DNA from: a virus | DNA: 64,000 nucleotides | Strand: one strand, 5' to 3' | Virus record (IMG/VR): IMGVR_UViG_3300045988_114753 | Shown here: in pieces, positions 1-64,000 of the stretch | Layout: every line of letters starts with the position of its first letter | Position numbering within the stretch: the first letter of the stretch is position 1 | Notes under the pieces: generated by a model | What the model saw: only the letters and a program-made list of their open reading frames with translations | Told to the model about the DNA's origin: nothing | Database searches by the model: none | Translations under genes and position numbers: made by a program

Positions 1-701
1 TTCAATAAATCGTCCACTATTTCTTTTGGAGAAGTTTTTAAAATTATTTCAAAAGACTTATTTACTGCATATCTTCTTCTTAATTCTTCTAGGTCAAGAC
101 TTCCCTCGTAGTTTACACCAAATAATGTATTGATAAACTCTTTACTATCTACTCTTTGAAGAGAGTGTGTTATATTCCAATCAATACTATCTCTAGTAGT
201 AGTTTCTTCTTTTTCTACTTCAAACACGGCTTGTTTGTTTTCAAAAAAACTAATTACATTTTCTTCTAACAACTTCAAATTAATTCTAGTATTATCTCTA
301 TTAATATTATATTTATATTTTTTTATAACAATACTTGCTAATTGAAAACTATAACCAACCACAACACAAAGTGTATCACTCTTGTTATAGATTGTATACA
401 CCACTTCGTCGCCTTGTAATTCGTCAAGTGCTAAACCAGTTGCCAAATCAAAATATGTCCCATTTGTTCTGCCGTCATACTTAACAACTACTTTACTTGA
501 AAGTGGTACAAAATTATTTGTATAAACATTTTCCACTTCCTTATGTAATTCGTCGGTCTTCAATTCTAAATCTTTTTGTAGTTTATTTATTTGTCTTTTG
601 ATTTCTTTTATTTTATCGTCGTTATTTGTAGAACTATTACCAATTAAACTTGTTAGGTCGTGTTCCTCTGCTTTAAAATATTCCTTTATATAATTTACCA
701 T
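1..701 (-). CDS. hypothetical protein, partial (runs off window start)
   Basis: Minus-strand frame is open from ATG (rc of 699-701) to the window edge, with AGGAGG (rc of 708-713) 6 nt upstream. Not in the ORF track because there is no stop in the window. Begins MVNYIKEYFKAEEHD and has a coiled-coil-like KIKEIKRQINKLQKDLELK. Confidence 0.6.
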   Translation of the reverse strand, partial: MVNYIKEYFKAEEHDLTSLIGNSSTNNDDKIKEIKRQINKLQKDLELKTDELHKEVENVYTNNFVPLSSKVVVKYDGRTNGTYFDLATGLALDELQGDEVVYTIYNKSDTLCVVVGYSFQLASIVIKKYKYNINRDNTRINLKLLEENVISFFENKQAVFEVEKEETTTRDSIDWNITHSLQRVDSKEFINTLFGVNYEGSLDLEELRRRYAVNKSFEIILKTSPKEIVDDLL

Positions 702-712
702 AATACTCCTCC

Positions 713-1261
713 TTATAATAATTCTTTATTTTCCTTAATATCTATTATTTTAAAATTACGACAACCACAATTTCTATGAACTCTAGTGTTATGTTTATAA
801 GATAAGAATACCTCTCTTGTCATTCTATATCTATACCATTCACACCCACATTTTTCACAAACTATTTTATACTTATAAGAACTTTCTCGGTGGTCGCTTG
901 TAGGTCTAACCTCATTTGCTCTTGCATAAATGTTATCAATGCTCGTTGTTCTTGTGATGTGATAATCAGTTCTATTATTTACATATCCTGCATAATATTG
1001 CCACTTTGCCTTATGCCCTATCGTGTCTTTAAAAGTATGCAATATTTCGTGAATGATTGTATTTTTAATATCGTGGTCTAAACCTATTTCTAATAACCAA
1101 CTAGATATATTAATATCTCTTTTATCAACACATTGTCCTAGTCTATTCTTTGCTTTATAGTTAATTGTAAAATGAAGATTTTTTGGTATCATTTTACCTA
1201 GTCCAATATCTTCTAATTCTTTTATACTTTCTTTACTTAATCTTATCAACTTTTCGTTCAT
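713..1261 (-). CDS. SprT-like zinc metallopeptidase domain protein
   Basis: 182 aa. HEILH (HExxH) motif followed by a Cys-rich C-terminus (CEKCGCEW...HRNCGC), the arrangement typical of SprT-like proteins. AGGAGG SD upstream. Confidence 0.55.
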   Translation of the reverse strand: MNEKLIRLSKESIKELEDIGLGKMIPKNLHFTINYKAKNRLGQCVDKRDINISSWLLEIGLDHDIKNTIIHEILHTFKDTIGHKAKWQYYAGYVNNRTDYHITRTTSIDNIYARANEVRPTSDHRESSYKYKIVCEKCGCEWYRYRMTREVFLSYKHNTRVHRNCGCRNFKIIDIKENKELL

Positions 1262-1284
1262 AATTGTTCTTCCTCCTCTTTACA

Positions 1285-1326
1285 CTTATATTATAACATA
1301 TAATTTAAAAAGTAGGGAAGTAAATT
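1285..1326 (-). promoter_or_regulatory. conserved early promoter copy P1 (TTTACTTCCCTACT-N15-TGnTATAAT)
   Basis: rc of 1290-1295 is TATAAT, preceded by TGT (extended -10). The conserved box AGTAGGGAAGTAAA (plus strand) starts exactly 15 nt beyond it at 1311. The same architecture recurs 7 times. Confidence 0.75.
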
Positions 1327-1574
1327 TAACTAATTAAGATAAATTTTTCATTTTCTTTAACACTACTACCAATGTTTTCATTAATTAAATCTACTATCAT
1401 AGTGTTTTCTTCTTCGCCGTCGTTTTCAACAAGTTCACAATACCAAGCATTATGTACTCCATTTAATTCGTCGTCGTTTCCTAAAAATACTCTTATTTTA
1501 GATAAATCTAACCCTTGTTCTTCTAATTTTAGTGCCACTTCTAATATGCTTTGCATAGTTAATTGTGTATTCAT
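1326..1574 (-). CDS. hypothetical protein (82 aa, acidic)
   Basis: ORF with AGGAGG SD (rc of 1580-1587). Sits in a tightly packed co-directional block. Confidence 0.65.
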   Translation of the reverse strand: MNTQLTMQSILEVALKLEEQGLDLSKIRVFLGNDDELNGVHNAWYCELVENDGEEENTMIVDLINENIGSSVKENEKFILIS

Positions 1575-1744
1575 TATTTTTCCTCCTTTACATTTAATAC
1601 AAACACTTGTTCGCTATCGTTCAAATCAATATATAATTCGTTTTTATCGGTCAAATAAATACTTGCTCCGTTTTCGTATGCTAATTCCTCAATATGTTCT
1701 GCTATAATCTCGTATAAATTATTCATTAATTGTTCTTTTGTCAT
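1574..1744 (-). CDS. hypothetical protein (56 aa), below ORF-track cutoff
   Basis: My translation: MTKEQLMNNLYEIIAEHIEELAYENGASIYLTDKNELYIDLNDSEQVFVLNVKEEK. GAGGTG SD 7 nt upstream. TAATG overlaps with both neighbouring genes fill an otherwise empty gap. Confidence 0.55.
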   Translation of the reverse strand: MTKEQLMNNLYEIIAEHIEELAYENGASIYLTDKNELYIDLNDSEQVFVLNVKEEK

Positions 1745-1983
1745 TATATTACACCTCTATTCTTTAAACCCTCGTATGCACTATATTCGTGCTTTGAAAT
1801 AGGTTTTACAACCATATATAAAGTAGTACATTGCTCTAATATAATATAATCAATTATTCTATATGCCTTACCATTTAATTCTAATGTTGCTCCTATCGGT
1901 GCTAATGAAATAGATTGCATACTTCCTACTTTTGTATAATTTACATTTTCATATATTAATATCTGCATATTACCATTATACAT
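1744..1983 (-). CDS. hypothetical protein (79 aa)
   Basis: ORF with AAGGAG SD; co-directional operon. Confidence 0.65.
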   Translation of the reverse strand: MYNGNMQILIYENVNYTKVGSMQSISLAPIGATLELNGKAYRIIDYIILEQCTTLYMVVKPISKHEYSAYEGLKNRGVI

Positions 1984-1985
1984 AA

Positions 1986-2303
1986 TTATTCTCCTTTACA
2001 TAGTGGTATATGATTTACCACCTTAAAATTGTGTGCTTGAAATTTTTTATTTATATTAAAATCAATATCTTTCATAAGTTGCATTAATTCTTCCATACTT
2101 TCCAAAACATTATTTTCCTTTTTAAAATCATATACACAACTATATAAATTACTATAATCGTGTTCCCTTTCTCCACTCATATATTCTGCATAACTCATTT
2201 TTATTGCTTTATCTCTACAATTTGATAGTTTATAATATAAATCATTATATTCTTCACTACAATATTTTTCTACTAATTCTAATCTTTTTAATAAATCTTC
2301 CAT
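1986..2303 (-). CDS. hypothetical protein (105 aa)
   Basis: ORF with GGGAGAG SD-like sequence; 2-nt gaps to neighbours. Confidence 0.65.
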   Translation of the reverse strand: MEDLLKRLELVEKYCSEEYNDLYYKLSNCRDKAIKMSYAEYMSGEREHDYSNLYSCVYDFKKENNVLESMEELMQLMKDIDFNINKKFQAHNFKVVNHIPLCKGE

Positions 2304-2306
2304 AAT

Positions 2307-2639
2307 TTACTCTCCCTCATTATCACTAAACATATCTAAAAAGTCTAGTGCTTGATAATTTCCAAAATCAGTTAATTCTCTCAATTTGTCATAATAATCA
2401 AAATTGTCCTCTTTTTGTGATAATTCGTCTAGTGCTTTAATTAAACCATTTTCAAGTTTTTTAACATAATCTATATTCAACTCGTGTACTAATTCCATTT
2501 CACTCTCGTTGCCAATTTGATTAATTATATCTAGTGGTGCAATTATCTTATCAAAACATTTTTGCATTGTTTTTTCTTTAACTTTGAATAGATTTCCACC
2601 TCTATCAATAACTATTACATAAGGCTCTTCGTTAAACAT
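2307..2639 (-). CDS. hypothetical protein (110 aa, acidic)
   Basis: ORF with AGGAGG SD; tightly packed. Confidence 0.65.
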   Translation of the reverse strand: MFNEEPYVIVIDRGGNLFKVKEKTMQKCFDKIIAPLDIINQIGNESEMELVHELNIDYVKKLENGLIKALDELSQKEDNFDYYDKLRELTDFGNYQALDFLDMFSDNEGE

Positions 2640-2640
2640 A

Positions 2641-2904
2641 TTATTTACCTCCTTTGGCTAATTTTTCTAACTTTTCAGTATCAAACATTATGTTTTTGAA
2701 TAAAACATTTTCTTTTGTTTTTTTAGTATCTACAATATCAAGATAATCGCTCTTTGATATATCAGTATTACTTTCAAGGTCAAGTATATGTTTATCTCCA
2801 TTATCTTTTTCAATAATCATAACTCCCTCTTTATTTCCATAACCTTGTTCGTGGTGTTTATTTACTATTACCACATTTGTTTTTATTTTAACTTCTTTAA
2901 TCAT
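2641..2904 (-). CDS. hypothetical protein (87 aa from ATG 2904; track gives GTG 2937)
   Basis: The in-frame ATG at 2904 is preceded by AAGGAGG. The GTG at 2937 in the track has no SD. Confidence 0.55.
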   Translation of the reverse strand: MIKEVKIKTNVVIVNKHHEQGYGNKEGVMIIEKDNGDKHILDLESNTDISKSDYLDIVDTKKTKENVLFKNIMFDTEKLEKLAKGGK

Positions 2905-2998
2905 TTTTGTTTTGCTCCTCCTTTTAATATTTTCCACCTTATAGGCTTTAGGAATAGTATTGTAAAAGATTAGGAAAGACTACAACAATACTACTCAT

Positions 2999-3019
2999 AA
3001 AACCTACAAAATAGGTTTT
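2999..3019 (-). terminator. possible hairpin/attenuator between 3028..3267 and 2641..2904
   Basis: AAAACCTA-5 nt-TAGGTTTT, an 8-bp stem. The T-run is mostly inside the stem, so this is a weak intrinsic terminator at best. Confidence 0.3.
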
Positions 3020-3027
3020 TTGCCGTG

Positions 3028-3267
3028 TTATAACCAACGGCTTTCGCTTTCCTTTAGTCCTACAACATAACCATAATCGTTGTCTTTAACCACAAAGGAA
3101 TTTTCTTTTATTCTAACCAAGAACTCCGTGTTTTCTTTGTTAATTTTATTATGTCTTTTAACTAACTTTGTTAGTCTTTTGCAAGTTCTTTTATATTCTC
3201 TTCTGCTTTTTATTTCCTTGCTATCTAATAATTTTAGTGTGTTTACACTTCTTATTTCCATTATCAT
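3028..3267 (-). CDS. hypothetical protein (79 aa, basic)
   Basis: First ORF downstream of promoter copy P2. GGAGG SD 8 nt upstream. Confidence 0.65.
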   Translation of the reverse strand: MIMEIRSVNTLKLLDSKEIKSRREYKRTCKRLTKLVKRHNKINKENTEFLVRIKENSFVVKDNDYGYVVGLKESESRWL

Positions 3268-3284
3268 AATATTTCCTCCATTAC

Positions 3285-3327
3285 ATATTAATTATACCAT
3301 ACAATTTCGTAAGTAGGGAAGTAATTA
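3285..3327 (-). promoter_or_regulatory. conserved early promoter copy P2
   Basis: rc of 3291-3296 is TATAAT with TGG upstream. The AGTAGGGAAGTAA box starts at 3312, 15 nt beyond. Confidence 0.75.
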
Positions 3328-4416
3328 GAAAGTTCTAGTAAGCAAATTAGTATCTGCTTTTTCAACCCCAATTAAACCTATTTCGCTACATACTTCGTCG
3401 CTTTTGTTATATACATAAGCATAACACTCTTTGTTTTGTAGGTCTTTTCTATCGGCTTTCCATTCTTCGGTGTTATTGCTAACATAAAGCATACTATATA
3501 GATTTCCAAAATTACTTTTTGTATATATAATATGATATACATAAGCATTATAATTTTTTTCAAAATTGTTTATGTCTCTTATTAAGTCCATTTCTCCGTC
3601 TTTTACTTCTCTTATGTAGTATCTATCACTCATATACAATTTATCACTAAATCGTGGCTCTAAACCTAATAATTCTATTCTCTTTTTACTTTCTGCTATT
3701 TGTTCTTTAGTAGGCTTGTATTCTCTTCTAGGGACGGCTTTTATTTCTACATCTTTACCTATTGTTTCTTTCATACAATATGCTTGTTTGTAATTATCGT
3801 ATATTTTCATATTTCCCTCAAACACATTATAATAAAAACTACCTTGTGTGCCTTTTGGTGTAATATTTCCATAAGTTTTGCTATATAAATAATACTTGCC
3901 GTCGTGTTTTTCTTCTAAAAATTGCATAAACAACTCATAATATTTTTCTAGTACCTCGTGTGTCCTTGCTAATTCTTTGTTATATTCTTCTGCTCTATAA
4001 TATACTTTACTCTTTCCGTCTTTGCTTTCCCACTCTAAAACATACTCATAATTGCCACTCTCTATTTCAGTTTGTGTTATAGGTGTATATGTACTACTTA
4101 TTTGTTCTCCTAAACAATATTCAGTATAGTGCATAGTAGATAATTCATATAAATCGTATTCACTATATCTCGCTCTTATTTCTTCATTTGTCTTATATAA
4201 AGCATAATTCCAATCATAACAACTATCATTTAAAACTAAACCTCCACCATTAATTCCTCGTAAAAGTCTTAATTCTTTTTCGTGATAATCTTGTTCGTCT
4301 GCTCTAAACTCCCACCTACTATATGTTTTTGGCGTACAATTACTACACGCACTTGTTATAAATATTTTACCCTCTTTAGGCTTTAATGTTATATTTTTTA
4401 CTCTTTCAACACTCAT
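3325..4416 (-). CDS. hypothetical protein (363 aa)
   Basis: Largest ORF of the left arm. AAGGAG SD. No motif I can name. Confidence 0.7.
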   Translation of the reverse strand: MSVERVKNITLKPKEGKIFITSACSNCTPKTYSRWEFRADEQDYHEKELRLLRGINGGGLVLNDSCYDWNYALYKTNEEIRARYSEYDLYELSTMHYTEYCLGEQISSTYTPITQTEIESGNYEYVLEWESKDGKSKVYYRAEEYNKELARTHEVLEKYYELFMQFLEEKHDGKYYLYSKTYGNITPKGTQGSFYYNVFEGNMKIYDNYKQAYCMKETIGKDVEIKAVPRREYKPTKEQIAESKKRIELLGLEPRFSDKLYMSDRYYIREVKDGEMDLIRDINNFEKNYNAYVYHIIYTKSNFGNLYSMLYVSNNTEEWKADRKDLQNKECYAYVYNKSDEVCSEIGLIGVEKADTNLLTRTF

Positions 4417-4418
4417 AA

Positions 4419-4757
4419 CTATATCTCCTTTCTTTTTCTATTTTCTATTGCTTTATTATGTGCTAAAATTTCTTTTTTACTTCTATCGTTCATTTTATTA
4501 ATTTTTCTTCTTTTATTTTTATATTCAACTTGTTTATCAATATTTTGTTTGTGTGTTATAATAAGTTGTTCTATTATATTATTAAATTGCATATAGTCGT
4601 CATAAGTAATTGTCGTTATATCGCCATTAAACCATTTAACTTTTACCACCTTGTCTTTATTTTTTCCAAAAATTTCTTTGCTATATTTCATTATTAAGTT
4701 TTCCATTTTTATTAGTGTATTTATTTTTTCTTTACTAAAATATAATTGTCTTGCCAT
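4419..4757 (-). CDS. hypothetical protein with basic C-terminal KKEIL-H motif (paralogue of 5448..5690)
   Basis: ATG at 4757 is preceded by GAGGTGG; the track start at 4772 lacks an SD. C-terminus NKMNDRSKKEILAHNKAIENRKRKE resembles YNKMYARSKKEILQHERAKRNN of 5448..5690. Confidence 0.6.
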   Translation of the reverse strand: MARQLYFSKEKINTLIKMENLIMKYSKEIFGKNKDKVVKVKWFNGDITTITYDDYMQFNNIIEQLIITHKQNIDKQVEYKNKRRKINKMNDRSKKEILAHNKAIENRKRKEI

Positions 4758-4758
4758 A

Positions 4759-5100
4759 TTATTCCACCTCAACTAAACTATTATATGTTACACCCTCACA
4801 ATCAGTATAAACATTTTTCTCAACTTTGCATTTTGTATCAAAATAATTTTTTTGGTCGTTATAGACTTCCATAACTCTATCATAACCTAATATATCAATA
4901 TATTCTTCTGCATAAGGCTTGTTATAATATTCACTACAAGCATTGATACAAACACTTGTGAAAATGTCTTCCCCATATACCAAGCAACTCATAATCATAC
5001 TTCTTAAACTTAATTCTTCTAATTCCAATTCTTGCTCTTTAGTTAATGTTTCTAGTCTTCTTAATGATTGCTCTTGTTTTCTTATTTCTTCTCTATTCAT
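4759..5100 (-). CDS. hypothetical protein (113 aa)
   Basis: First ORF after promoter copy P3. AGGAGG SD. Confidence 0.65.
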   Translation of the reverse strand: MNREEIRKQEQSLRRLETLTKEQELELEELSLRSMIMSCLVYGEDIFTSVCINACSEYYNKPYAEEYIDILGYDRVMEVYNDQKNYFDTKCKVEKNVYTDCEGVTYNSLVEVE

Positions 5101-5124
5101 ATATAGTCCTCCTTTGTCTTTACA

Positions 5125-5165
5125 CTTATATTATAACATAAGATTTTCCAAGTAGGGAAGTATTA
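5125..5165 (-). promoter_or_regulatory. conserved early promoter copy P3
   Basis: rc of 5130-5135 is TATAAT. The AGTAGGGAAGTA box starts at 5151, 15 nt beyond. Confidence 0.75.
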
Positions 5166-5438
5166 TGCAAAATTATCAACAAAATATTTTATATCAATTA
5201 CTTTATCTTTATCGTCAGTAATATATTCATAATAATATTTTATAATTAGTGGTGGCTTTCCAACCTCTGCTAATTCTATGCTACAAATAAACATATCTAA
5301 ATCTTCGTCGTATACTTCATTAGCATTGCTTATTTCGTCCTTATAATCGCAAGTATCTTTACTATACCACCTATTAAAATATTCAGTGGCTTTTTTGCCT
5401 ATATATTCTCCTAATTTATCATAATCTATATTATACAT
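5163..5438 (-). CDS. hypothetical protein (91 aa)
   Basis: ORF with AGGAGG SD. Confidence 0.65.
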   Translation of the reverse strand: MYNIDYDKLGEYIGKKATEYFNRWYSKDTCDYKDEISNANEVYDEDLDMFICSIELAEVGKPPLIIKYYYEYITDDKDKVIDIKYFVDNFA

Positions 5439-5447
5439 AATTACCTC

Positions 5448-5690
5448 CTAATTATTTCTTTTGGCTCTTTCGTGTTGTAATATTTCCTTTTTACTTCTAG
5501 CATACATTTTATTATATTGTCTTTTGATTGCCACTCTATTTTTGGCTCTTTCATTTCTTGTTGCCTTTGCTTGTAAAAGTTTGCTATTCAAATTATGAAG
5601 TCTTAAATATATGTTAATGTCTTTTTCATTATTCAATAAATAGTTTTCTATTTCTAGTAATAACTCTAACTCCTCATTTGATATATTCAT
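5448..5690 (-). CDS. hypothetical protein with basic C-terminal KKEIL-H motif
   Basis: ORF with AGGAGG SD. C-terminal motif is shared with 4419..4757. Confidence 0.65.
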   Translation of the reverse strand: MNISNEELELLLEIENYLLNNEKDINIYLRLHNLNSKLLQAKATRNERAKNRVAIKRQYNKMYARSKKEILQHERAKRNN

Positions 5691-5699
5691 AATTACCTC

Positions 5700-5912
5700 C
5701 TAATTGATTTTATCGTCTTTAGTCCACCAATCAATACTATAACCCATTCCGTGGTCGTAGTTAATGGCTACTATATCGTCGTCATTTAATTCCTTTAATT
5801 CTTCTAATAAGTCCTCATATTCTTCTATATCTGCTCCAGTTGTATTGAAATATTCTATAATTTTCTTAACTTCCCCTAAACACATTTCGCCGTTATCATA
5901 TATTTCTTGCAT
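5700..5912 (-). CDS. hypothetical protein (70 aa, acidic)
   Basis: ORF with AGGAGG SD. Confidence 0.6.
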   Translation of the reverse strand: MQEIYDNGEMCLGEVKKIIEYFNTTGADIEEYEDLLEELKELNDDDIVAINYDHGMGYSIDWWTKDDKIN

Positions 5913-5914
5913 TG

Positions 5915-6199
5915 TTATTTTTCCTCCTTAATAACCTTATTTTGCATATATTCGCCACCATTTCCACTCACTATGTTAATAAGTCCTATATCTCTTAAAA
6001 GATTTTCCTTATTTTTAGTGTAAATATCAAATATACTTCCCTCAATTTCTCCTCGTTCACAACAATCATTTACATAATTTAAAGTTAAAACATTGTTATA
6101 TCTTTCTTTTAATTCACTAGGAATAAATGGCTTTAAATATTCTAAACCTAGTAAATCGCCTTGACTTATTAATTCATTAAACTTTGCTATATCAAACAT
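5915..6199 (-). CDS. hypothetical protein (94 aa from ATG 6199)
   Basis: ATG at 6199 is preceded by TAGGAGGT at good spacing. The track start at 6220 overlaps the upstream gene and has no SD. Confidence 0.6.
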   Translation of the reverse strand: MFDIAKFNELISQGDLLGLEYLKPFIPSELKERYNNVLTLNYVNDCCERGEIEGSIFDIYTKNKENLLRDIGLINIVSGNGGEYMQNKVIKEEK

Positions 6200-6210
6200 A
6201 TTATTACCTC

Positions 6211-6744
6211 CTAATTCCATTTTACAAAAGCAAACACTTGTTCTCCTCTATATATTGCATATTTTCCGTGTAGTGTTATTGCTATATTATTGCCACAATC
6301 ATAGTCATAAATGTTAAAGTCGCCCTCAATAGTTGTTAAGAAGTCCAAACAACTTAAATGCTCGTTATTTTCTAATATATAAACATAATTAGTGCCGTCC
6401 CCGTAAAGATTACCTATATTATACTTAAAATCGCTCGTTCCTACGGCTAAACTTCCTATGTCGCTTTCAGTTGTAAAGTATTTATCGGCTTTACTTCCTA
6501 AATATTCTAAAACTAATCTATCATAAAGTTGTATATCTTCTTTTGCTAATTCCCAATAACCTTGATTATCTTTTAGTCGCTTGTCGTTAAGAACTAAATC
6601 TTTAAACTCATTTATAGTTTTTGCCTTGTTCCAATAATCTTTTATGATTGCTATACTCCCCTTATAATCGTATATGCTCTCATTATTTAAACATCTTTTT
6701 GTAAAGTCTTTTATTTTCTTTGTTTCTAAAAATTGTTTTTCCAT
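6211..6744 (-). CDS. hypothetical protein (177 aa)
   Basis: ORF with GGTGG SD. Confidence 0.65.
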   Translation of the reverse strand: MEKQFLETKKIKDFTKRCLNNESIYDYKGSIAIIKDYWNKAKTINEFKDLVLNDKRLKDNQGYWELAKEDIQLYDRLVLEYLGSKADKYFTTESDIGSLAVGTSDFKYNIGNLYGDGTNYVYILENNEHLSCLDFLTTIEGDFNIYDYDCGNNIAITLHGKYAIYRGEQVFAFVKWN

Positions 6745-6756
6745 AATTACACCACC

Positions 6757-7125
6757 TTAATATATAAATTTTATTGTATAATCTTCATTTAAGAAGTCAA
6801 AATATTCTTTTTCTAGTGTTATATCTCCAATTTCAAAATTACACTCTAAACAAGCAACTTCCCTATAATCTAGTTCGGTTTTTCCTTTTTTCCATATAAC
6901 TATGTTATCATAATAGTTACTAGTGCCACTTGCTATGTCTATTGTTAATACATAGTCTTTGTTAATATCTATTGAAAATAAACCAATATTATCGTCTTGT
7001 CGTGCATTTAATTCTTTAATTAGTTTTTGCATTTCTAAACTATCGTCGTCAAAATTAATATCTTGTAATAATCTATTAATATAATCAATATATTTTTTAT
7101 CTGCTTTTATTTCTATCGTTTTCAT
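6757..7125 (-). CDS. hypothetical protein (122 aa)
   Basis: ORF with GAGGTG SD. Confidence 0.65.
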   Translation of the reverse strand: MKTIEIKADKKYIDYINRLLQDINFDDDSLEMQKLIKELNARQDDNIGLFSIDINKDYVLTIDIASGTSNYYDNIVIWKKGKTELDYREVACLECNFEIGDITLEKEYFDFLNEDYTIKFIY

Positions 7126-7127
7126 AT

Positions 7128-7430
7128 TTACACCTCGTTATCTATCTTATACTCTTTTAATTCTTTTGTTATAATATTGTCTAAATATTTATTTAAAAAG
7201 TTTATATTAAGTGTTTTTGATATACTTCCAAAACCATACCAATTACTATATAAGAATATTAAATATTGTTTATCATATTTTTCTATTACCATATCTTTTA
7301 TAACTTGTTTATCTTTTTCCTTAAGGATTTCTATTATGGCTCTAATATAACCATTTAAAGATAGTTTTAATTCAATAGACTTGTTATAGTCAATTTTTTC
7401 TACTTGATAAAATGCTTTTAAAATATTCAT
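7128..7430 (-). CDS. hypothetical protein (100 aa)
   Basis: ORF with GAGGTG SD. Confidence 0.65.
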   Translation of the reverse strand: MNILKAFYQVEKIDYNKSIELKLSLNGYIRAIIEILKEKDKQVIKDMVIEKYDKQYLIFLYSNWYGFGSISKTLNINFLNKYLDNIITKELKEYKIDNEV

Positions 7431-7442
7431 ATTTACACCTCA

Positions 7443-7814
7443 TTAGTCAAAGTTTCTAGTGCTTATTCTTTCCTTAATTTCCATTAAGTCTTTTATATAT
7501 TCTTTTTGCTCCCACTCTTTAATAACTTCTGCTTTTTTATTGGCTAGTAGTCTTGATATGCCGTTATCTTCCTTGTATTCTGTTATGTAAGATTTTTGAT
7601 TGCTTTCTAAAATATTTGCTAGTAGTTGTCGCATACAAGTTTGATAAGTGTAGCACTCCCAAGTTCTATTATAATACCTAACTTTATGGCTTTCTACTTC
7701 GCCCCAAGGTGCAATTAATGTGCTTTTATGTCCCCAAGAGTTGCTAGTTTCCCAATATTCATTTACTATATTATATTCATTTCCACTTTTACATTTAATT
7801 TTTTTTATTTCCAT
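7443..7814 (-). CDS. hypothetical protein (123 aa)
   Basis: First ORF after promoter copy P4. AGGAGG SD. Confidence 0.65.
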   Translation of the reverse strand: MEIKKIKCKSGNEYNIVNEYWETSNSWGHKSTLIAPWGEVESHKVRYYNRTWECYTYQTCMRQLLANILESNQKSYITEYKEDNGISRLLANKKAEVIKEWEQKEYIKDLMEIKERISTRNFD

Positions 7815-7834
7815 AATTTTTTCCTCCTCTTTAC

Positions 7835-7878
7835 ACCTATATTATATCATAAGTTTTCCAAATACGGGAAGTAAATTA
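7835..7878 (-). promoter_or_regulatory. conserved early promoter copy P4
   Basis: rc of 7841-7846 is TATAAT. The variant box ATACGGGAAGTAAA starts at 7862, 15 nt beyond. Confidence 0.7.
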
Positions 7879-8127
7879 ATTTTTCCCTTGTTTTAGTTTG
7901 TCGTTTATTTCCATTTCTGCTCTTTTGTATAGTTCGTCTAGGTCGTTATAGTCTATGCTATTATGATATAAGTCAATATCTTTTTGTCCTAACATACTAA
8001 TATATAAGTGGTCGTCATATAGTCCGTAAGTGTCGCTACAATCAGCACAAGTCCACCCAATATCTGCATTATATTTTAGTAATAAGTCCTTAAATTCTTT
8101 TAAAAATTCTTTTTGTTTTACTGTCAT
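7876..8127 (-). CDS. hypothetical protein (83 aa)
   Basis: ORF with AGGAGGTG SD. Confidence 0.65.
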   Translation of the reverse strand: MTVKQKEFLKEFKDLLLKYNADIGWTCADCSDTYGLYDDHLYISMLGQKDIDLYHNSIDYNDLDELYKRAEMEINDKLKQGKN

Positions 8128-8138
8128 ATTGACACCTC

Positions 8139-8312
8139 CTAAAATAATTTTTCGCCGTCTATTTCCAAATCTAGGTCATATTGTAGGTTGCTTGTTATAG
8201 TTGCCTTAATATAATCTATAAAGTCCTCTAGGCTATTAATTCCTAATTCTTCCCTCGTATCTGCTCCTATCTCGTCATAAAGTTGTGTTATATATTCCTT
8301 ATTTAAAGTCAT
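8139..8312 (-). CDS. hypothetical protein (57 aa), below ORF-track cutoff
   Basis: My translation: MTLNKEYITQLYDEIGADTREELGINSLEDFIDYIKATITSNLQYDLDLEIDGEKLF. TAGGAGGG SD. Fills a gap in the operon. Confidence 0.5.
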   Translation of the reverse strand: MTLNKEYITQLYDEIGADTREELGINSLEDFIDYIKATITSNLQYDLDLEIDGEKLF

Positions 8313-8378
8313 AATTTTTCCCTCCTAACTTTCAATAAACATTACAAGGTCTACTCCGTCCTTGAAGTTTTGGCTTTC

Positions 8379-8504
8379 TTATTCCGTCATAACTTCGTCG
8401 TACTCGTCCTCGTCTAATTCCATTAAATCTCTATATAATCTACCATAAAGTCCTTGACTACTTGCTAAACTCTTGATTGTTTCCATAATTTCTTCTCTTT
8501 TCAT
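8379..8504 (-). CDS. hypothetical protein (41 aa), below ORF-track cutoff
   Basis: My translation: MKREEIMETIKSLASSQGLYGRLYRDLMELDEDEYDEVMTE. AGAGGT SD-like sequence upstream. Confidence 0.4.
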   Translation of the reverse strand: MKREEIMETIKSLASSQGLYGRLYRDLMELDEDEYDEVMTE

Positions 8505-8522
8505 AATTTTACCTCTTTTCCT

Positions 8523-8951
8523 TTATTTTAATTTTTCCTTTACTAATTCTAAATGATTTTCGTGTATGTTTCCTTGTTCTAGGTCTTCTAAAAGTGCCTT
8601 GTGTAGATTTCCCACATACTTTTTAAATGTTGTTATAATCTTGTCTTCGTCGCCTTGTGTCTTTCTAAAAGCAACTTTTTTGCTTTCATATACTAAATAT
8701 TTATTAGTAGGTTTTACAAGGTATCTGCTATTCTCATTTTCTATTATGTAGTTATTTTCTGCCGTTTTTGTTATTTTAAATAATATACTAAACATATCAT
8801 TGCAAAAATAACCATTGATTTCTTCTTGCTCGTTTTGTGCTAGAAATAATTGTACCCATAAAACATTATCTCCACTAAAACTATTTTTCATTATTGCTAT
8901 TTTACTATTTTTAAATACTTCTTTATATGCTAATTCTAATTTACTTTCCAT
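8523..8951 (-). CDS. hypothetical protein (142 aa)
   Basis: ORF with AGGAGG SD. Confidence 0.65.
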   Translation of the reverse strand: MESKLELAYKEVFKNSKIAIMKNSFSGDNVLWVQLFLAQNEQEEINGYFCNDMFSILFKITKTAENNYIIENENSRYLVKPTNKYLVYESKKVAFRKTQGDEDKIITTFKKYVGNLHKALLEDLEQGNIHENHLELVKEKLK

Positions 8952-8962
8952 ATTTTTTCCTC

Positions 8963-9235
8963 CTATTCGCTCGTTATCTTATTAAATGCACGGTTATATA
9001 TTGTAGTAGCTTTTTCAACTCCTAAACTCTCTATAATGTCCTTGTAATTTTCAAATATAAACCCCTTGAAATAACCATAATATAAACAATCATAACATAT
9101 CATATAAAAGTCTTGTTCTAATCTTTCCATAATAACTCCTCCGTTCTTTCTCACGGCTCGTGTTATGGCTCTTGTTTCCATAAACACGGCTCGTGATTTC
9201 TTTCCGTCGTTTTCAAAAACCTTATAATGTGTCAT
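8963..9235 (-). CDS. hypothetical protein (90 aa)
   Basis: ORF in a co-directional block. SD is weak (GGAAAG). Confidence 0.5.
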   Translation of the reverse strand: MTHYKVFENDGKKSRAVFMETRAITRAVRKNGGVIMERLEQDFYMICYDCLYYGYFKGFIFENYKDIIESLGVEKATTIYNRAFNKITSE

Positions 9236-9297
9236 TTCTTTCCATAATATGCTTTTTACAAAGCATATAGTCCGTGATTTCTTTCCATTAAGGCTTG

Positions 9298-9582
9298 TTA
9301 TTCTTCAGTTAAACCAAATCTAACCTCGTCCAAATCAACCCTATTAAAATTGATTTTATCCCCATAATGAAAATCTTTTAAAATGCCATATAACTCTAAA
9401 TCACTCAAATCTTTTAACTTGTGCGTGTTATTGACAATTCTAGTTATGCCCTCGTAGTTGTTTTGGTCGTTATTCAACCATAACATAACCAACCAAGTAT
9501 CTCTATTACACCACCCGTTATAGTCCTCAAATGCTAATTTATATTTTTTTGCATAGTTTGTTTTATATTCTTTATTATTCAT
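9298..9582 (-). CDS. hypothetical protein (94 aa)
   Basis: ORF with GGAGG SD. Confidence 0.65.
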   Translation of the reverse strand: MNNKEYKTNYAKKYKLAFEDYNGWCNRDTWLVMLWLNNDQNNYEGITRIVNNTHKLKDLSDLELYGILKDFHYGDKINFNRVDLDEVRFGLTEE

Positions 9583-9583
9583 A

Positions 9584-9832
9584 TTATAATACCTCCAATT
9601 TTTTATAATTATATTTTACACCATTTATTAATTCATAGGCTAGTCGCTCGTTAATAATTGTATAATCATATTGTAAAGTTTTAATCATATCTCTAATACA
9701 TAATGAGTTATTAATGATAAGATTAATATCGTCATACAACCCAGTTGTTATATAAAGTTTTTTCTTCTTTTCACTATAATACCAATTAAGATTATTTTCT
9801 AGCATATAATTTTTTATTTCTTCTTTATTCAT
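9584..9832 (-). CDS. hypothetical protein (82 aa)
   Basis: First ORF after promoter copies P5/P6. GAGGAG SD. Confidence 0.65.
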   Translation of the reverse strand: MNKEEIKNYMLENNLNWYYSEKKKKLYITTGLYDDINLIINNSLCIRDMIKTLQYDYTIINERLAYELINGVKYNYKKLEVL

Positions 9833-9851
9833 AGTAATCTCTCCTCTTTAC

Positions 9852-9895
9852 ACTTATATTATACCATAACTTTTTTAAACTAGGGAAGTAAATTG
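9852..9895 (-). promoter_or_regulatory. conserved early promoter copy P5
   Basis: rc of 9858-9863 is TATAAT. The box ACTAGGGAAGTAAA starts at 9879, 15 nt beyond. Confidence 0.75.
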
Positions 9896-9956
9896 TATTT
9901 TTTACAACTTTTTTTTGCAACTTTTTGCACTCTCTAGTTGTATTATTCCCTTTGTT

Positions 9957-10000
9957 AATTATATTATACCACAAGTTTTGCGAAGTAGGGAAGTAAATTG
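9957..10000 (-). promoter_or_regulatory. conserved early promoter copy P6 (tandem with P5, no gene between)
   Basis: rc of 9963-9968 is TATAAT. The box AGTAGGGAAGTAAA starts at 9984, 15 nt beyond. Confidence 0.7.
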
Positions 10001-10065
10001 ACTTTTCCCCGTTCTTTTTTGTTCGCCGTGTTATATGTTCGCCCCGTTCTTCCTCGGCTCGGCTG

Positions 10066-10200
10066 TTATAGATAGACTTCTACACCTCGCCCCGTGTTAG
10101 GAATACACCCGAACACTTGTTCGCACGAACACCCGTTCGCCTTGTTCGCTTTTAGTATCATATCATTATTATTATATACTATTTTTATTTTAATATACAT
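10066..10200 (-). CDS. possible 44-aa ORF downstream of promoter copy P7 (may instead be a non-coding leader)
   Basis: TAGGAGGTG SD 9 nt before the ATG (rc of 10198-10200). Translation: MYIKIKIVYNNNDMILKANKANGCSCEQVFGCIPNTGRGVEVYL. Its 3' half is the GC-rich TGTTCG/CGAACA repeat cluster, so coding status is doubtful. Confidence 0.3.
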   Translation of the reverse strand: MYIKIKIVYNNNDMILKANKANGCSCEQVFGCIPNTGRGVEVYL

Positions 10201-10225
10201 TTTTTTGACACCTCCTAAAAGTTAC

Positions 10226-10269
10226 AATATAATTATATCATAAGTTTAGAAAAGCAGGGAAGTAAAGGG
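10226..10269 (-). promoter_or_regulatory. conserved early promoter copy P7
   Basis: rc of 10232-10237 is TATAAT. The variant box AGCAGGGAAGTAAA starts at 10253, 15 nt beyond. Confidence 0.65.
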
Positions 10270-10355
10270 GGCTTTTTTATTCCTATATAATAAGGAAAAG
10301 GAAAAGGCTTTTTTTGTAAAATTGTAAACTTTTTTAATAAATTGTAAAAAAGGGG

Positions 10356-10384
10356 TTGTAATTTACTTTTTTTAGTGGTATAAT
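10356..10384 (+). promoter_or_regulatory. sigma-A-like promoter for 10436..11304
   Basis: TTGTAA (10356-10361), 17-nt spacer, TATAAT (10379-10384) with TG at -15/-14. Preceded by three more TTGTAA(A) copies. Confidence 0.6.
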
Positions 10385-10435
10385 TAAAGAGTAGTAAGGG
10401 AAAGACTACAAAAGAAAATAACGGAGGTGGAAAAA

Positions 10436-10657
10436 ATGAAAAAAAGAAAAGTCCTAAAAAATTATATATCATTTATATTATACTTTATTAATACGGCTTT
10501 AATAATGCTTGATATAATGCTATTAGCAGAGTTAAACACTTGCATTTTATTTTATAGTATATCTATTAATATAGTGATTTTAAATACTTATATAATACAT
10601 AATTTTAGCAGTAGGGCTTTTAATAATGAATATATGTATATATTCAAAGAGAATTAA
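10436..10657 (+). CDS. small membrane protein (73 aa, two hydrophobic segments)
   Basis: ATG 10436 follows GGAGGTGG. Hydrophobic runs ISFILYFINTALIMLDIMLLA and CILFYSISINIVILNTYII. Confidence 0.55.
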   Translation: MKKRKVLKNYISFILYFINTALIMLDIMLLAELNTCILFYSISINIVILNTYIIHNFSSRAFNNEYMYIFKEN

Positions 10658-10722
10658 AAGCAAGTATAAAAGAATAAAAACGGGGTAAAATAATAATAAG
10701 AAAATAAAGGAGATATAAAAAA

Positions 10723-11304
10723 ATGGAATTAAAAGACATTAAAAGAATAATAGAAAATAAGGGGGAAACATTAACAAAGGAACTAAAAAAAGCAGAACTA
10801 AAAAGGGGTTATATGGTAAGTTTAGAGGGTACGGAAACACAAACAAAAGGCGACGACTACCAAGCAATTATAAAAGCAATAGAGGAAAAACAAGCAATCA
10901 TAAAAGATAAAAATAATATGTATATAGGTTTATGGCTTGATAGTAATATTATGTATATTGATATTAGTGTTAATATAATTGATAAGGTGGAGGCTTTAGA
11001 GTTTGGGAAGTATAACAAACAATTAGCAATTTACGACCTAAAAAATAATGATAGTATATATTTAAAAGATTATAATTTTATAAAATATTATACATTATAT
11101 GAAGTAATAAAAGATAGAAATAATAATATAATTGATTATAAAATAAAAGAACAAAAAGAAAATATTAACCTATTTAAAAGCATAAAAGCGAGTGCTAAAA
11201 CTTTATTAAATGCAACATATAATAGCATAGATAATATAAAAAATGATAGTAGATTAATTAATAATAGATATATAATCATAAAAGATTATGATATAATTTT
11301 ATAA
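10723..11304 (+). CDS. hypothetical protein (193 aa, Asn/Ile/Lys-rich)
   Basis: ORF with AAGGAG SD, followed by an intrinsic terminator. Confidence 0.65.
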   Translation: MELKDIKRIIENKGETLTKELKKAELKRGYMVSLEGTETQTKGDDYQAIIKAIEEKQAIIKDKNNMYIGLWLDSNIMYIDISVNIIDKVEALEFGKYNKQLAIYDLKNNDSIYLKDYNFIKYYTLYEVIKDRNNNIIDYKIKEQKENINLFKSIKASAKTLLNATYNSIDNIKNDSRLINNRYIIIKDYDIIL

Positions 11305-11321
11305 GATAATTCAAGAAAAAC

Positions 11322-11343
11322 GCCCTTTTAAGGGCTTTTTTTT
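11322..11343 (+). terminator. intrinsic terminator
   Basis: GCCCT-TTTA-AGGGC hairpin followed by T8. Confidence 0.65.
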
Positions 11344-11457
11344 GGTGCTTTTTTTGTTTTTAAGTATGCTTAAATATACATTTTAGCAATAAAACGGGGG
11401 TATTTTACAACGGAAAGCGAACAAGGGGCTTTTTTATAATGTGTGCTGCTCTTTTCG

Positions 11458-11572
11458 CACATCCCCCTTAGCATTTCCCACCATCCCATCACCCACACAT
11501 CCACTCCCCACACCTCACACACCATCTCCCATCTATCACTCTCCATAATCCATCCTCACCACTTCAAACCCC
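11458..11572. other. G-depleted C-rich tract (one G in 115 nt; 101 consecutive nt without G)
   Basis: Read directly: 11472-11572 contains no G, is about half C, and carries CCCA/CACAC/CATCC-type motifs. The complement carries G3-5 runs (rc of 11463-11494: GGGTGATGGGATGGTGGGAAATGCTAAGGGGG). Confidence 0.9.
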
Positions 11573-11734
11573 GATAATACAAGGCTTCTCAGTTTTACCT
11601 CCTCTTTACACTCGTGGCGTACTGTCCGCACCCCTCCCCCTCGTTTACAATAATATAATTCCTAAACAAAAAAGAGGCATAGCCTCTCTGTGACGAATAC
11701 GGGCTCATCACGAGCTCTTAGTAACGTGGGCAGT

Positions 11735-12265
11735 ATAATTACCCTCTGAGCCTTATAAAACCTCATAAAACGGCTTAAAATGCCCTCTGTGAGGGTAGTG
11801 GCAGAATGTCGGGCGGAGGTTAGTAGTAACAGACTCTTTATGTCTTAAGACATTAGTGTAGACTTTTAAAGCCTTAAGACTTATTATATATAAAGACACC
11901 TATATAGGAGTCATAATATATAGAGTCGAAGACATTTTCAAAATCTAGTCTTAAGACTTTTTATGCCTATGTTCGTCTACACCTATAAGCTGTCTACTAT
12001 TGTTAGATTTTGGAAATGCTCTTCTCCTAAACGATTTCATCGTTTTGCCAATGGCTCTCTATGGTTAACACCCGCTTAGATGAAATTGCTTTAGGACTGC
12101 CTACGCTATGCTCTTTTTAGACTTCAAAATGCCTTAATGTAACTTTTGAGCCTTAAAAAAGTTACATCGCCCTCTGCAAAGCCTTATAAATAAAGGTTAA
12201 AAAGTGCATTTCCTTAAAGATATATAGTATATAAAAAGACACCTAAAAAGGAGCCATAAAGAAAC
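11735..12265. repeat. cluster of short repeats and palindromes (GCCTTAWAA-type boxes, CTTAAGAC palindromes)
   Basis: ATGTCTTAAGACAT (11840-11853), GCCTTAAGAC (11871-11880) and AGTCTTAAGACT (11947-11958). CCTATATAGG (11899-11908). GCCCTCTG occurs 3 times. AAAGACACCTATATAGGAGTCATAA resembles AAAGACACCTAAAAAGGAGCCATAA about 340 nt later. No ORF of 60 aa or more. Confidence 0.75.
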
Positions 12266-12333
12266 CCAGACCCTTTTTTCGTTTTGATTTTACATTTTTG
12301 CAAATTACTTTACAATTTTACATTTTTTTATGC

Positions 12334-12362
12334 AACAAAAAAAAAGACCTTGTGTGGTCTTT
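12334..12362 (-). terminator. intrinsic terminator of the 36-aa micro-gene
   Basis: AAAGACC-6 nt-GGTCTTT hairpin (12343-12362), followed on the minus strand by a 9-10 nt T-run. Lies 2 nt after the stop codon. Confidence 0.75.
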
Positions 12363-12363
12363 A

Positions 12364-12474
12364 TTATTTTCGTGCAAAGTTTGTTGCTAAACGATAACGT
12401 CTTCTCTTACTAGCACTTTCTGGCGTAGCTTTAAAAGCATTCCAACATAAGGCTCCTAATAATAAATTAAACAT
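12364..12474 (-). CDS. 36-aa peptide, hydrophobic N-terminus and Arg/Lys-rich C-terminus
   Basis: MFNLLLGALCWNAFKATPESASKRRRYRLATNFARK. AGGAGGA SD 6-7 nt upstream. Has its own consensus promoter and terminator. Below the ORF-track cutoff. Confidence 0.55.
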   Translation of the reverse strand: MFNLLLGALCWNAFKATPESASKRRRYRLATNFARK

Positions 12475-12516
12475 TTTCATTCCTCCTTTTAATTATTTTC
12501 CCCTTTGGTTAAATAT

Positions 12517-12545
12517 AGTATACCACTAACAATATAATTTGTCAA
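12517..12545 (-). promoter_or_regulatory. sigma-A consensus promoter (TTGACA-17-TATACT) for the micro-gene
   Basis: rc of 12540-12545 is TTGACA; rc of 12517-12522 is TATACT; the spacer is exactly 17 nt. Confidence 0.75.
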
Positions 12546-12563
12546 CATTTTTTCAAAAATTCA

Positions 12564-12592
12564 TTGACATATATTATATATTATGATATTAT
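12564..12592 (+). promoter_or_regulatory. sigma-A consensus promoter (TTGACA-17-TATTAT) for the 12.6-19.2 kb operon
   Basis: TTGACA at 12564-12569, 17-nt spacer, TATTAT at 12587-12592. Divergent from the micro-gene promoter. Confidence 0.75.
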
Positions 12593-12619
12593 ATATATAA
12601 AGATAGGAGGATAAGAAAG

Positions 12620-12913
12620 ATGGAAGAGATACTGGCTGGCATACTGCAAGGCGAAGATGCAAGTTCACTATATGATAAATATATTGACTTCTTAGTAACG
12701 AGCGGATATGTTGATTACGACGGCGTTCCTCAAAAGTGCCCAATGTGTGGAAGCAAGCACCTAGTTGAGGACAATGCTGAAATTGGAGGATTTAATATAC
12801 CAGAAGGATGCGTAACCGAATACGACGTGTATTGTGAAAACTGTAATAGTTTAGTGGCTCACTATGCTTATGGCAGTTGGGATTATGGGGAGGTTAATGA
12901 TGAAGATTTTTAA
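12620..12913 (+). CDS. zinc-ribbon protein (97 aa)
   Basis: TAGGAGG SD. CPMCGSKH ... CENCNS Cys pairs. Confidence 0.65.
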   Translation: MEEILAGILQGEDASSLYDKYIDFLVTSGYVDYDGVPQKCPMCGSKHLVEDNAEIGGFNIPEGCVTEYDVYCENCNSLVAHYAYGSWDYGEVNDEDF

Positions 12914-12968
12914 GAGGCGACTTTATTGCTATTTACTAGCCTATACTTGTAAAGGTGGCGAGGGCTGT

Positions 12969-13097
12969 ATGACGGTGAACTTAGAACGCAAAATTAAGAC
13001 GTCAGGCGACCTCAAAGAATTACAAAAATATATAGAAGATACGACCGAATGTGTAAATGTTGGTATTAAGAATTTTATATTAGTGGGTAGGTGTTAG
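12969..13097 (+). CDS. possible small protein (42 aa from ATG 12969)
   Basis: The track ORF 12864..13097 overlaps the previous gene. The internal ATG at 12969 follows AAAGGTGGCGAGGG. Start is uncertain. Confidence 0.35.
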   Translation: MTVNLERKIKTSGDLKELQKYIEDTTECVNVGIKNFILVGRC

Positions 13098-13099
13098 AT

Positions 13100-13342
13100 A
13101 TGTTTGATTTAGATGAATTGTTTAGAGGCTTCTCAAATCAAGATGAATATATTGCTAGAGATATGATGATATTAGAGTTATTAATGAAAAAAGGCTTGAT
13201 AACGCAGGAAGACATTGTGGAAGAGTTTTCAGCAGATAATTTACAAGCCTATATTAAAATAGTACAAGACCAAAAGAAAGCTGAAGCTCAAAAAAGACTT
13301 GACGAGTATGCAGAGCGAAAAAAGAAAGATGGCACTGTTTAA
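13100..13342 (+). CDS. hypothetical protein (80 aa)
   Basis: ATG 13100 lies 6 nt after GGTAGGTG. The track GTG at 13091 sits inside that SD. Confidence 0.55.
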   Translation: MFDLDELFRGFSNQDEYIARDMMILELLMKKGLITQEDIVEEFSADNLQAYIKIVQDQKKAEAQKRLDEYAERKKKDGTV

Positions 13343-13634
13343 CGAATTGCAAACTCTTGACTCTATATCTAGTGAAGCATTTCAGGTATTTGGTATGGTT
13401 AAGTCATACGAGCAACGTGGCGAAGATATATTGGTTGTTTGCTCGACATCACGAGTGGCTGAAGCCTTATTCAAAAATTATGCTAAGGATAGGCTAGGTA
13501 ATAAAATGAACGTTAGTGGCAGATGGATTGAAATAGAGCCCAATAAAGGCAAAATATATTTTAAACCATTAAGTAGTCTACGCACGTGGTTACCTGGTCG
13601 CAGGTTTAAGAAAATATATTTTAGAGAGGACTGA
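13329..13634 (+). CDS. hypothetical protein (about 101 aa; start uncertain)
   Basis: ORF overlaps the end of the previous gene. Weak SD. Confidence 0.5.
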   Translation: MALFNELQTLDSISSEAFQVFGMVKSYEQRGEDILVVCSTSRVAEALFKNYAKDRLGNKMNVSGRWIEIEPNKGKIYFKPLSSLRTWLPGRRFKKIYFRED

Positions 13635-13638
13635 TATT

Positions 13639-13920
13639 ATGGAAGAAAAGGTTAAAGTGTTAAAAGAACAGATATACGCCCGACTTCGTGGAGAGGCACC
13701 TAAGGTACAAGTCCAGCTTGGTGGTAGAAGTTCAGGTAATATGTATGCATTGCTATTAGCCCTCGACTCGTGTCTTATGGAATTGTACGAGGAGAACCAA
13801 GCATTACTTAGTAACCAAGAAAGTATTCTTGAAACGAATGGCGTCTTGTTGAGAAGATTACTCAAACTAAGTGGAATTACAGATGTGGAGGGCGTTATTA
13901 ATGGCAAAAGTAACAGTTGA
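13639..13920 (+). CDS. hypothetical protein (93 aa)
   Basis: AGAGAGGA SD; co-directional operon. Confidence 0.6.
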   Translation: MEEKVKVLKEQIYARLRGEAPKVQVQLGGRSSGNMYALLLALDSCLMELYEENQALLSNQESILETNGVLLRRLLKLSGITDVEGVINGKSNS

Positions 13921-14191
13921 CTATCTTGATTTAGGTGATGGTGGAATGGCATATAACTACAATCGTTACACCAGAGAAGAAGCCATCGCTGAATATAAAA
14001 AGGATTATGACCGTGAACTCAATGATTGGGAACCGTTCGTTGCCTGGTATAGATACAAAACTAAAGCCGAAGTAATTGCCGACGGTGATTGGGAGGAAAT
14101 TGATGGCTATGAACAAGGTTATATGACTATATTTGTAGAGTGTGAGCCTGATGATGTTGGAGCATTTAAGTGCTGGGTTATTGGAGGTTAG
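13901..14191 (+). CDS. hypothetical protein (96 aa from ATG 13901)
   Basis: ATG 13901 lies 8 nt after GGAGGG. The track start at 13871 has no SD. Confidence 0.6.
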   Translation: MAKVTVDYLDLGDGGMAYNYNRYTREEAIAEYKKDYDRELNDWEPFVAWYRYKTKAEVIADGDWEEIDGYEQGYMTIFVECEPDDVGAFKCWVIGG

Positions 14192-14192
14192 T

Positions 14193-14450
14193 ATGAAGCT
14201 ATATGCACTATTTAAGGATGGCGAACTATATAGAGCGTCATACGACCAAAATACACCATTCTATATGAATATCAAGGGTGCAGAAAAAGCATTGCAATCT
14301 GTAACTAACATTAGAAATGTACCGTATGATTTAGAAGGAGCTCCTATGACGCAAAAACGAGAATACTTAGAAGAACTAAAAACGCACTTTACAATAATGG
14401 AATTTAAACTAATAAAGGAGGGTGAAGTTGATGTCAAAAGTCATATATGA
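14193..14450 (+). CDS. hypothetical protein (85 aa from ATG 14193)
   Basis: ATG 14193 follows TTGGAGGT and abuts the stop of the previous gene. Confidence 0.6.
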   Translation: MKLYALFKDGELYRASYDQNTPFYMNIKGAEKALQSVTNIRNVPYDLEGAPMTQKREYLEELKTHFTIMEFKLIKEGEVDVKSHI

Positions 14451-14619
14451 TTGTTGGGTGTTTGCTTGTAGAAAGTGTGGACATCTATTATTTGTAGATA
14501 AAAATAAGTCGTTAAAGAAAGTATATACCTGTGAGTGTCCAGAATGTGGAGAAGAGCCATATGAAAACTGGATAATTATGGGCGAAGGAAATGGAAAAAC
14601 TTTTGAATGGAGAAGATAA
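14431..14619 (+). CDS. zinc-ribbon protein (62 aa)
   Basis: ATG 14431 lies 8 nt after AGGAGGG. CRKCGH ... CECPECGE Cys pairs. Confidence 0.6.
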   Translation: MSKVIYDCWVFACRKCGHLLFVDKNKSLKKVYTCECPECGEEPYENWIIMGEGNGKTFEWRR

Positions 14620-14621
14620 GT

Positions 14622-15161
14622 ATGAATAAGAAATTAGTGGAAGAATTTGTAGATAAACATTATAGTGAAAATTTTAAAGTTATAAAGTCTTATATAGGAG
14701 GCAACTTATCATCAATAGAAATAATGCCAGCAGGTGATGGTCAAAGTATTTATATTTGGGATGAAGACTTAGTAGAAGAAAGACCTGTAGACAACGAATT
14801 AACTATCGAGTTAAATATGCAGGTATTAGGTAATTGTCTTCAAACAGATGAAGAAGGTATGCTTGAGACAATCAATTATTTTTTAGGCAACACACCAATA
14901 GTTTGTATTTGTGCTGATTATGGTGACTTTACAGATGTTATAGCTGTTGATGTAGATATGAGCGTCGATGATGTAGTTGAAACATACATTACACCTTTAT
15001 TATGTGACATTGGTGCATTAAGTGATGACGATAGTGATACTCTATCTTATTTAGTAAATTATTCTATATTAACATCTTCAGATGGCGTAGATATTAATGG
15101 GGTTAGAATTTATATGACCGAAATACCAAAATCTTTATACGACACAATGGAGGAAGTATGA
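14622..15161 (+). CDS. hypothetical protein (179 aa, acidic)
   Basis: ATG 14622 follows GGAGAAG; co-directional. Confidence 0.6.
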   Translation: MNKKLVEEFVDKHYSENFKVIKSYIGGNLSSIEIMPAGDGQSIYIWDEDLVEERPVDNELTIELNMQVLGNCLQTDEEGMLETINYFLGNTPIVCICADYGDFTDVIAVDVDMSVDDVVETYITPLLCDIGALSDDDSDTLSYLVNYSILTSSDGVDINGVRIYMTEIPKSLYDTMEEV

Positions 15162-15430
15162 TAAAAGAATATTTATTTAAAGTCACTAAGGAGCAATATG
15201 TTAAGGTTAGTGCTACGAACAAAGAAGACGCTTATGAGTTAGCAGAAGAAAATAGCTTGATAGATACGAGCGATGAAGAAGTGACGGATATTGAATTGAT
15301 AGATGTTTACGATGAAGATGTAGATGCCATATATGATGATTATAAATTAGGAATGTATGACACAGATGAAGAGGAGGATTACAGAGATTATGACGAAGAA
15401 AGAATTAACAATTATTTTTATGGAGGCTAA
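15158..15430 (+). CDS. highly acidic protein (90 aa)
   Basis: GGAGGAAG SD. Asp/Glu-rich (DTSDEEVTDIELIDVYDEDVDAIYDDY...). Confidence 0.6.
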   Translation: MIKEYLFKVTKEQYVKVSATNKEDAYELAEENSLIDTSDEEVTDIELIDVYDEDVDAIYDDYKLGMYDTDEEEDYRDYDEERINNYFYGG

Positions 15431-15626
15431 GGCTAATAAAAGCGATGTCTGTGTAGAAGTTACTATACCAGGGCAAGAGGATACAGAATATATAGTCAAC
15501 AAAAATAAAAGTATAGATAACAAACTAGATTATTACTTTCAAACATATGATGATAATTTAGTACATAAACATAATGAAGCAATACGCATAGTTAATGCTA
15601 TAGATTTTTATATGGGAGGTGATTGA
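15390..15626 (+). CDS. hypothetical protein (78 aa; start uncertain)
   Basis: ATG 15390 lies downstream of GAGGAGG. The track start at 15357 lies deep in the previous gene. Confidence 0.5.
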   Translation: MTKKELTIIFMEAKANKSDVCVEVTIPGQEDTEYIVNKNKSIDNKLDYYFQTYDDNLVHKHNEAIRIVNAIDFYMGGD

Positions 15627-15627
15627 T

Positions 15628-15969
15628 TTGAATAAAATCAAAGAGAAATTAAAAAAGATATTTTTTACAGATGAAGATGAAGTGCAGGGCGATGACTTTG
15701 CTACTAAAAGAGAAATGTTCTATTTTGTAGGAATGATAGTTGGTATTGTTGTTTCAATATTTGTCATTTTATTCGCAGCAATTACGATGTCAATGTGTGA
15801 AGATTTAGTTGATGTGATACAAACGGACAAAGCTGAAATAAACAGATTAGGCGACTTAAATGATTATTATTCTGGGGAAGCAGCAAGGTATAAAATGATG
15901 TATGAAGACTTATACGACATTTATGTATTCCCACAAGAACAAAAGGAGGCAGGTGTTTATAATGACTGA
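15628..15969 (+). CDS. membrane protein with one TM segment (about 113 aa; TTG 15628 or GTG 15619)
   Basis: GGGAGG SD at 15614-15619. Hydrophobic FYFVGMIVGIVVSIFVILFAAITM. Confidence 0.55.
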   Translation: MNKIKEKLKKIFFTDEDEVQGDDFATKREMFYFVGMIVGIVVSIFVILFAAITMSMCEDLVDVIQTDKAEINRLGDLNDYYSGEAARYKMMYEDLYDIYVFPQEQKEAGVYND

Positions 15970-16204
15970 AGCAGAAAGATATTACTTTCAAGAATATGTT
16001 AAGGAAGTGTTTCATTACGAGCATCAATGTTCTACTGAAATACTTGCTAGGGTGCTATTATTATGCGAGCTTTTAATTGAAAAGGGTTTAATCACAGACG
16101 CAGAAGTGGCAGAGAAATTAGCTGCTCCAAATGTTGCTGAAATAATGGCGGAATTAAATTATGGTGATGACACGTGGAACCCAGAGGAGGATATTAATGA
16201 TTAA
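15962..16204 (+). CDS. hypothetical protein (80 aa from ATG 15962)
   Basis: ATG 15962 follows AAAGGAGG. Confidence 0.55.
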   Translation: MTEAERYYFQEYVKEVFHYEHQCSTEILARVLLLCELLIEKGLITDAEVAEKLAAPNVAEIMAELNYGDDTWNPEEDIND

Positions 16205-16595
16205 ATTTAAAAGTGAATATTTTGATACTAATAAAAACGCAGTGCACGTTAATGATACTGATGTGCAAGAAATGATTGATGAAGTTTTAGAAAATTTAAT
16301 AGCATCAAGAGAAAAGACAGATTTTTGCTTTCAAGCAACAGGAGATACTTTGGTGGCTGGTGTTAAATGGGAAGCTGAAGGAGAGATTGAAGTAATAGTA
16401 ACTCAAAGGTATAATCACGCTTGTTTGTTAAAAGATAAATATGGTAATTATCAACCTATTGATTGGTTAGAAGAACAAGAAAAAGACGAGTTATCAGATA
16501 GGTCGGTTGATGAATTAGTGGCAGAGATAATGTTATTAAGAAAAGAACTAGAAGACCAAAGAAAACCTCAATATAATCCTAGACGCGAGGTTTAA
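16197..16595 (+). CDS. hypothetical protein (132 aa from ATG 16197)
   Basis: ATG 16197 follows GAGGAGG. Confidence 0.6.
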   Translation: MIKFKSEYFDTNKNAVHVNDTDVQEMIDEVLENLIASREKTDFCFQATGDTLVAGVKWEAEGEIEVIVTQRYNHACLLKDKYGNYQPIDWLEEQEKDELSDRSVDELVAEIMLLRKELEDQRKPQYNPRREV

Positions 16596-16597
16596 AT

Positions 16598-16626
16598 TTG
16601 ACAAAAACAAAATAATGTGCTATTAT
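16598..16626 (+). promoter_or_regulatory. internal sigma-A consensus promoter (TTGACA-17-TATTAT)
   Basis: TTGACA at 16598-16603, 17-nt spacer, TATTAT at 16621-16626. This places the track ATG at 16625 inside the -10 element. Confidence 0.65.
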
Positions 16627-16651
16627 GTATATAATAGGAGGTCTAAAAGAC

Positions 16652-17266
16652 GTGAAAAAATATAGATATTTAGCACTTTATTTTGCTATAATTTTAGTGG
16701 TTTTTACGCAATTTTCTAGTAAAAACATAGAAAAACAAGTGAATTTAGATGCAAAAATAGAAGCTTCTGAAAATGCTATGAAAATTGAAGAAATCGATGA
16801 AAAGGAAGAAGTTGTCGAGGAGCCAATAGTTACGCCCGAACCTGTCAAAGAATATAGATACTATCGTCTTACAAGTTTTTGGGCTAACGATGGCTATGAC
16901 ACAACTAGTTGTACTGGCTCAGGTTTGTGTGAAAATGATTTTTCTGTAAATGATAAAGGCTGGTATACATATAATGGCAAATTGGTATTGGCTGGAGCCA
17001 CATACGAGTGCTTAAATGCTAAACGAGGTTCTTGTGGCAATTGGAATGAACAACGTAGTGACAAAAGATATTATCATTATTACGATACTGTCGAAATTAT
17101 TATAGATGGTTTATCGTATGAAGGCATTATTTTAGATAGTTGTGGTGCTTGTATGTATATTAACGGAGAAGAACGTTTAGACTTATTTGTTAGTGGTAAG
17201 GATTATGCTATTGATAGAGGATATAAAGGTAATAATTCAGTAGCGGTGTTTAAGGAGGAGAGATAG
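16652..17266 (+). CDS. membrane-anchored or secreted 3D-domain (RlpA/MltA-like double-psi beta-barrel) protein
   Basis: GTG 16652 lies 10 nt after TAGGAGG. N-terminal hydrophobic YLALYFAIILVVF. C-terminal pattern YRLTSFW..DG..TSCTGSG ... LVLAGAT ... IILDSCGA ... RLDLFV resembles the 3D domain of cell-wall enzymes. Identified by pattern only. Confidence 0.45.
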   Translation: MKKYRYLALYFAIILVVFTQFSSKNIEKQVNLDAKIEASENAMKIEEIDEKEEVVEEPIVTPEPVKEYRYYRLTSFWANDGYDTTSCTGSGLCENDFSVNDKGWYTYNGKLVLAGATYECLNAKRGSCGNWNEQRSDKRYYHYYDTVEIIIDGLSYEGIILDSCGACMYINGEERLDLFVSGKDYAIDRGYKGNNSVAVFKEER

Positions 17267-17268
17267 AA

Positions 17269-17511
17269 ATGAATTTTATGACTGGAAACGACGGAAAACC
17301 AACAATAGTTTTACCAGAGAGTTATGGTGGCAACTGGTATCCAGCTCAATTAACTTTTGAAAGAAAGCCTTATAGATGTCCAGTGTGTTCTGGTAAAGGG
17401 CTCGTGCCTAATGGTTTTTATAGTTGCACTGGAAACACTATAATATCTACATCTACTGCACCAGAGCAATGTAAATCTTGTAAAGGTACTGGGGTGGTAT
17501 GGAGTGATTGA
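17269..17511 (+). CDS. small protein with two DnaJ-type CxxCxGxG zinc-finger motifs
   Basis: CPVCSGKG and CKSCKGTG. AAGGAGGAG SD. Confidence 0.6.
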   Translation: MNFMTGNDGKPTIVLPESYGGNWYPAQLTFERKPYRCPVCSGKGLVPNGFYSCTGNTIISTSTAPEQCKSCKGTGVVWSD

Positions 17512-17980
17512 TATATATGATATTTCATTTGGATGGGCTGTTTTACAAATTGGTTATTGTGTGTTCAATGCCAGTTACTTAACAGATATTAAATCTGAAT
17601 TAGATTATTTGTTTTTTGATTTGGAAGGCACAGACGAATGTAGTGTTCGTAAAGTAATTTTAGAAGGTGAGAGCCAAGGAGATTTAGCACTAATATCTCA
17701 TTTAACATTTGAAGATGTTAATCAATATTTACCTACATCAAAGCAACGTGATGCTTCTAATAATTATGATTATGTGTTAAATATTATTTGGCAAAGATTA
17801 TATAGTTCTGATGCAAATAGTCTTACTATTATGAAGTTTCCCTACAAGGAATTTTTGGAAGAATATAAAGAGTTGATAAATAATATCAAAGACGATTATA
17901 TTAATGGCTTTATATGCCCAGATAATGATGAAGAATATCGCGAGGCTATGAGTATATATGAAGGAAGAAAGGGTGAATAG
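17504..17980 (+). CDS. hypothetical protein (158 aa)
   Basis: GTG start 6 nt after GGGGTGG; co-directional. Confidence 0.55.
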   Translation: MIDIYDISFGWAVLQIGYCVFNASYLTDIKSELDYLFFDLEGTDECSVRKVILEGESQGDLALISHLTFEDVNQYLPTSKQRDASNNYDYVLNIIWQRLYSSDANSLTIMKFPYKEFLEEYKELINNIKDDYINGFICPDNDEEYREAMSIYEGRKGE

Positions 17981-17982
17981 AA

Positions 17983-19236
17983 ATGAAAAGTTATGAGTTG
18001 CCTTTATCTCCAAATTACGTATGTAATTGGGGTGTCAAAGAGGCTATTAGAGAGTTATTACAGAATGCTATTGATGGTGAACATTGTGGTCATAAGAAGA
18101 GTATCAGGTATAATGAGGAAGAGCGAGTACTATATATTATAAATGAAGATACCAAGTTGCCAAAATCATCTTTAGTGTTAGGATGTTCTAGTAAAGATAG
18201 TATTGATGGTATGATTGGTAAGTTTGGTGAGGGTTATAAATTGGCATTAATAGTGCTATTGAGAAAAGGATTTAAGATAGATATTATTAACGCTGATGAA
18301 GAGTGGAAACCAAGGTTTGCCAACAGTGAAAAGTTTGATACACAAGTATTAACAATAGATGTTGAAAGCTTGTCTACTGAAGACAAGAAGTGTATCAATA
18401 CAGAATTATGTTTTGCTATATATGGTATTGATAAGGAGTTGTATGATGAATTACTTGTATATTTTCCTTGTATTGATGGAGATTATGGCAATATGGTTGA
18501 GTCAGAAAATGGTTATATTTTACTAGAGCCAAAATTTAAAGGCAAAATGTATGTTGAAGGGTTGTATATCCAATCAGATGACAACTTTAAATATGGGTAT
18601 AATTTTAATTCGGATGTTGTTGATTTGGATAGAGATAGAAAGGCTATCAACTATTACGAATTAAGAAGATTGACAGCAGCATCTGTGGTTACAGCAGAAA
18701 CTTGTTGTCCAGAATTATTTAAAGCAATTAGTGATAGTTATACAGACGTTAAAGATATTACTGATGTATTAGATGATGCTAGTGATGATTTTCTACAGCA
18801 ATACAGGGATATGCTTTATGAAGAAAAGGGTTTAGAAGAAAATACTTTGGTAGCAACAGAGTCAGTGATGAGACAATTAGAACAAATGGATGTAGATATG
18901 CCAATAGTAAAAGGTACTGAAATAGAGAGTTATTTGATTGCTAAGGCTAACGATAAATTAGGGTTAATATACCAAGCCAAAGAGGCGGCATCTAAAAAGA
19001 GTGATGAAGATGATGCTTGGCACTATGTTAGAAATTCTAATTGGATGTCTTTAAAGTGTTGGTTTGATAAATATTGCAAACGTATTTCTAAAGAGGGAAA
19101 AGAGCGATTTGCTTCAATAATGAATAGAATGGAACCATCAGATTTATACCACATTAAAAAATATCTGCCAGAGGGCTTTATTTGGACAGAAGAAAATTTT
19201 GATGATTTAGAAGAACAAATTAAAAACCGAACTTAA
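17983..19236 (+). CDS. GHKL-superfamily (Bergerat fold) ATPase-like protein
   Basis: N-box-like IRELLQNAIDG and G-box-like GKFGEGYKLA within the first 90 aa, in the order seen in Hsp90/MutL/MORC-type ATPases. Confidence 0.5.
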   Translation: MKSYELPLSPNYVCNWGVKEAIRELLQNAIDGEHCGHKKSIRYNEEERVLYIINEDTKLPKSSLVLGCSSKDSIDGMIGKFGEGYKLALIVLLRKGFKIDIINADEEWKPRFANSEKFDTQVLTIDVESLSTEDKKCINTELCFAIYGIDKELYDELLVYFPCIDGDYGNMVESENGYILLEPKFKGKMYVEGLYIQSDDNFKYGYNFNSDVVDLDRDRKAINYYELRRLTAASVVTAETCCPELFKAISDSYTDVKDITDVLDDASDDFLQQYRDMLYEEKGLEENTLVATESVMRQLEQMDVDMPIVKGTEIESYLIAKANDKLGLIYQAKEAASKKSDEDDAWHYVRNSNWMSLKCWFDKYCKRISKEGKERFASIMNRMEPSDLYHIKKYLPEGFIWTEENFDDLEEQIKNRT

Positions 19237-19250
19237 TCGTTCGGTTTTTT
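19222..19250. terminator. bidirectional intrinsic terminator shared by convergent genes
   Basis: AAAAACCGAAC-6 nt-GTTCGGTTTTTTT. The stop codons of both convergent genes lie in the loop (19233-19236). Confidence 0.75.
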
Positions 19251-20447
19251 TAACCATTCAAGGAATAATGTTCTCATTCTTTTAGAGGGAATATATACAT
19301 CTATTGGTTTATTATTTCTAATAGCACTTCTATATATGAATTGAACTAATTCAGACAGTGCAAATTTATCTTCAAATTCTTTACCAACGGCAATATTATT
19401 AAATGTAAAGAAGTTTTTAATAGTGGGTTTAAAATATCTATTGCCGATATATGCTATTGCTCTTTTATAGCTATATTCGTTAGTGGCTCTGGAATTGATT
19501 GGAGCAAAACTCTTTGTAAAACCTTTACGCTTAATTGCACCTCTATATTCTTTAAAAGTTGTCCACAGTAATTCTTTACTATTTGCCTTTGTGTGGCTTC
19601 TAAAAAAATTATAAATATTGTTTTGAAGTTTTATCATCTCATAGCTCCTTCTCTTACGAGCAAACCACGATAAAGATAAAGATGTATTTTTATTACCTAT
19701 TTCGTTTAAAGAGGTGTCGCTACATACTCTAATTAAAGATTTTGCTTTAGTATAATCATATACCTGAGGTATTGGTGTAAGCCTATAATTTTTAACATAC
19801 CATTGTGTATATGTTGTTCCAAAGTAATCAAAGTATCTTTTTTGTATTTGTCCGTCAAACATATAAGTTAGCACATATATTTCTTTGAAAGACTTAAATA
19901 CCTTATATGGGAACATCCACATTAAAGATATTATTGTATTGTCTTTATCTGCGTAGGCAAAGACATTATTCATTTTTATCATTTTTTTATATTCATCAAA
20001 AGCACCTTGATAGTGTTCGTCATTCCATTCAGCCATATGGGTTCTAGGATGCACGGTTATCTTATTACTTAGTAATTTTAGGTCTGATTTAGATATTGGC
20101 AGTTCATCAACTACATCTGCAACTTCATCCATAACTAAGATGTAGTCTTGTAGTAATTCGATAGATATAGCCTCTTCGTCAATTTTTTTAAATAATGCGT
20201 GTGTTGTTACAATGTTTTTACTTTCTCTAATTAAAGAAGTTAAGTGTTCTATTTTAGTACCTTTTTTGTCGTTAGGTGTCGGTGATACAAAGTTCTTGTT
20301 TGGGCACGCTTTTTTTATTCTTTCAACTTCACTAAGAAATGGTGTAACAAAAAGATATTTTTGTCCGCTTGTATCTTCATTCATTTTATTTATTAGTGCT
20401 GTTGTTTTACCAATTCCACATCCCGCATCAACTACATTGACTTTCAT
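19233..20447 (-). CDS. P-loop NTPase, helicase-like (Walker A GCGIGKT, DExx-type MDEVAD)
   Basis: N-terminal VDAGCGIGKTT, then LVMDEVADV about 100 aa later. Family not resolved by eye. Confidence 0.5.
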   Translation of the reverse strand: MKVNVVDAGCGIGKTTALINKMNEDTSGQKYLFVTPFLSEVERIKKACPNKNFVSPTPNDKKGTKIEHLTSLIRESKNIVTTHALFKKIDEEAISIELLQDYILVMDEVADVVDELPISKSDLKLLSNKITVHPRTHMAEWNDEHYQGAFDEYKKMIKMNNVFAYADKDNTIISLMWMFPYKVFKSFKEIYVLTYMFDGQIQKRYFDYFGTTYTQWYVKNYRLTPIPQVYDYTKAKSLIRVCSDTSLNEIGNKNTSLSLSWFARKRRSYEMIKLQNNIYNFFRSHTKANSKELLWTTFKEYRGAIKRKGFTKSFAPINSRATNEYSYKRAIAYIGNRYFKPTIKNFFTFNNIAVGKEFEDKFALSELVQFIYRSAIRNNKPIDVYIPSKRMRTLFLEWLKKPND

Positions 20448-21147
20448 CTTTTATCCCTCCTTTATTAACAAACAGTTTTAAAGCTCTTATGATGTCCTCA
20501 TTATTATTTAATGACATTTTATAAAGCAAGTCAAGACCATCATTTTCGTATATGAATTGTATGATTTTATTTTGGCATTTAAAATTTTTACCTTGGCACT
20601 GTAAACATTTACTATTTTTGGTCTTCTTCTCTCCAAAGTATCTAACTCTATCTGGATAGTAATAGCCACACTCATTACATTTTTTCCACCTATCTGTATT
20701 TTTTAGTTTTAAGTCATTTTCAATACACATTACAGACCAAATATCGTAATCTTTTAAGTTTGGTGGAGTGTTGATGTAGAGAGGGTCTAATTCATTAGGG
20801 GTTTTGACATTGAAGAATAAACAAGCTTCATAGAAACCTTTCTCACGGGATGAATAGATATGCTTATTATCAACTCTTCTTATTTCCATATGTCTTAAAA
20901 GATATTTAACACCATTTTCGTTTATAAACCACATCTTAATATTTCTATATGCTCCAGGTCTATTTGGGTTATATTCAAATACTTTCATATAACGAGATAT
21001 AGCACTATCTCTAAAACTAGATACTTTGTCGTATTTACATAATATTTTTGTCAAAAAACTTTTTAGGGGATACCATTTAACCCCCTCTTCATCAGTTAGT
21101 TGGTCTAAGACCTTTTCACCTATATATACTTGCTGTATTGTAAACAT
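20428..21147 (-). CDS. Cys-rich (zinc-ribbon) putative DNA-binding protein (about 239 aa)
   Basis: The track start at 21192 lies inside the -35 element of its own promoter. ATG at 21147 lies 5 nt after GGTGA. Motif CNECGYYYP...CLQCQGKNFKC. Confidence 0.55.
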   Translation of the reverse strand: MFTIQQVYIGEKVLDQLTDEEGVKWYPLKSFLTKILCKYDKVSSFRDSAISRYMKVFEYNPNRPGAYRNIKMWFINENGVKYLLRHMEIRRVDNKHIYSSREKGFYEACLFFNVKTPNELDPLYINTPPNLKDYDIWSVMCIENDLKLKNTDRWKKCNECGYYYPDRVRYFGEKKTKNSKCLQCQGKNFKCQNKIIQFIYENDGLDLLYKMSLNNNEDIIRALKLFVNKGGIKDESQCS

Positions 21148-21163
21148 AATTATCACCATTGTT

Positions 21164-21192
21164 ATTCTAACATATATCTTAAGATTTGTCAA
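21164..21192 (-). promoter_or_regulatory. sigma-A-like promoter (TTGACA-17-TAGAAT)
   Basis: rc of 21187-21192 is TTGACA; rc of 21164-21169 is TAGAAT; 17-nt spacer. Confidence 0.65.
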
Positions 21193-21199
21193 ATTATTA

Positions 21200-21228
21200 T
21201 TGACAAATTCGTATTTTTTTGTTATAAT
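21200..21228 (+). promoter_or_regulatory. sigma-A consensus promoter (TTGACA-17-TGnTATAAT) for the 21.2-27.2 kb operon
   Basis: TTGACA at 21200-21205 and TATAAT at 21223-21228 with TG at 21220-21221. The two divergent -35 boxes form the palindrome TTTGTCAA-N7-TTGACAAA. Confidence 0.75.
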
Positions 21229-21264
21229 ATGTATGTAAGGTAGGATAAAGAGAGGAGGTCTGTG

Positions 21265-21855
21265 ATGACAACTATTTATGTTGATTTTGATAATACAATA
21301 GTCGAGAGTAATCAGAAGATTATTGAGTTATTAAATGAAAGATATGGTTTATCTAAAACAGAAGCAGATTTACTTGATTACGGATACCAATCCATAGCTC
21401 CAATTACCGAAGAAGAAAAAATTGCGTTATTTGAGAGCGATGACTTTTTTAATAATTTAAAATTTAAAAGTGACTTTTTAAAAGTTTTTAATAAATACTG
21501 CGGGCAAGTAGAATTTATTGTTACTACAAAAGGCACTCCGAATAATTTATTAAAAAAAGAAGCCTGGATTAAAGAACACATCCCATATCAGGTGAAATTT
21601 GTTGGTATAACTAATGACAGCCTAAGTAAAAAACAAGTTGATATGTCAGATGGTATACAGATAGATGATTGTACGGCGGCTTTAGACACAAACGCTAGTT
21701 TAAAGATTTTATACAAAGACAATCATAATTTTAGTTGGCAGTCTGATTATAGTAATACAGATATAATGGTTGTAAATAATTGGAAAGAAATAGATGAAAT
21801 AATATCTTTCTATTCCACATATGATTATAAAACATTAAGTAAAAAAGGAGAGTAA
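21265..21855 (+). CDS. HAD-superfamily hydrolase, 5'(3')-deoxyribonucleotidase-like
   Basis: N-terminal IYVDFDNTIV (DxDxT nucleophile motif) and late IQIDDC (DD motif). Size fits NT5C-type nucleotidases. Confidence 0.55.
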   Translation: MTTIYVDFDNTIVESNQKIIELLNERYGLSKTEADLLDYGYQSIAPITEEEKIALFESDDFFNNLKFKSDFLKVFNKYCGQVEFIVTTKGTPNNLLKKEAWIKEHIPYQVKFVGITNDSLSKKQVDMSDGIQIDDCTAALDTNASLKILYKDNHNFSWQSDYSNTDIMVVNNWKEIDEIISFYSTYDYKTLSKKGE

Positions 21856-21858
21856 CAG

Positions 21859-22401
21859 ATGAAGAAAATAATTTTATTTAGTGGTAAAGCAGAAAATGGT
21901 AAAACTACAGCCGCTGAATTATTAAAGGATATTTTGGAGTCTGAAGGTCAAAGTGTTGTCATTACGAGATACGCTTATTACCTAAAGGATTTAGCAAAAA
22001 GATATTGTAATTGGGATGGACAAAAAGATGAGGCTGGTCGTCGTTTATTACAAGTATTAGGGACTGATATTATTAGGCAAAAATTAAACAAGCCAAATTT
22101 TCACGTTGGTGGAATTTGTGAAGATATAGAGATATGCCAAGATTGCGTGGATTATGTTTTAATTGATGATACAAGATTTGAAAATGAGATATATTATCCA
22201 AAGGCTATGTTTGGTGATAAGGTGGTAGCAATAAGAGTAATAAGAACTACGCCAGATTTTCATTCGCATCTTAGTGAAGAGCAACTAAATCATAGAAGTG
22301 AGACGGCATTAGATAACTTTAAAGGTTTTGACTTCGTGGTTGAAGCGAAGGATATTGATGAATTAAAGTCTGCTATGCAAGAATTAAGTAAATCTATTTA
22401 G
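21859..22401 (+). CDS. deoxynucleoside monophosphate kinase
   Basis: P-loop SGKAENGKTT. RRLLQVLGTDII closely matches the RRLMQALGTDLI segment I recall from T4 gp1. LIDDTRFENE fits the family. Confidence 0.7.
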   Translation: MKKIILFSGKAENGKTTAAELLKDILESEGQSVVITRYAYYLKDLAKRYCNWDGQKDEAGRRLLQVLGTDIIRQKLNKPNFHVGGICEDIEICQDCVDYVLIDDTRFENEIYYPKAMFGDKVVAIRVIRTTPDFHSHLSEEQLNHRSETALDNFKGFDFVVEAKDIDELKSAMQELSKSI

Positions 22402-22414
22402 GAGGAGTGATAAC

Positions 22415-25165
22415 GTGACCAAAGTATTGCAAAATCAATACTATATATACAAGATACCATCCAACAAAATAACAAAGTTAAAAACGTACAGTTTTAAAGA
22501 AGCATCCAAAGATGGTTGCGTTGTCTCTATTGGTGATAATCTTGTATTAGCTAAAATTAGAGAATATTATGGGGAAAATGGTGACCACGTTTCTTTATAC
22601 AATAAAGTGCAAAATATACGTAAAGAAATGAAGAAAATTAGAAAGTTGCCTACAAGCACAGAAAATGTTGAAGCGATTAGAAATCTTCAATCACAGTTGG
22701 ATAATCTATTGTTTGTAGACGATATAGTAAATATAAAAGTAGTTACAAAAAAAGAATATAGGGAGTTAGGAAGAAAAGGCTTTGACTTAAACGGTAAACA
22801 TTATGTGAGATTTATGGTTGGTTCAGGTCAAATGCGTAGAAACACAGTAACATTTATTAATGAAGAATTATTTGATTATATGCAAGAAAGACTTATGTGT
22901 GGTCTTAGTGGTAAAATTAAGACAATTAATTTAGCTAAATTATCTGCATATTTTGCATTATCTTTTTCATCTGTACTTTGGGTTAGAGAACCTAGGGTGT
23001 GTGTTATAAAAGATTTTGACACTGTAATACCAAATCAAAAATTGAACTGGATAAACAAGGGTGAAGATGGTAATACGGTTACACAGATTTATAAAGATAT
23101 TAAATTAAATAGTGCTGATGGACAAGGGTTAATTAGTCCAGAGATGGCTAAATTGTGGGCTGAGGATATGCACTTAAATTATGTGCCTTGTTCATTTGTT
23201 GTTAGGACGGCATTTGTAAAAGGTAATCTTGTACCATTTGATTTTAAAGAATACGCTAAAGAACACGGTGTCACCACTATCAAAGATAGATATGGTACCG
23301 AATATAATGTTGAAGATGTAGATGTTCTTTTATCAGAAAGCCAATTTAAGATGGCTAAGTATTATTCATCTTGGGAAGGATATTTAAGTTATCATAAAGC
23401 CTATAATTTAAAATGGGGCGTTGCTCGTTATAATAAAGAGTTTGATGATGAGTATGTTCTAACTAACTATCAATATATTCAAGTGTTAAACTTAAATAAG
23501 GAAGACATAGATGGTTTAATATCATATACAACAAATTGGATAAAAAATATTTGTAGTGGTAATTTAGAATATGCTTTGACTTACAATGTGGGGGTGAAAA
23601 ATCCAGCATTGAGTGTAGATAGCATAATTAATTCTTGTGGTAGCACTTTTACTAAGGCAATTATTAAAAATCCAGAGATGTTGAAAGATGGATTTGTTCA
23701 AAGAAAAATATATAACTCTATAAAAGAGAGTATAAGACAAGCGAAGATTGGTCGTATATGGGTTAAAGGCAATTATTCTTTTATGATTAGTGACCCCGTT
23801 GCTCAATGTAGAAGTGCATTAGGTTTAAGTCCTGATGGCTTATTACCAGCCAATCACGTATATGGAAATTTCTGGAACGAGCGAGATATTTCTGGCGAGG
23901 TGTGTCTTTTAAGAAGCCCATTGACACATTATTCAGAAGTCAATGTACAAGAATTGTCTAATACAGAAGAAATGCAGAAGTGGTATAAATATATATATAG
24001 TGGCATAATTTATAATATTTATGATATTAGTGTCGTTAAGCACGCAGACTCTGATTTTGATGGCGACATTTGTATGGCGACAGATAATCCATATTTTCTT
24101 AAAGGAGCAAAAAGAGAAGAACTCCCAATTATGTATGACAAAGAAGCAGTTCCAACTCAAAAAATAACATTACCTAATCAAGTTAGATGTGATATTAAAG
24201 GGTTAGATACTAAAGTTGGTCAAATAACAAATTATTCTACTAGTATGTTGGCGATGTTACCATTGTTTAAGGGTGAGAAGCAACAAGACCAAAAGCAAGA
24301 AATAGAAACACGTTTAAAATTGCTTAGAGAGTTGCAAGGGGCAGAAATTGATAAAATTAAAGGAACCGCCCCACCAAACTTTCCAAAATCTTGGAGACAT
24401 TGGGTTCATATCAATAAGGATGACGACGATATAACTAAAGCTGAGAAATATAAATATAATTCTATGGTCGTAAAAAAGAAGCCGTACTTCTTTATATATT
24501 TGTATAGTACTCTAATGAATGATTATAAGAACTATGAAAAGAATTTCAATAGCATTAGTCTTACACATTTTGGCGTACCAATAAAAGTTTTGTTGAGAAA
24601 AAAAGACCATACAGAAGGAGAAATGAATTTGCTTAGAAAGTATCGTAAATATTCTCCAGTGCTAGAAACAGATTGTGTAATGAATATTTTGTGTAAAGAA
24701 ATTGAAAATGTAGAGTTCGATATTAAGTACAAGCCAAATTGTACAAGTTTATTGCCAGAATTTGCTGACAGAACAGAAATCGATGAAGATAAAATAGTTA
24801 AGTTAATAGAATTATATAAAGGATATAAAGCTCAAAGAAAGTATAAAGGTATTGAAGCGTTGGTTGATAACGAAGGAATACAAGATGATGATATGAATGA
24901 GATATTGAGAGGGGTTTTATATGCTAACCGTGATGAATATAAAAACAATATGTTAGATTTATTTACGTCATCTAAAGAGTTATTTAATCATCTAGTAGTT
25001 ATGTGTGAGCGAAACAACTGGTCTTGCGATTGTATTTGGGATATTGTTGGTGATGATATTGTAGATATTATACCTTATGGAAATACACAGGTCGTAGTAG
25101 AGGATGCCGACGGCTTTGAATATTTGGGACGTAACTATAAATTAGAGGAGGTAAAGAGATGTTAA
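22415..25165 (+). CDS. YonO-like single-subunit double-psi beta-barrel RNA polymerase (putative)
   Basis: 916 aa. ADSDFDGD at codons 543-551 (nt 24047-24067 encode DSDFDGD), the metal-chelating signature of the beta-prime NADFDGD / RdRP DxDGD class. Size is similar to SPbeta YonO. GTG start with GGAGGAG SD. Confidence 0.6.
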   Translation: MTKVLQNQYYIYKIPSNKITKLKTYSFKEASKDGCVVSIGDNLVLAKIREYYGENGDHVSLYNKVQNIRKEMKKIRKLPTSTENVEAIRNLQSQLDNLLFVDDIVNIKVVTKKEYRELGRKGFDLNGKHYVRFMVGSGQMRRNTVTFINEELFDYMQERLMCGLSGKIKTINLAKLSAYFALSFSSVLWVREPRVCVIKDFDTVIPNQKLNWINKGEDGNTVTQIYKDIKLNSADGQGLISPEMAKLWAEDMHLNYVPCSFVVRTAFVKGNLVPFDFKEYAKEHGVTTIKDRYGTEYNVEDVDVLLSESQFKMAKYYSSWEGYLSYHKAYNLKWGVARYNKEFDDEYVLTNYQYIQVLNLNKEDIDGLISYTTNWIKNICSGNLEYALTYNVGVKNPALSVDSIINSCGSTFTKAIIKNPEMLKDGFVQRKIYNSIKESIRQAKIGRIWVKGNYSFMISDPVAQCRSALGLSPDGLLPANHVYGNFWNERDISGEVCLLRSPLTHYSEVNVQELSNTEEMQKWYKYIYSGIIYNIYDISVVKHADSDFDGDICMATDNPYFLKGAKREELPIMYDKEAVPTQKITLPNQVRCDIKGLDTKVGQITNYSTSMLAMLPLFKGEKQQDQKQEIETRLKLLRELQGAEIDKIKGTAPPNFPKSWRHWVHINKDDDDITKAEKYKYNSMVVKKKPYFFIYLYSTLMNDYKNYEKNFNSISLTHFGVPIKVLLRKKDHTEGEMNLLRKYRKYSPVLETDCVMNILCKEIENVEFDIKYKPNCTSLLPEFADRTEIDEDKIVKLIELYKGYKAQRKYKGIEALVDNEGIQDDDMNEILRGVLYANRDEYKNNMLDLFTSSKELFNHLVVMCERNNWSCDCIWDIVGDDIVDIIPYGNTQVVVEDADGFEYLGRNYKLEEVKRC

Positions 25166-25944
25166 TATTTGATGAAAAAAAATATGCAGAGAATATAATT
25201 AACAATAAGAGATATGAAACCGTCAAGACGCAAGGTAGAGAGCGTTGCGTCTTAGTTAGATATTTAACATCTCTAAACTATTCTGTAGAGGAGATAAAAA
25301 AGGTTCTTTCAGAAATACCTATGTCTGGCGGTGAATATTTATCTTCAAAAGATAAAGATGTAATTTTTTCAAAGATTATTGCTAAGGCTAATGAATATGA
25401 GTTTGTAACTAATAAAGTTGTTAAGATATATCAATCTGAACTTGATATTATAGAACAGGTTGAGGATGATTATGCTAGGCATCTATTATTTGTTTATTTA
25501 GTGTATTATAAATGGGCTTCTACTGTCTCTCATTTACAATTTTATAGCAAAAAGAATGATATTATGATGGTAACTGAAAATAATAATGATGTTTGGAAAT
25601 TGGCAGGGTTATCGAAGCTAAGAGTAGCAGATAGGTATAGACTTTGTAATTTGTTATTTAATAAAGGACTTTATAAAATAGATAATTTTAAAGCCTATAA
25701 TTATATCTACATTCCATTTGTCAAGGATGATGGAGATGTGGCTATAGAGATTTCAAACTTTGATAATATACTAGGTGAATTATTAATTTATGAAAAGCCA
25801 ACCGAATATAAAAGATGTGTTATTTGTGATACCGTAATCAAAAAAACTCGTTCTCCTAAAAAGTACTGTATTAATTGTGCTTATAAGGAAAACCTAAGAA
25901 AAACAAAGGAAAGAAAAAGGGGTTTGAAAACCCAAACTTCTTAA
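25159..25944 (+). CDS. hypothetical protein with C-terminal zinc ribbon (261 aa)
   Basis: Overlaps the RNAP stop. CVICDT...CINCAY followed by a basic tail. Confidence 0.6.
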   Translation: MLIFDEKKYAENIINNKRYETVKTQGRERCVLVRYLTSLNYSVEEIKKVLSEIPMSGGEYLSSKDKDVIFSKIIAKANEYEFVTNKVVKIYQSELDIIEQVEDDYARHLLFVYLVYYKWASTVSHLQFYSKKNDIMMVTENNNDVWKLAGLSKLRVADRYRLCNLLFNKGLYKIDNFKAYNYIYIPFVKDDGDVAIEISNFDNILGELLIYEKPTEYKRCVICDTVIKKTRSPKKYCINCAYKENLRKTKERKRGLKTQTS

Positions 25945-25956
25945 ACCCCTTATTTT
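25917..25956 (+). terminator. possible terminator hairpin
   Basis: AAGGGGTTT-17 nt-AAACCCCTT followed by ATTTT. The large loop makes it uncertain. Confidence 0.35.
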
Positions 25957-26038
25957 ACTAGGCAAACGTACGTTCTATTAAAAAATATTATTAATGAAAG
26001 AGAAAAATAAGAAAATCCAGTAAAAAAGGAGAGTATAT

Positions 26039-27217
26039 ATGGAAGCATTTAAAAGATTAGAAAATGAAGACGAAAATGCGTACATATGGCGTGTGTGTGA
26101 CAATAAAGATTTAATAGGTACTTGGCAAGACGTTTGTGATTTATTAAATTCAGAATTAAATCACGATTATAATGAGTCTTGGTACAGAAAGATGTATCAA
26201 AGTTTTATGATGATGTTTGATGCGATAAAAAGTAAATATTTCGATGATGAACAAATACATAAAATAGAACAGAAAAAACAAGAACTTATTAAAGAGCGTT
26301 TTCGTTTAAACGATGAACGTGTAGCGTATAATAGAGCATTACGCAATGACGCAAGATTAGAAAGTAGATTAGATAAATTAGAGGAAGCTATATTGGACTT
26401 TGGTAAAGAAGCCTATGTTAGTAGTCCAGTAAAAACTATAAAATCCGACAATGATTTATTAGTTATTTTGAGTGACCTCCATATAGGACAGACGTTTGAT
26501 AGTTTTGGTGGTAAATATAATACAGACATAGCAAAGCAAAGATTGTGTAAATATTTAGACGAGATAATTGCTTTAAGAGATATATATAATTCTGAAAATT
26601 GTTATGTGTCTTTACAAGGGGATTTAATTAGTAATTCAATTCATAAGACTATAGCAATTACCAATCAAGAGAACGTCATACAACAAATTAAAAAAGCTAG
26701 TGAACTTGTTACTATGTTTGTTTATGAATTAAGTAAACATTTTAATAAGGTTATGGTTACAAGTGTAAGCGGTAATCATTCACGTTTAGATAAAAAAGAA
26801 GACGCACTGAAAGATGAGCGTTTAGATGATATTGTGATTTGGTATATGAATGCTGCTTTAAGTGGTGTAAACAATGTAGAATTAAAGACAAACAATGAAG
26901 ATAGCACTTTTGCTGAAATGGATATTAGAGGAAAAAAGTACATTAATGTTCACGGAGATTATGACGCTTTTTCTAAAGCTGGTATAGCAAGTTTGTCAAT
27001 GATGTTAGGATATTTCCCATATGCTATCACATTTGGACACCTACATACTTGTGCTATGCAAGATGAGGGTGGAGTAAAAATAATTAGAGGCGGTAGTCTG
27101 GCTGGTAGTGGCGATGATTATACAATTCAAAAAAGATTACCTGGAAATGCTACACAAATGGTCTGCGTTTGTACTGCTGACGGTATAAAATCATATAATG
27201 TTATAGAACTAAGTTAG
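26039..27217 (+). CDS. calcineurin-like metallophosphoesterase (Mre11/SbcD-like nuclease)
   Basis: Ordered motifs LSDLHIG, QGDLISN, SGNHSR, VHGDYD and FGHLH. N-terminal coiled-coil region. Confidence 0.65.
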   Translation: MEAFKRLENEDENAYIWRVCDNKDLIGTWQDVCDLLNSELNHDYNESWYRKMYQSFMMMFDAIKSKYFDDEQIHKIEQKKQELIKERFRLNDERVAYNRALRNDARLESRLDKLEEAILDFGKEAYVSSPVKTIKSDNDLLVILSDLHIGQTFDSFGGKYNTDIAKQRLCKYLDEIIALRDIYNSENCYVSLQGDLISNSIHKTIAITNQENVIQQIKKASELVTMFVYELSKHFNKVMVTSVSGNHSRLDKKEDALKDERLDDIVIWYMNAALSGVNNVELKTNNEDSTFAEMDIRGKKYINVHGDYDAFSKAGIASLSMMLGYFPYAITFGHLHTCAMQDEGGVKIIRGGSLAGSGDDYTIQKRLPGNATQMVCVCTADGIKSYNVIELS

Positions 27218-27232
27218 TCTTAGTTTTTTTTA
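27207..27232 (+). terminator. intrinsic terminator
   Basis: AACTAAG-5 nt-CTTAGTT followed by a T-run. The stop codon is in the loop. Confidence 0.7.
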
Positions 27233-27258
27233 TTTTTTTGAAAGAAAGGTGAATGCAC

Positions 27259-28092
27259 GTGGCAACTAAATATAAGAAGCCTATAAAAAAAGTTGAGGGT
27301 CAACAAAAAGTTATTTGTCAAAATAAAGATTGCGATAAAATGGGCAAGCACTTAAGTGTAGATGATTTTTATAAATCACGTAATGCTATGGTGCAACACC
27401 ATCCTTATTGCAAAGATTGTGTTAATAAAATGATTGACGTTAATAATTTAGAGTCAGTATATAGTGTATTAAAAGTGTTGGATACTCCTTTTATAATGGA
27501 TATTTGGAATGACGTATGTAATTCTGGTACAACCAATTATATGGGAGATTATTTAAGGGCTATAAATTTTACATATAGAAAAAAATATGCAGGTATGGGT
27601 TTTGACGATAGTATATTTGAATTATCTGAAAATGAAGAGATAAGTGATAATGTACAGGCTGCTTTTGATGATACTCCAGTTTGGAGTGATGATTGGCAAG
27701 GTAAATACACTAAGTCTGATTTAAAATATTTAAACGATTATTATAATGGATTACAAAATGACTTCAAAATAATTACTACAAATCATAAAGATTATGCTAG
27801 AAAAATTGCTCAAGCATCTTTGTCTCAAATGAAAGCATATCAACATTTATTACAAGGTGAAGAGGGTGCTGACTTGGCATATGAAAAAGCTACTAAAATA
27901 TTTGATATGTTATCTAAATCAGCTCAATTTGCTGAAAGCCAACGTGGAGCTAATGATGTTGCTTTAGGTTGTTTTGGTAGAGTATTTGATGCAGTTGAAA
28001 AACACAATTGGGTTCCAGAGTATATTCCAACTGACGAAGATATGTATGATAAGTTATTAAATCAATTCTCCAATATTGAGAGGAGTTTATAA
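27259..28092 (+). CDS. putative small terminase subunit (position-based), Cys-rich N-terminus
   Basis: Lies immediately upstream of and abuts the large terminase gene. GTG 27259 lies 6 nt after AAGGTGA (the ATG at 27253 has zero spacing). CQNKDC...CKDC. Confidence 0.45.
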   Translation: MATKYKKPIKKVEGQQKVICQNKDCDKMGKHLSVDDFYKSRNAMVQHHPYCKDCVNKMIDVNNLESVYSVLKVLDTPFIMDIWNDVCNSGTTNYMGDYLRAINFTYRKKYAGMGFDDSIFELSENEEISDNVQAAFDDTPVWSDDWQGKYTKSDLKYLNDYYNGLQNDFKIITTNHKDYARKIAQASLSQMKAYQHLLQGEEGADLAYEKATKIFDMLSKSAQFAESQRGANDVALGCFGRVFDAVEKHNWVPEYIPTDEDMYDKLLNQFSNIERSL

Positions 28093-29852
28093 TGGCTTCA
28101 TATAAAAATTTTAGTCAAAAAAGAAGAGCTGCACAAACTTGGGCATATAATAACACTGATAATCCATTAAGTTATGACCCAATTAATAGTGAAAAAATTG
28201 ACTATGAAGAATGGACAAAATTCTTATCATATTATAGATATTATATAGATAAATTCGCCGTAGATATTTTAGGAGTAAACTTATTTCCATTTCAAAGATT
28301 AATAATGAGGGCTATGGCAAGATACCCTAATGCAATGTTAATATGTTGTCGTGGTTTAGGTAAATCTTGGTTATGTGCTTTATTTATGATATGTATGGCA
28401 ATTCTTTATCCTGGTATGGCTGTCGGAATTGTTTCTGGAAACGGAAATCAAGCACGTATGGTTATTAAACAAAAAATAGAGGGCGAGTTGCAAAAGAACG
28501 AGAATATTAAGAGAGAAATATCAAACATAAAGACGAGTACCGATGACTGTATAGTAACTCTCAAAAACGGTAGTTCTATACGTGCTATTACTTTAGGTAC
28601 TAATCAAAAGGGTGACAATGCTCGTGGTTGGCGTTTCCAATTGGTTTTGGTGGATGAGGCGAGATTGGTTAAAGATAACACTTTAACAGAGGTTATTCGC
28701 CCGATGATAAAAACACCAAGACAAAATGCAATTGATTTACACGACAAATATCCAGAGAACCCTATAGAGAAGGGTAGAATGATTTATATTTCTTCTGCTT
28801 GGTTAAAGACTTGTGACTTATACCAAAAGTTTTTAAATTTCTATCATTCAATGATTAGCGGAGATAAGCACTACTTTGTAGCAAGCTTGGATTATAAAGT
28901 AGGAATTGATGCAGGTTTATTTTCTCAAGAAGAAATAGATATAGAAAAAGAAAGTCCAGATATGTCTTTAGATAAATTTGCTTATGAATATGAAGGAACA
29001 TTTGTTGGTAGTTCTAACGATAGTTATTATCCATATTCATTAACAAATAAATGCCGTGTCTTAGATAGGTGTGAATTATTACAACCTAAGAAGACACAGT
29101 ATGCATATGTAATTACACACGACGTTGCCGTATCAACTAAGGCTGGCTCCGATAATTCGTGTACACACGTTATTAAGTTAATACCAAAAAGTAATGGTAC
29201 ATTTGATAAGCACGTTGTTTTTACAAAGACATTAAATGGAGCTAGTTTAAAAGAACAAAGGGACTTATTGCGTGAGTTATTACATATTAGGTTCCCTAAT
29301 ACAGAAAAACTCGTAATTGACGTTCGTAGTGCTGGACAAGGTTTGCTTTCTTTATTGGAAGAGCCTTGGTCTTATCGTAATGAAAGAGGAGATATTGAAG
29401 AATATCCACCATTAATTCAGGACGATGACGAAGAGACAATGAGAACTTTGCCTAACGCAGAACCAATTATTAGAGGTATTCAAGCAACCGCTGATTTTAA
29501 CAGCACTTATTATCCTTATATGAAAAGTTGTTTTGAAGACCAGAGTTTAAAATTATTAGTTGATAGTAATGAGACAGATGAACTATATAAAGCTGGAAAG
29601 TATACAGCCGAAGAACAAGTAATGCACGTTGAACACGATAATTTAATGCAAGAGCTTAGTAATATTAAAAGAGACTTCGGTCTTAATGGTCAGATATTAT
29701 ATGACCGTATTGTTAAATCTGCTAAACGTGACCGTGCGACATCTTTAATGTATGGGTTATCTGTTGTATTTGAATATGAAAAACAAGGTAAAGCCGATAT
29801 AGGTAGAACAGAAGTTGACACCTTAAAATATTTGGCTGAATACATTTATTAG
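28092..29852 (+). CDS. terL: terminase large subunit
   Basis: 586 aa. Walker A-like CCRGLGKSW and Walker B QLVLVDEA. Followed by a portal-sized gene. Confidence 0.8.
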   Translation: MASYKNFSQKRRAAQTWAYNNTDNPLSYDPINSEKIDYEEWTKFLSYYRYYIDKFAVDILGVNLFPFQRLIMRAMARYPNAMLICCRGLGKSWLCALFMICMAILYPGMAVGIVSGNGNQARMVIKQKIEGELQKNENIKREISNIKTSTDDCIVTLKNGSSIRAITLGTNQKGDNARGWRFQLVLVDEARLVKDNTLTEVIRPMIKTPRQNAIDLHDKYPENPIEKGRMIYISSAWLKTCDLYQKFLNFYHSMISGDKHYFVASLDYKVGIDAGLFSQEEIDIEKESPDMSLDKFAYEYEGTFVGSSNDSYYPYSLTNKCRVLDRCELLQPKKTQYAYVITHDVAVSTKAGSDNSCTHVIKLIPKSNGTFDKHVVFTKTLNGASLKEQRDLLRELLHIRFPNTEKLVIDVRSAGQGLLSLLEEPWSYRNERGDIEEYPPLIQDDDEETMRTLPNAEPIIRGIQATADFNSTYYPYMKSCFEDQSLKLLVDSNETDELYKAGKYTAEEQVMHVEHDNLMQELSNIKRDFGLNGQILYDRIVKSAKRDRATSLMYGLSVVFEYEKQGKADIGRTEVDTLKYLAEYIY

Positions 29853-29869
29853 GAAAGGCAGGTGTAATA

Positions 29870-31465
29870 ATGAGTAAGAAAAAAGATAATAATAAGGTTC
29901 TTTTGTCTGAGAATGAAGTTGTAGAAACTTTAGAAGCTGTACAAAGAGCGTTTGATGTATTAGATTTCGCTAAAGGATATAACGATGGTGTTTATAGTCC
30001 TATGACGCAAAATACATTAATGAAGAATTTAAACATTTCTTCTGTTGTACCAGATAGAGCTGGCATTGAAGAAGCATTAAAAGACCCAGCAAATCACGAA
30101 ACGTCATTAGTATCTTATGGTCAGTCATATTATTTTAGCAGTCTAATGTATAAACGTAATTTAGAATACATTGCGAATTTACCTGCTTTTGACCTAGAAA
30201 TGACTTGTATCAATGCTACAGCCGCTGATTATAACACAACCAAATATAAAAACGATTATAAAGCCATTGCAAACTTTCTGGATAAATTTGATTATAGAGC
30301 TCAATTTAAAGAGGTTCTATGGAATTTATTAATGGAAGAAACATATTATGGTATCTTTAGAACGTTTGACAGCAAAAGCGTATTACAACAATGGCCTTGG
30401 AAGTATGCTAAAGTCACTGGTAAATTTGAATATGGTTTATTATATGATATTGATATGAACTATTTTTTACAAGGGGTTGTAGACTTAAACTGCTATCCAG
30501 ATTGGTTAAAAAAGAAATATAAAGAGGTTTTTAGTGCTGATACAAACGCTTATAAGCCAGGTAATAAATTGAATAATAGAACTGGTAAATTTGCAACTTG
30601 GGTTCAAACATCACCAGAAGAAGGTTTTTGGTGTTTTAAATTTAATCCAAAACATTCATTACAGGTTCCATTCTTTAGTGCAATGTTGCCAGAGATGGCT
30701 ATTGTTCCTTTAATGAGAAGATTGCAAGTTGACCAAAGTATGGCTGCTGCTCGTAAATTATTAGTAAGTTCAGTGCCATATTTAAAAGAGAAGAAATCTT
30801 CTAGTGTCGCTAATCAATTAGCTATTGATGCCGATGTTTTAGGTAAATTTATCGGTTTAGCAGCACAAGGAATTGAGAATGCTATTAAGATTTTAGCATT
30901 ACCAACAGAAGATATTAAGGGTGTAGAATTTGAAAATACAGATAAAGACACCTATAAAAACTTTATGGCAATTACAAGTTCATTATTAAGTGGAGGTAAG
31001 GTAATATTCTCTACTGATGAAAATCAAAATGCCATAGAGACACAATTATCATTGAATTTAGATGAGCTATTAGCAGAGTCAATTTATCCTCAATTTGAAG
31101 AATTTTTAAATTATTTTGCAAATAAAGAAACAAAAAAGTTTAAATGGAAATTTAGATTTGTTGGATGTAATGACCAATTTGATAGACTAAGACGCCAAAA
31201 TGAAGCTTTCACTTATGCCGATAAAGGTGTCGTGTTACCAAATAAGATAGCGTCGTCTTTAGGATTAAATAAAATAGAACTAGAAAGAGAACTAGAAGAG
31301 GCAAATGCTACAGGGTTTACTGATAAGTTAATGATGATGGTCAATATAAATACAATGTCGCCTAATAATGCTGGTCGTCCCACTAAAGACGATGCAGATT
31401 TAACAGACAGCGGGGCAAAGACTAGGTCTAATGCTTCAAATATTGAAAAAGGTGGAAAGGTTTAA
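29870..31465 (+). CDS. portal protein
   Basis: 531 aa, directly downstream of terL. Assigned by size and position. Confidence 0.65.
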   Translation: MSKKKDNNKVLLSENEVVETLEAVQRAFDVLDFAKGYNDGVYSPMTQNTLMKNLNISSVVPDRAGIEEALKDPANHETSLVSYGQSYYFSSLMYKRNLEYIANLPAFDLEMTCINATAADYNTTKYKNDYKAIANFLDKFDYRAQFKEVLWNLLMEETYYGIFRTFDSKSVLQQWPWKYAKVTGKFEYGLLYDIDMNYFLQGVVDLNCYPDWLKKKYKEVFSADTNAYKPGNKLNNRTGKFATWVQTSPEEGFWCFKFNPKHSLQVPFFSAMLPEMAIVPLMRRLQVDQSMAAARKLLVSSVPYLKEKKSSSVANQLAIDADVLGKFIGLAAQGIENAIKILALPTEDIKGVEFENTDKDTYKNFMAITSSLLSGGKVIFSTDENQNAIETQLSLNLDELLAESIYPQFEEFLNYFANKETKKFKWKFRFVGCNDQFDRLRRQNEAFTYADKGVVLPNKIASSLGLNKIELERELEEANATGFTDKLMMMVNINTMSPNNAGRPTKDDADLTDSGAKTRSNASNIEKGGKV

Positions 31466-31477
31466 GGAGGTTAGAGT

Positions 31478-31996
31478 ATGAGTGAAGGACTTATTTCAAA
31501 AGAAATGAAAGCGTCTTTGGAAGAAATAATTTCACACTGTTTTTATAGCAATCGTATGCTTGATAGAATGTGTAGTATTTTATCCGTAACTTTCGTAATG
31601 CCTATCACATCTAATATTCTTCATCACAAATTAGCACATCTTTATCCAGTATTAGCAGATGATATTTCTGACTATATGGATGCTAGAGATTGCACTACAG
31701 TTTATGGAGAAACTCCTAAAGGAGACCAAGATTATGATACAGCATTAGATTGTTTTAATAAGATGCTAGAAATTAATTTAAAATTGGAGTCGTTAGTAAA
31801 AGACTCTATTACTTTGGCACAAAATATGAATGATTATAGTACTAAAGTAATGTTAGAACAATTTATATTAAAAATTACTCATATCACAAAAGATATTTTA
31901 TTATTAGTTGATAAAGCAGAAATGTATGGAGACAGTGATGCTTCTATGATGAAGTTTGACCACGATATGCCATCATTTAATGTTTTTGGAGAGTAG
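31478..31996 (+). CDS. hypothetical protein (172 aa)
   Basis: AAGGAGG SD; head module. Confidence 0.6.
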   Translation: MSEGLISKEMKASLEEIISHCFYSNRMLDRMCSILSVTFVMPITSNILHHKLAHLYPVLADDISDYMDARDCTTVYGETPKGDQDYDTALDCFNKMLEINLKLESLVKDSITLAQNMNDYSTKVMLEQFILKITHITKDILLLVDKAEMYGDSDASMMKFDHDMPSFNVFGE

Positions 31997-31997
31997 T

Positions 31998-32207
31998 ATG
32001 TTTATTTCTAATTTAGACAATAAAGATAAAAAATATTATGAATGTGGTAAGATTGTGGGTAATTATTTAATTAAAAATGGCATTCCAATGTTGGCACGTG
32101 AAAATGGGCTAATGTTGTTTGCAAAAACAAAAAGACTTCAAAAGGTCATTGATGATATGCCTTTGTATTTACAACTTCTAATTAAAGGGGGTGTTATCAA
32201 TGGATAA
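31998..32207 (+). CDS. hypothetical protein (69 aa from ATG 31998)
   Basis: ATG 31998 follows GGAGAG, 1 nt after the previous stop. Confidence 0.5.
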   Translation: MFISNLDNKDKKYYECGKIVGNYLIKNGIPMLARENGLMLFAKTKRLQKVIDDMPLYLQLLIKGGVING

Positions 32208-33669
32208 AAAGATTTCTTTTGAAGTACAAGGATTTGATGTTATAGACGATTATTCAGATAATCAATTTGCTATTGCTGAAATTTATGTATGTCACGATGG
32301 CAATAATCTGCATAATATGCCTATTGACTTATCCGTAATCAAAAAAGCAAAAAGGACTTTAAAAAATAAATTCTTAGTTGCTGGTTTTGATGGAGATGAC
32401 TTTGAGGGTCACGAGCCTGATGAACTAATTGTGGGCGTCTTTCCAGAAAGTTCAGAGATGAAATTCGTTGAGAAGAATGGAAAGACTTATCTTGTTGCTC
32501 AAGCCATCATTTCTAAAGTTTATGCAAAATGGGCTTATGATGTGTTTGTAGAAGATGAAGATAACGAGAGAGCTGTTTCAATGGAAATTACTGTGTTAGG
32601 TACAGAATTACAAGATGATGGATTAGAACATATTACTAAATTCGTATTTAATGGGGTAACTTTACTTGGAGAGTCTCATATGCCCGCCTGTGAAGGCAGT
32701 AATGCGTCTATAATCAAGTTCAGTAAGGAAAACGCATTGAAAGTTTACAGCAAGCGTTTAAAAAATTCTGAAAAGATTAAGAAGAATTTTGTTAGAGATA
32801 TGGAGCTTGCAGAAATTTCAAGAAAGGAGGAGAGCGAAGAAATGGAAGATAAAGAAAAAGAAGTTGTAGAAACAGTTGAAGAAGAAGTTAAAGAAACTCC
32901 AGTGGAAGGAACTGAAGAAGTTAAAGAAACTGAAGAATTTGCAAAAGAAGCTTCTGACGATGAAACTTATATGGAAGAAGATGAGTCTGAAAAAGAAGAA
33001 GACGATAAGGATGACGAAGAAAAGTCTGATGAGGAGTCTGACGAAAAAGAAGACGAAGAAGACGACGATAAGGACGAAAAGGAAGAAGATATGGAATGCA
33101 ACAAAGACTTCGAGTCATTAACTGTTGAACAAAAATATGAAGTATTCCGCTCTGCTGTTGAAGAGTCTCTTGATGGATGTGGATATTTAGAGTCTTATGA
33201 CGATGAATATTTATATGTTTATGATTATTGTGACGGAAATACTGTCAGATATGCTTATACTTTAGATGGTACTACTTGTACTATCGATGTAGACTCTAAA
33301 ACAAGAGTAATGCGTGGTGGTTATGTAGAATTTGAAGTGTATGAAGAAGACAATAATAAATTAGAGACACTTGAAAAAGAAAACTGCGAGCTTAAGGAAA
33401 AACTTATGGCTTATGAAACAGCTGAAAAGGAAAAATCTGTTGAAGCTATTTTATCAGAAGTAGTCGACGTAATTCCTGCTGACCGCATCGCAGAACTTCG
33501 TGAAAAATCTGCTGATTTCTCTTTAGATAATTTGTCAGTATTTGAAAACGAAGTAAAAGCAATCGCTTTTGAAGCTGTTGCAAAAGAAGTTAAAGGTAGT
33601 AAGTATAGTTTTACAAAAATGCCTATTAACAACGAAATGGAAAAGAAGACATCTAAATATGGATGGTAA
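32200..33669 (+). CDS. scaffolding-like protein with Glu/Asp/Lys low-complexity linker (possible prohead protease fusion)
   Basis: Lies between portal and capsid genes. About 90 aa of acidic low complexity (EEMEDKEKEVVETVEEEVKET...DDDKDEKEED). C-terminal coiled coil. Confidence 0.45.
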   Translation: MDKKISFEVQGFDVIDDYSDNQFAIAEIYVCHDGNNLHNMPIDLSVIKKAKRTLKNKFLVAGFDGDDFEGHEPDELIVGVFPESSEMKFVEKNGKTYLVAQAIISKVYAKWAYDVFVEDEDNERAVSMEITVLGTELQDDGLEHITKFVFNGVTLLGESHMPACEGSNASIIKFSKENALKVYSKRLKNSEKIKKNFVRDMELAEISRKEESEEMEDKEKEVVETVEEEVKETPVEGTEEVKETEEFAKEASDDETYMEEDESEKEEDDKDDEEKSDEESDEKEDEEDDDKDEKEEDMECNKDFESLTVEQKYEVFRSAVEESLDGCGYLESYDDEYLYVYDYCDGNTVRYAYTLDGTTCTIDVDSKTRVMRGGYVEFEVYEEDNNKLETLEKENCELKEKLMAYETAEKEKSVEAILSEVVDVIPADRIAELREKSADFSLDNLSVFENEVKAIAFEAVAKEVKGSKYSFTKMPINNEMEKKTSKYGW

Positions 33670-33705
33670 GAAAAAAATAATTAATTTTGAAAGGAGAAAT
33701 AAAAA

Positions 33706-34242
33706 ATGGCAAAATCAATTTTAATTCCAACTCTAGTTGCTGCTAAAAATATCGATAGCTTAAATAGAAGTTTCGTTTCTACAGCAGACTTAGATAACGG
33801 AAATGTATTTGGAAAAGGAGAACTTTCAACTAATGCTGGTGAAAGTCAAGTTTATAAAACAGTTACACCTGCTACAGGAAGCTTATCTGGATTATATATG
33901 GCATTCTCTGCTGAAGATGTTGTATTAACTGATGATTTAGGAAATCAATTCAAAGTTGGTACATTAGACCCAAGAGCTTTCACAAACAAAGCTGGTACAG
34001 TATTTAGTGGATTTAAACCACAAGTAGGAGATTTAGTTTTAATTTCTGCTGATGGTATTTCAGGAGACGCTGCTGCTTACGCTGTTGCTGCAAATGGAGC
34101 TAGTCAATTAGCATTTGCTGAAGCTGCTGGTGCTGGATTAAGTTTCAAAGTTGTTGAAACTACTTATATTTCACTTGCTAGTGCAAATAATATTGGTTCT
34201 CAAAGAGTTCCTGCTTATTTATTAGAATGTGTAGCTAACTAA
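33706..34242 (+). CDS. head structural protein (decoration or scaffold-like, 178 aa, Ala/Gly-rich)
   Basis: Very strong SD (GAAAGGAGAA). Immediately upstream of the capsid gene, with a near-identical translation-initiation region. Confidence 0.45.
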   Translation: MAKSILIPTLVAAKNIDSLNRSFVSTADLDNGNVFGKGELSTNAGESQVYKTVTPATGSLSGLYMAFSAEDVVLTDDLGNQFKVGTLDPRAFTNKAGTVFSGFKPQVGDLVLISADGISGDAAAYAVAANGASQLAFAEAAGAGLSFKVVETTYISLASANNIGSQRVPAYLLECVAN

Positions 34243-34353
34243 TTTGAGTCATCAATCAAGGCTAATAACAAGTAAATATACACAGTTCGTATATCACTAT
34301 TTATAAAAGTGTAAAAAATAAATAATTTATTAATTTTGAAAGGAGAATATAAA

Positions 34354-35451
34354 ATGGCAAAATTACCAAATAGTGTCTTAGCTTTCACAGCAGATAGTGC
34401 TGATAGAAAAGAAGGATACACAAACTTTGTAGAATACTACAATTTATATAAAGAAGGAAAAACTCAAAATGCCAATGGTGTTAGTTTTTCTGAAATGAAC
34501 GAAAAAATGTTAACATTCTTCTCTGATGAAGTAGCAAGATTATCAGGAAAGAAACAATCAGACGTACCTGATTTAGCAACTTATTGCAACTTCAGTGACG
34601 TTAAAGAAGCTGCTTTTGCAGTAGTTGGTATGTTAACTGATTTAATCATCCCAGATGCTTTAATTAAAGATTTAGGAATGATTGCTGAAATCAAAAACGG
34701 TGGATGGGGAGACAGTTTAAAAGTTGAACTTAAACCAAGAGATTTATTCGTTGTATCAAAAGGCGGAAGAAATCGTAGAACTTATGACGTAACTCGTCAA
34801 TTCAAAGGTGAAAAGACTATCGTTCCTGAGTCAAGAGGAATTACAGTTGGTATTTCTTTATATGACGTATTAAAAGGAACTTATTCATTAGCAGAATTTG
34901 TTGCTAAAGCAGTATTATCTATGGAAATTCAAATGAAATATGATATTTATGATGCTTTCGCAGCAGCTATGAATGCACTTCCAAACACAACTGGTGCTAG
35001 TCAATTAAGAATTAGTGGTTTCTCTCAAGACACTGCTATCGCTTTAGCACAAAAAGTTCAAGCTTGGAATGGTGGAGCTAAACCAGTTTTCTTAGGAACT
35101 AAATTAGCTTTATCTAAAATCTTACCAGCATCAACTAATGCTCGTATCTTATTAGGAGACGAATATGTTAAAGTTGGTTATATGAGAGACTTTATGGGTA
35201 TCTCAACTATTGAATTAGAACAAGTTGCAGACTTTACTACTGAATTTGCAGTAAAATTAGATGATAAGAAAATCTATGTAATCTGCCCAGGTACTGATAA
35301 AATGGTTAAAGTATTCGTTGAAGGTTCTACATTATCTAATGTTGATGGTAACTATGCAAATGCTAACTTAACTCAAACAGCTACATTATATAAATCTTAT
35401 GGTGTAGGTGCTATTAGTTCAGCATTAGCAGGTGTTATTGAATTAGCTTAA
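34354..35451 (+). CDS. major capsid protein
   Basis: 365 aa from ATG 34354 (GAAAGGAGAA SD). Followed by a strong terminator. Assigned by position in the head module. Confidence 0.6.
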   Translation: MAKLPNSVLAFTADSADRKEGYTNFVEYYNLYKEGKTQNANGVSFSEMNEKMLTFFSDEVARLSGKKQSDVPDLATYCNFSDVKEAAFAVVGMLTDLIIPDALIKDLGMIAEIKNGGWGDSLKVELKPRDLFVVSKGGRNRRTYDVTRQFKGEKTIVPESRGITVGISLYDVLKGTYSLAEFVAKAVLSMEIQMKYDIYDAFAAAMNALPNTTGASQLRISGFSQDTAIALAQKVQAWNGGAKPVFLGTKLALSKILPASTNARILLGDEYVKVGYMRDFMGISTIELEQVADFTTEFAVKLDDKKIYVICPGTDKMVKVFVEGSTLSNVDGNYANANLTQTATLYKSYGVGAISSALAGVIELA

Positions 35452-35475
35452 TTGTAACACAAAAGAATATTAGAG

Positions 35476-35506
35476 GAGAGGCTTCATAAGAGCCTCTCTT
35501 TATTTT
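35476..35506 (+). terminator. intrinsic terminator after the capsid gene
   Basis: GAGAGGCT-7 nt-AGCCTCTC followed by TTTATTTT. Confidence 0.75.
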
Positions 35507-35533
35507 AATTTAGAAAAAAAGGAGAGATAAATA

Positions 35534-36157
35534 ATGGCAAATACTAAAACAAGTGCAAAAAATAATAGTGATGCAAAAAAGATTAAAGAGTTAGAAAAGA
35601 CAATTTCAGATTTAAACGCTGTAGTTCAAATGTTAATGAAGCAAGGAGTTTCAACTCCAACAGTTGAAACAGAAGGCGAAAGAGATGTAGTATTTATTTC
35701 TTTATGTAATCATATACTTAATCTTTCTACTGAACCAAATGGAGGAGGCACTATTTATACTTTCACTGAATTTGGTGAAGAGCAAGCTATTCCTTATTCT
35801 GATGCTAGAAAAATAATTAAAAACAATAAAAGTTTTATTAAAGGTGGTAAGTGTTACATTGCTGATGATAAGATTATCAACACAGAACATTTAACTAGCG
35901 ATTATAAAAAAATTCTTAGTAAAGATGATTTATTGGATTTATTATCATCAGATAGGGTTAAATTTAGAAATATCTTTGATAAAATGACACCAACTCAACA
36001 AGAAATATTCAGAGATGTTGTTGTTGATAAATTATCTAAAGATAAAAACAGTGTAGATATGAATATTGTTCAATATATAAATGAGTCTTTAAATATCGAT
36101 ATTTTAAAAAGTATTGATTATAACAAGGAGTTGTTGGTTGTTAAAGACGAAAACTAG
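35534..36157 (+). CDS. hypothetical protein (207 aa)
   Basis: AAGGAGAG SD; head/connector module. Confidence 0.6.
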   Translation: MANTKTSAKNNSDAKKIKELEKTISDLNAVVQMLMKQGVSTPTVETEGERDVVFISLCNHILNLSTEPNGGGTIYTFTEFGEEQAIPYSDARKIIKNNKSFIKGGKCYIADDKIINTEHLTSDYKKILSKDDLLDLLSSDRVKFRNIFDKMTPTQQEIFRDVVVDKLSKDKNSVDMNIVQYINESLNIDILKSIDYNKELLVVKDEN

Positions 36158-36171
36158 AGGAGGCTGGGAAT

Positions 36172-36627
36172 ATGACACCATATGATGACATATTGGATTT
36201 AGCGTTAGTCTCTATTGAAGATTATAGATTGAATAAACTTTCTACAGACTCGCCAGCTGAATTTAAGTTGATTTTAGAGGGATTTATGATTAGAGGGTTA
36301 TCTAATTTTGAAAACTGTATAAAAGACCTTTCTGACAGAGATGATGAAGCACATCAATTCAATGTTGTTCTTGATGATTTAGAAAAGTCAATTATCGCTG
36401 ACTGGACTGCTATTATGTGGTTAGATAAAGAGATAAATGACACTCGTCAAATTACATCTATGCTACAGAATAGAAATGAAGCTCATAGATACTCTGAAGC
36501 TAACAACTTAAAAGCTAAAGCCGACCATCGTGTACAAATGGTTGAAGATGTTAAACATAAGCAAACAACTTATAGTTTAAAACACGCAGATTGGAAGGGG
36601 TGGGCTAGTGGCAACTATCAATTATAA
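36172..36627 (+). CDS. hypothetical protein, head-tail connector region (151 aa)
   Basis: GAGGAGG SD; position only. Confidence 0.55.
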   Translation: MTPYDDILDLALVSIEDYRLNKLSTDSPAEFKLILEGFMIRGLSNFENCIKDLSDRDDEAHQFNVVLDDLEKSIIADWTAIMWLDKEINDTRQITSMLQNRNEAHRYSEANNLKAKADHRVQMVEDVKHKQTTYSLKHADWKGWASGNYQL

Positions 36628-36976
36628 AGATTTTCAATTAGATGATAACGCAACAGTGCAATCATTAAAAATCTTAATAAATCAATGTTGGAAAACTCTT
36701 CCTATATTTGAAGGAAAAAATAAAGAAAACCAAATTGTTTATTCTCGTGAGGAGGCATATGAGAATTATCAAAAACATTTGTGTTTTTTAATTACTAAAG
36801 TCTCTGGTGCAAGTAAAATTTGGCAGGATAATCAATATTATGTAGAACTTGTTTATATCTTAGTTGGTATGCAAGATTTTACAGAAGATGAGCACGACAG
36901 AGTAAAATATATAGTGCATCATTGTACCAAACTTATCAACAATATGATAGAGATGGTATTAAACGATGAGTCTTAA
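36608..36976 (+). CDS. hypothetical protein (122 aa)
   Basis: GTG start after AAGGGGTGGG; overlaps neighbours. Confidence 0.55.
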   Translation: MATINYKDFQLDDNATVQSLKILINQCWKTLPIFEGKNKENQIVYSREEAYENYQKHLCFLITKVSGASKIWQDNQYYVELVYILVGMQDFTEDEHDRVKYIVHHCTKLINNMIEMVLNDES

Positions 36977-38255
36977 ATATTACGATGCGGCTCAGAAGAT
37001 TAGACAACCAAATCCTAAAGCATCCTATTATGCAGATTATAATGCAATATTAGATTTTAGTTTTGATAATGCCCCAAATGTTGTTTATGATGAAGTCGAA
37101 TACGAACAAACGTATGGTGAAAATGATTTCGTCAAAATCAATAAAGTCCGTGTTGATACTATATTAAACTATAATACTGGTATTATATTGGGTGATGATT
37201 ATAAAACATTTATATTTGCTCCTGATTTTCCAGTTACGCCTTATTATGGAATGAAATTTCGTTGGCAAGGCAGTTATTGGTTAGTAATCAACACTAATTC
37301 TTATGCAAGTATACCTAACACAGCAGAGGTCAGACGTTGTAATAATGTGTTGAGGTTCTTTGATAAAGATGGTTCAAGAATTTACGAACCTTGTATATTA
37401 GATTATACATTACGTTTCGCAAATAATGAAGAGTCTATGGAAATTATTGTTGGTAATGGTGAACAAAAAGTTTGGTGCCAACGTAATAAGAGAACAACAA
37501 CAATCAAACCAAATGACAGATTTTTATTTGGTACTCCAGAACAAAGAGTCGCATTTAGACTTTATGGTGGTGGTACTAAAAACTATATGAATGGAGTTAC
37601 TATGGATGATAATTCACCTACAATAACAGAATTTTATGTAGACCATTATGAAACAAATCCGTTATTTGATGATTTTGAAAATGGTTTTGCTGATGCTTAC
37701 TTGAATGAGGTGACTATAAAAATTGAGGATGTTGTTAATTCGTTAAATGTAGACGAAAGTGCTGTTTTAAGTGCTAAGGTATACAAAGGGACAAAAGAAG
37801 TTGCTAACACCAATGTCTTATGGAAATCTTCTGACGATACCATAATTGAGATTAGTGATAATATAGCGACTGCTAAACAAGTTGGTAGTGCAACTATAAC
37901 TGCTTATATCGAAAATACAACGATACAAAGTAGTATTGATATAAATGTTGTGGAGGAGCCTACTGAAGACGTAATAGAATTAATAGCAGAACCTAATATA
38001 GATTATGTACTACAAAATAAATCACAACAATTTGTAGTTTATTTATATAAAAACGGTATCAAGCAAACTGACGGCGTGTCTTTTGCTGATATGTCTGTGG
38101 GTATACCAGTTGGAAAATACACAATCGTAGTAGACAATGATAATGCGTTCACACTTTTCAATAAGGGAATGTATATGAATGCACCAGTCATTGTAAGGTG
38201 TGTATGTGGAGAGACTACGTTAGATATGAAAATTAAGTTAAGGGGGTTATATTAA
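36966..38255 (+). CDS. structural protein with bacterial Ig-like (Big_2-type) domain
   Basis: Segment LSAKVYKGTKEVANTNVLWKSSDDTIIEISDNIATAKQVGSATITAY matches the Big_2 pattern (W.SS....a.v...G.v.a...G.a.Ita). Confidence 0.55.
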   Translation: MSLKYYDAAQKIRQPNPKASYYADYNAILDFSFDNAPNVVYDEVEYEQTYGENDFVKINKVRVDTILNYNTGIILGDDYKTFIFAPDFPVTPYYGMKFRWQGSYWLVINTNSYASIPNTAEVRRCNNVLRFFDKDGSRIYEPCILDYTLRFANNEESMEIIVGNGEQKVWCQRNKRTTTIKPNDRFLFGTPEQRVAFRLYGGGTKNYMNGVTMDDNSPTITEFYVDHYETNPLFDDFENGFADAYLNEVTIKIEDVVNSLNVDESAVLSAKVYKGTKEVANTNVLWKSSDDTIIEISDNIATAKQVGSATITAYIENTTIQSSIDINVVEEPTEDVIELIAEPNIDYVLQNKSQQFVVYLYKNGIKQTDGVSFADMSVGIPVGKYTIVVDNDNAFTLFNKGMYMNAPVIVRCVCGETTLDMKIKLRGLY

Positions 38256-38803
38256 TGATTAGTGATGTAAAACCATATGCTATATATGAAAACCTACCTA
38301 ATATTTCTTATAGAATAATTGAATATTTAATGACTAGCCCAGATGCTGAAATCATATGGAAATTATTAAAGTATGATGACGCCGATGCATATAGTCGCCC
38401 TAATTTAACTTTAGAGGAAAAATCAAAGTTAATATATAATGGTGAAGCGGTATTGTCTAAATATAATGTATTTTTTGATTATATGATGGACGACGCTGAA
38501 GACCAAATGAAAACTTTACTACGAATTTATCCAGCAGAAGTTTACCCAACAACTAGAGTCACTGGTATATGCACAGTGAATTTAGAGGTATTTACGCATA
38601 GCAAAATAAATCATCTATCAAATTATACTACAAGGGTAGATGTCATCATACAAACACTTTTGAAGGTATTAAATGGTGCTGATGTTGGTGGTATTGGAGT
38701 TTTATTCTTTGATAATCAAGGTAGCCGTTATGACAGAATACAGACAATAGGACAAAAACCTTATAAAGGTAAATTGTTGAAAATGTCTGTTAATATGGGG
38801 TAA
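38255..38803 (+). CDS. hypothetical structural-module protein (182 aa)
   Basis: ATG overlaps the previous stop (TAATG). GGGGG SD. Confidence 0.6.
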   Translation: MISDVKPYAIYENLPNISYRIIEYLMTSPDAEIIWKLLKYDDADAYSRPNLTLEEKSKLIYNGEAVLSKYNVFFDYMMDDAEDQMKTLLRIYPAEVYPTTRVTGICTVNLEVFTHSKINHLSNYTTRVDVIIQTLLKVLNGADVGGIGVLFFDNQGSRYDRIQTIGQKPYKGKLLKMSVNMG

Positions 38804-38805
38804 TT

Positions 38806-39567
38806 ATGTTAGAGCATATTAAAGAATTATACTTTGATGAGCCAATCCCATATAAAGAATTATTAATTTACCCAGTAACAATGAAAGACTATTTAGAATT
38901 TCATTGGCTAGTAAGTTGTTTATTGATTGATAAGAATAGCATACCAGACATCAATGTTATTTCTATGTCGTATTTACGATTTTTGTATTATAACGCTGCA
39001 AATAATGATGAGCCATATGTATATATGATAAAAATGTTATTATGTATGGTCTTACATATGGATTTTAATGAAGAAATGAGTTTTTATGTTGACGAAAAAA
39101 GTGATAAAGCATTTTTCAAAGTAAGAGGCGTTGCTTATAGTGGTTCTGATTTTGACGAAATAGTTAAGATTATATTTGAGCAAAACTGTATAACTCCTAT
39201 TGATAACACAATTCAAAAGGAAGTTAGAGACGCTTTAGAAAAAGCCGAAGAATTTAAGATGCAACAAACTAAGCAAAAAATGTGTTCTTTAGAAGAGCAA
39301 ATGATTTGTGTATTAATTTCAACTCCATTAAAATTAGAAGACATCTACAAACTAACTATTAGGAAGTTTGAGAAGATTTTGCAACGTGTTGATGCAAAGT
39401 TACACTATCAAATTTATCTTAATGCGTCTATGTCAGGTATGGTTAAATTTAAAGATGAAAGTGTAATTCAACACTGGATGAATGATTTAACAAAAGACGA
39501 CAGATATTCTGATGTTAAAGTTGATATGGACACAATGCGTAATAAAATTGAAAGTGTAAACAAATAA
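38806..39567 (+). CDS. hypothetical structural-module protein (253 aa)
   Basis: Tightly packed ORF. Confidence 0.6.
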   Translation: MLEHIKELYFDEPIPYKELLIYPVTMKDYLEFHWLVSCLLIDKNSIPDINVISMSYLRFLYYNAANNDEPYVYMIKMLLCMVLHMDFNEEMSFYVDEKSDKAFFKVRGVAYSGSDFDEIVKIIFEQNCITPIDNTIQKEVRDALEKAEEFKMQQTKQKMCSLEEQMICVLISTPLKLEDIYKLTIRKFEKILQRVDAKLHYQIYLNASMSGMVKFKDESVIQHWMNDLTKDDRYSDVKVDMDTMRNKIESVNK

Positions 39568-39638
39568 AATATCTATGCTATTGGATATAAAATATAATAG
39601 CTTTATATAAAATATTATTTCATAAGGAGGAATTATAA

Positions 39639-40670
39639 ATGAAAAAGTTTTTAGTTAGTACAGCTGATGTGTACGGATATGACTCTAATGATAACTTATT
39701 ATTCGTTGGTAAAACTTTATTAGATAGTTCTATTGAAACAACATTATCTAATACTGACGTAAGAGCAGGTAAAGGTAACCAATTACAATATATTTATTAT
39801 CACACAGCTGAAATGAATATCACTATTAACGAAGCACAATTCTCATTAGCATTCTTAGCTTTAAATACTGGTTCATCTATTGAAACAGGAGCTAATGTTT
39901 GGACTGAAGAAAGTGTTACAGTTACTAATGGTGTAGGTAGTGTTACAAAGGGTACTCCTTTAGCTCTTCAAACTCAAACTGTTTATGGTTGGGTAACTAA
40001 AGAAGATGAAACAGTAGAAAGAGTTACATTTAGTGGTGCACAATTCACTTTAGCAGATACTAATTACGATGGTACTGTTTGTGTAAGATATTATACAAAT
40101 GACTCTGCTGCAAGAAAAGTAACCGTTTATGCTGATATGTTACCTTCTGTAATTAGATTAGTAATGGTTGGTACTTTAGCAAGTTCTGACTCTACAACTA
40201 ACCAAATCGGAACAGTACAAATCGAAGTTCCAAGAGCTTCTATGACAGGGGCATTTACATTAAGTATGACACCAGACTCAGTTGCTCAAACTCCATTATC
40301 AGTAAGAGCATTATCTTCAACAGTTAATGCTGGTGGTTGTGATGGTAATAGACCAATTTATGCAACTATCACTGAAAAAATAAATGGTGCTAAATGGTAT
40401 GACAACGTAATTGCTTTAGCTATTGAAGGTGGAGACTTCACTATGACAAATGGAACATCAAAACAACTTCAAGTTTACGCTATTAAAAATGATGGCTCTG
40501 CTGCATTCTTAGCTCCTGTAAATGGAATTACATTTGCTAGTGATAAACCTGCTACAGCTACTGTAGAAGGTGGTTTAGTAGTTGCTAAGGCCGCTGGTAC
40601 AACAACAATTAAGGCTACAATTACAGATATGCCTGACATTGATGCTAACGTTATTGTAACAGTTGAATAA
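39639..40670 (+). CDS. major tail protein with C-terminal Ig-like domain
   Basis: Strong SD (AAGGAGG). Thr/Ser/Val-rich. C-terminus ITFASDKPATATVEGGLVVAKAAGTTTIKATI is Big_2-like. Lies upstream of the tape measure. Confidence 0.55.
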   Translation: MKKFLVSTADVYGYDSNDNLLFVGKTLLDSSIETTLSNTDVRAGKGNQLQYIYYHTAEMNITINEAQFSLAFLALNTGSSIETGANVWTEESVTVTNGVGSVTKGTPLALQTQTVYGWVTKEDETVERVTFSGAQFTLADTNYDGTVCVRYYTNDSAARKVTVYADMLPSVIRLVMVGTLASSDSTTNQIGTVQIEVPRASMTGAFTLSMTPDSVAQTPLSVRALSSTVNAGGCDGNRPIYATITEKINGAKWYDNVIALAIEGGDFTMTNGTSKQLQVYAIKNDGSAAFLAPVNGITFASDKPATATVEGGLVVAKAAGTTTIKATITDMPDIDANVIVTVE

Positions 40671-40675
40671 TCATT

Positions 40676-40876
40676 ATGTATTGCAAGTATTGTCAATGTA
40701 TCACAAAGAGTGTATTTGAGCAGTATTTAAACTGCTCACTCTCTCGTGATTATTGTTTAAAACAGAAGTTCTGTCATAAAGAAAACAAACCTGTGCATAC
40801 AGATGATTGGCAAAAATGCCCTAGATTAGTAAAAGAGGAGGATAAGAATGAGAATTTTCAAAAACAAACAAAATAA
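40676..40876 (+). CDS. possible Cys-rich small protein (66 aa)
   Basis: ORF without a clear SD that overlaps the next gene. Doubtful. Confidence 0.3.
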   Translation: MYCKYCQCITKSVFEQYLNCSLSRDYCLKQKFCHKENKPVHTDDWQKCPRLVKEEDKNENFQKQTK

Positions 40877-41111
40877 AGAAGAAGTAACTATTGAAAGTAA
40901 TAAAGACTTAGAAACTCCTGTAGTGGCTAAGGAAGAAATCAAAGAAGAAAAGAAAACTACTAGAACAACAACTAGAAAGAAAAATACTGTAAAAACAGTA
41001 TGTAGGGTTTTGGTTGCTACACCTTCATATTTTGTTATAGATAAAAACGGTGAACAAATCACTGTCAACAAGAAAAATAATTATCATAGAAATGAAGAAA
41101 TTTTATATTAA
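40848..41111 (+). CDS. hypothetical basic protein (87 aa)
   Basis: AGAGGAGGA SD. Confidence 0.55.
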   Translation: MRIFKNKQNKEEVTIESNKDLETPVVAKEEIKEEKKTTRTTTRKKNTVKTVCRVLVATPSYFVIDKNGEQITVNKKNNYHRNEEILY

Positions 41112-41125
41112 TTTCTTCTCTTTAT

Positions 41126-41176
41126 ATAGAGTATTCATTGGGAATTTATTGGGTTCGACTCCCAAACTCTATGCCA
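41126..41176 (+). ncRNA. tRNA-like minihelix (7-bp acceptor stem, 4-bp hairpin, canonical T-arm, discriminator G, encoded CCA); truncated tRNA or tRNA mimic
   Basis: ATAGAGT (41126-41132) pairs with ACTCTAT (41166-41172). T-arm is TTGGG-TTCGACT-CCCAA (41149-41165). GCCA at 41173-41176. Only 16 nt (ATTC-ATTGG-GAAT-TTA) replace the D and anticodon arms. Confidence 0.5.
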
Positions 41177-41200
41177 AATATTGTTGATAGGAGGGGTCAA

Positions 41201-41830
41201 ATGGATTGGAATGCGATACTTGATGAAATTAAGACTATCGGTACTGCACTTGGCACCGTAATATTTACTGGTTATATCACATATAAGACTTTTAGTTCAA
41301 AATTAGAAAAATGGAGACAAGAAGATAAGGTTAATGTTCCTAAAAATATAGAGAAACAATCTAAACTTGATTGTGAAATTATGACAGAGGCAGATAAATT
41401 GAAAGAATTGTTAAATGCTGATAGAGTACAAATATATGAATTTCATAATGGGATACATTATGCAAATGGGCGTAGTGCTCTTAGGACATCTTGTACTTAT
41501 GAGGCTTGTCGTTTTGGCGTAGAGGGGTGTATAGACAGATTAAATGGGATACCTCTTAGTGTTATACCAACATTTATTAAAACCTTGTTAGATAAAGGGG
41601 AACTATTAGTAAAAGATTTAGAAGATATAAAAGAAACAATGCCTTCTACATATAACTTAAAAAAATCAATGAGCATTCAATCGTTCTATGATTTTGCTAT
41701 CCATAATACAAATGGAGAACCTGTGGGCTTTGTTGCAGTGCAATTTTGCGGTGGAGATATTAAAAATTTAAACAAGGATGCAGTAAAAAGATTTGCTTGG
41801 TTTGTGGAGAGTAAATTGTTAGAAATGTAA
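41201..41830 (+). CDS. membrane-anchored hypothetical protein (209 aa from ATG 41201)
   Basis: ATG 41201 follows TAGGAGGGG. The track TTG start at 41138 would read through the tRNA-like element. Hydrophobic segment IGTALGTVIFTGYITY. Confidence 0.6.
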   Translation: MDWNAILDEIKTIGTALGTVIFTGYITYKTFSSKLEKWRQEDKVNVPKNIEKQSKLDCEIMTEADKLKELLNADRVQIYEFHNGIHYANGRSALRTSCTYEACRFGVEGCIDRLNGIPLSVIPTFIKTLLDKGELLVKDLEDIKETMPSTYNLKKSMSIQSFYDFAIHNTNGEPVGFVAVQFCGGDIKNLNKDAVKRFAWFVESKLLEM

Positions 41831-41848
41831 TTTTCAAGGAGGCTATCT

Positions 41849-42778
41849 ATGGAAACTAAAGAACTTTGTGAAAAGATTAAAATTTTATTAAAAAAGAAAA
41901 AGAGTTTTGTAGATATTTGTAAAGAGCTACAACTAAAGGATTACGAGGCAATCGGATTAGTTAATTTGATGAAACAAGATGGTGAATTGATTGATTATGT
42001 TAATGGTGAATTAGTAAGATTAAAAACACCGCCAAAGACTAATGATGTTTATCAAGTTTCTACAAATAGCACTCATATTCCACTATTATTAATAAGTGAT
42101 ACTCATTTATGTAGTAAATATGATAGATTAGACATTTTGCGTTATTTATATGATAAGGCAGAAGATAGAGGTATCAAATATATTTTGCATAGTGGAGATT
42201 TTACAGATGGTCGTTCTAATAGACCAGAACATATTTATGAATTAAAAGAAACGTCGTATGAAGGACAAGTTGATTATTGTGTAGACAAATACCCAACTTT
42301 TAGTGGTAAAACTTATGTTATAAGCGGTAATCACGATGATTGGTGGTATAAATCAACTGGTTCAGAAATAGTTAAAGCTATTGCTAAAAGAAGAGACGAT
42401 ATTGTTTACTTAGGTAGCGATGTTGCTGATTTGAAAATTGGGAAATTAAAAATAAGATTATTTCACGGAAAAGGTGGAAATGCTTATGCAAAATCTTATA
42501 AGGTACAAAAATACTTAGACTCTATACCTTTAGAAGAAAGACCACATATATTGCAAACTGGGCACGTACATCAGAGTTTTTATATGAAACAAGATGATAC
42601 ACATTGCTTCCAAACTTCTTGCTTAGAAGATTTAACTCCATTTGCTAGGAGTATGGGGCTTGCTAATGACAAGTCAGTTTGGTGGGTTGATGTTAATATT
42701 GACGATAGAGGAAAAATTGAAAGTATTAACCAAGAGTTAGAGACTTTCAATACAAAGAAGTTGGTGAGAAGAAAGTGA
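41849..42778 (+). CDS. metallophosphoesterase with N-terminal HTH-like region
   Basis: Ordered motifs ISDTHLC, SGDFTDG, SGNHDDW, FHGKGG and TGHVH. Confidence 0.65.
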   Translation: METKELCEKIKILLKKKKSFVDICKELQLKDYEAIGLVNLMKQDGELIDYVNGELVRLKTPPKTNDVYQVSTNSTHIPLLLISDTHLCSKYDRLDILRYLYDKAEDRGIKYILHSGDFTDGRSNRPEHIYELKETSYEGQVDYCVDKYPTFSGKTYVISGNHDDWWYKSTGSEIVKAIAKRRDDIVYLGSDVADLKIGKLKIRLFHGKGGNAYAKSYKVQKYLDSIPLEERPHILQTGHVHQSFYMKQDDTHCFQTSCLEDLTPFARSMGLANDKSVWWVDVNIDDRGKIESINQELETFNTKKLVRRK

Positions 42779-42975
42779 TTGATGCAGTCCTGAAACTTAT
42801 ATTGGCAGTTTTTGTATTGTCAATGATTATATTTCCAGTTTATGTTAATTTGTTTAAAGAACGATTGTGGGAATATGTGAAACAAAAGTTGGAAGAACAA
42901 GAAAAACACGATAAGTTAGTGAGAAATATGAAACAAAGGAAGAAGGGCAATCAAGGAAAAAGTATTATAAAATAG
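42775..42975 (+). CDS. small membrane protein (66 aa)
   Basis: GTG start after GGTGAG. Hydrophobic LKLILAVFVLSMIIFPVYVNLF followed by a basic tail. Confidence 0.55.
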   Translation: MIDAVLKLILAVFVLSMIIFPVYVNLFKERLWEYVKQKLEEQEKHDKLVRNMKQRKKGNQGKSIIK

Positions 42976-42987
42976 GGAGGCTATACT

Positions 42988-43503
42988 ATGATTTTGGGGT
43001 TAGATATGGCTACCAAAAAAACAGGATATGGTCTGCTTGACGAAGAGGCTAATCTGTATGATTATGGTGTCATTCGTACTACAAGTGAAGAGTCAAGAGA
43101 TAGAATACGTGAAGTATACGATGCTATTGAGGCTATAATTAACAAATATAATATAGAACATATGGTGTTTGAAGATGTGCCAGTAACAAATCATAATAAT
43201 TTAAAGACTGGAAAAGATTTGTGTATATTGCAAGGTGCAATCTTATCGTTATGTTTTAAATATAATATAGAGTATTCTTTTTATGCTCCGTCTTCTTGGA
43301 GAAGTTTAATTGGAACTTATGATGGGACAAGACAGGGTATGAAAAGAGAAATTCAAAAGCAAAGAGCTGTAGATAGAGTAAATGAAATTTATAACTTAGG
43401 TTTTGTATATAATGCTACAGAGACCAAAACTAGACATACAGATGATGATAAAGCAGAGGCTATATGTTTAGGATTGGCTTATATAGAAGATATTAGTAAA
43501 TAA
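42988..43503 (+). CDS. RuvC-like Holliday junction resolvase
   Basis: ILGLDMATKKTGYG (first catalytic Asp), MVFEDV and DDDKAEAICLG, in the order of the RuvC catalytic acidic residues. Confidence 0.7.
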   Translation: MILGLDMATKKTGYGLLDEEANLYDYGVIRTTSEESRDRIREVYDAIEAIINKYNIEHMVFEDVPVTNHNNLKTGKDLCILQGAILSLCFKYNIEYSFYAPSSWRSLIGTYDGTRQGMKREIQKQRAVDRVNEIYNLGFVYNATETKTRHTDDDKAEAICLGLAYIEDISK

Positions 43504-43514
43504 GGAGGATTATT

Positions 43515-44015
43515 ATGGAAGTTATTACAGTTAAAGAGAAAAAAATTACATTAAAGAAAGATTACTTAACAAATGGAGAGGTAAATTATATTGTAGGAGA
43601 GGTTTTAAAAATTTATGACCAATCAGGAGATATAGATGGTTATGATTATAGTCCTTTAGCTATGATTACAAACTTTTACGCTTTATTGTTTGCAGAATGT
43701 ATTGAAGGTTACGACCTTGATGATGTAGATATGTATAATGAATATTATAATATCGGTACACAATATGAATTATTGAGAGTTGTAACTAATGCTGATGAGG
43801 CTTATCATTTAATGATGTCTTTATCAAAACAAATCAATAGTATAGAAAATACTGTGAACAGAAGTCTTCAAAAAATTGTTGGTATGATTTCAGATAAAAT
43901 ACCTGATGCCAAAACTATGACAAAAATGGTTAATAAATTACCAAAGGAATGGCAAAAGGCTGTAGATGATTACAACCAAATTACAGGTAAAGAAGAAATA
44001 AAAGAAGACGAATAA
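43515..44015 (+). CDS. hypothetical protein (166 aa)
   Basis: AAGGAGGA SD; followed by a terminator. Confidence 0.6.
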   Translation: MEVITVKEKKITLKKDYLTNGEVNYIVGEVLKIYDQSGDIDGYDYSPLAMITNFYALLFAECIEGYDLDDVDMYNEYYNIGTQYELLRVVTNADEAYHLMMSLSKQINSIENTVNRSLQKIVGMISDKIPDAKTMTKMVNKLPKEWQKAVDDYNQITGKEEIKEDE

Positions 44016-44029
44016 GTCTTCTTTTTTTT
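44002..44029 (+). terminator. intrinsic terminator
   Basis: AAGAAGAC-6 nt-GTCTTCTT followed by a T-run. The stop codon is in the loop. Confidence 0.7.
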
Positions 44030-44065
44030 AGGAAATAACAAAAATTGAGGGAGGAGGCTGGGTTT

Positions 44066-44584
44066 ATGGCTAGTATCAATTATGTAGCCAGCACAACTCA
44101 ATTAAACAAGGAATTATCAGATATATTAGAAAAGGTCATTGATGCTGTTTCTGAGACCCTATTAAAGGATTTTAGGCAGCATTTGGATGCTACTATTTAT
44201 GCCGCTCCCAAAGGAGATTATGTTCGTAATCGTGAAAATGGGGGTTTTTATGCTGGTTGGGAAATAAAAAAAGACCAGTCAAGTGCACTTAAAGGTTATA
44301 TTAGAAGATTAGCATTTGATGGAGGAAACTTAGTTGCCCCTTCTGATTATAATGGATGGGCTCACGGTGGTAATTGGGGAGGTTCACCAGGTGGAGACCA
44401 AAGAGGAAAAATGTATTGGATTTTAAACGATATACAATCAAATAACGATTATTCTTATGCAGGTGGTGCTAAGTATTTAGAAAATAATGATGGATATTGG
44501 AATACATATTTGGCAAATATAGATGATAAAATAGAGAAATGGTTAAATGATGAATTTAAAAAATATGGAATAGTGAGGAGGTGA
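44066..44584 (+). CDS. hypothetical protein (172 aa from ATG 44066)
   Basis: ATG follows GAGGGAGGAGG. Immediately upstream of the tape measure. Confidence 0.6.
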   Translation: MASINYVASTTQLNKELSDILEKVIDAVSETLLKDFRQHLDATIYAAPKGDYVRNRENGGFYAGWEIKKDQSSALKGYIRRLAFDGGNLVAPSDYNGWAHGGNWGGSPGGDQRGKMYWILNDIQSNNDYSYAGGAKYLENNDGYWNTYLANIDDKIEKWLNDEFKKYGIVRR

Positions 44585-44593
44585 ATTTAGATT

Positions 44594-47500
44594 ATGAATA
44601 AGGAATTTTACATTAAATTACAAGCGAAGTTAGAAAATAATGAAAAAACAGTTGCAGAGCTTAATAATCAGATTAAATCGCTACAAGGCAAAGTTTCAAA
44701 ATTACAATTAAAGGTTGACTCACAAAAAGTTTCTAAAGCCGATAAACAATTAAAATCATTTAATGATACAGCTAAAGAAGGACAGAAACAGGCTGATAAA
44801 TGGAATTATTCTTGGAGCAAAACTTTTCAATCGTTTACCACATATATGTCTGTAACAACGGTGTTCTATCAAGTTATACATACAATAAAAGATATGATTA
44901 GTGAAGTTACCGACCTTGATGGGGCATTAGTAGAATTGAAAAAAGTAACCGATTTAGAAGGAGAGTCTTTACAGAGATTTACAAAAGAAGCCTATGCTGC
45001 TGGTGCAAATGTTGCTAAAACTGGTACAGAAATGGTTGAGGCTGCTACATCATTTGCTAAGGCTGGTTACAATGAAGACCAAATTCTACAGCTTGGTGAA
45101 GTTGCTGCAATGTATACTAATATTGCTGACGAAGCTATTAGTAGTGCCGATGCCGCAGATTTTATTATTGCACAATTAAAAGCATTTAATTTAGAGTCTG
45201 ATGATTTGAACAAAACATTGGAAAATTCTTATCACATTATAGATGCGGTTAATGAGGTTTCAAATAACTTTGCTGTAAGTTCTTCAGATATTGCTACTAA
45301 TTTAGGTAAAGCAAGTTCAGTTATGGCGAACGCTGGTAACAGTATGGAACAAATGATTGGTTTAATGACTGCTGGTACTGAGGTAACACGTAATGCTAGT
45401 AAAGTGGCAAATGGATTAAAAACTATTACCCTACGTCTACAAGGAATGGACGATGAAGGAGAAAAGAACCTAGAATTAATGTCTCAAATGGAGGGATTAT
45501 TTAATAAGTTAGGAAAGACGGTTTATAATACCGACGGTACGCTTAAAAATACTTATGATTTATTAGGTGAGTTAGCAGATGTTTATCCAACATTAACGGC
45601 TGCTGAAAAGGCGTATGTTACCGAAACTATTGCTGGTAAGTATCAAGCACAAAATGCTGCTGCTATTTTATCTAACTGGAAAACTGCTGTTGACGCAACT
45701 GCCACAGCATTAGACTCGCAAGGCAGTGCTATGAAAGAAAATAGCAAATACCTGGATAGTATTCAAGGTAGGATGGCAAACTTTAATAGTGCTTTTGAGC
45801 AATTGTCTCAAAGTGTTATGAGTAGCGATTTGATAAAATGGTTTATTGATTTAGGTACAGCTATTGTAAATATTGCAAACAGTGACTTTGGTAAATTCTT
45901 AACCAAGTTTACTTTATTGTTTGTTTCAACAAAATCTGGTATTGTTATAATTGGAAAATTAATAGACACATTTAAAAAATTTGGAAAGTCTATATCTAGC
46001 ACTTATAGTGTTTTGCAAAAGTATAACGAACTCAATATCTTAACTAAAAACTCAACTAACGGTGTAGTAACCGCAGAAGAGGCTAAAATTTTAGTTCAAG
46101 GTAAGGCAATTTTGACTCAATTAGCCTTAAATGCTGCTATTGCTGCTGGAACAATTATTTTAATGGCTGCGGTATCAGCATATCAAAACGCGAAGGCTGC
46201 TCAAGAAGAACAAATTAAAAAGGTATCAGAGAATGCTCAGGCTTATGAAGATGAGGCTAGTAGCATAGATAATACTATTAAGAAATTCCAATCTTTAAGA
46301 GAAACATTAGATGACAATACATCTAGTTATCAAGACGCCTTGAGTGCAAGAGAAGAATTGATAGAAATACAAAAAAGTTTAAAGAAGGAATATGGCGATG
46401 AAGCAGATGATATTGATTTAGTAACTGGTTCTATTAGTGAACAAATAGAAAAGTTAAAGGAATTAAAAGCTCAACGTGCCAAAGATTATTTGAGCGATAA
46501 CCAAAGTGGTTACAATAACGCAAAAAAAGAAGTATACGGAAAGAATAATCATAGAAGAAATATGCTTATAGGCTCTGGTTATATTGATGTGAGAGATTAT
46601 GACTATGCCGTAAAACATAAACAAATGACCGAAGAAGAAGCTAAGGTATATAAAGAAAGAATAGCCAACGCAGAAAAATTTGATAAAGATATGCAGGATA
46701 TTTTAAAAAAATATTCTACTAAAAACTCTGTGAGGGATGATGGTCAAGGATTTATCAGTTTTAATACTAATAGTGTTGATAAATCTAAGAAAGCTTTAGA
46801 AGAGGTTAAAAAGTATCTTCAAGATAATGAAAAAGAAATTGTAAAATCTGGTATTATGTCTCAAGAGTCATTTAACTTTAGGTTGAATGAAGTTGATAAA
46901 GAATTAAACAATATAACTAAGAAATTTGGAGATAGTTATAAAGCAATAGAAGAATATGAAGACAAAATGAAGGACGCTGCTGGTTGGGAGTCTTTTAAAG
47001 GTAAACTTGAGGAACTATCTAAGACTACAGTTTTAAACAAAGATAATATTAAGGAACTATTAAAAGAATATCCTGGTCTTGAAGACGCTTTAAACAAAAA
47101 TGATATTACTATTGATAAGTTAATTAAAGATTTTCAAAATCTTAGTACAGTCACTGACACACTTATTTCTAATAACGAAGGTCTAGCAGATACTTTAGCT
47201 AATATTACTTTAGATGGTAAAGTAGACCAAACAGAAATGAATGAATTGCTTGAGAAGTTTCCAACTTTGAAAGAACAGTTAGATGGTACTGGTTATACTC
47301 TTGATGATATTATTGACAAATTCCCTGCCTTATTATATGCTGCCACAGGAACATTTGGTAGTATTATCGATGATTTGGATAATTTACAATCTGCATATGA
47401 AACAGTAACCTCTGCCTTAGAAGAATATAATAACACTGGTTATTTTTCAATAGACACGTTAGAACAATTATTAGTTTTAGACCAAAAATATTTGGATGCT

Positions 47501-49348
47501 TTAGTGGATGAGAATGGGGTCATTAGGGATAATACCTCCGCATTTCAAGTTTTAGCTAATGCTAAATTAGACGAATTACAGGCTTCAGAAGATAGCAGAT
47601 ATATGAAAGAATTAAATCGTCTAGCGTCTTTAAATGAGGCTGGTGCCGCACAGTTGGCTGCTAGTAGTATCAATGCACATAAAGACGCAATGGCTGGACA
47701 AGAGGTTAATGCCGAGGCTTTACGAGCTCAAATTCAAAAGAATATTGAGGCATTTAATGAAGAGTCTTCAGCAGCATTAAAAGCTGCTTATGATGTTAAT
47801 GAGGCTACACACAAAAGAAACAATGCAATCATAAACAATACCCGTCAGGGCTTAAAAAGTAATTACAAAGTTTCAATAGGTGGTTCTAGTAAAAAATCAT
47901 CAAGTAACAAATCTAAAAAATCTGAAAAAGAGTGGTGGGAAACTGAACTTGAAAAATTGAAAAATCAATTCAAGTACAATGAAATCACTATTGAAGAATA
48001 TATTAGAGGTTTAGATAACTTACTTGGCAGGGTACAAAAAGGAACAGATGCTTGGCGTAAAATTAATGAGGAACTTCAAAAGCAACGTTTGACTAAAGTT
48101 GAAGACGATTACAAACGTGGAACTATCAGTCTTGATGAGTACATTAAGAAGTTGAAAGAATTAATTAAGGCTTATAGACAAGGTTCTGATGCTTGGAATG
48201 ATTTAGCTGACAAAATCAAGAAAGCACTTCAAGATAAAGCAGATAAACAAAAAGATGATTTAGATACCGCTGAAGATGCTGCTGTAGGTATTATTGATGA
48301 TGAAATTGATAAGTTGAAGAAACTTAAAGAAGAGCAGGAAGATTATTACGATAAGTTAATCGATGATAAAAAAGCAGCTAACGATGAAACAGAAAAGGAA
48401 TTAGAATTAGCAAGACTTCAAGAGGCTTTAGCAAATGCTCAAAAAGAAAAAACTAAACGTGTATGGCGTGAAGGCATTGGTTGGGTATGGGAAGCCGACC
48501 AAGAAGCAATAAAAGATGCTCAAGAAGCTTTAGATGAGTTTAATAAAGAACAAGAACTAGACGCGTTAGAAAAACAAAAGGATGAAGCTATTAAGAATAT
48601 TGAAGACCAAATTGATGCTTGGGAAAAATATAAAGAGTCTTGGGAAAACGTTGCTGATGATTATGAAACACAACAGGCTCGTATGACGTTAGCTCAACAA
48701 TTAGGAGCCGATGCTGAAGCTAAAATTTTACAAAAACGACTAGACGTGTTAGAAGATTATAAATCTAAATATCTAGCAACAATGAAGGAAATTACTAATT
48801 TAGAAAATACACCTTCAGACAAGTTAAATGGATATAATACACCTAAAGATACAAATACAACAAATGGTAATAGTGGTTCAGGAGGTTCTTCTTCTAGTGC
48901 CCCATCATTAAATAAGGGTTCTTATGTATCAGTTAAACCTGGTACTAAATGGTATTCAAATTCTTATGGTGGTGGCAATAGTGGTACGGCACGTTCTGGA
49001 ACTATTAAATATATCAATAATGGTGGAAGCCATCCATATAACATTGATGGTTTAGGATGGGTTAAAAAGTCAGATATTGTTGGTTACAAGAATGGTGGTA
49101 TGGTTGATTATACAGGTTTGGCTATGTTACACGGTACAAAGTCAAAACCAGAATTTGTTTTAAATAATGACCAAATGAAGAGTATGTTGTCGAACTTTAT
49201 TAGACCACAAACATCTAGCAATCTTCCTTCAAAGAATGCAAGCGTAACAAATTATAATTTTGGTAATATTGAATTGCCAAATGTAAGCAATGCAAAACAA
49301 TTTGTAACAGAATTAAAATCTTTAGTAAATATAACAAAACATCAATAG
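44594..49348 (+). CDS. tail tape measure protein with C-terminal SH3b-like module
   Basis: 1584 aa. Extensive coiled coil and internal hydrophobic segments (LTQLALNAAIAAGTIILMAAVSAY). C-terminal KGSYVSVKPGTKWYSNS...HPYNIDGLGWVKKSDIVGY resembles the endolysin SH3b repeats. Confidence 0.8.
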   Translation: MNKEFYIKLQAKLENNEKTVAELNNQIKSLQGKVSKLQLKVDSQKVSKADKQLKSFNDTAKEGQKQADKWNYSWSKTFQSFTTYMSVTTVFYQVIHTIKDMISEVTDLDGALVELKKVTDLEGESLQRFTKEAYAAGANVAKTGTEMVEAATSFAKAGYNEDQILQLGEVAAMYTNIADEAISSADAADFIIAQLKAFNLESDDLNKTLENSYHIIDAVNEVSNNFAVSSSDIATNLGKASSVMANAGNSMEQMIGLMTAGTEVTRNASKVANGLKTITLRLQGMDDEGEKNLELMSQMEGLFNKLGKTVYNTDGTLKNTYDLLGELADVYPTLTAAEKAYVTETIAGKYQAQNAAAILSNWKTAVDATATALDSQGSAMKENSKYLDSIQGRMANFNSAFEQLSQSVMSSDLIKWFIDLGTAIVNIANSDFGKFLTKFTLLFVSTKSGIVIIGKLIDTFKKFGKSISSTYSVLQKYNELNILTKNSTNGVVTAEEAKILVQGKAILTQLALNAAIAAGTIILMAAVSAYQNAKAAQEEQIKKVSENAQAYEDEASSIDNTIKKFQSLRETLDDNTSSYQDALSAREELIEIQKSLKKEYGDEADDIDLVTGSISEQIEKLKELKAQRAKDYLSDNQSGYNNAKKEVYGKNNHRRNMLIGSGYIDVRDYDYAVKHKQMTEEEAKVYKERIANAEKFDKDMQDILKKYSTKNSVRDDGQGFISFNTNSVDKSKKALEEVKKYLQDNEKEIVKSGIMSQESFNFRLNEVDKELNNITKKFGDSYKAIEEYEDKMKDAAGWESFKGKLEELSKTTVLNKDNIKELLKEYPGLEDALNKNDITIDKLIKDFQNLSTVTDTLISNNEGLADTLANITLDGKVDQTEMNELLEKFPTLKEQLDGTGYTLDDIIDKFPALLYAATGTFGSIIDDLDNLQSAYETVTSALEEYNNTGYFSIDTLEQLLVLDQKYLDALVDENGVIRDNTSAFQVLANAKLDELQASEDSRYMKELNRLASLNEAGAAQLAASSINAHKDAMAGQEVNAEALRAQIQKNIEAFNEESSAALKAAYDVNEATHKRNNAIINNTRQGLKSNYKVSIGGSSKKSSSNKSKKSEKEWWETELEKLKNQFKYNEITIEEYIRGLDNLLGRVQKGTDAWRKINEELQKQRLTKVEDDYKRGTISLDEYIKKLKELIKAYRQGSDAWNDLADKIKKALQDKADKQKDDLDTAEDAAVGIIDDEIDKLKKLKEEQEDYYDKLIDDKKAANDETEKELELARLQEALANAQKEKTKRVWREGIGWVWEADQEAIKDAQEALDEFNKEQELDALEKQKDEAIKNIEDQIDAWEKYKESWENVADDYETQQARMTLAQQLGADAEAKILQKRLDVLEDYKSKYLATMKEITNLENTPSDKLNGYNTPKDTNTTNGNSGSGGSSSSAPSLNKGSYVSVKPGTKWYSNSYGGGNSGTARSGTIKYINNGGSHPYNIDGLGWVKKSDIVGYKNGGMVDYTGLAMLHGTKSKPEFVLNNDQMKSMLSNFIRPQTSSNLPSKNASVTNYNFGNIELPNVSNAKQFVTELKSLVNITKHQ

Positions 49349-49414
49349 GGTACCGACATTTATGTCGGTTCCTCTTGGTGCTGGATAAATAAAAAAAAAG
49401 AAAGGAGGATGTAT

Positions 49415-50878
49415 ATGATTTATCAACCACGTAATGTGCAACCATCTGGTTCTTCTATTGATGGGAGTATTAATAACACGTTTACAATGGAAGTTCAAAC
49501 GAACTCTTATATCTCTGCATATCAATTATTAATTGTTGATTTTAATAACAATGATATATATACAGGCACAAAGACTACATTAACACAGAATTTATATAAT
49601 GGGGATACTTTATCTATTCCAGTCAATGCTAGTAGTGTACATTTGAGTAATGGTACAAACTATAAATGGCGTGTTAGATTATATCAACCTAATCCCGATA
49701 TGTTAATTACATATGGGCTTGTACAAAGTGCTAGTACTACAACAAATGTTTATTTACAACCAAATATTAACATAAAGGCAGGAATGATACTAACAATCAA
49801 TAGTCAAAGTAAGACTATCACATCATACGATGTTAGCACTGGCTTGGCGGTAGTTGGCAGTGCATTTTCATCTGCTCCATCTGTAGGTGCACAATATCAA
49901 GTTTATTCTGATTTTATAGAAACAATTCCAGATTATATTGTATATGCCAGAGAAAATCCAACGGTTTCTATTAACAATGTGCCAACTTCTCTTACTTTAA
50001 AATATCATACATTTCAAGGTGTATACACGCAATCTGATAATGTGCCTATTGTGTATCATCAATTTGACTTATACATCAGAAATGATGATGGTACTAATAA
50101 ATTAGTCAATTCATCTGGAAAAGTTTATTCCGCTAATTTATCATATACTTATGACGGCTTTAGAACTGGTAACACATATTTAATTAAGTTGACAGTAGAA
50201 AATGATATGGGCATTATAGCAGAAACAGATTTATATACTTTTAGTGTTTCATATGATATTGTTGAATACTTGCAACAACCTAGAGCCGTATTTGATAGCA
50301 AACAGAATGCTATTGATATTGCTTGGGTGACACCAGTTGAACATAATGCTACATCTAGTAGTGGCGGTTTTACTTATTTATATGATACGCCTTATAGCGG
50401 GGTAAATTCTTTGTATACAAACGGTTATACAGTTGATTGGCAAGCACCAGATGGATTGTGTGTATTGCCAAATGATTTCAATATCACATTGCAGTTTAGT
50501 CCCGACTCTGGCTTTTTTTATGATGAAAATGGGGCATATAAAGAACGTGTAATACTAGTAGATACTGAAGTTGATGGCAATGGTAATTCTGGTAGGTTCC
50601 AAATTATAATTGATAAAAACAAGATTATATTCACACAACAACCAGATATATCATTAGAAAGCAGTTTTTATACAGATAAAACACAAACCTTTGTATTGAC
50701 AGACACTGGTGTTGCTCAAATAAATAGTGATTATATTTGGGATGATACCGCTACTTGGAATGATGATTATATATGGACTGAGGGTGGTACATCTATAGAG
50801 CGTGTATGCAATCACTGGTGGAAAGTTCAAATTACTAATACATCTATAAGAGTAGAGGAAATATTCCCTACGCAATAA
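49415..50878 (+). CDS. tail/baseplate structural protein (distal-tail position, 487 aa)
   Basis: First gene after the tape measure. ATG 49415 lies 6 nt after AAAGGAGG. Confidence 0.5.
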   Translation: MIYQPRNVQPSGSSIDGSINNTFTMEVQTNSYISAYQLLIVDFNNNDIYTGTKTTLTQNLYNGDTLSIPVNASSVHLSNGTNYKWRVRLYQPNPDMLITYGLVQSASTTTNVYLQPNINIKAGMILTINSQSKTITSYDVSTGLAVVGSAFSSAPSVGAQYQVYSDFIETIPDYIVYARENPTVSINNVPTSLTLKYHTFQGVYTQSDNVPIVYHQFDLYIRNDDGTNKLVNSSGKVYSANLSYTYDGFRTGNTYLIKLTVENDMGIIAETDLYTFSVSYDIVEYLQQPRAVFDSKQNAIDIAWVTPVEHNATSSSGGFTYLYDTPYSGVNSLYTNGYTVDWQAPDGLCVLPNDFNITLQFSPDSGFFYDENGAYKERVILVDTEVDGNGNSGRFQIIIDKNKIIFTQQPDISLESSFYTDKTQTFVLTDTGVAQINSDYIWDDTATWNDDYIWTEGGTSIERVCNHWWKVQITNTSIRVEEIFPTQ

Positions 50879-50894
50879 TGAAGGAGGATAAAAT

Positions 50895-51746
50895 ATGTTA
50901 TTAACAAAATTAACAGTGAATAACAGTGTAAAATTAGACTTTCTTCATTTGGAGGAGGCTTCTTCTAATAATACTGATATTTTTAGTATTCCAAAATATA
51001 AGCCAACATTAAATAATGACTCGAGATTTTTAGCGACTTTTGATAATGCAACAACTACAGCACGTGGTATTGCAGACGTCGCTTTAGGTTATAATTTCTC
51101 AGTGTATAGAGAGGTTAATAATACAAATCAATTAAAATATATAGCAAGATTAGGTGAGGGTGCTTTAACTATGACCGATTATAATGTTGTTAATGACACA
51201 ACATATAAATATTATATATTTAAAGAGGACGAGTCTGCTATTTCTGAGGCGGTTGCTTCTAATAGTATTACGACTTGTTGGTGGGACTGGTCTTTAATAG
51301 ATTTAGTGCCAAGTACTACTGAAAAAGGATTGTATTATGCTAACCCAAATGCAATTTGGAAGTTTAATCTTAATATTTCTAGTGGCGGAGTGTCACAAAA
51401 TGTAAATAATACAACTTATAACAATTTAACACGATTTCCTAAAATATCTTCTGGTAAATTAAATTATGCTTCTGGCACTTTAACTTGTTTATTAGGAGAC
51501 GTACAAAACACAAACGATGGTCAAATCGGATATGTTGAGAGTGCTGCTCTTTTAGAGTCTTGGAATGATTTTTGTGCCAACGGAAACATAAAGTTGTTAA
51601 AAGACAGAAAGGGTAATGCTATGCTTGTAATGATTACAAGTACATCTTCTCAGGTCGATGATGTTTTGAGAGAACAGGTTAATACCATTACATTCTCTTG
51701 GACTCAAATAGCAGATGCTTCTAGTATTACTGTTATTGGTGCATAA
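50895..51746 (+). CDS. tail/baseplate structural protein (283 aa)
   Basis: GAAGGAGGA SD; position only. Confidence 0.5.
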   Translation: MLLTKLTVNNSVKLDFLHLEEASSNNTDIFSIPKYKPTLNNDSRFLATFDNATTTARGIADVALGYNFSVYREVNNTNQLKYIARLGEGALTMTDYNVVNDTTYKYYIFKEDESAISEAVASNSITTCWWDWSLIDLVPSTTEKGLYYANPNAIWKFNLNISSGGVSQNVNNTTYNNLTRFPKISSGKLNYASGTLTCLLGDVQNTNDGQIGYVESAALLESWNDFCANGNIKLLKDRKGNAMLVMITSTSSQVDDVLREQVNTITFSWTQIADASSITVIGA

Positions 51747-53011
51747 TGGCTAATTATAGTATAAAAGCTCTAGCAGACCAAACAAATAATGTTTTATGGA
51801 GTCAATATGGCGAAGTCTTACGTTTAGTAGATAGCTCTAGTATTAGTATGAGTTATTTAACAGATGTGTTGAAAAGACCAACTATAAAACCTCGTTTTAG
51901 ATTATTTGTTCTTAATCCTGATGAGACTATCAATTATGAAATTCCAGAAGAAGATATTATTATTAATTCTGGTAATTTTACAGAGAATTATCAGAATGGT
52001 CAAAGGAAGAGTGTAAACATAAATTTAATAAATATTGACGGAAAATATACGCCCAGCATTAATACAATATGGGTTCACGATAGATTTCGTTTTGATATAG
52101 GAGTAGAGTTTGATGGTCAGGTTTATTGGTTCCCAAGAGGTATTTATATCTTAGGTAATCCGAGTGCAGACCATCAAGACTCTGACAAACAAGTCAGTTT
52201 AACTTTGGTAGACAAATTTGCTGTATTAGAAGGTAAGGCTGGTACTTTAGAGGCAACTTATGAAATTCCTGTAGACTCAGATATTGAACAAGCTATTATG
52301 GGGATTTTAACGTTAGATAATGGGTCTGGTTATCCAATTGATTTAAAGCCTATTATTTATGATAGGGCTTTTAAAGGTTTGAAGATGCCATATACATTAT
52401 CTAAAGATGCAGGAAGCACATTAGGAGAAATGCTTTTAGAAATTGGTACTATCTTAAATGCAGAGGTTTATTATAATTCGCAAGGAAATTTGTGTTTTAT
52501 TAATATTAATGAGACGACGCTGGATGTCCAAAAAGCATCGTTATGGGATTATTCTGATGAAGATAGAAATTATGGTAGTGCTACTGCTAATTACGATTTT
52601 GAGAATGCCGTAAATGAGGTACACGTTGTTGGAGATAATATTAACAACGAGATATTTTCGGCAATGGCAAAAAATGAAAATCCAGTATCTCCATTATGTA
52701 TACAACGTATTGGTCGTCGTATTGAATATATCAACGACAGTAACATATATAGTGATGATTTAGCACAACAACGTGCCAATTATGAATTAAGAAAATTTGG
52801 TATCTTGAAAACTACTATGAATATTCAAGTATCTTTTAATCCACTTTTATTTGTTAATAATTTGGTAACAATTACTGATAAATACTATAATTTGGCAAGA
52901 GAAAGGTTTCTAATTCAATCAATATCATATACTATCGGTAATGAGTCACAAATGACCATAAGTTGTTCTAATATTGTCAACTTTAACCAGTACGCAAGTG
53001 GGGTGATGTAA
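51746..53011 (+). CDS. tail/baseplate structural protein (421 aa)
   Basis: ATG overlaps the previous stop; position only. Confidence 0.5.
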   Translation: MANYSIKALADQTNNVLWSQYGEVLRLVDSSSISMSYLTDVLKRPTIKPRFRLFVLNPDETINYEIPEEDIIINSGNFTENYQNGQRKSVNINLINIDGKYTPSINTIWVHDRFRFDIGVEFDGQVYWFPRGIYILGNPSADHQDSDKQVSLTLVDKFAVLEGKAGTLEATYEIPVDSDIEQAIMGILTLDNGSGYPIDLKPIIYDRAFKGLKMPYTLSKDAGSTLGEMLLEIGTILNAEVYYNSQGNLCFININETTLDVQKASLWDYSDEDRNYGSATANYDFENAVNEVHVVGDNINNEIFSAMAKNENPVSPLCIQRIGRRIEYINDSNIYSDDLAQQRANYELRKFGILKTTMNIQVSFNPLLFVNNLVTITDKYYNLARERFLIQSISYTIGNESQMTISCSNIVNFNQYASGVM

Positions 53012-53012
53012 C

Positions 53013-53384
53013 GTGGATTTTGACGTAAAACAAATTGCTGAATTTAAGAAAGTAATAGAAGACATTGTAGACGCTCGTTTGAAGAGTTATGGTATTACTT
53101 CTTTTGTGGCAGCTGTTGTAACTAAGGTTAATGACGATGGTACAGTCAACGTTACTATACCACCTGATAATAGCAGATTTGTAAATAATGTATTAAATAA
53201 AAGTAATGAGTCGTTATCTACTGGCGACTCTGTTGAACTATGTACTAAAAATGGTAGATTATCCAATGCTTGGGTAGCTATCAAACACGGTAAAAGTGTA
53301 TCTGGTGGTTCGCTAGAAGACCGTGTAAAGTACCTTGAAGATAATGCTCTTATCTTCGTAAAAACAGGAGAATATAACGGATAA
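53013..53384 (+). CDS. small baseplate-region protein (123 aa), possibly an OB-fold spike-like protein
   Basis: GTG start after GGGGTGA. VTKVNDDGTVNVTIPPD...GDSVEL...NAWVAI loosely resembles gpV/gp5-type OB folds. Weak. Confidence 0.4.
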   Translation: MDFDVKQIAEFKKVIEDIVDARLKSYGITSFVAAVVTKVNDDGTVNVTIPPDNSRFVNNVLNKSNESLSTGDSVELCTKNGRLSNAWVAIKHGKSVSGGSLEDRVKYLEDNALIFVKTGEYNG

Positions 53385-53399
53385 AAGGAGTGAATTAAT

Positions 53400-53489
53400 A
53401 TGAGAAATTACTCGATTAGGGGGGGCGACACATCAATAAGATTGTTGTGCCCTCTAACTTTCAAGAGAAAGGAGGTATGTTATAGTTAA
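53400..53489 (+). CDS. 29-codon leader-like ORF carrying a G7 tract (remnant cassette 0)
   Basis: The only unit in the array with an SD (AAAGGAG, 9 nt upstream). MRNYSIRGGDTS... with G7 at 53419-53425, analogous to the Y-E-G-G-G position of the cassettes. Its stop lies in the loop of the following terminator. Confidence 0.4.
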   Translation: MRNYSIRGGDTSIRLLCPLTFKRKEVCYS

Positions 53490-53503
53490 TATACCTCTTT
53501 TTG
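53471..53503 (+). terminator. intrinsic terminator between the baseplate genes and the collar-cassette array
   Basis: GGAGGTAT-12 nt-ATACCTCT followed by TTTTT. Confidence 0.6.
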
Positions 53504-53528
53504 GTATAACAATCTTTGCGATTTTTTT

Positions 53529-54016
53529 ATGAATAAAGGCAAAACATATGTAAAAAATAGTCCCGTCCTTATAAATGCAAGTTCAATATTGTATGAGGGG
53601 GGGGCAAGACGCTTGATAAACTCTTTGATTTAGTTTATCCAGTTGGCAGTGTCTATATGAGCACGAACTCCACAAGTCCAGAAACACTTTTCGGGGGTAG
53701 TTGGACTAAGATAGAAGGTAGGTTTTTATGGGCAACTATAAATACACCAATGACCACAGGCGGCAGTTTTTCACATAAACATTATGCGGGCTCTTTAGTG
53801 GCTTGCTATGACCCTAAAAATAGTTGGAATAATGCTTCGTTTAGAGTTAAAGATGTAGATGGAGGATGGACTTTAAGTGGGTATATGGGTGAAAGTAGAA
53901 GTTGGGCAGATGGTGGTGGGGCTGCTGGTAGAGGAATAGAAGTAATTGGATATACATCAGATGACTGGACACTCCCACCATACTTTGAAGTATATATGTG
54001 GTATAGAACTGCTTAA
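53529..54016 (+). CDS. tail-collar-domain cassette 1, frame broken at G8 (53597-53604)
   Basis: Leader MNKGKTYVKNSPVLINASSILYEGG stops at 53631-53633. The body (track ORF 53657..54016) continues upstream in the -1 frame as GGGKTLDKLFDLVYPVGSVYMS. G9 or G6 would fuse them. Confidence 0.6.
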
Positions 54017-54032
54017 TAATGCGTCGAATTTT

Positions 54033-54499
54033 ATGATGGATTATGGAAAAATTTATTGTAAAGGTAAAAATGTCAATCTAAATGCTTCTCAATCTTATTA
54101 CGAGGGGGGGGCAGGACGTTAGCTGACTTATTGGATTTAGTATATCCAATCGGTTCCATTTATATGAATACTAATAATGTCAATCCCCAATCTATATTTG
54201 GTGGTGTTTGGCAAAAAATTGAAGGTAGGTTTTTACTAGGTTCTAGTGGCAATTATATTTTAGGGTTACTCGGAGGAGAAGCCACACATACTTTGACTGT
54301 AAGTGAAATGCCGAAGCACAAGCCTTCAATATTATTAAACACACAAGATAGTTATACTAGTGGTTCTGCTGCAAATTGGCAGGTAGTAACTAATGGTAGG
54401 TATTATGCTGGTGATATGTTTTTGGAAATTGGTGGTAGCCAAGCTCATAATAATATGCCACCTTATTTAGTAGTCAATATTTGGAAGCGAACAGCATAG
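54033..54499 (+). CDS. tail-collar-domain cassette 2, frame broken at G8 (54104-54111)
   Basis: Leader MMDYGKIYCKGKNVNLNASQSYYEGG. Body in the -1 frame: GGGRTLADLLDLVYPIGSIY...GGEATHTLTVSEMPKHK...GGSQAHNNMPPYLVVNIWKRTA. G9 or G6 restores the frame. Confidence 0.65.
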
Positions 54500-54508
54500 T
54501 CCGATTTT

Positions 54509-54946
54509 ATGACTAAACCTTATGGAAGAATTTATAAAAATAAAACAAACGTTTCTATAGATGCATTGGACTTATATAATGTATGGCCAGTTGGTTCGAT
54601 ATATATATCTGTCAATAATACGAACCCATCTACATATTTTGGTGGAACTTGGGTAAGTTTTGGTGCTGGCAGATGTTTAGTTGGTGTAGATACATCACAA
54701 ACAGAATTTAATACAGTACAAAAGACTGGTGGAGAAAAAAGACATACATTAACAGTAAATGAAATGCCAAGTCACAATCATCATTTTTTTAGAGGAACAG
54801 ATGGTACAAATTATTTTGGGGTTACTGGTAAGGAACCTAATGGTGGTAGCCCATATCAAGTTGATACAAGCTCTGCTGGTGGCGGTCAATCGCATAACAA
54901 CTTACAACCATACATAACAGTCTATATGTGGAAACGTACAGCTTAA
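54509..54946 (+). CDS. tail-collar-domain cassette 3 (intact, no poly-G)
   Basis: 145 aa. WPVGSIY, NPSTYFGGTW, GGEKRHTLTVNEMPSHNH and GGGQSHNNLQPYITVYMWKRTA, the COG4675/Pfam Collar pattern. No SD. Confidence 0.75.
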   Translation: MTKPYGRIYKNKTNVSIDALDLYNVWPVGSIYISVNNTNPSTYFGGTWVSFGAGRCLVGVDTSQTEFNTVQKTGGEKRHTLTVNEMPSHNHHFFRGTDGTNYFGVTGKEPNGGSPYQVDTSSAGGGQSHNNLQPYITVYMWKRTA

Positions 54947-54974
54947 AGCAAAGATTAAACTATAACGTAATATT

Positions 54975-55521
54975 ATGGATTACGGTACAATTAAACACAA
55001 AAATAATAATACGCAACTTCTTTCTCAATCAATCTTACATCAGTATGAGGGGGGGGCAGCGTAGTCTAAATTTAATTCTTGATAACATATATCATATAGG
55101 AAGTATATATATATCAGTAAACGCTATTAATCCCTCTGAATATTTTGGAGGGGTATGGGAACAATTTGCTCAAGGTAAAACTTTATTTGGTGTCGATAGT
55201 ACACAGACAGATTTTAATACTACATTAAAAACTGGTGGGAGTATGACACACCAACATTTTTATAGGATTGGTTATAGACCATATTATGGGGCACTTACTG
55301 GTGGTGATAGTGAAGCTATAATGGCGTATAATTATGGCACACAGTCTTGGTCAAAAGGTACCAAAGATGCTGGAATAGGAGCGAGTCCAGTTAGAAATAA
55401 AGGATTAACAGCCAGCTATAACGAAATTGATGCGGCAAGATATAGTGTTGGGGCTTATACTCAATATACAAGCACGCTTCCTCCTTATATAGTGGTTTAT
55501 ATGTGGAAAAGAATTAGTTAG
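54975..55521 (+). CDS. tail-collar-domain cassette 4, frame broken at G8 (55049-55056)
   Basis: Leader MDYGTIKHKNNNTQLLSQSILHQYEGG stops at 55062-55064. Body in the +1 frame: (M)RGGQRSLNLILDNIYHIGSIY. G7 or G10 fuses them. The ATG embedded at 55045 is in the body frame. Confidence 0.65.
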
Positions 55522-55535
55522 ACGTAGCGAATATT

Positions 55536-55986
55536 ATGAAAAATATTGGCGATATAAAAAATAAAAATATAGATGCTCTCTTAAACTCAAAGAATATTTA
55601 CTATGAGGGGGGGCAAGACTTTAAATAATATAATTTACCCGATAGGTTCGGTCGTTATAAGAGTTGACAGCCAAAACCCTTCATACTGGTATGGGGGAAC
55701 TTGGGAACTATTATGTCCAGGTAGAACGATGGTGTGTATTGACACCAATGATAGCGATTTTAATGTTATTAAGAAAACTGGAGGTAGTAAATACCTACAA
55801 AAACATCATCACGGTATTCCACAGGCTCATCCTTGGAATAACAAGACTAGTAACCACTGGAGTTTGTTAAGAACTCAAACTGAGTATGTCACTGAATATA
55901 ATGTGGATACTAGTGATACTGGAGATGGTAATAGTGGAAACTTGCAACCTTATATGGTCGTTTATATTTGGGTAAGAACAAAATAA
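55536..55986 (+). CDS. tail-collar-domain cassette 5, frame broken at G7 (55607-55613)
   Basis: Leader MKNIGDIKNKNIDALLNSKNIYYEGG stops at 55626-55628. Body in the +1 frame (track ORF 55603..55986, MRGGKTLNNIIYPIGS). G6 or G9 fuses them. Confidence 0.65.
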
Positions 55987-56001
55987 TTTAAAGTCGTATT
56001 T

Positions 56002-56521
56002 ATGAATAAAGGAAATACTTATAATAAAAATCAACAAGCTCTCATAACTTGTAACAATATACTTTACGAGGGGGGGGGCAACGTTAGATAGGATTTTATA
56101 TCCTGTCGGAAGTATTTATATGAGTGTTAACTCAACAAACCCTAGTCAATTATTTGGCGGCACGTGGCAAGAAATAACTGGTAGATTTTTGTATTGTACT
56201 AATAATAGTAAAGAACTTGGTGGTAGCAATACGACTGGAAGTACTGTGCTGGATGTCAGCCAAATACCAGGTCATCAACATATGGGAAGGAACTACTCTA
56301 ATAACTGGAATGCTGGAATATCTATACCACCTGGTAGGTCTTATGCTAAAAATTACGCTGGAGGTAATGGTCAATGGGCTTATAGTGCTGACCAATGGAT
56401 AGGTGGTAGTGAGATAAATGAAATGGTTGAAACAGGATTTACAGGTGGAGGTCAAGGACATACACACCCACAAAATTTACCACCATATTTTACAGTTTAT
56501 TGTTGGTATAGAGTGAGTTAA
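56002..56521 (+). CDS. tail-collar-domain cassette 6, frame broken at G9 (56070-56078)
   Basis: Leader MNKGNTYNKNQQALITCNNILYEGGG stops at 56089-56091. Body in the +1 frame: ATLDRILYPVGSIYMSVNSTNPSQLFGGTW. G8 fuses them. Confidence 0.65.
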
Positions 56522-56549
56522 TAATAAATACAAATAACGTAAAAGAATT

Positions 56550-57040
56550 ATGACTAATTATGGAAAAACAAAAGTTAAAGATTTACCTGTCTTAATCTCA
56601 GACAAAAGCATCTTTTGTGAGGGGGGGGCAGGTTATTAAGTGATATTATTTATCCAGTAGGGTCTATTTATATTAGTGTAAATTCTACCAATCCTAGCGT
56701 TTATTTTGGTGGTAGTTGGGAGCAAATAAAAGATAGATTTTTGCTTGCTTGTGGTGACACTTATAATAATGGTATTTTTGGAGGAGAGGCAAAACATAAA
56801 TTAACAGTAAATGAAATGCCAAGTCATAGCCACGATATGGATGAGGAGTCTTATGGTGGTGGAGGCTACAAAAATAAAATGGGTATTCGACAAGATGGTG
56901 GTGGTTCAAGCCATTGGACTCCTCAATATGCACAAACAACAAGTTATTCTACATATAAACCAACATATACAGGCGGTGGTCAAGCTCATAATAATATGCC
57001 TCCATACTTTACGGTATATATATGGAAAAGAACTGGGTAA
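56550..57040 (+). CDS. tail-collar-domain cassette 7, frame broken at G8 (56621-56628)
   Basis: Leader MTNYGKTKVKDLPVLISDKSIFCEGG stops at 56637-56639. The body frame is open from 56627: GRLLSDIIYPVGSIYISVNSTNPSVYFGGSW...EMPSHSH...GGGQAHNNMPPYFTVYIWKRTG. G9 fuses them. The track shows only the 3' part (56741..57040). Confidence 0.65.
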
Positions 57041-57058
57041 TATCACAAAACCGATTTT

Positions 57059-57544
57059 ATGGCAAAATCATATGGAAAAATTTATCAACATAAGAACAAC
57101 GTTTCAATTACACCTACAGATGTGTACAATTTATATCCTGTAGGCTCAATATATCTATCAGTTAATAATACCAACCCTTCCGAATACTTTGGAGGCATCT
57201 GGGAAAAGGTTTCTGGTGGATATATTTATTGTGCAAGTACATCTTTAGAGAAAACTAATTATTATGGCTGGGGTACTCAAAGTCATACACTAAATGTTGA
57301 CCAAATACCAAAGCACGGACATTGGGTTTTAGCACTAAATAAGAACCCTAATGGTTATAATTACAGTTTCAATATGGACTATGACTCACCAGGTGCTAAA
57401 TGTGCAGTAGATTATTCGACTACATACAATATTGATGAACGTGGCTGGGGAAATAGTGTTGGAATGCAAATGACTGGAGGAAATCAAGGGCATACTCACA
57501 ATATAGCTACTATAGATGTATTTATGTGGAAACGTGTTGCTTAG
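57059..57544 (+). CDS. tail-collar-domain cassette 8 (intact, no poly-G)
   Basis: 161 aa. MAKSYGKIYQHKNNVSITPTDVYNLYPVGSIYLSVNNTNPSEYFGGIW...GGNQGHTH...VFMWKRVA. No SD. Confidence 0.7.
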   Translation: MAKSYGKIYQHKNNVSITPTDVYNLYPVGSIYLSVNNTNPSEYFGGIWEKVSGGYIYCASTSLEKTNYYGWGTQSHTLNVDQIPKHGHWVLALNKNPNGYNYSFNMDYDSPGAKCAVDYSTTYNIDERGWGNSVGMQMTGGNQGHTHNIATIDVFMWKRVA

Positions 57545-57558
57545 AAAGAAGGGATAAA

Positions 57559-57975
57559 ATGGCTTTATATAAAGAAATCGTCGAAGATAATGGTGTTGTG
57601 TCAAAATATTTTAGAATTTCTAATATATCATTTAATATTGACAGCAAAAATATTTCTGTTGGTGTTAAAGAATATGCAGACAGCATTTATCGTGACAAAG
57701 AAAAGAAAATAAGAAAAATACAAGAAGATATTAATAACAGACAATCTGAAATAAATATTCTTAATGAAGATTATAGAAATAACGAAGAAGAAATATTGAA
57801 ACAAAACAAAGAAATGGCTGTTTTAGTAAATGAATTAAATGAATTAAATACTAAAAATTATTCTGTAGGTGAGAAACAGTATAATTTCGATTTTGAAGAT
57901 AAAGATTATTCTATGTCAGATTGTTATAATTTATTAAAAGAATTAGATGTATTTGAAGATAGTGTTGATGTTTAA
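57559..57975 (+). CDS. coiled-coil protein (138 aa from ATG 57559)
   Basis: ATG follows GAAGGGA. The track start at 57526 overlaps cassette 8. Confidence 0.55.
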   Translation: MALYKEIVEDNGVVSKYFRISNISFNIDSKNISVGVKEYADSIYRDKEKKIRKIQEDINNRQSEINILNEDYRNNEEEILKQNKEMAVLVNELNELNTKNYSVGEKQYNFDFEDKDYSMSDCYNLLKELDVFEDSVDV

Positions 57976-57989
57976 AAGGAGGGATATTT

Positions 57990-58388
57990 ATGGCTCAACA
58001 AACATTAAATAATGGTGTGTCTGGTAAAGTCTTTAGAGATATTTTAAATCAAAATTTTACAGACCTTTACACAAATAAAGCACCAAAAAATCACGCTTCT
58101 ACGACAACTGATTACGGTGTAGCAACTGGTACAAATTACGGTCACATTAAAGTCACAACTGGTAATGGTTTAAATCTTACAAGTGGAACCTTATCATTAG
58201 CGGCAGCTACTACATCTGATGCTACGGCTGGTACAGCTACAAATATGGTTATGACACCAGCAAGAGTAAAAGACGCCGTTAATGCTTACGGTGTAATGAG
58301 TGATGGAAATACAATTATTAAAGTTGGGGGGACACAACCAACAGCACAAACAGGTAAAACAATAATTTGGATTAATACTGCAAGTTAG
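57990..58388 (+). CDS. tail-fibre-like protein (132 aa, Thr/Ala/Gly-rich)
   Basis: AAGGAGGG SD. N-terminus LNNGVSGKVFRDILNQNFTDLY is reminiscent of fibre N-termini. Weak. Confidence 0.4.
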   Translation: MAQQTLNNGVSGKVFRDILNQNFTDLYTNKAPKNHASTTTDYGVATGTNYGHIKVTTGNGLNLTSGTLSLAAATTSDATAGTATNMVMTPARVKDAVNAYGVMSDGNTIIKVGGTQPTAQTGKTIIWINTAS

Positions 58389-58401
58389 GAGGTGTAGATA
58401 G

Positions 58402-59514
58402 ATGGCTTGGATAAGTGAGGCTAATTCCAGTAGTTATGTAAATGTAGCTACCAATGTTGGTGCAGACATAAGAAATGTATCAAGAAATGGTACATCTGTT
58501 TATTTTGAGTATAGAGCATATATTTATCAGAGTACTTCCACTTGGTCTAGTAATACCTGGGCTTTATGGGTAGAAGGAAATAGAAATGTAGTAAAAGATA
58601 GTGGTACACATTCTAGCCAAGGAACCAAATATTATACAGGTTGGTATGGAAAAACAGTCAGTTTAGGAACTGGTTCTAGTTATACAGAAGTTAGTGTTGG
58701 GGTGGCAGGTAAAAACTATGCGGCATCCAGTCCAAATGGTTATGTTACTTTAGGAGTACATGATTTACCAACTGTTGGGAAACCATCATTAAGTAATATC
58801 AGTGTAGGAGCGGTTGGAGACAAATCAGTTTATGCTTCGTTTTATGTTACCAATAATAATAACCAAGCTCCATATAGCCCGTATATTGATGTGTCGGCGT
58901 CTAATTTTGGTGCTGCTGTATCTACAATTAATGCTAGAGCGGGTACTTTAAGTGGGTTAGACCCTAACAGAACATATTATGTTCGAGGAAACGATGCTAA
59001 TGATGCTGGTAGAAGCTATACTAATGTTGCAAGTTTCACAACTTCTTACACTAATCCTGGTGCACCAGGTAAGCCAGTATTGAGTTACGACCAAACAGAG
59101 CCTATTCCAAAAGCAAAATTAACAGCTTCTTGGATTGCAGCATCTGCTGGTTCTACTGCGATTGCTGGTTATAGAATAAGACTATATAAGAATGGCACTG
59201 AAGTTACACTGATAGATACAGAAAACACTGGTATTTCATACACATTCGACTCTTTTGAGAGTTATGGGTTTGTACCAGGAGATGTCGCTCAAGTGGGCAT
59301 TTATTCTTATTCAAAAGACTGGGCTGGTAATAAACATTTTAATGGTGGCGGAAGTGGTAGTGCACAAGTCTATAGTAATACTTTAACTATTATTTCTGAC
59401 AAATTTATTTATGCTTCAGTAAATGGTGGAGCATTTGATAAATACAAGATGTATGTCAGTCAAGATGGCGGTTCGTTCGTAGAAGTAAAAAAAGAAAAGT
59501 TTAAGGTTATTTAG
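58402..59514 (+). CDS. tail protein with fibronectin type III-like domains
   Basis: GKPSLSNISVGAVGDKSVYASFYV...LSGLDPNRTYYVRGNDANDAGRSYTNVASFTT fits the FN3 pattern. A second similar unit follows (GKPVLSYD...IAGYRIRLYKNG). Confidence 0.5.
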   Translation: MAWISEANSSSYVNVATNVGADIRNVSRNGTSVYFEYRAYIYQSTSTWSSNTWALWVEGNRNVVKDSGTHSSQGTKYYTGWYGKTVSLGTGSSYTEVSVGVAGKNYAASSPNGYVTLGVHDLPTVGKPSLSNISVGAVGDKSVYASFYVTNNNNQAPYSPYIDVSASNFGAAVSTINARAGTLSGLDPNRTYYVRGNDANDAGRSYTNVASFTTSYTNPGAPGKPVLSYDQTEPIPKAKLTASWIAASAGSTAIAGYRIRLYKNGTEVTLIDTENTGISYTFDSFESYGFVPGDVAQVGIYSYSKDWAGNKHFNGGGSGSAQVYSNTLTIISDKFIYASVNGGAFDKYKMYVSQDGGSFVEVKKEKFKVI

Positions 59515-59531
59515 TGAAGGAGGTAATTAGT

Positions 59532-59894
59532 ATGCCAGAATGTATTACAGTTGTATTGTCTTTAGTTTGTTTAATGATTGCCAATATTATTATGGGTAAA
59601 AAATTAGCAGATTTTAAACAAGAATACAACAAGGAAAAGTTAGTGGGAGGTATTAGTAAAGCTGCCTTCTTTTTAATTGGGTTGGCTTTAACATATAGTT
59701 CTACATTAATTTATCCAATGGAAGTTGCTGAAGTTAACGGTCAAATGGTAACAACTTTAACAGGTGCTACTATTTTGATTAAGGCTGCAAATTTGGTTTA
59801 TGCTGGTAAAGTCTTAATGAAGATTAAGGATTTATTAGTTGTAAACGTTCCTGTCAATTCTTTAACAGGAACTAATAAAGATGACGAAAAATAA
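59532..59894 (+). CDS. holin
   Basis: 120 aa with three hydrophobic segments (CITVVLSLVCLMIANIIMG, AAFFLIGLALTYSSTLIY, LTGATILIKAANLVYAG) and a charged C-terminus. Lies just upstream of the endolysin. Confidence 0.65.
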   Translation: MPECITVVLSLVCLMIANIIMGKKLADFKQEYNKEKLVGGISKAAFFLIGLALTYSSTLIYPMEVAEVNGQMVTTLTGATILIKAANLVYAGKVLMKIKDLLVVNVPVNSLTGTNKDDEK

Positions 59895-59907
59895 GGAGGA
59901 ATGTCAA

Positions 59908-60051
59908 ATGTCAAAGAAAGAAAATATTGAAGAAGTAGTTGAAAATGTTGAAGAAGTAGAAGTTCAAACAGTTTTCAATGAGGACGGATTAGATGTGCTT
60001 TGTACAGAGGACACAATAGTAGAAAATATTAATGCAGAGGAGGGTGAATAA
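59908..60051 (+). CDS. small acidic protein (47 aa), below ORF-track cutoff
   Basis: AAGGAGGA SD 7 nt upstream. MSKKENIEEVVENVEEVEVQTVFNEDGLDVLCTEDTIVENINAEEGE. Fills the holin-endolysin gap. Confidence 0.45.
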   Translation: MSKKENIEEVVENVEEVEVQTVFNEDGLDVLCTEDTIVENINAEEGE

Positions 60052-60052
60052 T

Positions 60053-61156
60053 ATGGGTCAATTCACAGTAAGATATAGTCTTCCTGCAAGTGGAAACAAG
60101 TTATATAATAATGGTAATGCTGGTGGATGGTCTTGGTGTATCAATGGTAGCCCAACAAAATCAGGATTAAATGTCCTTTCAAACTGTGTTGGATGGGCTT
60201 GTTCAAGATTTAATGAAATTTACAACGAAATTACAGGTAATAATGGAATGAAATACAAAACATTATGTTGTAATGCTGAAAATTTCATTGAAAGAGCAAA
60301 ACAAGCTGGTCTTGAAGTTGGTATGACACCAAAACCAGGTGCTATTATGTGTTGGGAAAAGGGTGCTACTTTATCTGGAAGTGATGGTGCTGGTCACGTT
60401 GCTATCTGTGAAATAGTATACGACAACAATCACGTATTCACTTCTGAAAGCGGATATGGTGGAAGTGCATTCTGGAACTCACATAGATATAATACAAATG
60501 GACGTTGGGGTTTAGGCAGTGGTTATACATTTAGAGGATTTATTTATAACCCAGCCGTTAAAGATGAACCAAAACCAACACCTACTCCATCAAGTAAATT
60601 TAATATTGGAGATAAAGTAGTTATTAATGGTGCTTTATATAGAAGTTCTAATGCTTCATCTGCTTCAGGTAGTGTTAGCAATAAAATTACTAATATTACT
60701 AGAAAAGTATCTGGTGCAGCACATCCATACAATACAACTGGTGATTTAGGATGGATGGACGAGGCTTCTATTACCAAATATGAAGAACCAAAACCATCAA
60801 CTGGTCAAAAGTTTGCTATTGGTACTAAAGTAGTTATTAACGGTGCATTATACACTAGTTCTAATGCTGATAGTGCTGCTGGTTATGTAAACAATAAAAC
60901 TACTTATATTACTAGATACGCTGCTGGTTCTAAACATCCATATAATACAACTGGAGACTTAGGTTGGATGGATGAAGGAGCTATCACTGCTTATTCTGGC
61001 GGTATCACATATACAGTTAAAAAAGGAGATACTCTTAGTGGCATTGCTGCTAAATATGGTATGACTTGGCAACAAGTTTACGCTAGAAATAAGTTTGTAA
61101 TTGGTAACAATCCTAATATTATTAGACCAGGACAAGTACTAGTTATTAAAGATTAA
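60053..61156 (+). CDS. endolysin: CHAP domain, two SH3b-like repeats and LysM
   Basis: CHAP catalytic context NCVGWACSRF ... GHVAICE. Tandem repeats ..GDKVVINGALYRSSNA..HPYNTTGDLGWMDE.. (2 copies). LysM YTVKKGDTLSGIAAKYGMTWQQVYARNK...IRPGQVLVI. Confidence 0.85.
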   Translation: MGQFTVRYSLPASGNKLYNNGNAGGWSWCINGSPTKSGLNVLSNCVGWACSRFNEIYNEITGNNGMKYKTLCCNAENFIERAKQAGLEVGMTPKPGAIMCWEKGATLSGSDGAGHVAICEIVYDNNHVFTSESGYGGSAFWNSHRYNTNGRWGLGSGYTFRGFIYNPAVKDEPKPTPTPSSKFNIGDKVVINGALYRSSNASSASGSVSNKITNITRKVSGAAHPYNTTGDLGWMDEASITKYEEPKPSTGQKFAIGTKVVINGALYTSSNADSAAGYVNNKTTYITRYAAGSKHPYNTTGDLGWMDEGAITAYSGGITYTVKKGDTLSGIAAKYGMTWQQVYARNKFVIGNNPNIIRPGQVLVIKD

Positions 61157-61187
61157 AGAGTAGGGTTCATCCCTACTCTTTTTTTTA
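61157..61187 (+). terminator. intrinsic terminator after the endolysin
   Basis: AGAGTAGGG-5 nt-CCCTACTCT followed by T8. Confidence 0.85.
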
Positions 61188-61200
61188 CCTTTTTTTATTC

Positions 61201-61229
61201 TTGACATATTAAGTATTTTATGTTAGTAT
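61201..61229 (+). promoter_or_regulatory. sigma-A consensus promoter (TTGACA-17-TGnTAGTAT)
   Basis: TTGACA at 61201-61206, 17-nt spacer, TAGTAT at 61224-61229 with TG at 61221-61222. Confidence 0.7.
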
Positions 61230-61256
61230 TTAATTAACATAGAAGGAGGTGATAAA

Positions 61257-62363
61257 ATGAGAAGGATATATTTAGATAATGCGGCGTCAACACCTCTTGA
61301 TAAGCGTGTTTTAAAAGCTATGAAGCCATATTTGACTAAAGTGTATGGGAACCCTAGCAGTGTTCATAAAGAAGGCAGAGAGGCACGTATGGCTATTGAG
61401 AAAGCTCGTAAAACTATTGCTGGGATATTAAATTGTAGTCCAGAAGAAATATTCTTTACAAGTGGTGCTAGTGAAGGTAATTCGTGGGTATCAAAAAACT
61501 TTAAGTATTATTGTACTGATAATTCACACGACTCGATGATGTTAGCAAATAATGATAACGAAGATGGTTTACTTTCTTATCCGCTATTAGCCAGTGAGAC
61601 TGGGGAAATGAGTTATTTAGCAAACAATTTTGGTCAATGCCATATAGATTTAACACAGGCGATTGGTAAGTTGGATGTCAATTTGTATGATTACAAGACC
61701 GATACCTCAAATGGCACTTCTTCAATAACGCTATATAATGATTTACTAGGATTAGGAAAGTGTGCCACAGCGTCATTTAGTGGACATAAATTTGGAGCCC
61801 CAAAAGGTGTTGGAGTATTGTTTATAAGAAAGCAATATCAAAAAGATTTTGTACCGCTTATATATGGGCATCAAGAAAATGGTTTACGTGGTGGTACAGA
61901 AAATGTGGCTGGTATTGTTGGTATGGCGGAAGCATTAAGAATAGCTATCAAGGAATTACCTAAAAATCGTCAACATATTAGAGAAATGCAAGACTATATA
62001 ATGATACACGCTAATTACCCCGCAAAAATAAAAACCGATAATGTTCCTATATTCTGGAATTGGGCAGGCTTTCGTTATGTCAGAGTGGAAGGACATAATG
62101 GTATTATAAACATTACTTTCAATCATTTGGACGCTCAAACTGCTGTGCAAATATTTGATAGAGAAGGCGTTGCTATTTCGGCAGGAAGTGCTTGTAATTC
62201 AGGTACAGATGAACCATCAAGAGCTCTTATGGCTTCAGGTTATGAAGAAGAAGAGGCGAAGAGAACTATAAGAGTATCATTGGGTAAACAAAATACAATG
62301 CGTGAGGTAAAGAAATTTATTAAAATATTACGAAAAGTTATTGACAATTATGACAAAGAGTAG
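61257..62363 (+). CDS. class V aminotransferase / NifS-IscS-like cysteine desulfurase
   Basis: [50 protein letters not shown] (PLP lysine context), LRGGTENV and SAGSACNSG (catalytic Cys loop). Confidence 0.75.
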
Positions 62364-62437
62364 TATAATGTAATTAGAATTGAGCACAGGGTAGAAGAAG
62401 ATGAGCCAATTCTAAAGAGAAAAGGAGGAAAGAAAGT

Positions 62438-63316
62438 ATGGCATTTGTGAAAGCCAAAAAAGAGAAAATCTGGACAAAAGTTTTGTTAGGAGGTTCGAGT
62501 GGAAGTGGTAAAACCTATAGTGCATTACGTTTAGCAACAGGTCTAGCAAAGAAATGTGGAAGTGGAATTGCGGCAATAGATACTGAAGCAGGACGTATTC
62601 GTTACTATGCAAACGAATTTGATTTTTCGGATATGCAATTAACAGAACCATTTACTCCAGAAAAGTACATTGAAGCAATCAATGAGGCAGTAGGTTCAGG
62701 ATTTAAGGTATTAATTATTGATAGTATCTCACACGAATGGAATTATTGTGTGGATATTCACGATAAGATGCCTGGTAATAGTTGGACAAACTGGTCAAAA
62801 GTAACACCTAGACATGACGCATTTATGGAAAAAATCTTACAAGCACCAATTCATATTATTGCTACTGTAAGAGGAAAAGATGAGTATGTTTTAGAAGAAA
62901 AGAATGGAAAACAAACTCCAAAGAAAGTTGGTCTTGGGTTTAAGCAAAGAGATGGTGTAGAATATAATTACACTGCAACATTCAATATTGCACAAGATAC
63001 TCATATAGCAGAGGCTACAAAAGATAATACTCACATTTTTGAAGGACGTTACGAAGTGTTGACAGAAAAAGATGGAGAAGCGTTATACGATTGGGCTAAT
63101 ACTGGTGAAGATTTTGCGTTTAATATCTCTAAAGCTCAACAAGATATTATTAATTTAGCAACAGAACTTGGTGGAAGTAAAGACCCAGATGTTACAAAAG
63201 CAACTATCGATATTTTAGGAGAGGCTAATCCTAAAAATTGTACAGATGAAGTTTTATTAAAACAATCTTTAGCCGCATTAAACTCATTAAAAATAAGTAG
63301 AGGAGGAAGTAAATAA
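62438..63316 (+). CDS. Sak4-like (AAA_24-type) RecA-fold ATPase
   Basis: KVLLGGSSGSGKTYSAL (Walker A), IAAIDTEAG and VLIIDSISHEW (Walker B). Lies next to the SSB gene. Confidence 0.65.
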   Translation: MAFVKAKKEKIWTKVLLGGSSGSGKTYSALRLATGLAKKCGSGIAAIDTEAGRIRYYANEFDFSDMQLTEPFTPEKYIEAINEAVGSGFKVLIIDSISHEWNYCVDIHDKMPGNSWTNWSKVTPRHDAFMEKILQAPIHIIATVRGKDEYVLEEKNGKQTPKKVGLGFKQRDGVEYNYTATFNIAQDTHIAEATKDNTHIFEGRYEVLTEKDGEALYDWANTGEDFAFNISKAQQDIINLATELGGSKDPDVTKATIDILGEANPKNCTDEVLLKQSLAALNSLKISRGGSK

Positions 63317-63837
63317 TGAGAGTAAAAATTACAGACAGATGTAAAGTTTGGGAAATTAATGATAAAGACGGAATGGCAGAAGTAAAGTTTTCTACTAGCC
63401 GTAAAGTAAAAGAAAATAGTTCTTATGACCAAACTCAAGTAACAAATGGTGTTGCTAGAAATGGTTATATTGCAGACTATCGTTCTTTCGTTAGATTTGT
63501 AGGTCACGCTTACAATCAATTAAAAGACGTTCAAATTGGAGACACTATTACTAATTTAGATGCAGATATGAGTACAGAACCATATTGGGACTCTAATAAT
63601 AATTGTGTTGCTTATCCAAAAAATGAAAAGATTACTGTGTTTGCATTTGAAAAATACAATCCAGAAAATCAAGAACAAGGTTCTACTAGAAATTTAGACA
63701 AAGCACCTCAAGTTGCTGAAGCACCAGCATCACAACCTCAAGTAGCACCTGTAGTAAATACAGCACCAGTTGCACCTGTGCAACCAGTTGCTCCAGTAAC
63801 ACCTGCTCCAACAGCAGCAGATGTGTGCCCATTCTAA
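63316..63837 (+). CDS. ssb: single-stranded DNA-binding protein (OB fold, Pro/Ala/Val-rich linker, C-terminal ..DVCPF tip)
   Basis: The linker QVAEAPASQPQVAPVVNTAPVAPVQPVAPVTPAP and terminal PF resemble the SSB tail architecture. Supported by position beside the Sak4-like ATPase. Confidence 0.55.
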   Translation: MRVKITDRCKVWEINDKDGMAEVKFSTSRKVKENSSYDQTQVTNGVARNGYIADYRSFVRFVGHAYNQLKDVQIGDTITNLDADMSTEPYWDSNNNCVAYPKNEKITVFAFEKYNPENQEQGSTRNLDKAPQVAEAPASQPQVAPVVNTAPVAPVQPVAPVTPAPTAADVCPF

Positions 63838-63883
63838 GATTAAACTAAATAATTAACAATAATTTTAGAAAGGTGGCAAGAGT

Positions 63884-64000
63884 ATGTTAATTCCAATAGA
63901 AAAAATTGATGAGGCGAAAGCCAAATATGATGGTCAGGCTATCCAAGAAATAGTGCAACACTTTGGCTTGGCTGACACTTATAATGAGAGAGAAAAAAGT
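63884..64000 (+). CDS. partial CDS (N-terminal 39 codons), possibly a DNA primase
   Basis: ATG 63884 follows AAAGGTGG. The frame is open to the window end. MLIPIEKIDEAKAKYDGQAIQEIVQHFGL resembles primase N-termini. Weak. Confidence 0.4.
   Translation, partial: MLIPIEKIDEAKAKYDGQAIQEIVQHFGLADTYNEREKS

Follow-up and report, generated by a model that had tools for sequence, protein, structure and literature searches.

The 916 aa protein R, encoded at 22415–25165 of the window (the whole 64,000 nucleotide stretch of viral DNA that was analysed), is almost certainly a YonO-type polymerase. It belongs to the YonO family, its active site is intact, and its fold is like that of QDE-1; by analogy with YonO it would synthesise RNA from DNA templates and transcribe late genes. 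The best overall explanation of the region, which is considered probable, is that R is a YonO-family DNA-dependent polymerase that acts with S, the product of the next gene, and with a conserved element 3' of S on the late block.

No known relative of the cellular RNA polymerases is smaller than the YonO-type enzymes, which have been discussed as a model of the ancestral single-chain enzyme. The one phage member to have been characterised is YonO of SPbeta, a DNA-dependent RNA polymerase that works processively, strongly prefers DNA templates, is inactive when its triad is mutated, and is required for 37 SPbeta late genes, which it transcribes as a single operon from one start upstream of yonK-yonJ (PMC5467207). 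The sequence of its promoter, and whether it recognises the promoter alone or with a factor, were open as of 2017 (PMC5467207), and the literature searched contained no later paper on this question. With the window, the family gains a lineage of gut phages that is abundant, and comparison with related loci supplies two candidates, a partner protein, S, and a promoter some 65 nt long. S has no earlier name and is present in more than 1,200 representative clusters. Were the readings of S and of the promoter both true, this would be a compact orthogonal transcription system and would give the first view of initiation in the YonO branch.

The phage is uncultivated and tailed, of about 110 kb, and from low-G+C gut Bacillota. 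A megablast search of the window against 50,697 phage records gave no match, its relatives being metagenomic. The labels of the metagenome-assembled genomes disagree, ranging over Coprovivens, Bacilli, Clostridia, and even Methanobrevibacter, and "gut Bacillota" is therefore a loose description of the host.

Family, active site and fold of R

22415–25165, + strand: R, YonO-family single-chain two-barrel RNA polymerase, 916 aa (PF05183, BLASTP, Foldseek)
23117–23119, 23204–23206 and 23219–23224, + strand: D235, R264 and K269-G270, active-site residues of the beta-like barrel (invariance, QDE-1 spacing)
23912–23920 and 24047–24067, + strand: R500-S-P502 (RSPLTH) and D547/D549/D551 (in DSDFDGD) of the beta-prime-like barrel (invariance, QDE-1 counterparts)

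The original prediction of a 916 aa ORF carrying DSDFDGD holds in full, with the motif at codons 545–551 and KHA directly before it. The reading frame is single and uninterrupted, starting at a GTG codon with AGGAGG 8–9 nt 5' of the start. In a Pfam profile search R scores 69.6 bits against PF05183 (E 3e-19; gathering score 23.8), the match covering residues 104–663 of R and positions 47–555 of the 582 in the profile. By BLASTP, the catalytic portion of SPbeta YonO (residues 63–602, approximately 550 aa) is homologous to R, with 28% identity over 577 columns (E 3e-46). The search for relatives gave 963. That it is a YonO-like single-chain polymerase, as had been proposed, is agreed upon by the profile, pairwise, and fold comparisons and by the SPbeta-like gene order.

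Residues D235, R264, K269, R500, P502, D547, D549, and D551 of R are invariant in 23 homologues, down to 26% identity, and the invariance of the three aspartates of DSDFDGD indicates that this motif is not a chance match. They are the eight active-site residues that two-barrel RNA polymerases keep without exception, which in QDE-1 are D709, R738, K743, R962, P964, D1007, D1009, and D1011 (PMC2919709). The D-29-R-5-K spacing of D235, R264, and K269 is that of D709, R738, and K743, while R500/P502 and D547/D549/D551 correspond to R962/P964 and D1007/D1009/D1011; the spacings are 29, 5, 2, and 47 in R and 29, 5, 2, and 45 in QDE-1 (QDE-1 residues from PMC2919709). In the profile search, the D..R..KG block of R also aligns with "DGIGKIS..PSAFQIR....KG" of RDR2.

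QDE-1 and RDR2 (PDB 2j7n, 7w82) therefore share with R not only the Pfam family, PF05183, but eight active-site residues and their spacing, and the likeness extends to the overall fold. It had been suggested that an AlphaFold model of R be compared with known structures by Foldseek, and the best 21 PDB matches are all RDR2 or QDE-1, with probability 1.00 and E of 2e-12 to 3e-9 (typically about 1e-11, in alignments of 800–950 columns); there are no others at E < 1e-8. Sequence identity to these proteins is 11–14%. The TM score is about 0.35, owing to the moderate quality of the model, whose pLDDT is 68.9 overall and under 50 in the catalytic loops. The single R protein sequence has no match among the PDB sequences, RDR2 being reached by the profile alone.

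The fact that the top fold and profile matches are eukaryotic RDR2 and QDE-1 could be taken to mean that R is an RNA-dependent RNA polymerase, which is the Pfam name and the annotation of some GenBank homologues, including those of PMBT24 and Perkons. This is very improbable, given the template preference of YonO, a genome of double-stranded DNA with a classical early/late layout, and the copying of DNA templates by QDE-1 as well (titles of PDB 7y7t and 7y7r). QDE-1 and RDR2 also differ from R in that they serve eukaryotic RNA silencing, where their templates are RNA or single-stranded DNA, and have neither a phage context nor an S-like partner.

Two other classes of polymerase were considered and rejected. 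A multisubunit beta or beta-prime would be expected to have a large conserved core outside the barrels (clamp, flap/SBHM insert, trigger loop), and R matches no beta or beta-prime domain in Pfam or NCBIfam; E. coli beta-prime is found in the fold search at E 3.9 at best, and the motif in R is HADSDFDGD, not NADFDGD. The crAss-like phi14:2 gp66 (PDB 6vr4) is, like R, a phage single-chain two-barrel polymerase with a QDE-1-like core, but at ~2,200 aa (2,166 aa in 6vr4_A, against 916 aa for R) it is far longer, it is carried inside the virion, its targets are the early genes, and the fold match to R is weak (E 0.25, probability 0.30). Unlike gp66, the R gene needs prior transcription by the host.

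With SPbeta YonO, R has in common both barrels in one chain and the same catalytic residues, as well as the position of its gene just upstream of a yonJ/yonG/terminase late block on one strand. YonO is 839 aa long compared with the 916 aa of R, which has a longer C-terminal helical region. YonO ends in a zinc ribbon, whereas the C-terminus of R has no Cys4 ribbon; here the ribbon sits on the separate 261 aa S, with two extra domains, which is the architecture of most relatives.

The operon and the protein S

21192–21164, − strand: divergent promoter partner, beside 21200–21228
21200–21228, + strand: sigma-A-type promoter, TTGACA-17-TGnTATAAT (12/12 match to consensus, plus TG)
21262–21855, + strand: NT5C-like 5'-nucleotidase (PF06941, E 2e-10)
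21859–22401, + strand: dNMP kinase (PF21448, E 2e-8)
25159–25944, + strand: S, 261 aa, probable accessory subunit or initiation factor of R (gene adjacency, zinc ribbon, comparison)

The genes for the nucleotidase, the dNMP kinase, R, and S lie in this order 3' of the promoter at 21200–21228 and are tightly packed between 21262 and 25944, separated by 3 and 13 nt and, in one case, overlapping by 7 nt. There is a match to phrog_139 (E 7e-23) among the two genes upstream of R. The placing of R in an operon under a TTGACA/TATAAT promoter was correct as far as the consensus is concerned, the match being 12/12 with an upstream TG and the sole 12/12 match of the + strand from 17 to 61 kb; activity of this promoter is predicted. 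Host sigma-A RNA polymerase would transcribe the operon from here, so that R and S would be made together.

The start of S overlaps the stop codon of R by 7 nt (ATGTTAA). S has an N-terminal helical domain, a winged-helix-like domain (approximately residues 104–198), a Cys4 zinc ribbon, and a basic C-terminal helix, in a model with pLDDT 91.8. All of 30 sequences, the most distant at 14% identity, keep the ribbon cysteines, C220, C223, C237, and C240 (CxxC-13-CxxC, nt 25816–25878). No family was found for S in Pfam and NCBIfam, and there is no significant match among PDB folds, where the winged-helix matches have E >= 0.05; the zinc ribbon matches RPA12 weakly (E 0.022). The C-terminal tail of YonO scores 30.6 bits against the profile of the S ribbon, a score reached by 0 of 20,000 shuffles, and this comparison shows the ribbon of S to be homologous to the C-terminus of YonO, in which ribbon and polymerase form one fused chain.

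In most of the loci compared, the stop codon of R is overlapped or abutted by an S-type ORF; 91 of the 112 related loci have S, and it forms 1263 representative clusters. No S adjoins R in a clade with approximately 45% identical polymerases. The suggestion that the zinc-ribbon protein is a partner or specificity factor was made as speculation, and now has comparative support in the conserved adjacency, the 91/112 loci, and the fusion of the ribbon in YonO. S probably serves R as an accessory subunit or initiation factor, and the odds slightly favour its being a physical partner. It would join R as an accessory subunit, with the winged-helix-like domain and the zinc ribbon supplying DNA recognition or aiding initiation.

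The late block and its transcription

26039–27217, + strand: YonJ-like metallophosphoesterase/exonuclease (25% identity to YonJ, E 5e-20; PF27386 YonJ_N)
27253–28092, + strand: YonG-like protein (PF27269 YonG_N)
28092–61156, + strand: presumed late transcription unit (gene content, single strand)
28092 (start), + strand: large terminase
29870 (start), + strand: portal
44594–49348, + strand: tape measure
60032–61156, + strand: endolysin
61155–61181, + strand: strong intrinsic terminator at the 3' end of the late block (11 bp stem with 5 G-C pairs, then a T-run)
61201–61229 and 62341–62369: sigma-A-like promoters beyond the late-block terminator

The YonJ-like and YonG-like genes (26039–28092) include a match to phrog_284 (E 1.5e-63). 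Beyond them the presumed late unit also holds structural genes and an array of tail-fibre-like genes, giving about 40 genes on one strand up to the terminator at 61155–61181. This terminator, 3' of the endolysin gene, is the strongest found. Of the terminators listed earlier at 27.2, 35.5, 44.0, and 53.5 kb, two stand, a clear hairpin with T-run at 35473–35501 and an AT-rich one at 44000–44025; at 27.2 kb there is an AT-rich 7 bp stem with a T-run that falls below the G+C criterion of the scan, and at 53.5 kb the scan for hairpins and T-runs found no convincing terminator.

The structural block had been described as lacking recognisable sigma-A promoters, and indeed no site with more than 10/12 matches is present on the + strand between 21.3 and 61.2 kb. 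Sites with 10/12 matches do occur on this strand, such as 39521–39548; the total number of promoter-like sites is no different from that in shuffled sequence.

It is likely that R transcribes the late genes. R together with S would transcribe the 35 kb late block from the YonJ-like gene to the endolysin, stopping at 61155–61181, in parallel to YonO on the SPbeta late operon. Alternatively, R might serve only a few genes, or prime or make a regulatory RNA, with the host polymerase reading the structural block from 21200 or from weak promoters. The 10/12 sites would be consistent with this, as would the spacer between S and the next gene, which in the window has no strong terminator (z −1.8). 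This alternative is nevertheless unlikely, because YonO is essential for the SPbeta late genes, the gene order is shared with SPbeta, and the terminator-like hairpins with T-runs at 27.2, 35.5, and 44.0 kb could hinder the host polymerase. Phage BUCT082 also argues against it, having R and S where SPbeta has yonO, before a P_YonO/leader region that is 94% identical; this arrangement speaks for S as the partner of R as well.

The conserved element 3' of S

25939–26007, + strand: bipartite cis element, candidate promoter of R (with S) for the late block (footprint, motif discovery, sequence models)
25943–25951, + strand: first box, AAACCCCTT
25957–25962, + strand: second box, ACTAGG
25991–26002, + strand: core, TTAATGAAAGAG, with G at 25996

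Directly 3' of S there is an element of approximately 65 nt that is conserved within the clade of the window in a phylogenetic footprint and is kept across clades, single-copy and strand-specific, whichever gene comes next. De novo motif discovery found the motif, enriched by position, in 30 of 51 loci compared with 3.4% expected (P ~4e-31, the P-values being inflated by the phylogenetic relatedness of the loci), and it is present in 9 of 14 clusters at 50% polymerase identity. A sequence model of the element (R1) has one match in the window, at 32.3 bits, the next best being 13.6; over 100 loci it has 41 matches, all on the + strand and 38 of them right after S. With the clade of the window left out (model R2), the best match of the whole window is still the element, marginally (E 0.047). 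The exact 19-mer and the 31 nt clade consensus are unique in the window. The core motif by itself holds only about 10 bits, and with a clade-excluded matrix the site in the window ranks 40th of 128,000 positions; since about 40 positions score like the site after S, the 16 nt matrix is too weak for finding further promoters. In one clade (L029, L033) the YonJ-like gene begins 13–57 nt after S and there is no strong element.

Some 48 nt, a constant spacing, separate the TATG/purine core from the first box, and the core lies 15–75 nt 5' of the next feature, tRNA genes included. Its ATG is not a gene start, as the ORFs opened there lack a Shine-Dalgarno sequence and have a median length of 11 codons. 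Nor is the core a sigma-A promoter: it has no −35 box or TG extension, and its −10-like hexamer is poor at the sixth position, which is A in 60% of sites.

The element is tentatively read as the promoter of R, in which case R with S would initiate at or near the TTAATG|AAAGAG core, at about nt 25996. A comparably tentative reading is that R is YonO-type but has its promoter or promoters elsewhere, the element serving to terminate or attenuate the R-S operon, as an operator through which S autoregulates, or as a replication or packaging signal. In favour of this second reading, many loci have a genuine hairpin with a T-run between S and the core (z < −2 in 12 of 37), and the two boxes complement each other, with 70% of cells paired. 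The hairpin of the two boxes shows no covariation above shuffles, so that a structured hairpin is not supported and the element was modelled as sequence only; moreover, conservation extends over the sequences of both boxes and part of the loop, and this points to recognition of specific sequence and not to a terminator. In SPbeta, too, a stem-loop of its own is annotated between yonO and the element. The strict co-orientation of the element with the downstream genes, and the constant placing of its core relative to the first box and to any next feature, also favour the promoter. An Rfam scan of the window matched no family, and the spacer between S and the next gene, folded as RNA, has no significant structure (z −0.9).

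SPbeta carries a copy of the element before yonN (HU), at 8405–8470 of its locus (L001). The mapped YonO start, known as a primer bracket at L001 9141–9333, is 700–900 nt further downstream, which means that the element is not the published P_YonO and which supports a role other than promoter, as does the SPbeta pac site reported near yonR-yonP (PMC8270828). SPbeta also differs in having an HU gene and a 1.2 kb leader between the polymerase and the late genes; the window has neither, and no homologue of yonK or HU was found in it. Equating the window element with a sequence of the SPbeta bracket was tried and rejected: CATTTATGARGGT has two copies in SPbeta and two in BUCT082, yet scores below 8.6 bits on the matrix, outside the top + strand matches. 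Since the two phages are 94% identical there, this sharing is a resemblance and not evidence. TCATTTATGAGGG of SPbeta lies at L001 9245–9257.

A broader proposal, which is at present rather doubtful, is that YonO-type polymerases are normally two-component, R with S as the initiation or specificity factor, and that the bipartite element, AAACCCTTGAT..TACTGGGTTT followed after about 25 nt by TATG and a purine-rich stretch, is a family-wide promoter. SPbeta YonO would then be derived, having kept the ribbon alone, in fused form.

T7 and N4 also make polymerases of their own, each of which takes charge of one class of phage genes through compact promoters. At the end of the T7 promoter TATA leads into the purine-rich start GGGAGA, and the promoters of the N4 virion polymerase contain a short hairpin, both of which resemble the element as a functional analogy; the T7 and N4 polymerases themselves have unrelated right-hand folds and no sequence or family match to R.

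The polymerase gene and its family

The ORF proposed at 22415..25165 (+) is present as described, with a GTG start and an AGGAGG 8–9 nt 5' of it, and the DSDFDGD motif claimed for its 916-aa product (R) is at residues 545–551 (nt 24047–24067), within KHADSDFDGD. The predicted host-type promoter is a perfect extended σA-type match, followed by four closely packed genes for an NT5C-like nucleotidase, a dNMP kinase, R, and the 261-aa zinc-ribbon protein S (25159..25944, +), which overlaps R as expected, its ATG overlapping the R stop codon (ATGTTAA). This promoter is one of a back-to-back consensus pair at 21164–21228 that would drive divergent operons:

21200..21228, + strand: promoter, TTGACA-17 nt-TATAAT with upstream TG
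21192..21164, - strand: promoter, TTGACA-17 nt-TAGAAT with TG

R scores 69.6 bits on Pfam PF05183 ('RdRP', the family of QDE-1 and YonO), for which the cut-off is 23.8, and falls in a PHROGs family of unknown function. Its relatives in phage records include a human faecal phage (33% identity), Bacillus phage BUCT082 (31%), Clostridium phage c-st, Enterocloster phages, and the SPbeta group, in which yonO is 28% identical over residues 59–611; BLASTP of R against YonO gives E 3e-46. Ruprich-Robert and Thuriaux list eight residues that are invariant in all two-barrel polymerases, in QDE-1 D709, R738, K743, R962, P964, and D1007/1009/1011 (PMC2919709). The invariant columns among 23 aligned homologues of R, down to 26% identity, include D235, R264, K269-G270, R500, P502, D547, D549, and D551, which are those same eight residues at a spacing nearly identical to that of QDE-1. 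The D..R..KG block also aligns with plant RDR2 (profile of the R family, E 7e-4).

The profile and fold comparison on which the original prediction was to be judged supports it. Besides the PF05183 match, an AlphaFold model of R, built from 16 sequences and of moderate quality (pLDDT 68.9), has RDR2 or QDE-1 without exception as its 21 best PDB fold matches (E 2e-12 to 3e-9), the next being crAss gp66 (E 0.25) and E. coli beta-prime (E 3.9). R is securely a YonO-type polymerase. The finding is of a kind already known, because YonO relatives in Firmicutes phages were reportedly noted from 2003–2010, YonO itself was characterised in 2017, and close homologues of R in public records carry the label 'RNA dependent RNA polymerase'.

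Inserts of 0.4–1.2 kb interrupt the polymerase gene of several relatives precisely within the catalytic motif (loci L033 at 7684–8840, L034, L036, L039–L043, L073, and c-st, L004, at 7677–8046); the window gene has no such interruption. The first exon of L033 ends in ...DSDFD, and a LAGLIDADG homing-endonuclease ORF (PF14528, 27 bits) within its insert suggests a homing intron located at the codons of the active site. Rfam called no group I intron. In L043, RNA features lie directly after the polymerase gene and a few kb downstream:

9342–9556: HEARO RNA, directly after the polymerase gene
13390–13439: type-P5 twister ribozyme
14560–14625: pistol ribozyme

The zinc-ribbon protein and its counterpart in YonO

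In most of the related loci fetched for comparison, 80 viral and 28 genomic, an ORF of 230–320 aa overlaps or adjoins the R stop codon; its product has a C-terminal CxxC-13..19-CxxC with a K-Y-C signature. The S-family profile detects a homologue in 91 of 112 loci, and all four cysteines are conserved without exception across 30 sequences whose identity falls as low as 14%. There is no family for S in Pfam or NCBIfam; exhaustive profile search found 1263 representative clusters, nearly all of them standalone proteins of 240–290 aa.

All-against-all comparison showed similarity between the last 35–45 residues of YonO and the C-terminal end of S and of its BUCT082 and c-st equivalents, the c-st protein being already annotated in GenBank as 'YonO homolog, C-ter only'. 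The YonO tail scores 30.6 bits against the S ribbon-module profile, which none of 20,000 composition-preserving shuffles reached (maximum 14.2), nor any of 20,000 with the cysteines kept in place (maximum 24.0). As judged by alignment, YonO is a polymerase plus the ribbon of S only, because the part of YonO that leads directly into its ribbon aligns with the C-terminal end of R (W875 region).

The AlphaFold model of S is confident (pLDDT 91.8): an N-terminal domain of four helices is followed by a winged-helix-like domain, the ribbon, and a basic helix. The PDB structures it matches by fold, all weakly (E ≥0.05), are uniformly winged-helix DNA-binding proteins, TFIIE among them. The best sequence match of the ribbon, RNA polymerase I subunit RPA12 (E 0.022), is not significant. 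S is probably a partner of R, given the adjacency or overlap of their genes, their co-occurrence, and the domain fusion, which are good comparative evidence, not proof. The literature searched describes neither S as a separate subunit in most of the family nor its fusion in YonO, and both are leads.

A conserved element 3' of the zinc-ribbon gene

The 94-nt spacer between S and the YonJ-like gene (26039..27217) contains a block conserved within the window clade, and distant clades have similar sequence at the same position. De novo expectation-maximisation was run on 51 non-redundant regions of 220 nt following S and yielded the motif ttTTTtTATGAAAaAG; after its core, T(0.86) A(0.97) T(0.99) G(0.74) A(0.77), comes a purine-rich stretch that lacks C. 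Scored with leave-one-out matrices, sites of at least 9 bits starting 16–90 nt past the S stop are present in 30 of the 51 loci, where the background of intergenic sequence from these loci predicts 3.4% (P ~4e-31, inflated because the loci are related). Of the 14 clusters that the polymerases form at 50% identity, 9 carry a site. The core ATG is not a gene start, since it opens ORFs of median 11 codons without a Shine-Dalgarno sequence. As a σA promoter the core was rejected: it has neither a -35 box nor TG, with G at hexamer position 4 and A at position 6 in 60% of sites.

When sites were anchored at the core, a second part emerged ~48 nt upstream, AAACCCTTGAT..TACTGGGTTT, common to the window clade (AAACCCCTTATTTTACTAGG), Bacillus prophages, and SPbeta (just 3' of yonO). 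Two sequence-only models were applied. The whole-element model has one match in the window, at 25939–26007 (+) (32.3 bits; runner-up 13.6), and 41 matches at E ≤0.01 in 100 loci, every one on the polymerase strand and 38 directly 3' of S, one per locus. With window-clade members left out, the best match in the whole window on either strand is 25941–26006, full-length and marginal (10.3 bits, E 0.047). The element follows R and S whichever gene comes next, be it YonJ-like (window), HU (Bacillus clades), or tRNA genes (L047–L050). Its two boxes are complementary, and no covariation was found between them; conservation seems to be of sequence rather than structure.

Between the two parts, at 25965–25974, is AACGTACGTT, a perfect palindrome of 10 nt, and most close relatives (L006, L009, L012, L035, L087) also have the pattern AAC-N4-GTT. 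In L047, L048, and L050 (S stop +70 to +900), tRNA genes begin 15–25 nt past the TATG core, ahead of the YonJ-like gene; were the core a promoter, the phage polymerase would transcribe the tRNAs first.

Late genes and exchange of the polymerase module

No deposited phage is close to the window (G+C 31.7%) at the DNA level. Metagenomic contigs of 108–115 kb encode proteins 98–100% identical, and the source is therefore an abundant, uncultivated phage of ~110 kb; MAG labels point loosely to gut Bacilli or Bacillota. Downstream of S, on the + strand throughout, are the YonJ-like metallophosphoesterase, a YonG-like protein, large terminase, portal, structural genes, tape measure, a tail-fibre-like gene array, and endolysin, closed by a terminator at 61155..61181 with new σA-like promoters beyond. 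This terminator is the strongest. Of the positions originally proposed, 35.47 kb is clear, 44.0 and 27.2 kb each have an AT-rich hairpin plus T-run, and 53.5 kb has nothing convincing.

SPbeta has the same arrangement, with the polymerase gene upstream of the yonJ/yonG/terminase late block. Its YonO, a processive DNA-dependent polymerase expressed on induction, is required for 37 late genes that form one operon starting upstream of yonK-yonJ (PMC5467207). By analogy with YonO and synteny, we infer a late-gene role for R. The simplest reading is that host polymerase would make R and S from the 21.2-kb promoter, that R, probably with S, would start at the element, and that R would then read the 35-kb late block.

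Assignment of the element as the R promoter is the weakest step, because the published SPbeta start (primer-delimited to 9141–9333 of L001) lies 700–900 nt 3' of the element, itself located ahead of yonN in that phage; the core carries little information; in one clade the YonJ-like gene almost adjoins S; and a clade with ~45% identical polymerases has no adjacent S and also no element. The element may instead be a terminator, an operator, or a packaging signal. The SPbeta bracket does hold TCATTTATGAGGG, with an inverted repeat AACTGC..GCAGTT before it, a resemblance to the element and no more. No description of the conserved element was found in the literature, and its promoter reading is a lead, not a result.

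BUCT082, a Spbetavirus, has R and S (924-aa polymerase, 278-aa S) at the position held in SPbeta by yonO (839 aa). The two polymerases are only 25% identical, and precede a 1.55-kb stretch that is 94% identical (L001 9042–10575, L002 7447–8996) and contains the YonO start bracket, a long leader, and yonK. R with S and YonO thus appear interchangeable before one late control region, in what looks like a swap of the polymerase module in front of an unchanged control sequence. In both phages the Rfam motif DUF3800-VIII RNA is matched within the 1.2-kb leader that runs from the mapped YonO start to yonK (L001 10216–10281, L002 8632–8697; 47.5 bits, gathering score 40.2), the rest of the leader being unannotated.

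The 61155..61181 terminator, 3' of the endolysin gene, is bidirectional. The σA-like promoters past it are at 61201..61229 (10/12, with TG) and 62341..62369 (12/12), and the new block includes a Sak4-like annealing protein (62438..63316). Within the late block, 53400–57250 contains ~7 tandem paralogous cassettes of 450–575 nt each, sharing a tail ...GGxQAHNNxPPY..V..W(K/Y)R(T/V)* that resembles tail-fibre or collar-type C-termini. G7–G9 runs (GAGGGGGGGGCA..) at 53415, 53595, 54102, 55604, 56070, and 56619 in this array could be slippage-prone tracts or mark variable receptor-binding genes.

Follow-up and report, generated by a model that had tools for sequence, protein, structure and literature searches.

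In the 64 kb window analyzed here (the whole stretch of phage DNA, 64,000 nucleotides) we identified a tandem array of eight small head genes, six of which are joined to a short N-terminal leader through a run of G residues. These runs are hypervariable, occur naturally in alleles that place the head in frame (ON) or out of frame (OFF) with its leader, and form the breakpoints of leader/head hybrids, and the OFF bodies remain under selection. The combination of polymorphic tracts in near-identical genomes, ON and OFF alleles, purifying selection and stable control runs argues that the tracts are slipped-strand contingency loci, as a sequence-only reading of this DNA had proposed. We consider it highly probable that the array is a host-recognition module undergoing slipped-strand poly-G phase variation, with the replication-slippage mechanism, reversibility within a population, docking through the leader and an effect on host range all being inferred.

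Runs of seven or more G occur seven times in the window (31.7% G+C), compared with 0.33 expected under an i.i.d. model, and every one lies inside 53419-56628, exactly where the sequence-only reading had placed them. The only other long run is a single G6 at 58326-58331, also as previously listed, and no C run of six or more is present in the 64 kb. Six of the tracts, flanked alike as (T/C)(A/G)YGA-Gn-CA, lie where a leader of 22-24 aa meets its Gp10_C body, and the seventh lies in a mini-ORF. The G7-G9 runs in six reading frames plus one mini-ORF thus meet the test for a contingency locus of a run of at least about 7 inside a reading frame. As already reported from the letters alone, all six coding tracts sit at one conserved leader/body junction and are OFF as sequenced (p ~0.09 under random phase), and the run lengths given for fusing leader and body are correct (Table 1). 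The accompanying remark that each tract is exactly one G from ON holds arithmetically but carries no evidential weight, since any out-of-frame length is one step from an in-frame one. The use of poly-G against glycine codon usage was likewise upheld: GGG is a rare codon (7.7% of the Gly codons that lie outside the array), and GGG-GGG is used in only 1 of 50 Gly-Gly pairs. The GA-Gn-CA context is common to paralogues that are only 25-47% identical as proteins, its CA falls in three different codon phases, and the 16-mer GTATGAGGGGGGGGCA has the same letters in c1 and c4. To judge from these flanks and the GGG usage, the tract junction is conserved at the nucleotide level.

Table 1. Features of the array, in window coordinates; lengths in the fifth column are those that fuse leader and body.
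Feature	Position	Strand	G tract	State; fusing lengths	Description
Anchor gene	53013..53384	+			123 aa; first ~95 aa are the N-terminal domain of relatives' single-gene anchor+head tail protein, here split from the heads
t0 mini-ORF (MRNYSIRGG...)	53400..53489	+	G7 53419-53425		Strong Shine-Dalgarno
Two RNA hairpins	53416..53502	+			Hairpin 1 53416-53457; hairpin 2 53467-53502
Cassette c1	53529..54016	+	G8 53597-53604	OFF; G9/G6	Leader, tract, Gp10_C head (Pfam E=5e-12)
Cassette c2	54033..54499	+	G8 54104-54111	OFF; G9/G6	Gp10_C (E=4.5e-21)
Cassette c3	54509..54946	+	none		Intact 145-aa Gp10_C gene (E=4.5e-34)
Cassette c4	54975..55521	+	G8 55049-55056	OFF; G7/G10	Gp10_C match
Cassette c5	55536..55986	+	G7 55607-55613	OFF; G6/G9	Gp10_C match
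Cassette c6	56002..56521	+	G9 56070-56078	OFF; G8/G11/G5	Gp10_C match
Cassette c7	56550..57040	+	G8 56621-56628	OFF; G9/G6	Gp10_C match
Cassette c8	57059..57544	+	none		Intact 161-aa Gp10_C gene (E=9e-14)

All eight cassettes are co-oriented and match Gp10_C (PF21939) over profile positions 1-5 to 139, with scores of 47-119 bits against a curated cut-off of 27 bits and E-values of 5e-12 to 4.5e-34. The C-terminal domain of T4 gp10 was the top match in sequence-profile and fold searches. The label of "collar" domain given earlier is to be replaced by Gp10_C, which is not the collar family as such. The array directly follows the tape measure and tail/hub genes, and its cassettes are ~30% identical to "antireceptor" proteins of Lactobacillus delbrueckii phage. 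A receptor-binding role for the heads is inferred from this identity, the gene order and the Gp10_C homology. The anchor N-domain is fused directly to one Gp10_C head in two relatives (L004, 284 aa; L005, 242 aa), and the exact anchor protein is indexed in 346 blocks of a public assembly collection. Cassettes c3 and c8 have no tract and are therefore constitutive; c3 lacks the ~12-15 aa YEGGG-x-TL linker segment, and c8 is the only complete cassette remaining in one relative (L019). The bodies of c4 and c5 as sequenced are in frame with an ATG inside tATGAg (for c5, a 127-aa ORF at 55603-55986). A Shine-Dalgarno sequence is absent from all eight cassettes, and the leader could be modelled structurally only with low confidence.

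No phage record matched at the DNA level. Its closest cultured relatives, at 26-34% protein identity, are phages of Enterocloster and Thomasclavelia, and the lysin is of the CHAP+LysM type, in line with the earlier assignment to a Gram-positive-type phage; a YonO-like RNA polymerase, also named earlier, is confirmed by a PF05183 match. The same observations on DNA matches, relatives and lysin do not fit a member of the Campylobacter phage lineage (Fletchervirus/Firehammervirus). An invertase shufflon or diversification by a diversity-generating retroelement (DGR) is not supported, as the locus has only short, AT-rich chance inverted repeats, the cassettes are all on the + strand, and no recombinase or reverse transcriptase (RT) domain is present among called genes within 7-10 kb in relatives.

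We compared the array across independent assemblies of this phage, about 19 in number and all derived from gut metagenomes; these are consensus contigs without read-level data and in some cases of low coverage (3.8x, 6.4x). Such a comparison of homologous arrays had been suggested by the sequence-only reading, and it reveals length polymorphism at all seven tracts: lengths range from 7 to 10, with 2-3 of them per tract in near-identical genomes, and across 13 assemblies the length in the window is not matched in 43 of 71 observations. This is contrasted by control runs, which differ from the window in 0/124 cases for A/T6, 0/9 for G6 and 5/61 for A/T7, so the repeat polymorphism expected of a contingency locus, well above the background indel rate, is met. 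Between L010 and L105 there is 1 SNP outside the tracts over 11.4 kb, and all 4 indels are at tracts; L001 and L014 differ over 14.4 kb by 11 SNPs and 3 indels, again all at tracts. Relative to the window, L021 has 7 SNPs and one indel, in the c6 tract, L011 has 20 SNPs and 7 indels, five of them at tracts, and the independent record L020 is 100% identical over 10.3 kb. Near-identical genomes of a widespread human-gut phage thus differ mainly in which head copies are readable.

ON alleles were found for five of the six tract cassettes: c1 (G9 in L001, L010, L011, L013, L018 and L107), c2 (G9 in L018 and L023, GAA+G8 in L106), c4 (G10 in L009/L104 and L018), c6 (G8 in L013, L017, L021 and L105) and c7 (L009, L010, L011, L013, L014, L017, L105 and L106). 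The ON form of c7 corresponds to a database protein (P0001, 163 aa, 99% identical, 54 member sequences). Frame toggling with natural ON and OFF alleles, a further test for contingency loci, is therefore met. The ON state accounts for about 28 of 91 coding-tract observations (about 30%), with 0-3 cassettes ON per assembly in a pattern nearly unique to each. An ON fraction near 1/3 is also the expectation of unselected phase drift. Cassette c5 is OFF only: with its own body it has no ON allele in about 16 assemblies (G7 or G8 only; pN/pS 0.06), which simple neutral switching does not predict. A contig of 272x coverage also has OFF tracts, and it carries frame restorers outside the homopolymer, namely GAA+G8 in c2 and a 1-nt deletion 3' of the c6 tract.

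Every body keeps its full reading frame in all of about 90 observations, with pN/pS of 0.06-0.65, which meets the test that the switched gene be kept functional by selection. On this measure the OFF bodies are under purifying selection and not decaying. The tract itself is retained in a relative with only 76% DNA identity (L003).

In our model the locus would be a module for host recognition, carried by a siphovirus-type gut phage of roughly 110 kb that infects a Bacillota host (host not identified). An ancestral single tail-tip protein, made up of an N-terminal anchor and a Gp10_C head, would have been split into the anchor gene and eight tandem head genes, with the ~23-aa leader of each head presumably docking it on the anchor or baseplate. 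The c3 and c8 heads are always readable, and the leader-head linker of the other six is encoded by a G7-G10 run. Slipped-strand mispairing during phage DNA replication may add or remove a G and so move the head into or out of frame with its leader, a change that would be heritable, reversible and independent for each cassette. Because switching would be independent, a population would always hold many "phasotypes" (up to 2^6) with different head sets, and this mix may serve as bet-hedging against variation in host receptors. Deletion or recombination from tract to tract, aided by the conserved GA-Gn-CA flanks, could in addition generate leader/head hybrids and alter cassette number.

The tracts might instead be designed out-of-frame sites for RNA-level or ribosomal recoding, such that each virion receives a low dose of every head and length variation in the DNA is incidental. 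The agent would be the YonO-like RNA polymerase, through transcriptional slippage, or a ribosome slipping on GGG GGG G. A YonO-type polymerase is indeed encoded by the phage, tRNAs can re-pair perfectly in shifted frames on a G7-G10 run, this genome has all six tracts OFF, and strong purifying selection acts on c5 although no ON allele of it was seen in about 16 assemblies. However, a programmed frameshift or transcriptional slippage site does not fit lengths of 7 to 10, with 2-3 per tract, in near-identical genomes, nor a required shift that is +1 in some cassettes and -1 in others and changes between genomes. In-frame alleles are moreover common (about 30%), frame-restoring substitutions and indels lie outside the run, and the coding tracts showed no conserved stimulatory structure downstream. 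This alternative, which the sequence-only reading had also raised, is not needed for the data. As a designed mechanism it is disfavored by the variable tract lengths and by a required shift that goes in different directions from cassette to cassette, and we think it improbable in that form. Leaky expression of OFF alleles can nevertheless operate alongside DNA slippage.

Four kinds of hybrid were found with breakpoints exactly at tracts. These are c1-leader/c2-body and c5-leader/c7-body (L015, L027), c6-leader/c7-body (L023), and t0/c7-body in L019, a genome that apart from this differs from L013 by 1 SNP over 7.4 kb. Some or all cassettes are lost in L002, L015 and L019. By these comparisons, deletion and recombination events also break at the tracts and make leader/head hybrids. 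It could be argued that GA-Gn-CA is mainly a recombination site for swapping or deleting heads by leader/body shuffling and copy choice, with frame state being secondary, a view in keeping with the hybrid breakpoints, with the finding that coding hybrids are all ON at G9, and with flanks conserved at the nucleotide level across three codon phases. Direct-repeat deletions, however, are irreversible and rarer than length changes (hybrids in 4 or 5 assemblies versus length differences in nearly all), and 12-16 nt of homology would need no homopolymer. We regard this view as very improbable, and recombination at the tracts as an added property and not a replacement for phase variation.

Homopolymer sequencing or assembly error, with the true tracts all in frame and of fixed length, would also give differences confined to homopolymers, and the 3.8x and 6.4x contigs and one contig that ends exactly at a tract (L024) could be cited in its favor. 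Against this, in-frame lengths make up only about 30% of the tract calls, every assembly has c5 out of frame, at recurrent lengths of 7 or 8, and OFF tracts are present at 272x. The assemblies come from several pipelines (SPAdes, MEGAHIT, Logan), the window equals the independent L020 record over 10.3 kb, G6 and A/T6 controls are invariant, no other window gene is broken despite 162 A/T runs of at least 6, and neither tract-to-tract hybrids nor compensating changes outside the run can be read errors. Error on this scale is scarcely credible. Hardly more tenable is the idea of six dead duplicates inactivated at a fragile homopolymer, with c3 and c8 alone functional: all six are OFF in the window and L002, L015 and L019 lack cassettes, but body frames are full-length throughout, five of six cassettes are ON elsewhere, and the tract is kept in paralogues diverged to 25-47% identity and in L003.

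The seventh tract had been taken for a remnant leader ORF. It belongs instead to a conserved, structured element comprised of the t0 mini-ORF and two hairpins, with a tract of 7-9 in relatives and a mini-ORF length that tracks it (29 aa at G7, 28 aa at G8, 13 aa at G9). In hairpin 1 the G tract is paired with CCCUCU; hairpin 2, which includes GGAGGUAUG, precedes a U run and so looks like a terminator. The element has a folding z-score of -7.1, and 0 of 200 shuffles were equally stable. The same layout is found in the myovirus L022 and in a second locus represented by L115, and tandem Gp10_C cassettes with poly-G between leader and head are also present in L022, L054 and L057; by sequence comparison, Bacillota phages unrelated to this one share the junction design. 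A tentative and rather doubtful extension is that of a mobile two-layer phase-variation module common to gut Bacillota phages, spread between unrelated sipho- and myoviruses and present twice in this phage. In the first layer, poly-G linkers joining the docking leader to its head, whether Gp10_C or another type, would let tandem cassettes switch independently. The second would be a poly-G leader-peptide element ahead of the array, with a Shine-Dalgarno, a 7-8 codon mini-ORF (M-F/R-x-x-x-I-R/G-Gn), a hairpin with the G tract as its 5' arm, and a second hairpin containing GGAGGUAU. The frame-dependent stop position of the mini-ORF might then act as a gate for the whole array, through transcription read-through or translational coupling.

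Tail-fibre switching in phages occurs by site-specific inversion (Mu Gin, P1 Cin) or through diversity-generating retroelements (BPP-1). The array would share with these systems the purpose of a population with alternative receptor-binding tips, but it has no invertase, meaningful inverted repeats or reverse transcriptase near the locus. Its eight cassettes match the family of T4 gp10/gp12-type trimeric heads (PF21939; PDB 2fkk, 5iv5), and unlike in T4 gp10 the head is a free-standing protein of 145-182 aa with a short leader, not the C-terminus of a 600-aa baseplate protein. As in the simple-sequence contingency loci that form the phasomes of Campylobacter jejuni, Haemophilus and Neisseria (PMC11868660), in-frame poly-G runs of 7-10 at several independent loci give combinatorial phasotypes directed at surface interactions; here, in contrast, they are virus-borne and all at the homologous codon of one paralogous array. 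In T2/T4 and other phages homopolymer slippage in replication causes reversible frameshifts for bet-hedging, mostly at poly-A of at least 6 scattered in ordinary genes (e.g. agt) and with variant frequencies near 1e-3 (bioRxiv 10.1101/2025.10.21.683753). The concept of replication slippage as a reversible bet-hedging switch is the same, whereas here rare G tracts, set against codon bias, form the dedicated linker of recognition cassettes and differ at the consensus level between samples.

Campylobacter phages are reported to carry hypermutable polyG tracts in receptor-binding protein genes, where changes in polyG length switch expression to give subpopulations with different receptor use (Sorensen et al. 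2021, Cell Rep 35:109214; cited in PMC12823448, PMC10877375, PMC11868660). Phage poly-G phase variation is thus already known, and our array is alike in having a G homopolymer within a receptor-binding-type gene of an AT-rich phage. Our evidence is computational only, the phage is of the Bacillota gut type and not a Campylobacter phage, and its head is a small Gp10_C protein. A literature search gave no published description of a multi-cassette array of this type, in agreement with the sequence-only reading for Gram-positive-type phages. What is new is the multi-cassette form: in contrast to the Campylobacter phages as reported, one tandem array combines six independently switchable paralogues with two constitutive ones, and the tract lies always at the leader/head junction, where it is also a recombination breakpoint.

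All seven runs of seven or more G located by the sequence-only reading were recovered at the same positions, and the 64-kb window (31.7% G+C) holds exactly these seven, against 0.33 expected under an i.i.d. model. The largest other G run is a single G6, and no stretch of C in the window reaches 6. Six of the runs share the context YGA-Gn-CA and are flanked by a leader ORF of 22-24 aa and a longer body ORF. Three-frame translation and in silico resizing of each tract gave the same table of lengths that fuse leader and body (ON lengths) as had been read from the sequence. The two tract-free paralogues, c3 and c8, lack the whole ~12-15 aa YEGGG-x-TL linker segment. GGG is a rare Gly codon (7.7% of Gly codons); of the 50 Gly-Gly pairs that lie outside the array, only one is written GGG-GGG. 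That each tract is one slip from ON is arithmetically true, but we dropped it as evidence because a length that is out of frame can never be more than one step away from one that is in frame; were phase random, all six tracts would be OFF with P ~0.09.

Features of the window and of related contigs (cassettes c1-c8; tract and fusing lengths in G)
Feature	Position	Observed tract	Fusing lengths	Remarks
RNA polymerase-type gene	22415-25165			916-aa ORF; PF05183 (RdRP family), E=3e-19, family of YonO-type single-subunit phage RNA polymerases
Tape measure gene	44594-49348			upstream of array, then two tail genes
A9 run	49391-49399			intergenic; A8 in most relatives
Tail/hub gene	51746-53011			upstream of array, after tape measure and two tail genes
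Anchor gene	53013-53384			123 aa, directly upstream of array
t0 element	53400-53502	7 (53419-53425)		mini-ORF 53400-53489: 29 aa at G7 and 28 aa at G8 (stop in hairpin 2), 13 aa at G9 (stop in hairpin 1 loop)
T7 run	53522-53528			directly 5' of c1 ATG; 6-9 in relatives
c1	starts 53529	8	9 / 6	
Head-specificity replacement	53766-54453			corresponds to L001 12022-12296
c2	starts 54033	8	9 / 6	
c3	54509-54946			intact paralogue, no tract
T7 run	54784-54790			within constitutive c3; T8 in L011, breaking c3
c4	starts 54975	8	7 / 10	
ATG of tATGAg in c4	55044-55046			in frame with head body at G8
c5	55536-55986	7	6 / 9	
ATG of tATGAg in c5	55603-55605			in frame with head body at G7; leaderless ORF 55603-55986 (127 aa)
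c6	starts 56002	9	8 / 11 (also 5)	
c7	starts 56550	8	9 / 6	
c8	57059-57544			intact paralogue, no tract
G6 run	58326-58331			
Lysin gene	60032-61156			CHAP+LysM; two ~200-bp direct repeats inside (60563-60762, 60782-60975), ~75% identical; cross-matches in every relative
368-aa gene	61257-62363			relatives' orthologue matches PF00266 (aminotransferase class V, cysteine-desulfurase-like); adjoins lysin and replication genes; unusual phage cargo
t0-type element, L022	6905-7030			mini-ORF 35 aa at G8 or G11, overlapping first cassette's ATG; 14 aa at G10
t0-type elements, L115	5845-5990; 6985-7100			

All eight cassettes, with or without a tract, match Pfam Gp10_C (PF21939, 47-119 bits), and a profile of their homologues matched the C-terminal domain of T4 gp10 in the PDB. 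An AlphaFold monomer of the ON c7 protein was used solely to confirm the gp10 C-terminal fold, which a fold search recovered; the model is moderate (pLDDT only 65), with an unreliable leader and variable insert, as expected for an interwoven trimer. The cassettes are ~30% identical to Lactobacillus delbrueckii phage proteins annotated 'antireceptor'. In two relatives (L004 and L005) the first ~95 residues of the anchor are joined to a single Gp10_C head in one protein of 284 or 242 aa, and gene comparison places a split of anchor and head, with multiplication of the head, in the window lineage. A third relative with flanks 96% identical (L002) has neither anchor nor array. That the heads bind receptor and dock via the leader is in both parts inferred from gene anatomy. 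Shine-Dalgarno sequences are absent from all eight cassettes, and neighbouring genes carry a strong GGAGG; c2-c8 begin 9-28 nt past the preceding stop, and CG(A)ATTTT lies directly 5' of the ATG in c1, c2, c3 and c8. Cassette translation may rely on coupling or on a non-Shine-Dalgarno mechanism. A promoter scan did no better than chance (31 found, 27 expected from shuffles).

The assignment to a Gram-positive (Bacillota) type of phage agrees with the CHAP+LysM lysin and with a distant likeness to Enterocloster and Thomasclavelia phages, and a PF05183 match confirmed the YonO-type RNA polymerase. A megablast search with the locus as query found no match among 50,697 phage records, nor was there a DNA match to any cultured phage, and a search across genome contigs for a host or prophage with a c7-type head gave nothing above 55-63% identity. 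One hit of that search, L027, is a piece of this phage itself that had been placed in a MAG bin.

An exact match to the anchor protein occurs in 346 indexed blocks of a public assembly collection, mostly human-gut metagenomes. For comparison we retrieved ~19 independently made assemblies of this phage (SPAdes, MEGAHIT, Logan and IMG/VR). One ENA contig (ERZ27261664 k99_27635) is 100% identical to the window over 10.3 kb. The comparison of homologous arrays that the sequence-only reading had proposed revealed length polymorphism at all seven tracts, with lengths of 7 to 10. Across 13 assemblies, 43 of 71 tract observations differed from the window, compared with 0/124 A/T6, 0/9 G6 and 5/61 A/T7 control runs. 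Between assemblies L010 and L105 (11.4 kb) there is one SNP outside the tracts and all four indels are at tracts, while L001 and L014 (14.4 kb) differ by 11 SNPs and three indels, again all at tracts. Relative to the window, L021 shows 7 SNPs and a single indel, which turns c6 ON, and L011 shows 20 SNPs and seven indels, five of them at tracts. The latter comparison (five of seven tracts changed versus 20 substitutions in 14,378 sites) puts the chance of change per tract a few-hundred-fold above that of an ordinary nucleotide.

ON alleles were found for c1 (G9, six assemblies), c2 (three), c4 (G10, two), c6 (five, of which four by G8) and c7 (G9, eight), and the ON c7 protein corresponds to a database cluster of 54 member sequences. 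An assembly has 0-3 cassettes ON, and hardly any two share the same ON/OFF pattern; overall, 28 of 91 coding-tract observations are ON.

The earlier suggestion that slippage might act on RNA rather than DNA is disfavoured as a designed mechanism. OFF alleles with a run of G8-G10 may still be decoded leakily. We treat this as a possible second layer beside DNA slippage, which it does not replace as explanation, and it would help to explain c5, a cassette that is never ON with its own body (G7 or G8 in all ~16 assemblies) yet is strongly conserved (14 synonymous versus 3 non-synonymous differences, pN/pS 0.06). A designed frameshift or transcriptional-slippage site would need a fixed length and a constant direction. 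Neither was observed: even near-identical genomes differ in tract length, the shift needed can be +1 or -1 and changes with both cassette and genome, and in-frame alleles are frequent. 'OFF' may itself comprise two sub-states, since the ATG of a tATGAg is in frame with the head body as sequenced in c4 and c5 and opens leaderless MRGG... ORFs; a similar leaderless ORF has been called in a public protein (P0078, MRGGGRLLSD...).

Two further explanations were that the lengths are read errors around an in-frame truth, or that the OFF cassettes are decaying pseudogenes. Every OFF body retains a full frame, with pooled pN/pS of 0.06-0.65. Assembly L106, at 272x coverage, also has OFF tracts, and in two of its cassettes the frame is restored by a change beyond the homopolymer itself. 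In c2 this is GAA+G8; in c6 a 1-nt deletion 3' of the tract turns G9 into the ON length, accounting for the fifth c6 ON allele. Together with the polymorphism and the ON and OFF alleles, these results exclude both explanations, and they form the pattern that slipped-strand contingency loci are expected to leave. At the level of comparative genomics the contingency-locus reading is supported, and we consider it quite probable that the tracts are slipped-strand contingency loci, with read-level or experimental proof of within-population switching and of an effect on adsorption still lacking.

The tracts double as recombination breakpoints, as seen in hybrid cassettes. Leader and body of different cassettes are joined as c1/c2 in L015 and L027, as c5/c7 in L015, the sole case of an ON c5 leader, and as c6/c7 in L023; all these coding hybrids are ON at G9. 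In L019, one SNP from L013 over 7.4 kb, the upstream tract t0 is joined straight to the c7 body and the intervening DNA is deleted. The paralogues are only 25-47% identical as proteins, yet GA-Gn-CA is kept with its CA in three codon phases (GGC AAG in c1, c2, c5 and c7; CAG in c4; GCA in c6), which points to selection on the nucleotides or to homogenisation by recombination. The 16-mer GTATGAGGGGGGGGCA is identical between c1 and c4. Besides being phase-variable, the array is a mosaic: cassette number ranges from 1 (L019) to 8, and in L001, L014, L016 and L017 c2 is absent and the head-specificity part of c1 is swapped for a different sequence. Gene conversion of silent cassettes into an expression site at t0 was rejected, as the sole t0 hybrid seen (L019) is OFF, and a Shine-Dalgarno sequence is equally missing from c3 and c8, which are constitutive. 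Switching by an invertase or DGR was rejected because neither repeats nor enzymes were found.

Contrary to the earlier view, t0 is not a remnant leader. Its tract lies in a mini-ORF (MRNYSIRGG...) with a strong Shine-Dalgarno sequence, and the G run pairs with CCCUCU as the 5' arm of a first hairpin. Downstream come a second hairpin, of 16 bp and with GGAGGUAUG in it, and then a U run (folding z-score -7.1). A consensus terminator scan of 52900-58500 found nothing, although folding gives two strong hairpins after t0, which the loop and GC rules of the scan miss. The same layout recurs upstream of head arrays in an unrelated myovirus (L022) and in a second locus of this phage: a Shine-Dalgarno sequence, a mini-ORF of 7-8 codons (MRNYSIRGG, MFRKMFIGGG or MMFRIIRGGG), a variable poly-G as hairpin 5' arm, and a second hairpin with GGAGGUAU, with folding z-scores of -3.5 to -7.1. 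Tract length sets the position of the mini-ORF stop (Table). An attractive but untested hypothesis is that t0 switches the entire array as a phase-variable leader peptide, through attenuation or translational coupling.

The second anchor-plus-heads locus lies outside the window, ~15 kb downstream of the anchor gene (contigs L110, L115 and L109). Its anchor paralogue (116 aa) is ~61% identical over residues 10-97, its different, non-Gp10_C small genes have a MSKSIKLKDN-type leader, and its three poly-G tracts (G8-G10) vary in length between assemblies. It would be another phase-variable recognition locus in the same phage.

Tandem Gp10_C cassettes with poly-G where leader meets head are not confined to this phage. 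L022 has such a tract (G10) in a head that shares 74% identity with c7, a Clostridia MAG from roe deer (L054) has three cassettes (G9 OFF, G11 OFF and G8 ON), and a chicken 'Candidatus Gallimonas' contig of 51% G+C (L057) has two, both G9 OFF; the tract-flanking nucleotides differ in each. Their presence in unrelated deer- and chicken-gut prophages suggests a general design.

For biologists working on phages or microbiomes this array should be highly interesting. A consensus genome is an unreliable basis for predicting the host range of such phages, it would be wrong to write off 'frameshifted' virome tail genes as errors or pseudogenes, and switching is directly testable from read sets that are already public. 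A full-text literature search retrieved no report of such tracts in Bacillota phages, gut viromes or multi-cassette arrays. Generic homopolymer contingency loci have been described in T2 and T4 (2025 preprint, 10.1101/2025.10.21.683753). For Campylobacter phages, phase variation of a receptor-binding protein through poly-G tracts is documented (Sorensen 2021, cited by PMC11868660, PMC12823448 and PMC10877375). Experimental proof of poly-G slippage in a phage's recognition genes is known from no other phages, and recent reviews still give these as the sole case of receptor-binding protein phase variation in phages. The system described here is like theirs in working principle, but this phage is not of that lineage and differs in host type and protein family; the poly-G principle here turns up in another lineage of phages, with another phylum of hosts. 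It also takes a more elaborate form: unlike the Campylobacter phages, this phage has six independent switches in one paralogous array, allowing up to 64 tip combinations, together with two constitutive copies, and its tracts also serve as recombination sites at which cassettes are shuffled.

Follow-up and report, generated by a model that had tools for sequence, protein, structure and literature searches.

Several phages keep alternative tail-tip specificities within a single lineage. Mu and P1 do so with invertible tail-fibre segments turned by a site-specific invertase (Gin and Cin, respectively), and BPP-1 with a diversity-generating retroelement that uses a reverse transcriptase and is directed at Mtd. 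In bacteria, contingency loci in Campylobacter, Neisseria, Haemophilus and Helicobacter carry a homopolymer early in the coding sequence, and many independently switching loci yield combinatorial phasotypes. Phase variation of this kind usually concerns determinants of surface interaction. In the Campylobacter Fletchervirus phages, two of four large receptor-binding proteins are reportedly switched. Poly-G phase-variable receptor-binding proteins of Fletchervirus are attributed to Sorensen et al. 2021 (Cell Rep 35:109214) where that work is cited in PMC11959909, PMC12823448 and PMC10877375, the last of which gives up to four such proteins per phage.

The locus described here resembles the Fletchervirus system in having phage-borne hypermutable G tracts inside the genes of a (here putative) receptor-binding module, whose length shifts the frame and, as proposed below, produces mixed phage populations. 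The scale and architecture differ. Six of eight genes and an upstream leader bear tracts, compared with fewer, large proteins in Fletchervirus; the products are single-domain paralogues of ~150 aa in a tandem array; and the tract is in every case found where leader meets head, a site at which it also serves as a recombination joint. The two phages are unrelated, belonging to different lineages, and the multiplicity here is far higher. Nothing seen here pointed to homology with the receptor-binding proteins of Fletchervirus, and Campylobacter phages fall outside the top ten organism groups among the 683 GenBank phage records matching cassette c3. In contrast to Mu, P1 and BPP-1, no dedicated switch enzyme would be needed, as replication slippage on a simple repeat suffices; neither an invertase nor a reverse transcriptase was seen adjoining the array. 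Unlike bacterial contingency loci, the array is virus-borne and clusters its paralogues in one operon-like unit of a ~31% GC genome. Taken on all the evidence, the locus probably holds a repertoire of putative receptor-binding tips under slipped-strand phase variation, and it appears to be a rare instance of a virus with bacterial-style phase variation.

A tandem array of Gp10_C cassettes

The source is an uncultured gut phage of ~110 kb, common in the human gut, whose genome encodes a c-st-like terminase and an endolysin of the CHAP+LysM type. The endolysin, together with the terminase, makes a Gram-positive host likely, and the host phylum is likely Bacillota, which to our knowledge is not classically linked to poly-G switching. 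In the 64,000-nt stretch analysed (the window), eight homologous units, c1 to c8, run in tandem on the (+) strand from 53529 to 57544. Recomputed coordinates agree with the original prediction of eight co-oriented paralogues spaced by 9-28 nt (gaps of 16, 9, 28, 14, 15, 28 and 18 nt from c1 to c8). The predicted unit length of 125-165 aa was wrong, as the frame-repaired products measure 145-181 aa. The array sits within the tail region as expected, downstream of the tape-measure gene and distal-tail genes, including a DUF5048 tail protein, and upstream of the lysis genes, including the endolysin. Each unit consists of an N-terminal leader of ~25 aa followed by a head domain, with poly-G between them in six of the eight.

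Alignment of the paralogues (c3 is 34-47% identical to the others) displays the common motifs YP(V/I)GS, NP..(F/Y)GG.W and C-terminal PPY..VY.W(K/Y)R. The EMP.H.H motif, proposed for most units, is present as such or as QIP.H.H in c2, c3, c6, c7 and c8 and lacking in c1, c4 and c5. Between these conserved ends, the central segment is unrelated in length and sequence from unit to unit, which bears out the picture of tandem tail-tip paralogues with divergent cores; the AlphaFold model is poor in this variable core, which may be the ligand-contacting part as originally suggested. The family assignment has to be revised. A profile scan places all eight units above the Pfam threshold for Gp10_C (PF21939; E 5e-12 to 4.5e-34), not in the proposed Pfam Collar family (PF07484), which none of the eight matches at E<=0.01 and none of the three scanned at E<=10 (c2, c3 and c7) matches either. 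The likeness to Collar/COG4675 MdpB proteins is thus one of motif style (GG..H.LT..EMP.H.H). The MdpB part of the prediction retains some footing, since a protein identical to c3 (P0001) is labelled 'microcystin-dependent protein' by JGI, the MdpB/COG4675 name. Two units, c3 and c7, were scanned against NCBIfam and matched nothing there.

Among solved structures, the nearest is the T4 gp10 C-terminal domain (PDB 2fkk), a member of the gp10/gp11/gp12 C-terminal family (PF21939; also PDB 5iv5), and homology covers the full head, from YP.G.IY through PY..VY.W.R. Adjacent T4 baseplate genes are said to bear related C-terminal domains. The T4 proteins are large (gp10 has 602 aa), single-copy and not phase variable, whereas here the domain stands nearly alone after a 25-aa leader and is amplified eightfold. 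In other phages, tail fibres and baseplate proteins end in a domain of the Gp10_C type, which makes up their distal C-terminal tip.

These relationships bear on what the heads do. A genuine switch could act on products that do not bind receptors, namely structural or decoration subunits that substitute for one another in the baseplate, or proteins with an intracellular role. The sole solved homologue, T4 gp10, is indeed a structural baseplate protein and not a receptor binder, and MdpB-like proteins occur in bacteria outside any phage context. Against this stand the typical placement of the domain at the C-terminal end of tail and tail-fibre proteins, reflected in PHROG matches that fall at the C-terminal ends of families for tail, tail-fibre and baseplate-wedge proteins, and its location at the receptor-binding-protein position in streptococcal prophages; in Streptococcus prophage Javan3 it occupies the final ~140 aa of a structural protein of 618 aa encoded between the tail endopeptidase and the holin. 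A wholly different central segment on a conserved scaffold, and the general bias of phase variation towards surface-interaction determinants, also argue for receptor binding, and a non-receptor function is considered unlikely.

Poly-G tracts at the leader/head junction

Only c3 and c8 are unbroken in the window. c3 (54509-54946; Gp10_C E 4.5e-34) is a 145-aa gene, constitutively in frame, with neither a poly-G tract nor the YEGGG.TL linker, and c8 (57059-57544; E 9.2e-14) is a 161-aa gene without a tract. A terminal cassette of 159-164 aa is called at the c8 position in 23/24 array-bearing assemblies, including the smallest array (L106); in the exception, L114, it has 174 aa. The other six units need frame repair because each is split by a G7-G9 tract at the same site, the junction of leader and head, and all six are off-frame in the window. 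The original prediction handled these frameshifts as repairs and overlooked their poly-G cause.

Three of the split cassettes are restored by G9: c1 (53529-54016; leader 53529-53596, G8 at 53597-53604, then the head; E 5.4e-12) to 162 aa, c2 (54033-54499; G8 at 54104-54111; E 4.5e-21) to 155 aa and c7 (56550-57040; G8 at 56621-56628; E 7.7e-24) to 163 aa. G8 restores c6 (56002-56521; G9 at 56070-56078; E 2e-19) to 172 aa. The long form of c4 (54975-55521; G8 at 55049-55056; E 7.4e-23) requires G7 or G10; at G8, an internal ATG at 55046 lies in the head frame and gives a leaderless 158-aa form, matched by a 158-aa gene among the calls for L094. Similarly, c5 (55536-55986; G7 at 55607-55613; E 6.7e-19) requires G6 or G9 for its long form and at G7 has an internal ATG that gives a leaderless form of 127 aa. 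A Shine-Dalgarno sequence is present for most other genes of the window but for none of the eight leader ATGs. A unit in the OFF state could influence the units 3′ of it.

The 64 kb contain only seven G runs of at least 7, namely the six cassette tracts and one in the upstream leader element, all confined to 3.3 kb. They account for 13 overlapping matches to GGGGGGG, whereas 100 shuffles gave 0.88 on average and never more than 5. Glycine coding does not call for such runs: outside the array, GGG makes up 6% of Gly codons and GGG-GGG encodes 0/28 Gly-Gly pairs, and inside the heads 27 Gly-Gly(-Gly) runs are written without consecutive GGG codons or any long G run. The position of the tracts is kept in a relative of ~76% nucleotide identity (L003). 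In the set of viral and genome-collection loci retrieved for this comparison, a G/C run of at least 7 occurs in 9/9 loci with at least three cassettes and in 2/82 with fewer. Judged by this distribution, the tracts are evidently under selection rather than incidental.

Tract length varies between strains

All tracts differ in length across 24 gut-metagenome assemblies of the same phage, which come from many unrelated studies and assemblers, with 2-4 alleles per tract between G6 and G10; each assembly is a consensus, and its homopolymer length calls carry some error. The c1 tract reads G7 in two assemblies, G8 in eight and G9, the in-frame length, in 11. The corresponding counts are G7 x1, G8 x11 and G9 x6 (in frame) for c2; G8 x6, G9 x15 and G10 x2 (in frame) for c4; G6 x1 (in frame), G7 x6 and G8 x15 for c5; G8 x6 (in frame) and G9 x14 for c6; and G7 x1, G8 x11 and G9 x10 (in frame) for c7. 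For every tract-bearing cassette, one or more assemblies therefore have the in-frame length, and 36/126 tract observations are in frame, near the one-third expected at random phase. The 24 assemblies display 18 distinct on/off patterns, or phasotypes. Assembly pairs that are only 1-3 SNPs apart over 3672 nt differ at 1-6 tracts. All six indels between the window and L093 over ~10 kb fall within poly-G tracts, and the sole indel relative to L094 over about 9-10 kb is in the c6 tract.

Runs of G8-G10 are more error-prone in length calling than other sequence, all six tracts are off-frame in the window, and an A9 run and a T7 run likewise vary slightly between assemblies, so that eight truly intact genes could have been broken by sequencing or assembly error. 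Such an artefact is extremely unlikely. The tracts occupy homologous positions in 24 assemblies of diverse origin, their lengths shift both ways and independently, and the in-frame length differs from cassette to cassette. Control runs are invariant (G5 runs and, in a single-cassette lineage, an interrupted G6; 4/4, 18/18 and 10/10). Moreover, error can produce neither the tracts nor the recombinants, described below, that have their joints there.

Runs of identical bases can also be slippery for ribosomes and RNA polymerase, and all six genes require a shift at one common site. Either programmed ribosomal frameshifting or slippage during transcription of the G run could then yield full-length protein at a set ratio, as in the tail chaperone pair G/GT. 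The required shift, however, is +1 G for c1, c2 and c7 and -1 G for c4 and c6, and c5 requires -1 G or +2 G, so its direction is not uniform; it also changes by strain, and in-frame alleles exist in the DNA for all six cassettes. No significant RNA structure lies downstream of any junction tract (z -1.7 to +1.7). Programmed recoding is thus very improbable as the explanation, while low-level slippage on top of a DNA switch is possible.

Purifying selection on the heads

Duplicated tips inactivated at mutation-prone homopolymers would leave only c3 and c8 functional. Decay of this sort would fit the off-frame state of all six tract-bearing cassettes in the window, that of c4, c5 and c6 in most assemblies, and the complete lack of the module in one relative. 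The heads are nonetheless under purifying selection and are not pseudogenes. Their frames are open over 126-158 codons, with no stop codon, in 14/14 assemblies examined, despite the AT-rich DNA. Polymorphic head codons comprise 45 non-synonymous and 52 synonymous cases, which corresponds to a pN/pS of about 0.3, a value that holds for c4 and c5 too. Each cassette has an in-frame allele in one assembly or another, and the tracts have been kept across deep divergence although GGG codons are strongly avoided elsewhere. Pseudogene decay is accordingly regarded as quite improbable.

Proposed switching mechanism

In the favoured model of slipped-strand phase variation, mispairing at replication would add or remove a G at high frequency, and each gene would toggle independently among full-length, truncated and, for some, leaderless states. 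The full-length state would join leader and head, the truncated state would be a leader peptide of 30-45 aa, and a leaderless head of c1, c4, c5 or c7 would start at an ATG or GTG immediately 5′ of the tract. Switching would presumably be fast and reversible within one population, which could hold as many as 2^6 different sets of optional tips in addition to two constant ones (c3 and c8). The proteins are predicted to reside on the virion, with the leader as a putative docking peptide and the heads as candidate receptor binders, and the outcome would be bet-hedging across host receptors. The repertoire of alternative tips foreseen in the original prediction remains plausible, but not as a fixed set of eight: with six units switched by hypervariable poly-G, it would be expressed stochastically.

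Recombination and array turnover

The tracts double as crossover points that pair the leader of one unit with the head of another. Four hybrids combine the left flank of one unit with the right flank of a different unit, each 99-100% identical to its source and joined exactly at the tract. In L106 and L110, the upstream leader element is fused at its own tract to the head of c7 or c1. Tracts with conserved flanks (GA-Gn-CA) would thus be sites at which units are lost or leaders and heads re-paired, and through such crossovers the array would grow, contract and reshuffle. Close relatives carry anywhere from 0 to 8 units in the array. L002 lacks positions 53057-57975 of the window, i.e. the entire module, which makes the module dispensable.

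Flanking genes and the leader element

Upstream of the array, a 123-aa protein (53013-53384, +) probably serves as the module's N-terminal anchor domain. Its C-terminal tail, KYLEDNALIFVKTGEYNG, resembles the cassette leaders. In L004, an in-frame fusion joins its orthologue to a Gp10_C head, yielding a 286-aa protein. A protein of identical sequence, P0121, has entries on 190 contigs and in 346 index blocks; searches of Pfam, PHROG and NCBIfam returned no match.

Between this gene and c1 lies a structured leader element (53385-53510, +), part of which had been taken for the remnant of an additional collar unit. That stretch (53400-53489) has no match to a profile of the eight cassettes and is instead a uORF of 29 codons with its own Shine-Dalgarno sequence. 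The G7 tract of the element (53419-53425), which ranges from G7 to G10 across assemblies, supplies hairpin A (53416-53457) with its 5′ arm. A second hairpin, B (53469-53500), has AAGGAGG as its 5′ arm, carries a U-run and looks like a terminator. The fold has a z-score of -5.6, and 0/200 shuffles fold equally well. The element is highly conserved in L001, L003, L009, L013 and L093, among which no compensatory pairs were found.

On the other side of the array, a 138-aa coiled-coil protein (57559-57975, +) has weak coiled-coil Pfam matches only. Its gene is missing from L003 and L004 and was lost along with the array in L002, and the protein may assist the module in an accessory role or in assembly.

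Architecture of the cassette array

Three-frame translation of window positions 53380-57560 resolves eight co-oriented homologous units, the cassettes c1 to c8 (53529-57544, plus strand). Among them only c3 (54509-54946, 145 aa) and c8 (57059-57544, 161 aa) are uninterrupted ORFs; both are without a poly-G tract and without the ~13-aa linker YEGGG.TL....D. The six others are split. A short ORF begins at an ATG, encodes a leader of ~25 aa with the consensus M..YGKIY.K.N......YEGG and stops about ten codons past a run of G, while the remainder of the unit, GG.TL....YP(V/I)GS...W(K/Y)R.., runs on in a different frame. The run is G8 in c1 (53597-53604), c2 (54104-54111), c4 (55049-55056) and c7 (56621-56628), G7 in c5 (55607-55613) and G9 in c6 (56070-56078). 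These tracts sit at codons ~23-26, in the 5′ part of the coding sequence, and gain or loss of a single G produces a 149-181-aa protein in all six split units. A seventh tract (G7, 53419-53425) lies upstream of c1, inside an element that the original prediction called a remnant. The 64-kb window, with a GC content of 27-35%, holds no G runs of seven or more besides these seven, and heptamer G matches number 13 against a mean of 0.88 in shuffled sequence.

The original prediction of eight paralogues separated by 9-28 nt is confirmed as to the units, and the spacing is borne out exactly once the leaders are counted in. It had repaired the frames without remarking on their poly-G cause and needs correction there; its overall interpretation, a repertoire of alternative tips, is supported in part.

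Length variation of the tracts

Tract lengths were compared across 24 array-bearing assemblies, namely the window, one IMG/VR contig and 22 ENA or Logan contigs, each represented by one consensus. Every tract has two to four alleles. In c1, G7 was found twice, G8 eight times and G9, the in-frame length, 11 times; in c2, G7 once, G8 11 times and G9 (in frame) six times. The c4 tract is in frame at G7 or G10 and was read as G8 in six assemblies, G9 in 15 and G10 in two, and that of c5, in frame at G6 or G9, as G6 in one, G7 in six and G8 in 15. For c6 (in frame at G8) the counts are six G8 and 14 G9, and for c7 (in frame at G9) one G7, 11 G8 and 10 G9. The leader element upstream of c1 ranges from G7 to G10. 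Each tract-bearing cassette is thus seen in frame in at least one assembly, and gene callers then report full-length products of 150-182 aa. Altogether 36 of 126 tract observations are in frame, near the one-third expected under random phase, and the 24 assemblies display 18 distinct on/off patterns.

All six indels between the window and the contig L093 (99.72% identity over 10.4 kb) fall in poly-G tracts, and the sole indel separating it from L094 (99.91% over 9.1 kb) is in the c6 tract. Pairs of assemblies with one to three substitutions per 3672 nt of flank differ at one to six of their six or seven shared tracts. Two control G5 runs are invariant (4/4 and 18/18), as is a control T7 run (23/23); an A9 run and two other T7 runs show slight length variation among assemblies. 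A T7 run directly 5′ of the c1 start codon (53522-53528) was read as T7 in 19 assemblies, T8 in two and T9 in one. The intergenic A9 run at 49391-49399, just upstream of the Shine-Dalgarno sequence of the gene at 49409-50878, is A8 in 11 of 13 assemblies scored and A9 in the other two.

The tracts combine three attributes of contingency loci: a homopolymer of at least seven bases in the 5′ coding sequence, length polymorphism far above background, and toggling between full-length and truncated products; reversible switching at high frequency within one population, with an effect on phenotype, would complete the definition. Judged from its sequence, the locus is in essence a probable phase-variation system in which several poly-G switches control a tandem set of Gp10_C genes for putative tail tips. 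One of three tract lengths differs between two related loci outside this group, L020 and L066. A sister lineage from human and pig gut (L117-L126, the lineage of L013) has a single cassette in which the tract has become the interrupted sequence GAA GGGGGG AAG. All ten assemblies carry this G6 version, unchanged and in frame, so the cassette looks locked on.

Selection on tracts and heads

GGG accounts for 6% of glycine codons outside the array, where 0 of 28 Gly-Gly pairs are written GGG-GGG, and the 27 Gly-Gly(-Gly) runs inside the heads contain neither consecutive GGG codons nor a long G run. The position of the tract is constant across paralogues with only 34-47% identity to c3, and relatives with ~76% nucleotide identity (L003, L009) retain the tract as well. 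Head frames are open over 126-158 codons of AT-rich DNA in all 14 assemblies examined. Variable codons among orthologues comprise 45 non-synonymous and 52 synonymous cases, a pN/pS of ~0.3 that includes the mostly-off c4 and c5. Open frames and this ratio together argue that the heads are not pseudogenes. The tracts appear to be under maintaining selection, and the heads are probably functional. Orthologue polymorphism gives no sign of positive selection in the variable core, with the same pN/pS of ~0.3 and no clear clustering.

Translation of the split genes

Programmed ribosomal frameshifting was considered as another way of joining leader to head. The direction of shift that would be needed differs between cassettes and between strains, and a true site is fixed and one-directional. 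No stimulatory RNA structure was found either, the 100 nt around each junction tract folding no better than shuffled sequence (z -1.7 to +1.7). An independent start of the head 3′ of the tract, with the G run serving as Shine-Dalgarno sequence, was likewise rejected, since c1, c2, c6 and c7 offer no suitably spaced in-frame start.

A third expression state is predicted for some cassettes. The tract is immediately preceded by TATGAG in c1, c4 and c5 and by TGTGAG in c7, which places an ATG or GTG directly 5′ of the G run. One of the two "off" lengths brings this start into frame with the head, and a leaderless head would be made from c1, c4, c5 or c7. In the window this state applies to c4 (G8) and c5 (G7), and leaderless products were called by gene callers in the assemblies L094, L108 and L113.

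None of the eight cassette start codons (53529, 54033, 54509, 54975, 55536, 56002, 56550 and 57059) is preceded by a Shine-Dalgarno sequence, their common context being CG(A/T)A(T)TTT-ATG; a GGAGG-type Shine-Dalgarno is found at most of the window's other genes. This arrangement points to translational coupling between the units; a unit switched OFF could then be polar on its downstream neighbour. Scans for intrinsic terminators and promoters across the array returned nothing above shuffled expectation, and hairpin B of the leader element, described below, was not flagged.

Family and predicted structure of the heads

Each of the eight repaired proteins is hit by the Pfam profile Gp10_C (PF21939; C-terminal domain of the T4 baseplate protein gp10), with E-values of 5e-12 to 4.5e-34. 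Their scores of 47-119 bits exceed the curated gathering threshold of 27 bits, placing them in the family, and the matches run end to end, from profile positions 1-5 to 139 of 139. Profiles built from the units also retrieve the T4 gp10 C-terminal domain itself (2fkk; E 1.7e-11 with alignment A2 and 2.2e-14 with A3), gp10 of Klebsiella phage KP1 and a 267-aa "putative structural protein" (7z47_I). Among PHROG families, the units match the C-terminal ends of tail, tail-fibre and baseplate-wedge proteins. The units had originally been labelled tail-collar proteins of the MdpB/COG4675 type. That label is in line with one public annotation, as JGI names P0001, a protein identical to c3, "microcystin-dependent protein", a name also given to two homologues, P0002 and P0111. 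The Pfam Collar family (PF07484) is not the matching one: the eight units have no match to it at E≤0.01, nor do c2, c3 and c7 at E≤10, a search in which very weak matches may escape the HMMER filters. The two units scanned against NCBIfam, c3 and c7, gave no match.

An AlphaFold2 model of c3, built from a 63-sequence alignment, is mediocre (pLDDT 69, pTM 0.50). It is confident in the conserved N- and C-terminal blocks only and poor in the leader and variable core. A Foldseek search of the PDB with this model found T4 and KP1 gp10 again and nothing else, with low TM-scores.

Homologues of c3 occur at 751 places in 683 GenBank phage records, so the Gp10_C-type domain is nearly always single-copy in these phages. 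In the Streptococcus prophage Javan3, a structural protein of 618 aa ends in this domain (~140 aa); its gene lies between those of the tail endopeptidase and the holin, where the receptor-binding protein is usually encoded. Single, leaderless c3-like genes (~55% identity over residues 22-144) are also present on many short environmental viral contigs (L022-L040 and others), and the head domain is therefore widespread beyond gut phages.

Recombination and array size

Four hybrid cassettes are joined exactly at the tract. The contig L102 carries a c1 leader with a c2 head and a c5 leader with a c7 head; in L106 and L110 the leader element is fused to a c7 head and a c1 head, respectively. For each hybrid, the left 90 nt are 99-100% identical to one unit and the right 127-200 nt are 91-95% identical to another. 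At the related locus L001, the c1-c3 region is replaced by a hybrid, with one unit fewer. Array size varies among relatives: none in L002, one in L004, L013 (a c4-type head) and L117-L126, two in L005 and L006, four in L003, and five to eight tract-bearing or terminal units in the other assemblies.

The L002 locus (11260-11760, with flanks 94-97% identical) has a clean deletion of window positions 53057-57975, which takes most of the gene for a 123-aa protein, the entire array and a gene for a 138-aa coiled-coil protein. The module is therefore dispensable. In L004, a phage related at ~85%, a single ORF joins the orthologue of this 123-aa protein to one Gp10_C head (11262-12119, 286 aa, no poly-G tract). 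The C-terminal tail of the window's 123-aa protein, KYLEDNALIFVKTGEYNG, aligns with the cassette leaders. The ancestral architecture was likely an L004-type fusion of anchor domain, linker and head. We infer that the head split off from this fusion and then multiplied in the present lineage, each copy retaining a piece of the linker as its leader, perhaps as a docking peptide.

A scan of IMG/VR with the cassette alignment yielded 483 relatives. Among the viral and genome-collection loci compared, some of which are phylogenetically linked, 9 of 9 with three or more cassettes contain at least seven consecutive G or C, vs 2 of 82 with fewer. The cassette-array loci represent roughly five or six lineages (the L001/L003 group, L020/L066, L021, L044, L054/L061 and L057).

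The leader element and the two-hairpin class

The supposed remnant (53385-53510) contains a strong Shine-Dalgarno sequence followed by a 29-codon uORF (53400-53489). Its G7 tract pairs with a downstream CCCUCU to form hairpin A. Hairpin B comprises 14-16 bp, with the 5′ arm AAAGGAGG and a 3′ arm that runs into a U tract. The element folds far better than shuffled sequence (z -5.6) and is more conserved than its surroundings in relatives. Compensatory base changes were absent from the six relatives compared, which show one-sided compatible changes only. With G7 or G8 the uORF reads into hairpin B, and with G9 it reaches a stop in the loop of hairpin A.

Poly-G tracts that lie between cassettes or ahead of them are embedded in the same layout, built from unlike sequences, in no fewer than five further gut-phage lineages: L020 (3850-4260), L021 (4840-4989), L044 (2660-3150 and 5800-5930), L054 (2880-3029 and 3850-3999) and L057 (5290-5410). 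Their z-scores range from -1.7 to -5.5, most of them at or below -2.9; intragenic junction tracts are unstructured. The shared order is a Shine-Dalgarno sequence and short uORF, the poly-G tract as 5′ arm of hairpin A, and then hairpin B, which carries a Shine-Dalgarno-like AAGGAGG in its 5′ arm, is often followed by a U run and is often terminator-like.

It is conceivable, if doubtful, that the tracts act at three levels at once. They would serve as independent on, leaderless or off translational switches of six tip genes. They would also be intrinsic sites of recombination, at which leaders are joined to other heads and the array is resized, from zero to eight units among relatives. Finally, the uORF and poly-G hairpin element would be a phase-variable attenuator or coupling device gating an array devoid of Shine-Dalgarno sequences. 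Alternatively, the two-hairpin elements may be solo leaders left behind by tract-to-tract deletions, and the L106 and L110 fusions do demonstrate that the leader element can be joined to a head. If the attenuator reading is true, the two-hairpin element would represent a new kind of cis-regulatory element, one that couples a hypermutable repeat to leader-peptide translation.

Comparison with Fletchervirus phages

The nearest known analogue is found in Campylobacter Fletchervirus phages, whose receptor-binding proteins are under poly-G control. In a 2025 review (PMC11959909), phase variation of receptor-binding proteins that the phage itself encodes is called an "exceptional case", known from Fletchervirus only, and a 2025 gut-phage paper cites that poly-G system as the sole example. 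A further paper (PMC10877375) places the Fletchervirus receptor-binding-protein module between a recombination endonuclease and an antiholin, a gene neighbourhood unlike that of the array. The phage lineage, the probable host phylum and the protein architecture all differ as well, and Campylobacter is absent from the ten leading organism groups among the 683 GenBank phage records matching c3 (21 smaller groups lie outside these ten). The array is also far more elaborate, with six tip-gene switches, one leader switch and at least 18 phasotypes, and its tracts double as recombination joints. The locus suggests that this principle arose independently in, or spread to, an uncultured phage commonly found in human and pig gut metagenomes.

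Should the tips be receptor-binding, a single genotype of the phage would sample dozens of adsorption specificities. This would bear on gut-phage persistence beside surface-variable hosts, on the design of phages with tunable host range and on the prediction of host range from genomes, the last because gene callers split or truncate tract-bearing genes. The question of switching is directly testable, since tract lengths can be read from existing metagenomic reads.

Phage, host and genomic neighbourhood

A large tailed phage is represented in the window by its structural half. The window encodes a terminase (28092-29852), a portal (29870-31465), a 1584-aa tape measure (44594-49348), a DUF5048 tail protein (51746-53011) and the 123-aa protein (53013-53384), after which comes the array. 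Three small or medium proteins separate the array from an endolysin-like protein (60032-61156). The terminase shares 54% identity with its counterpart in Clostridium phage c-st and ~29% with those of SPbeta-like phages. DNA searches of GenBank phages with the array, for near and for distant relatives, returned no relative, only matches of ~70-150 nt to Streptococcus and Lactobacillus phages. An exact-pattern scan of IMG/VR for the c4 junction added no contig to that already known. The 123-aa protein (P0121) is identical on 190 contigs and indexed in 346 blocks of the collection; the contigs carrying it cluster at 105-114 kb and come from human gut, in many studies, and pig gut.

The endolysin of relatives has a CHAP+LysM architecture, which suggests a Gram-positive host, and the host is probably Gram-positive. 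Related contigs are binned in MAGs labelled Ca. Coprovivens, Clostridia, Bacilli and even Proteobacteria; these labels are probably binning artefacts. Inside the endolysin-like gene, two segments of ~200 nt (60563-60762 and 60782-60975) are ~75% identical to each other and are probably tandem cell-wall-binding repeats of LysM type. Just 3′ of the endolysin lies a 368-aa gene (61257-62363) that may be an auxiliary metabolic gene; the orthologous gene of relatives has an annotated match to Pfam Aminotran_5 (PF00266, class V aminotransferase / cysteine desulfurase type). No tRNA genes are present in the whole window. Over positions 1-10000, GC skew and AT skew are strongly negative and many small ORFs lie on the minus strand; the signs of the skews flip near 10-12 kb, marking a divergent early-gene block.
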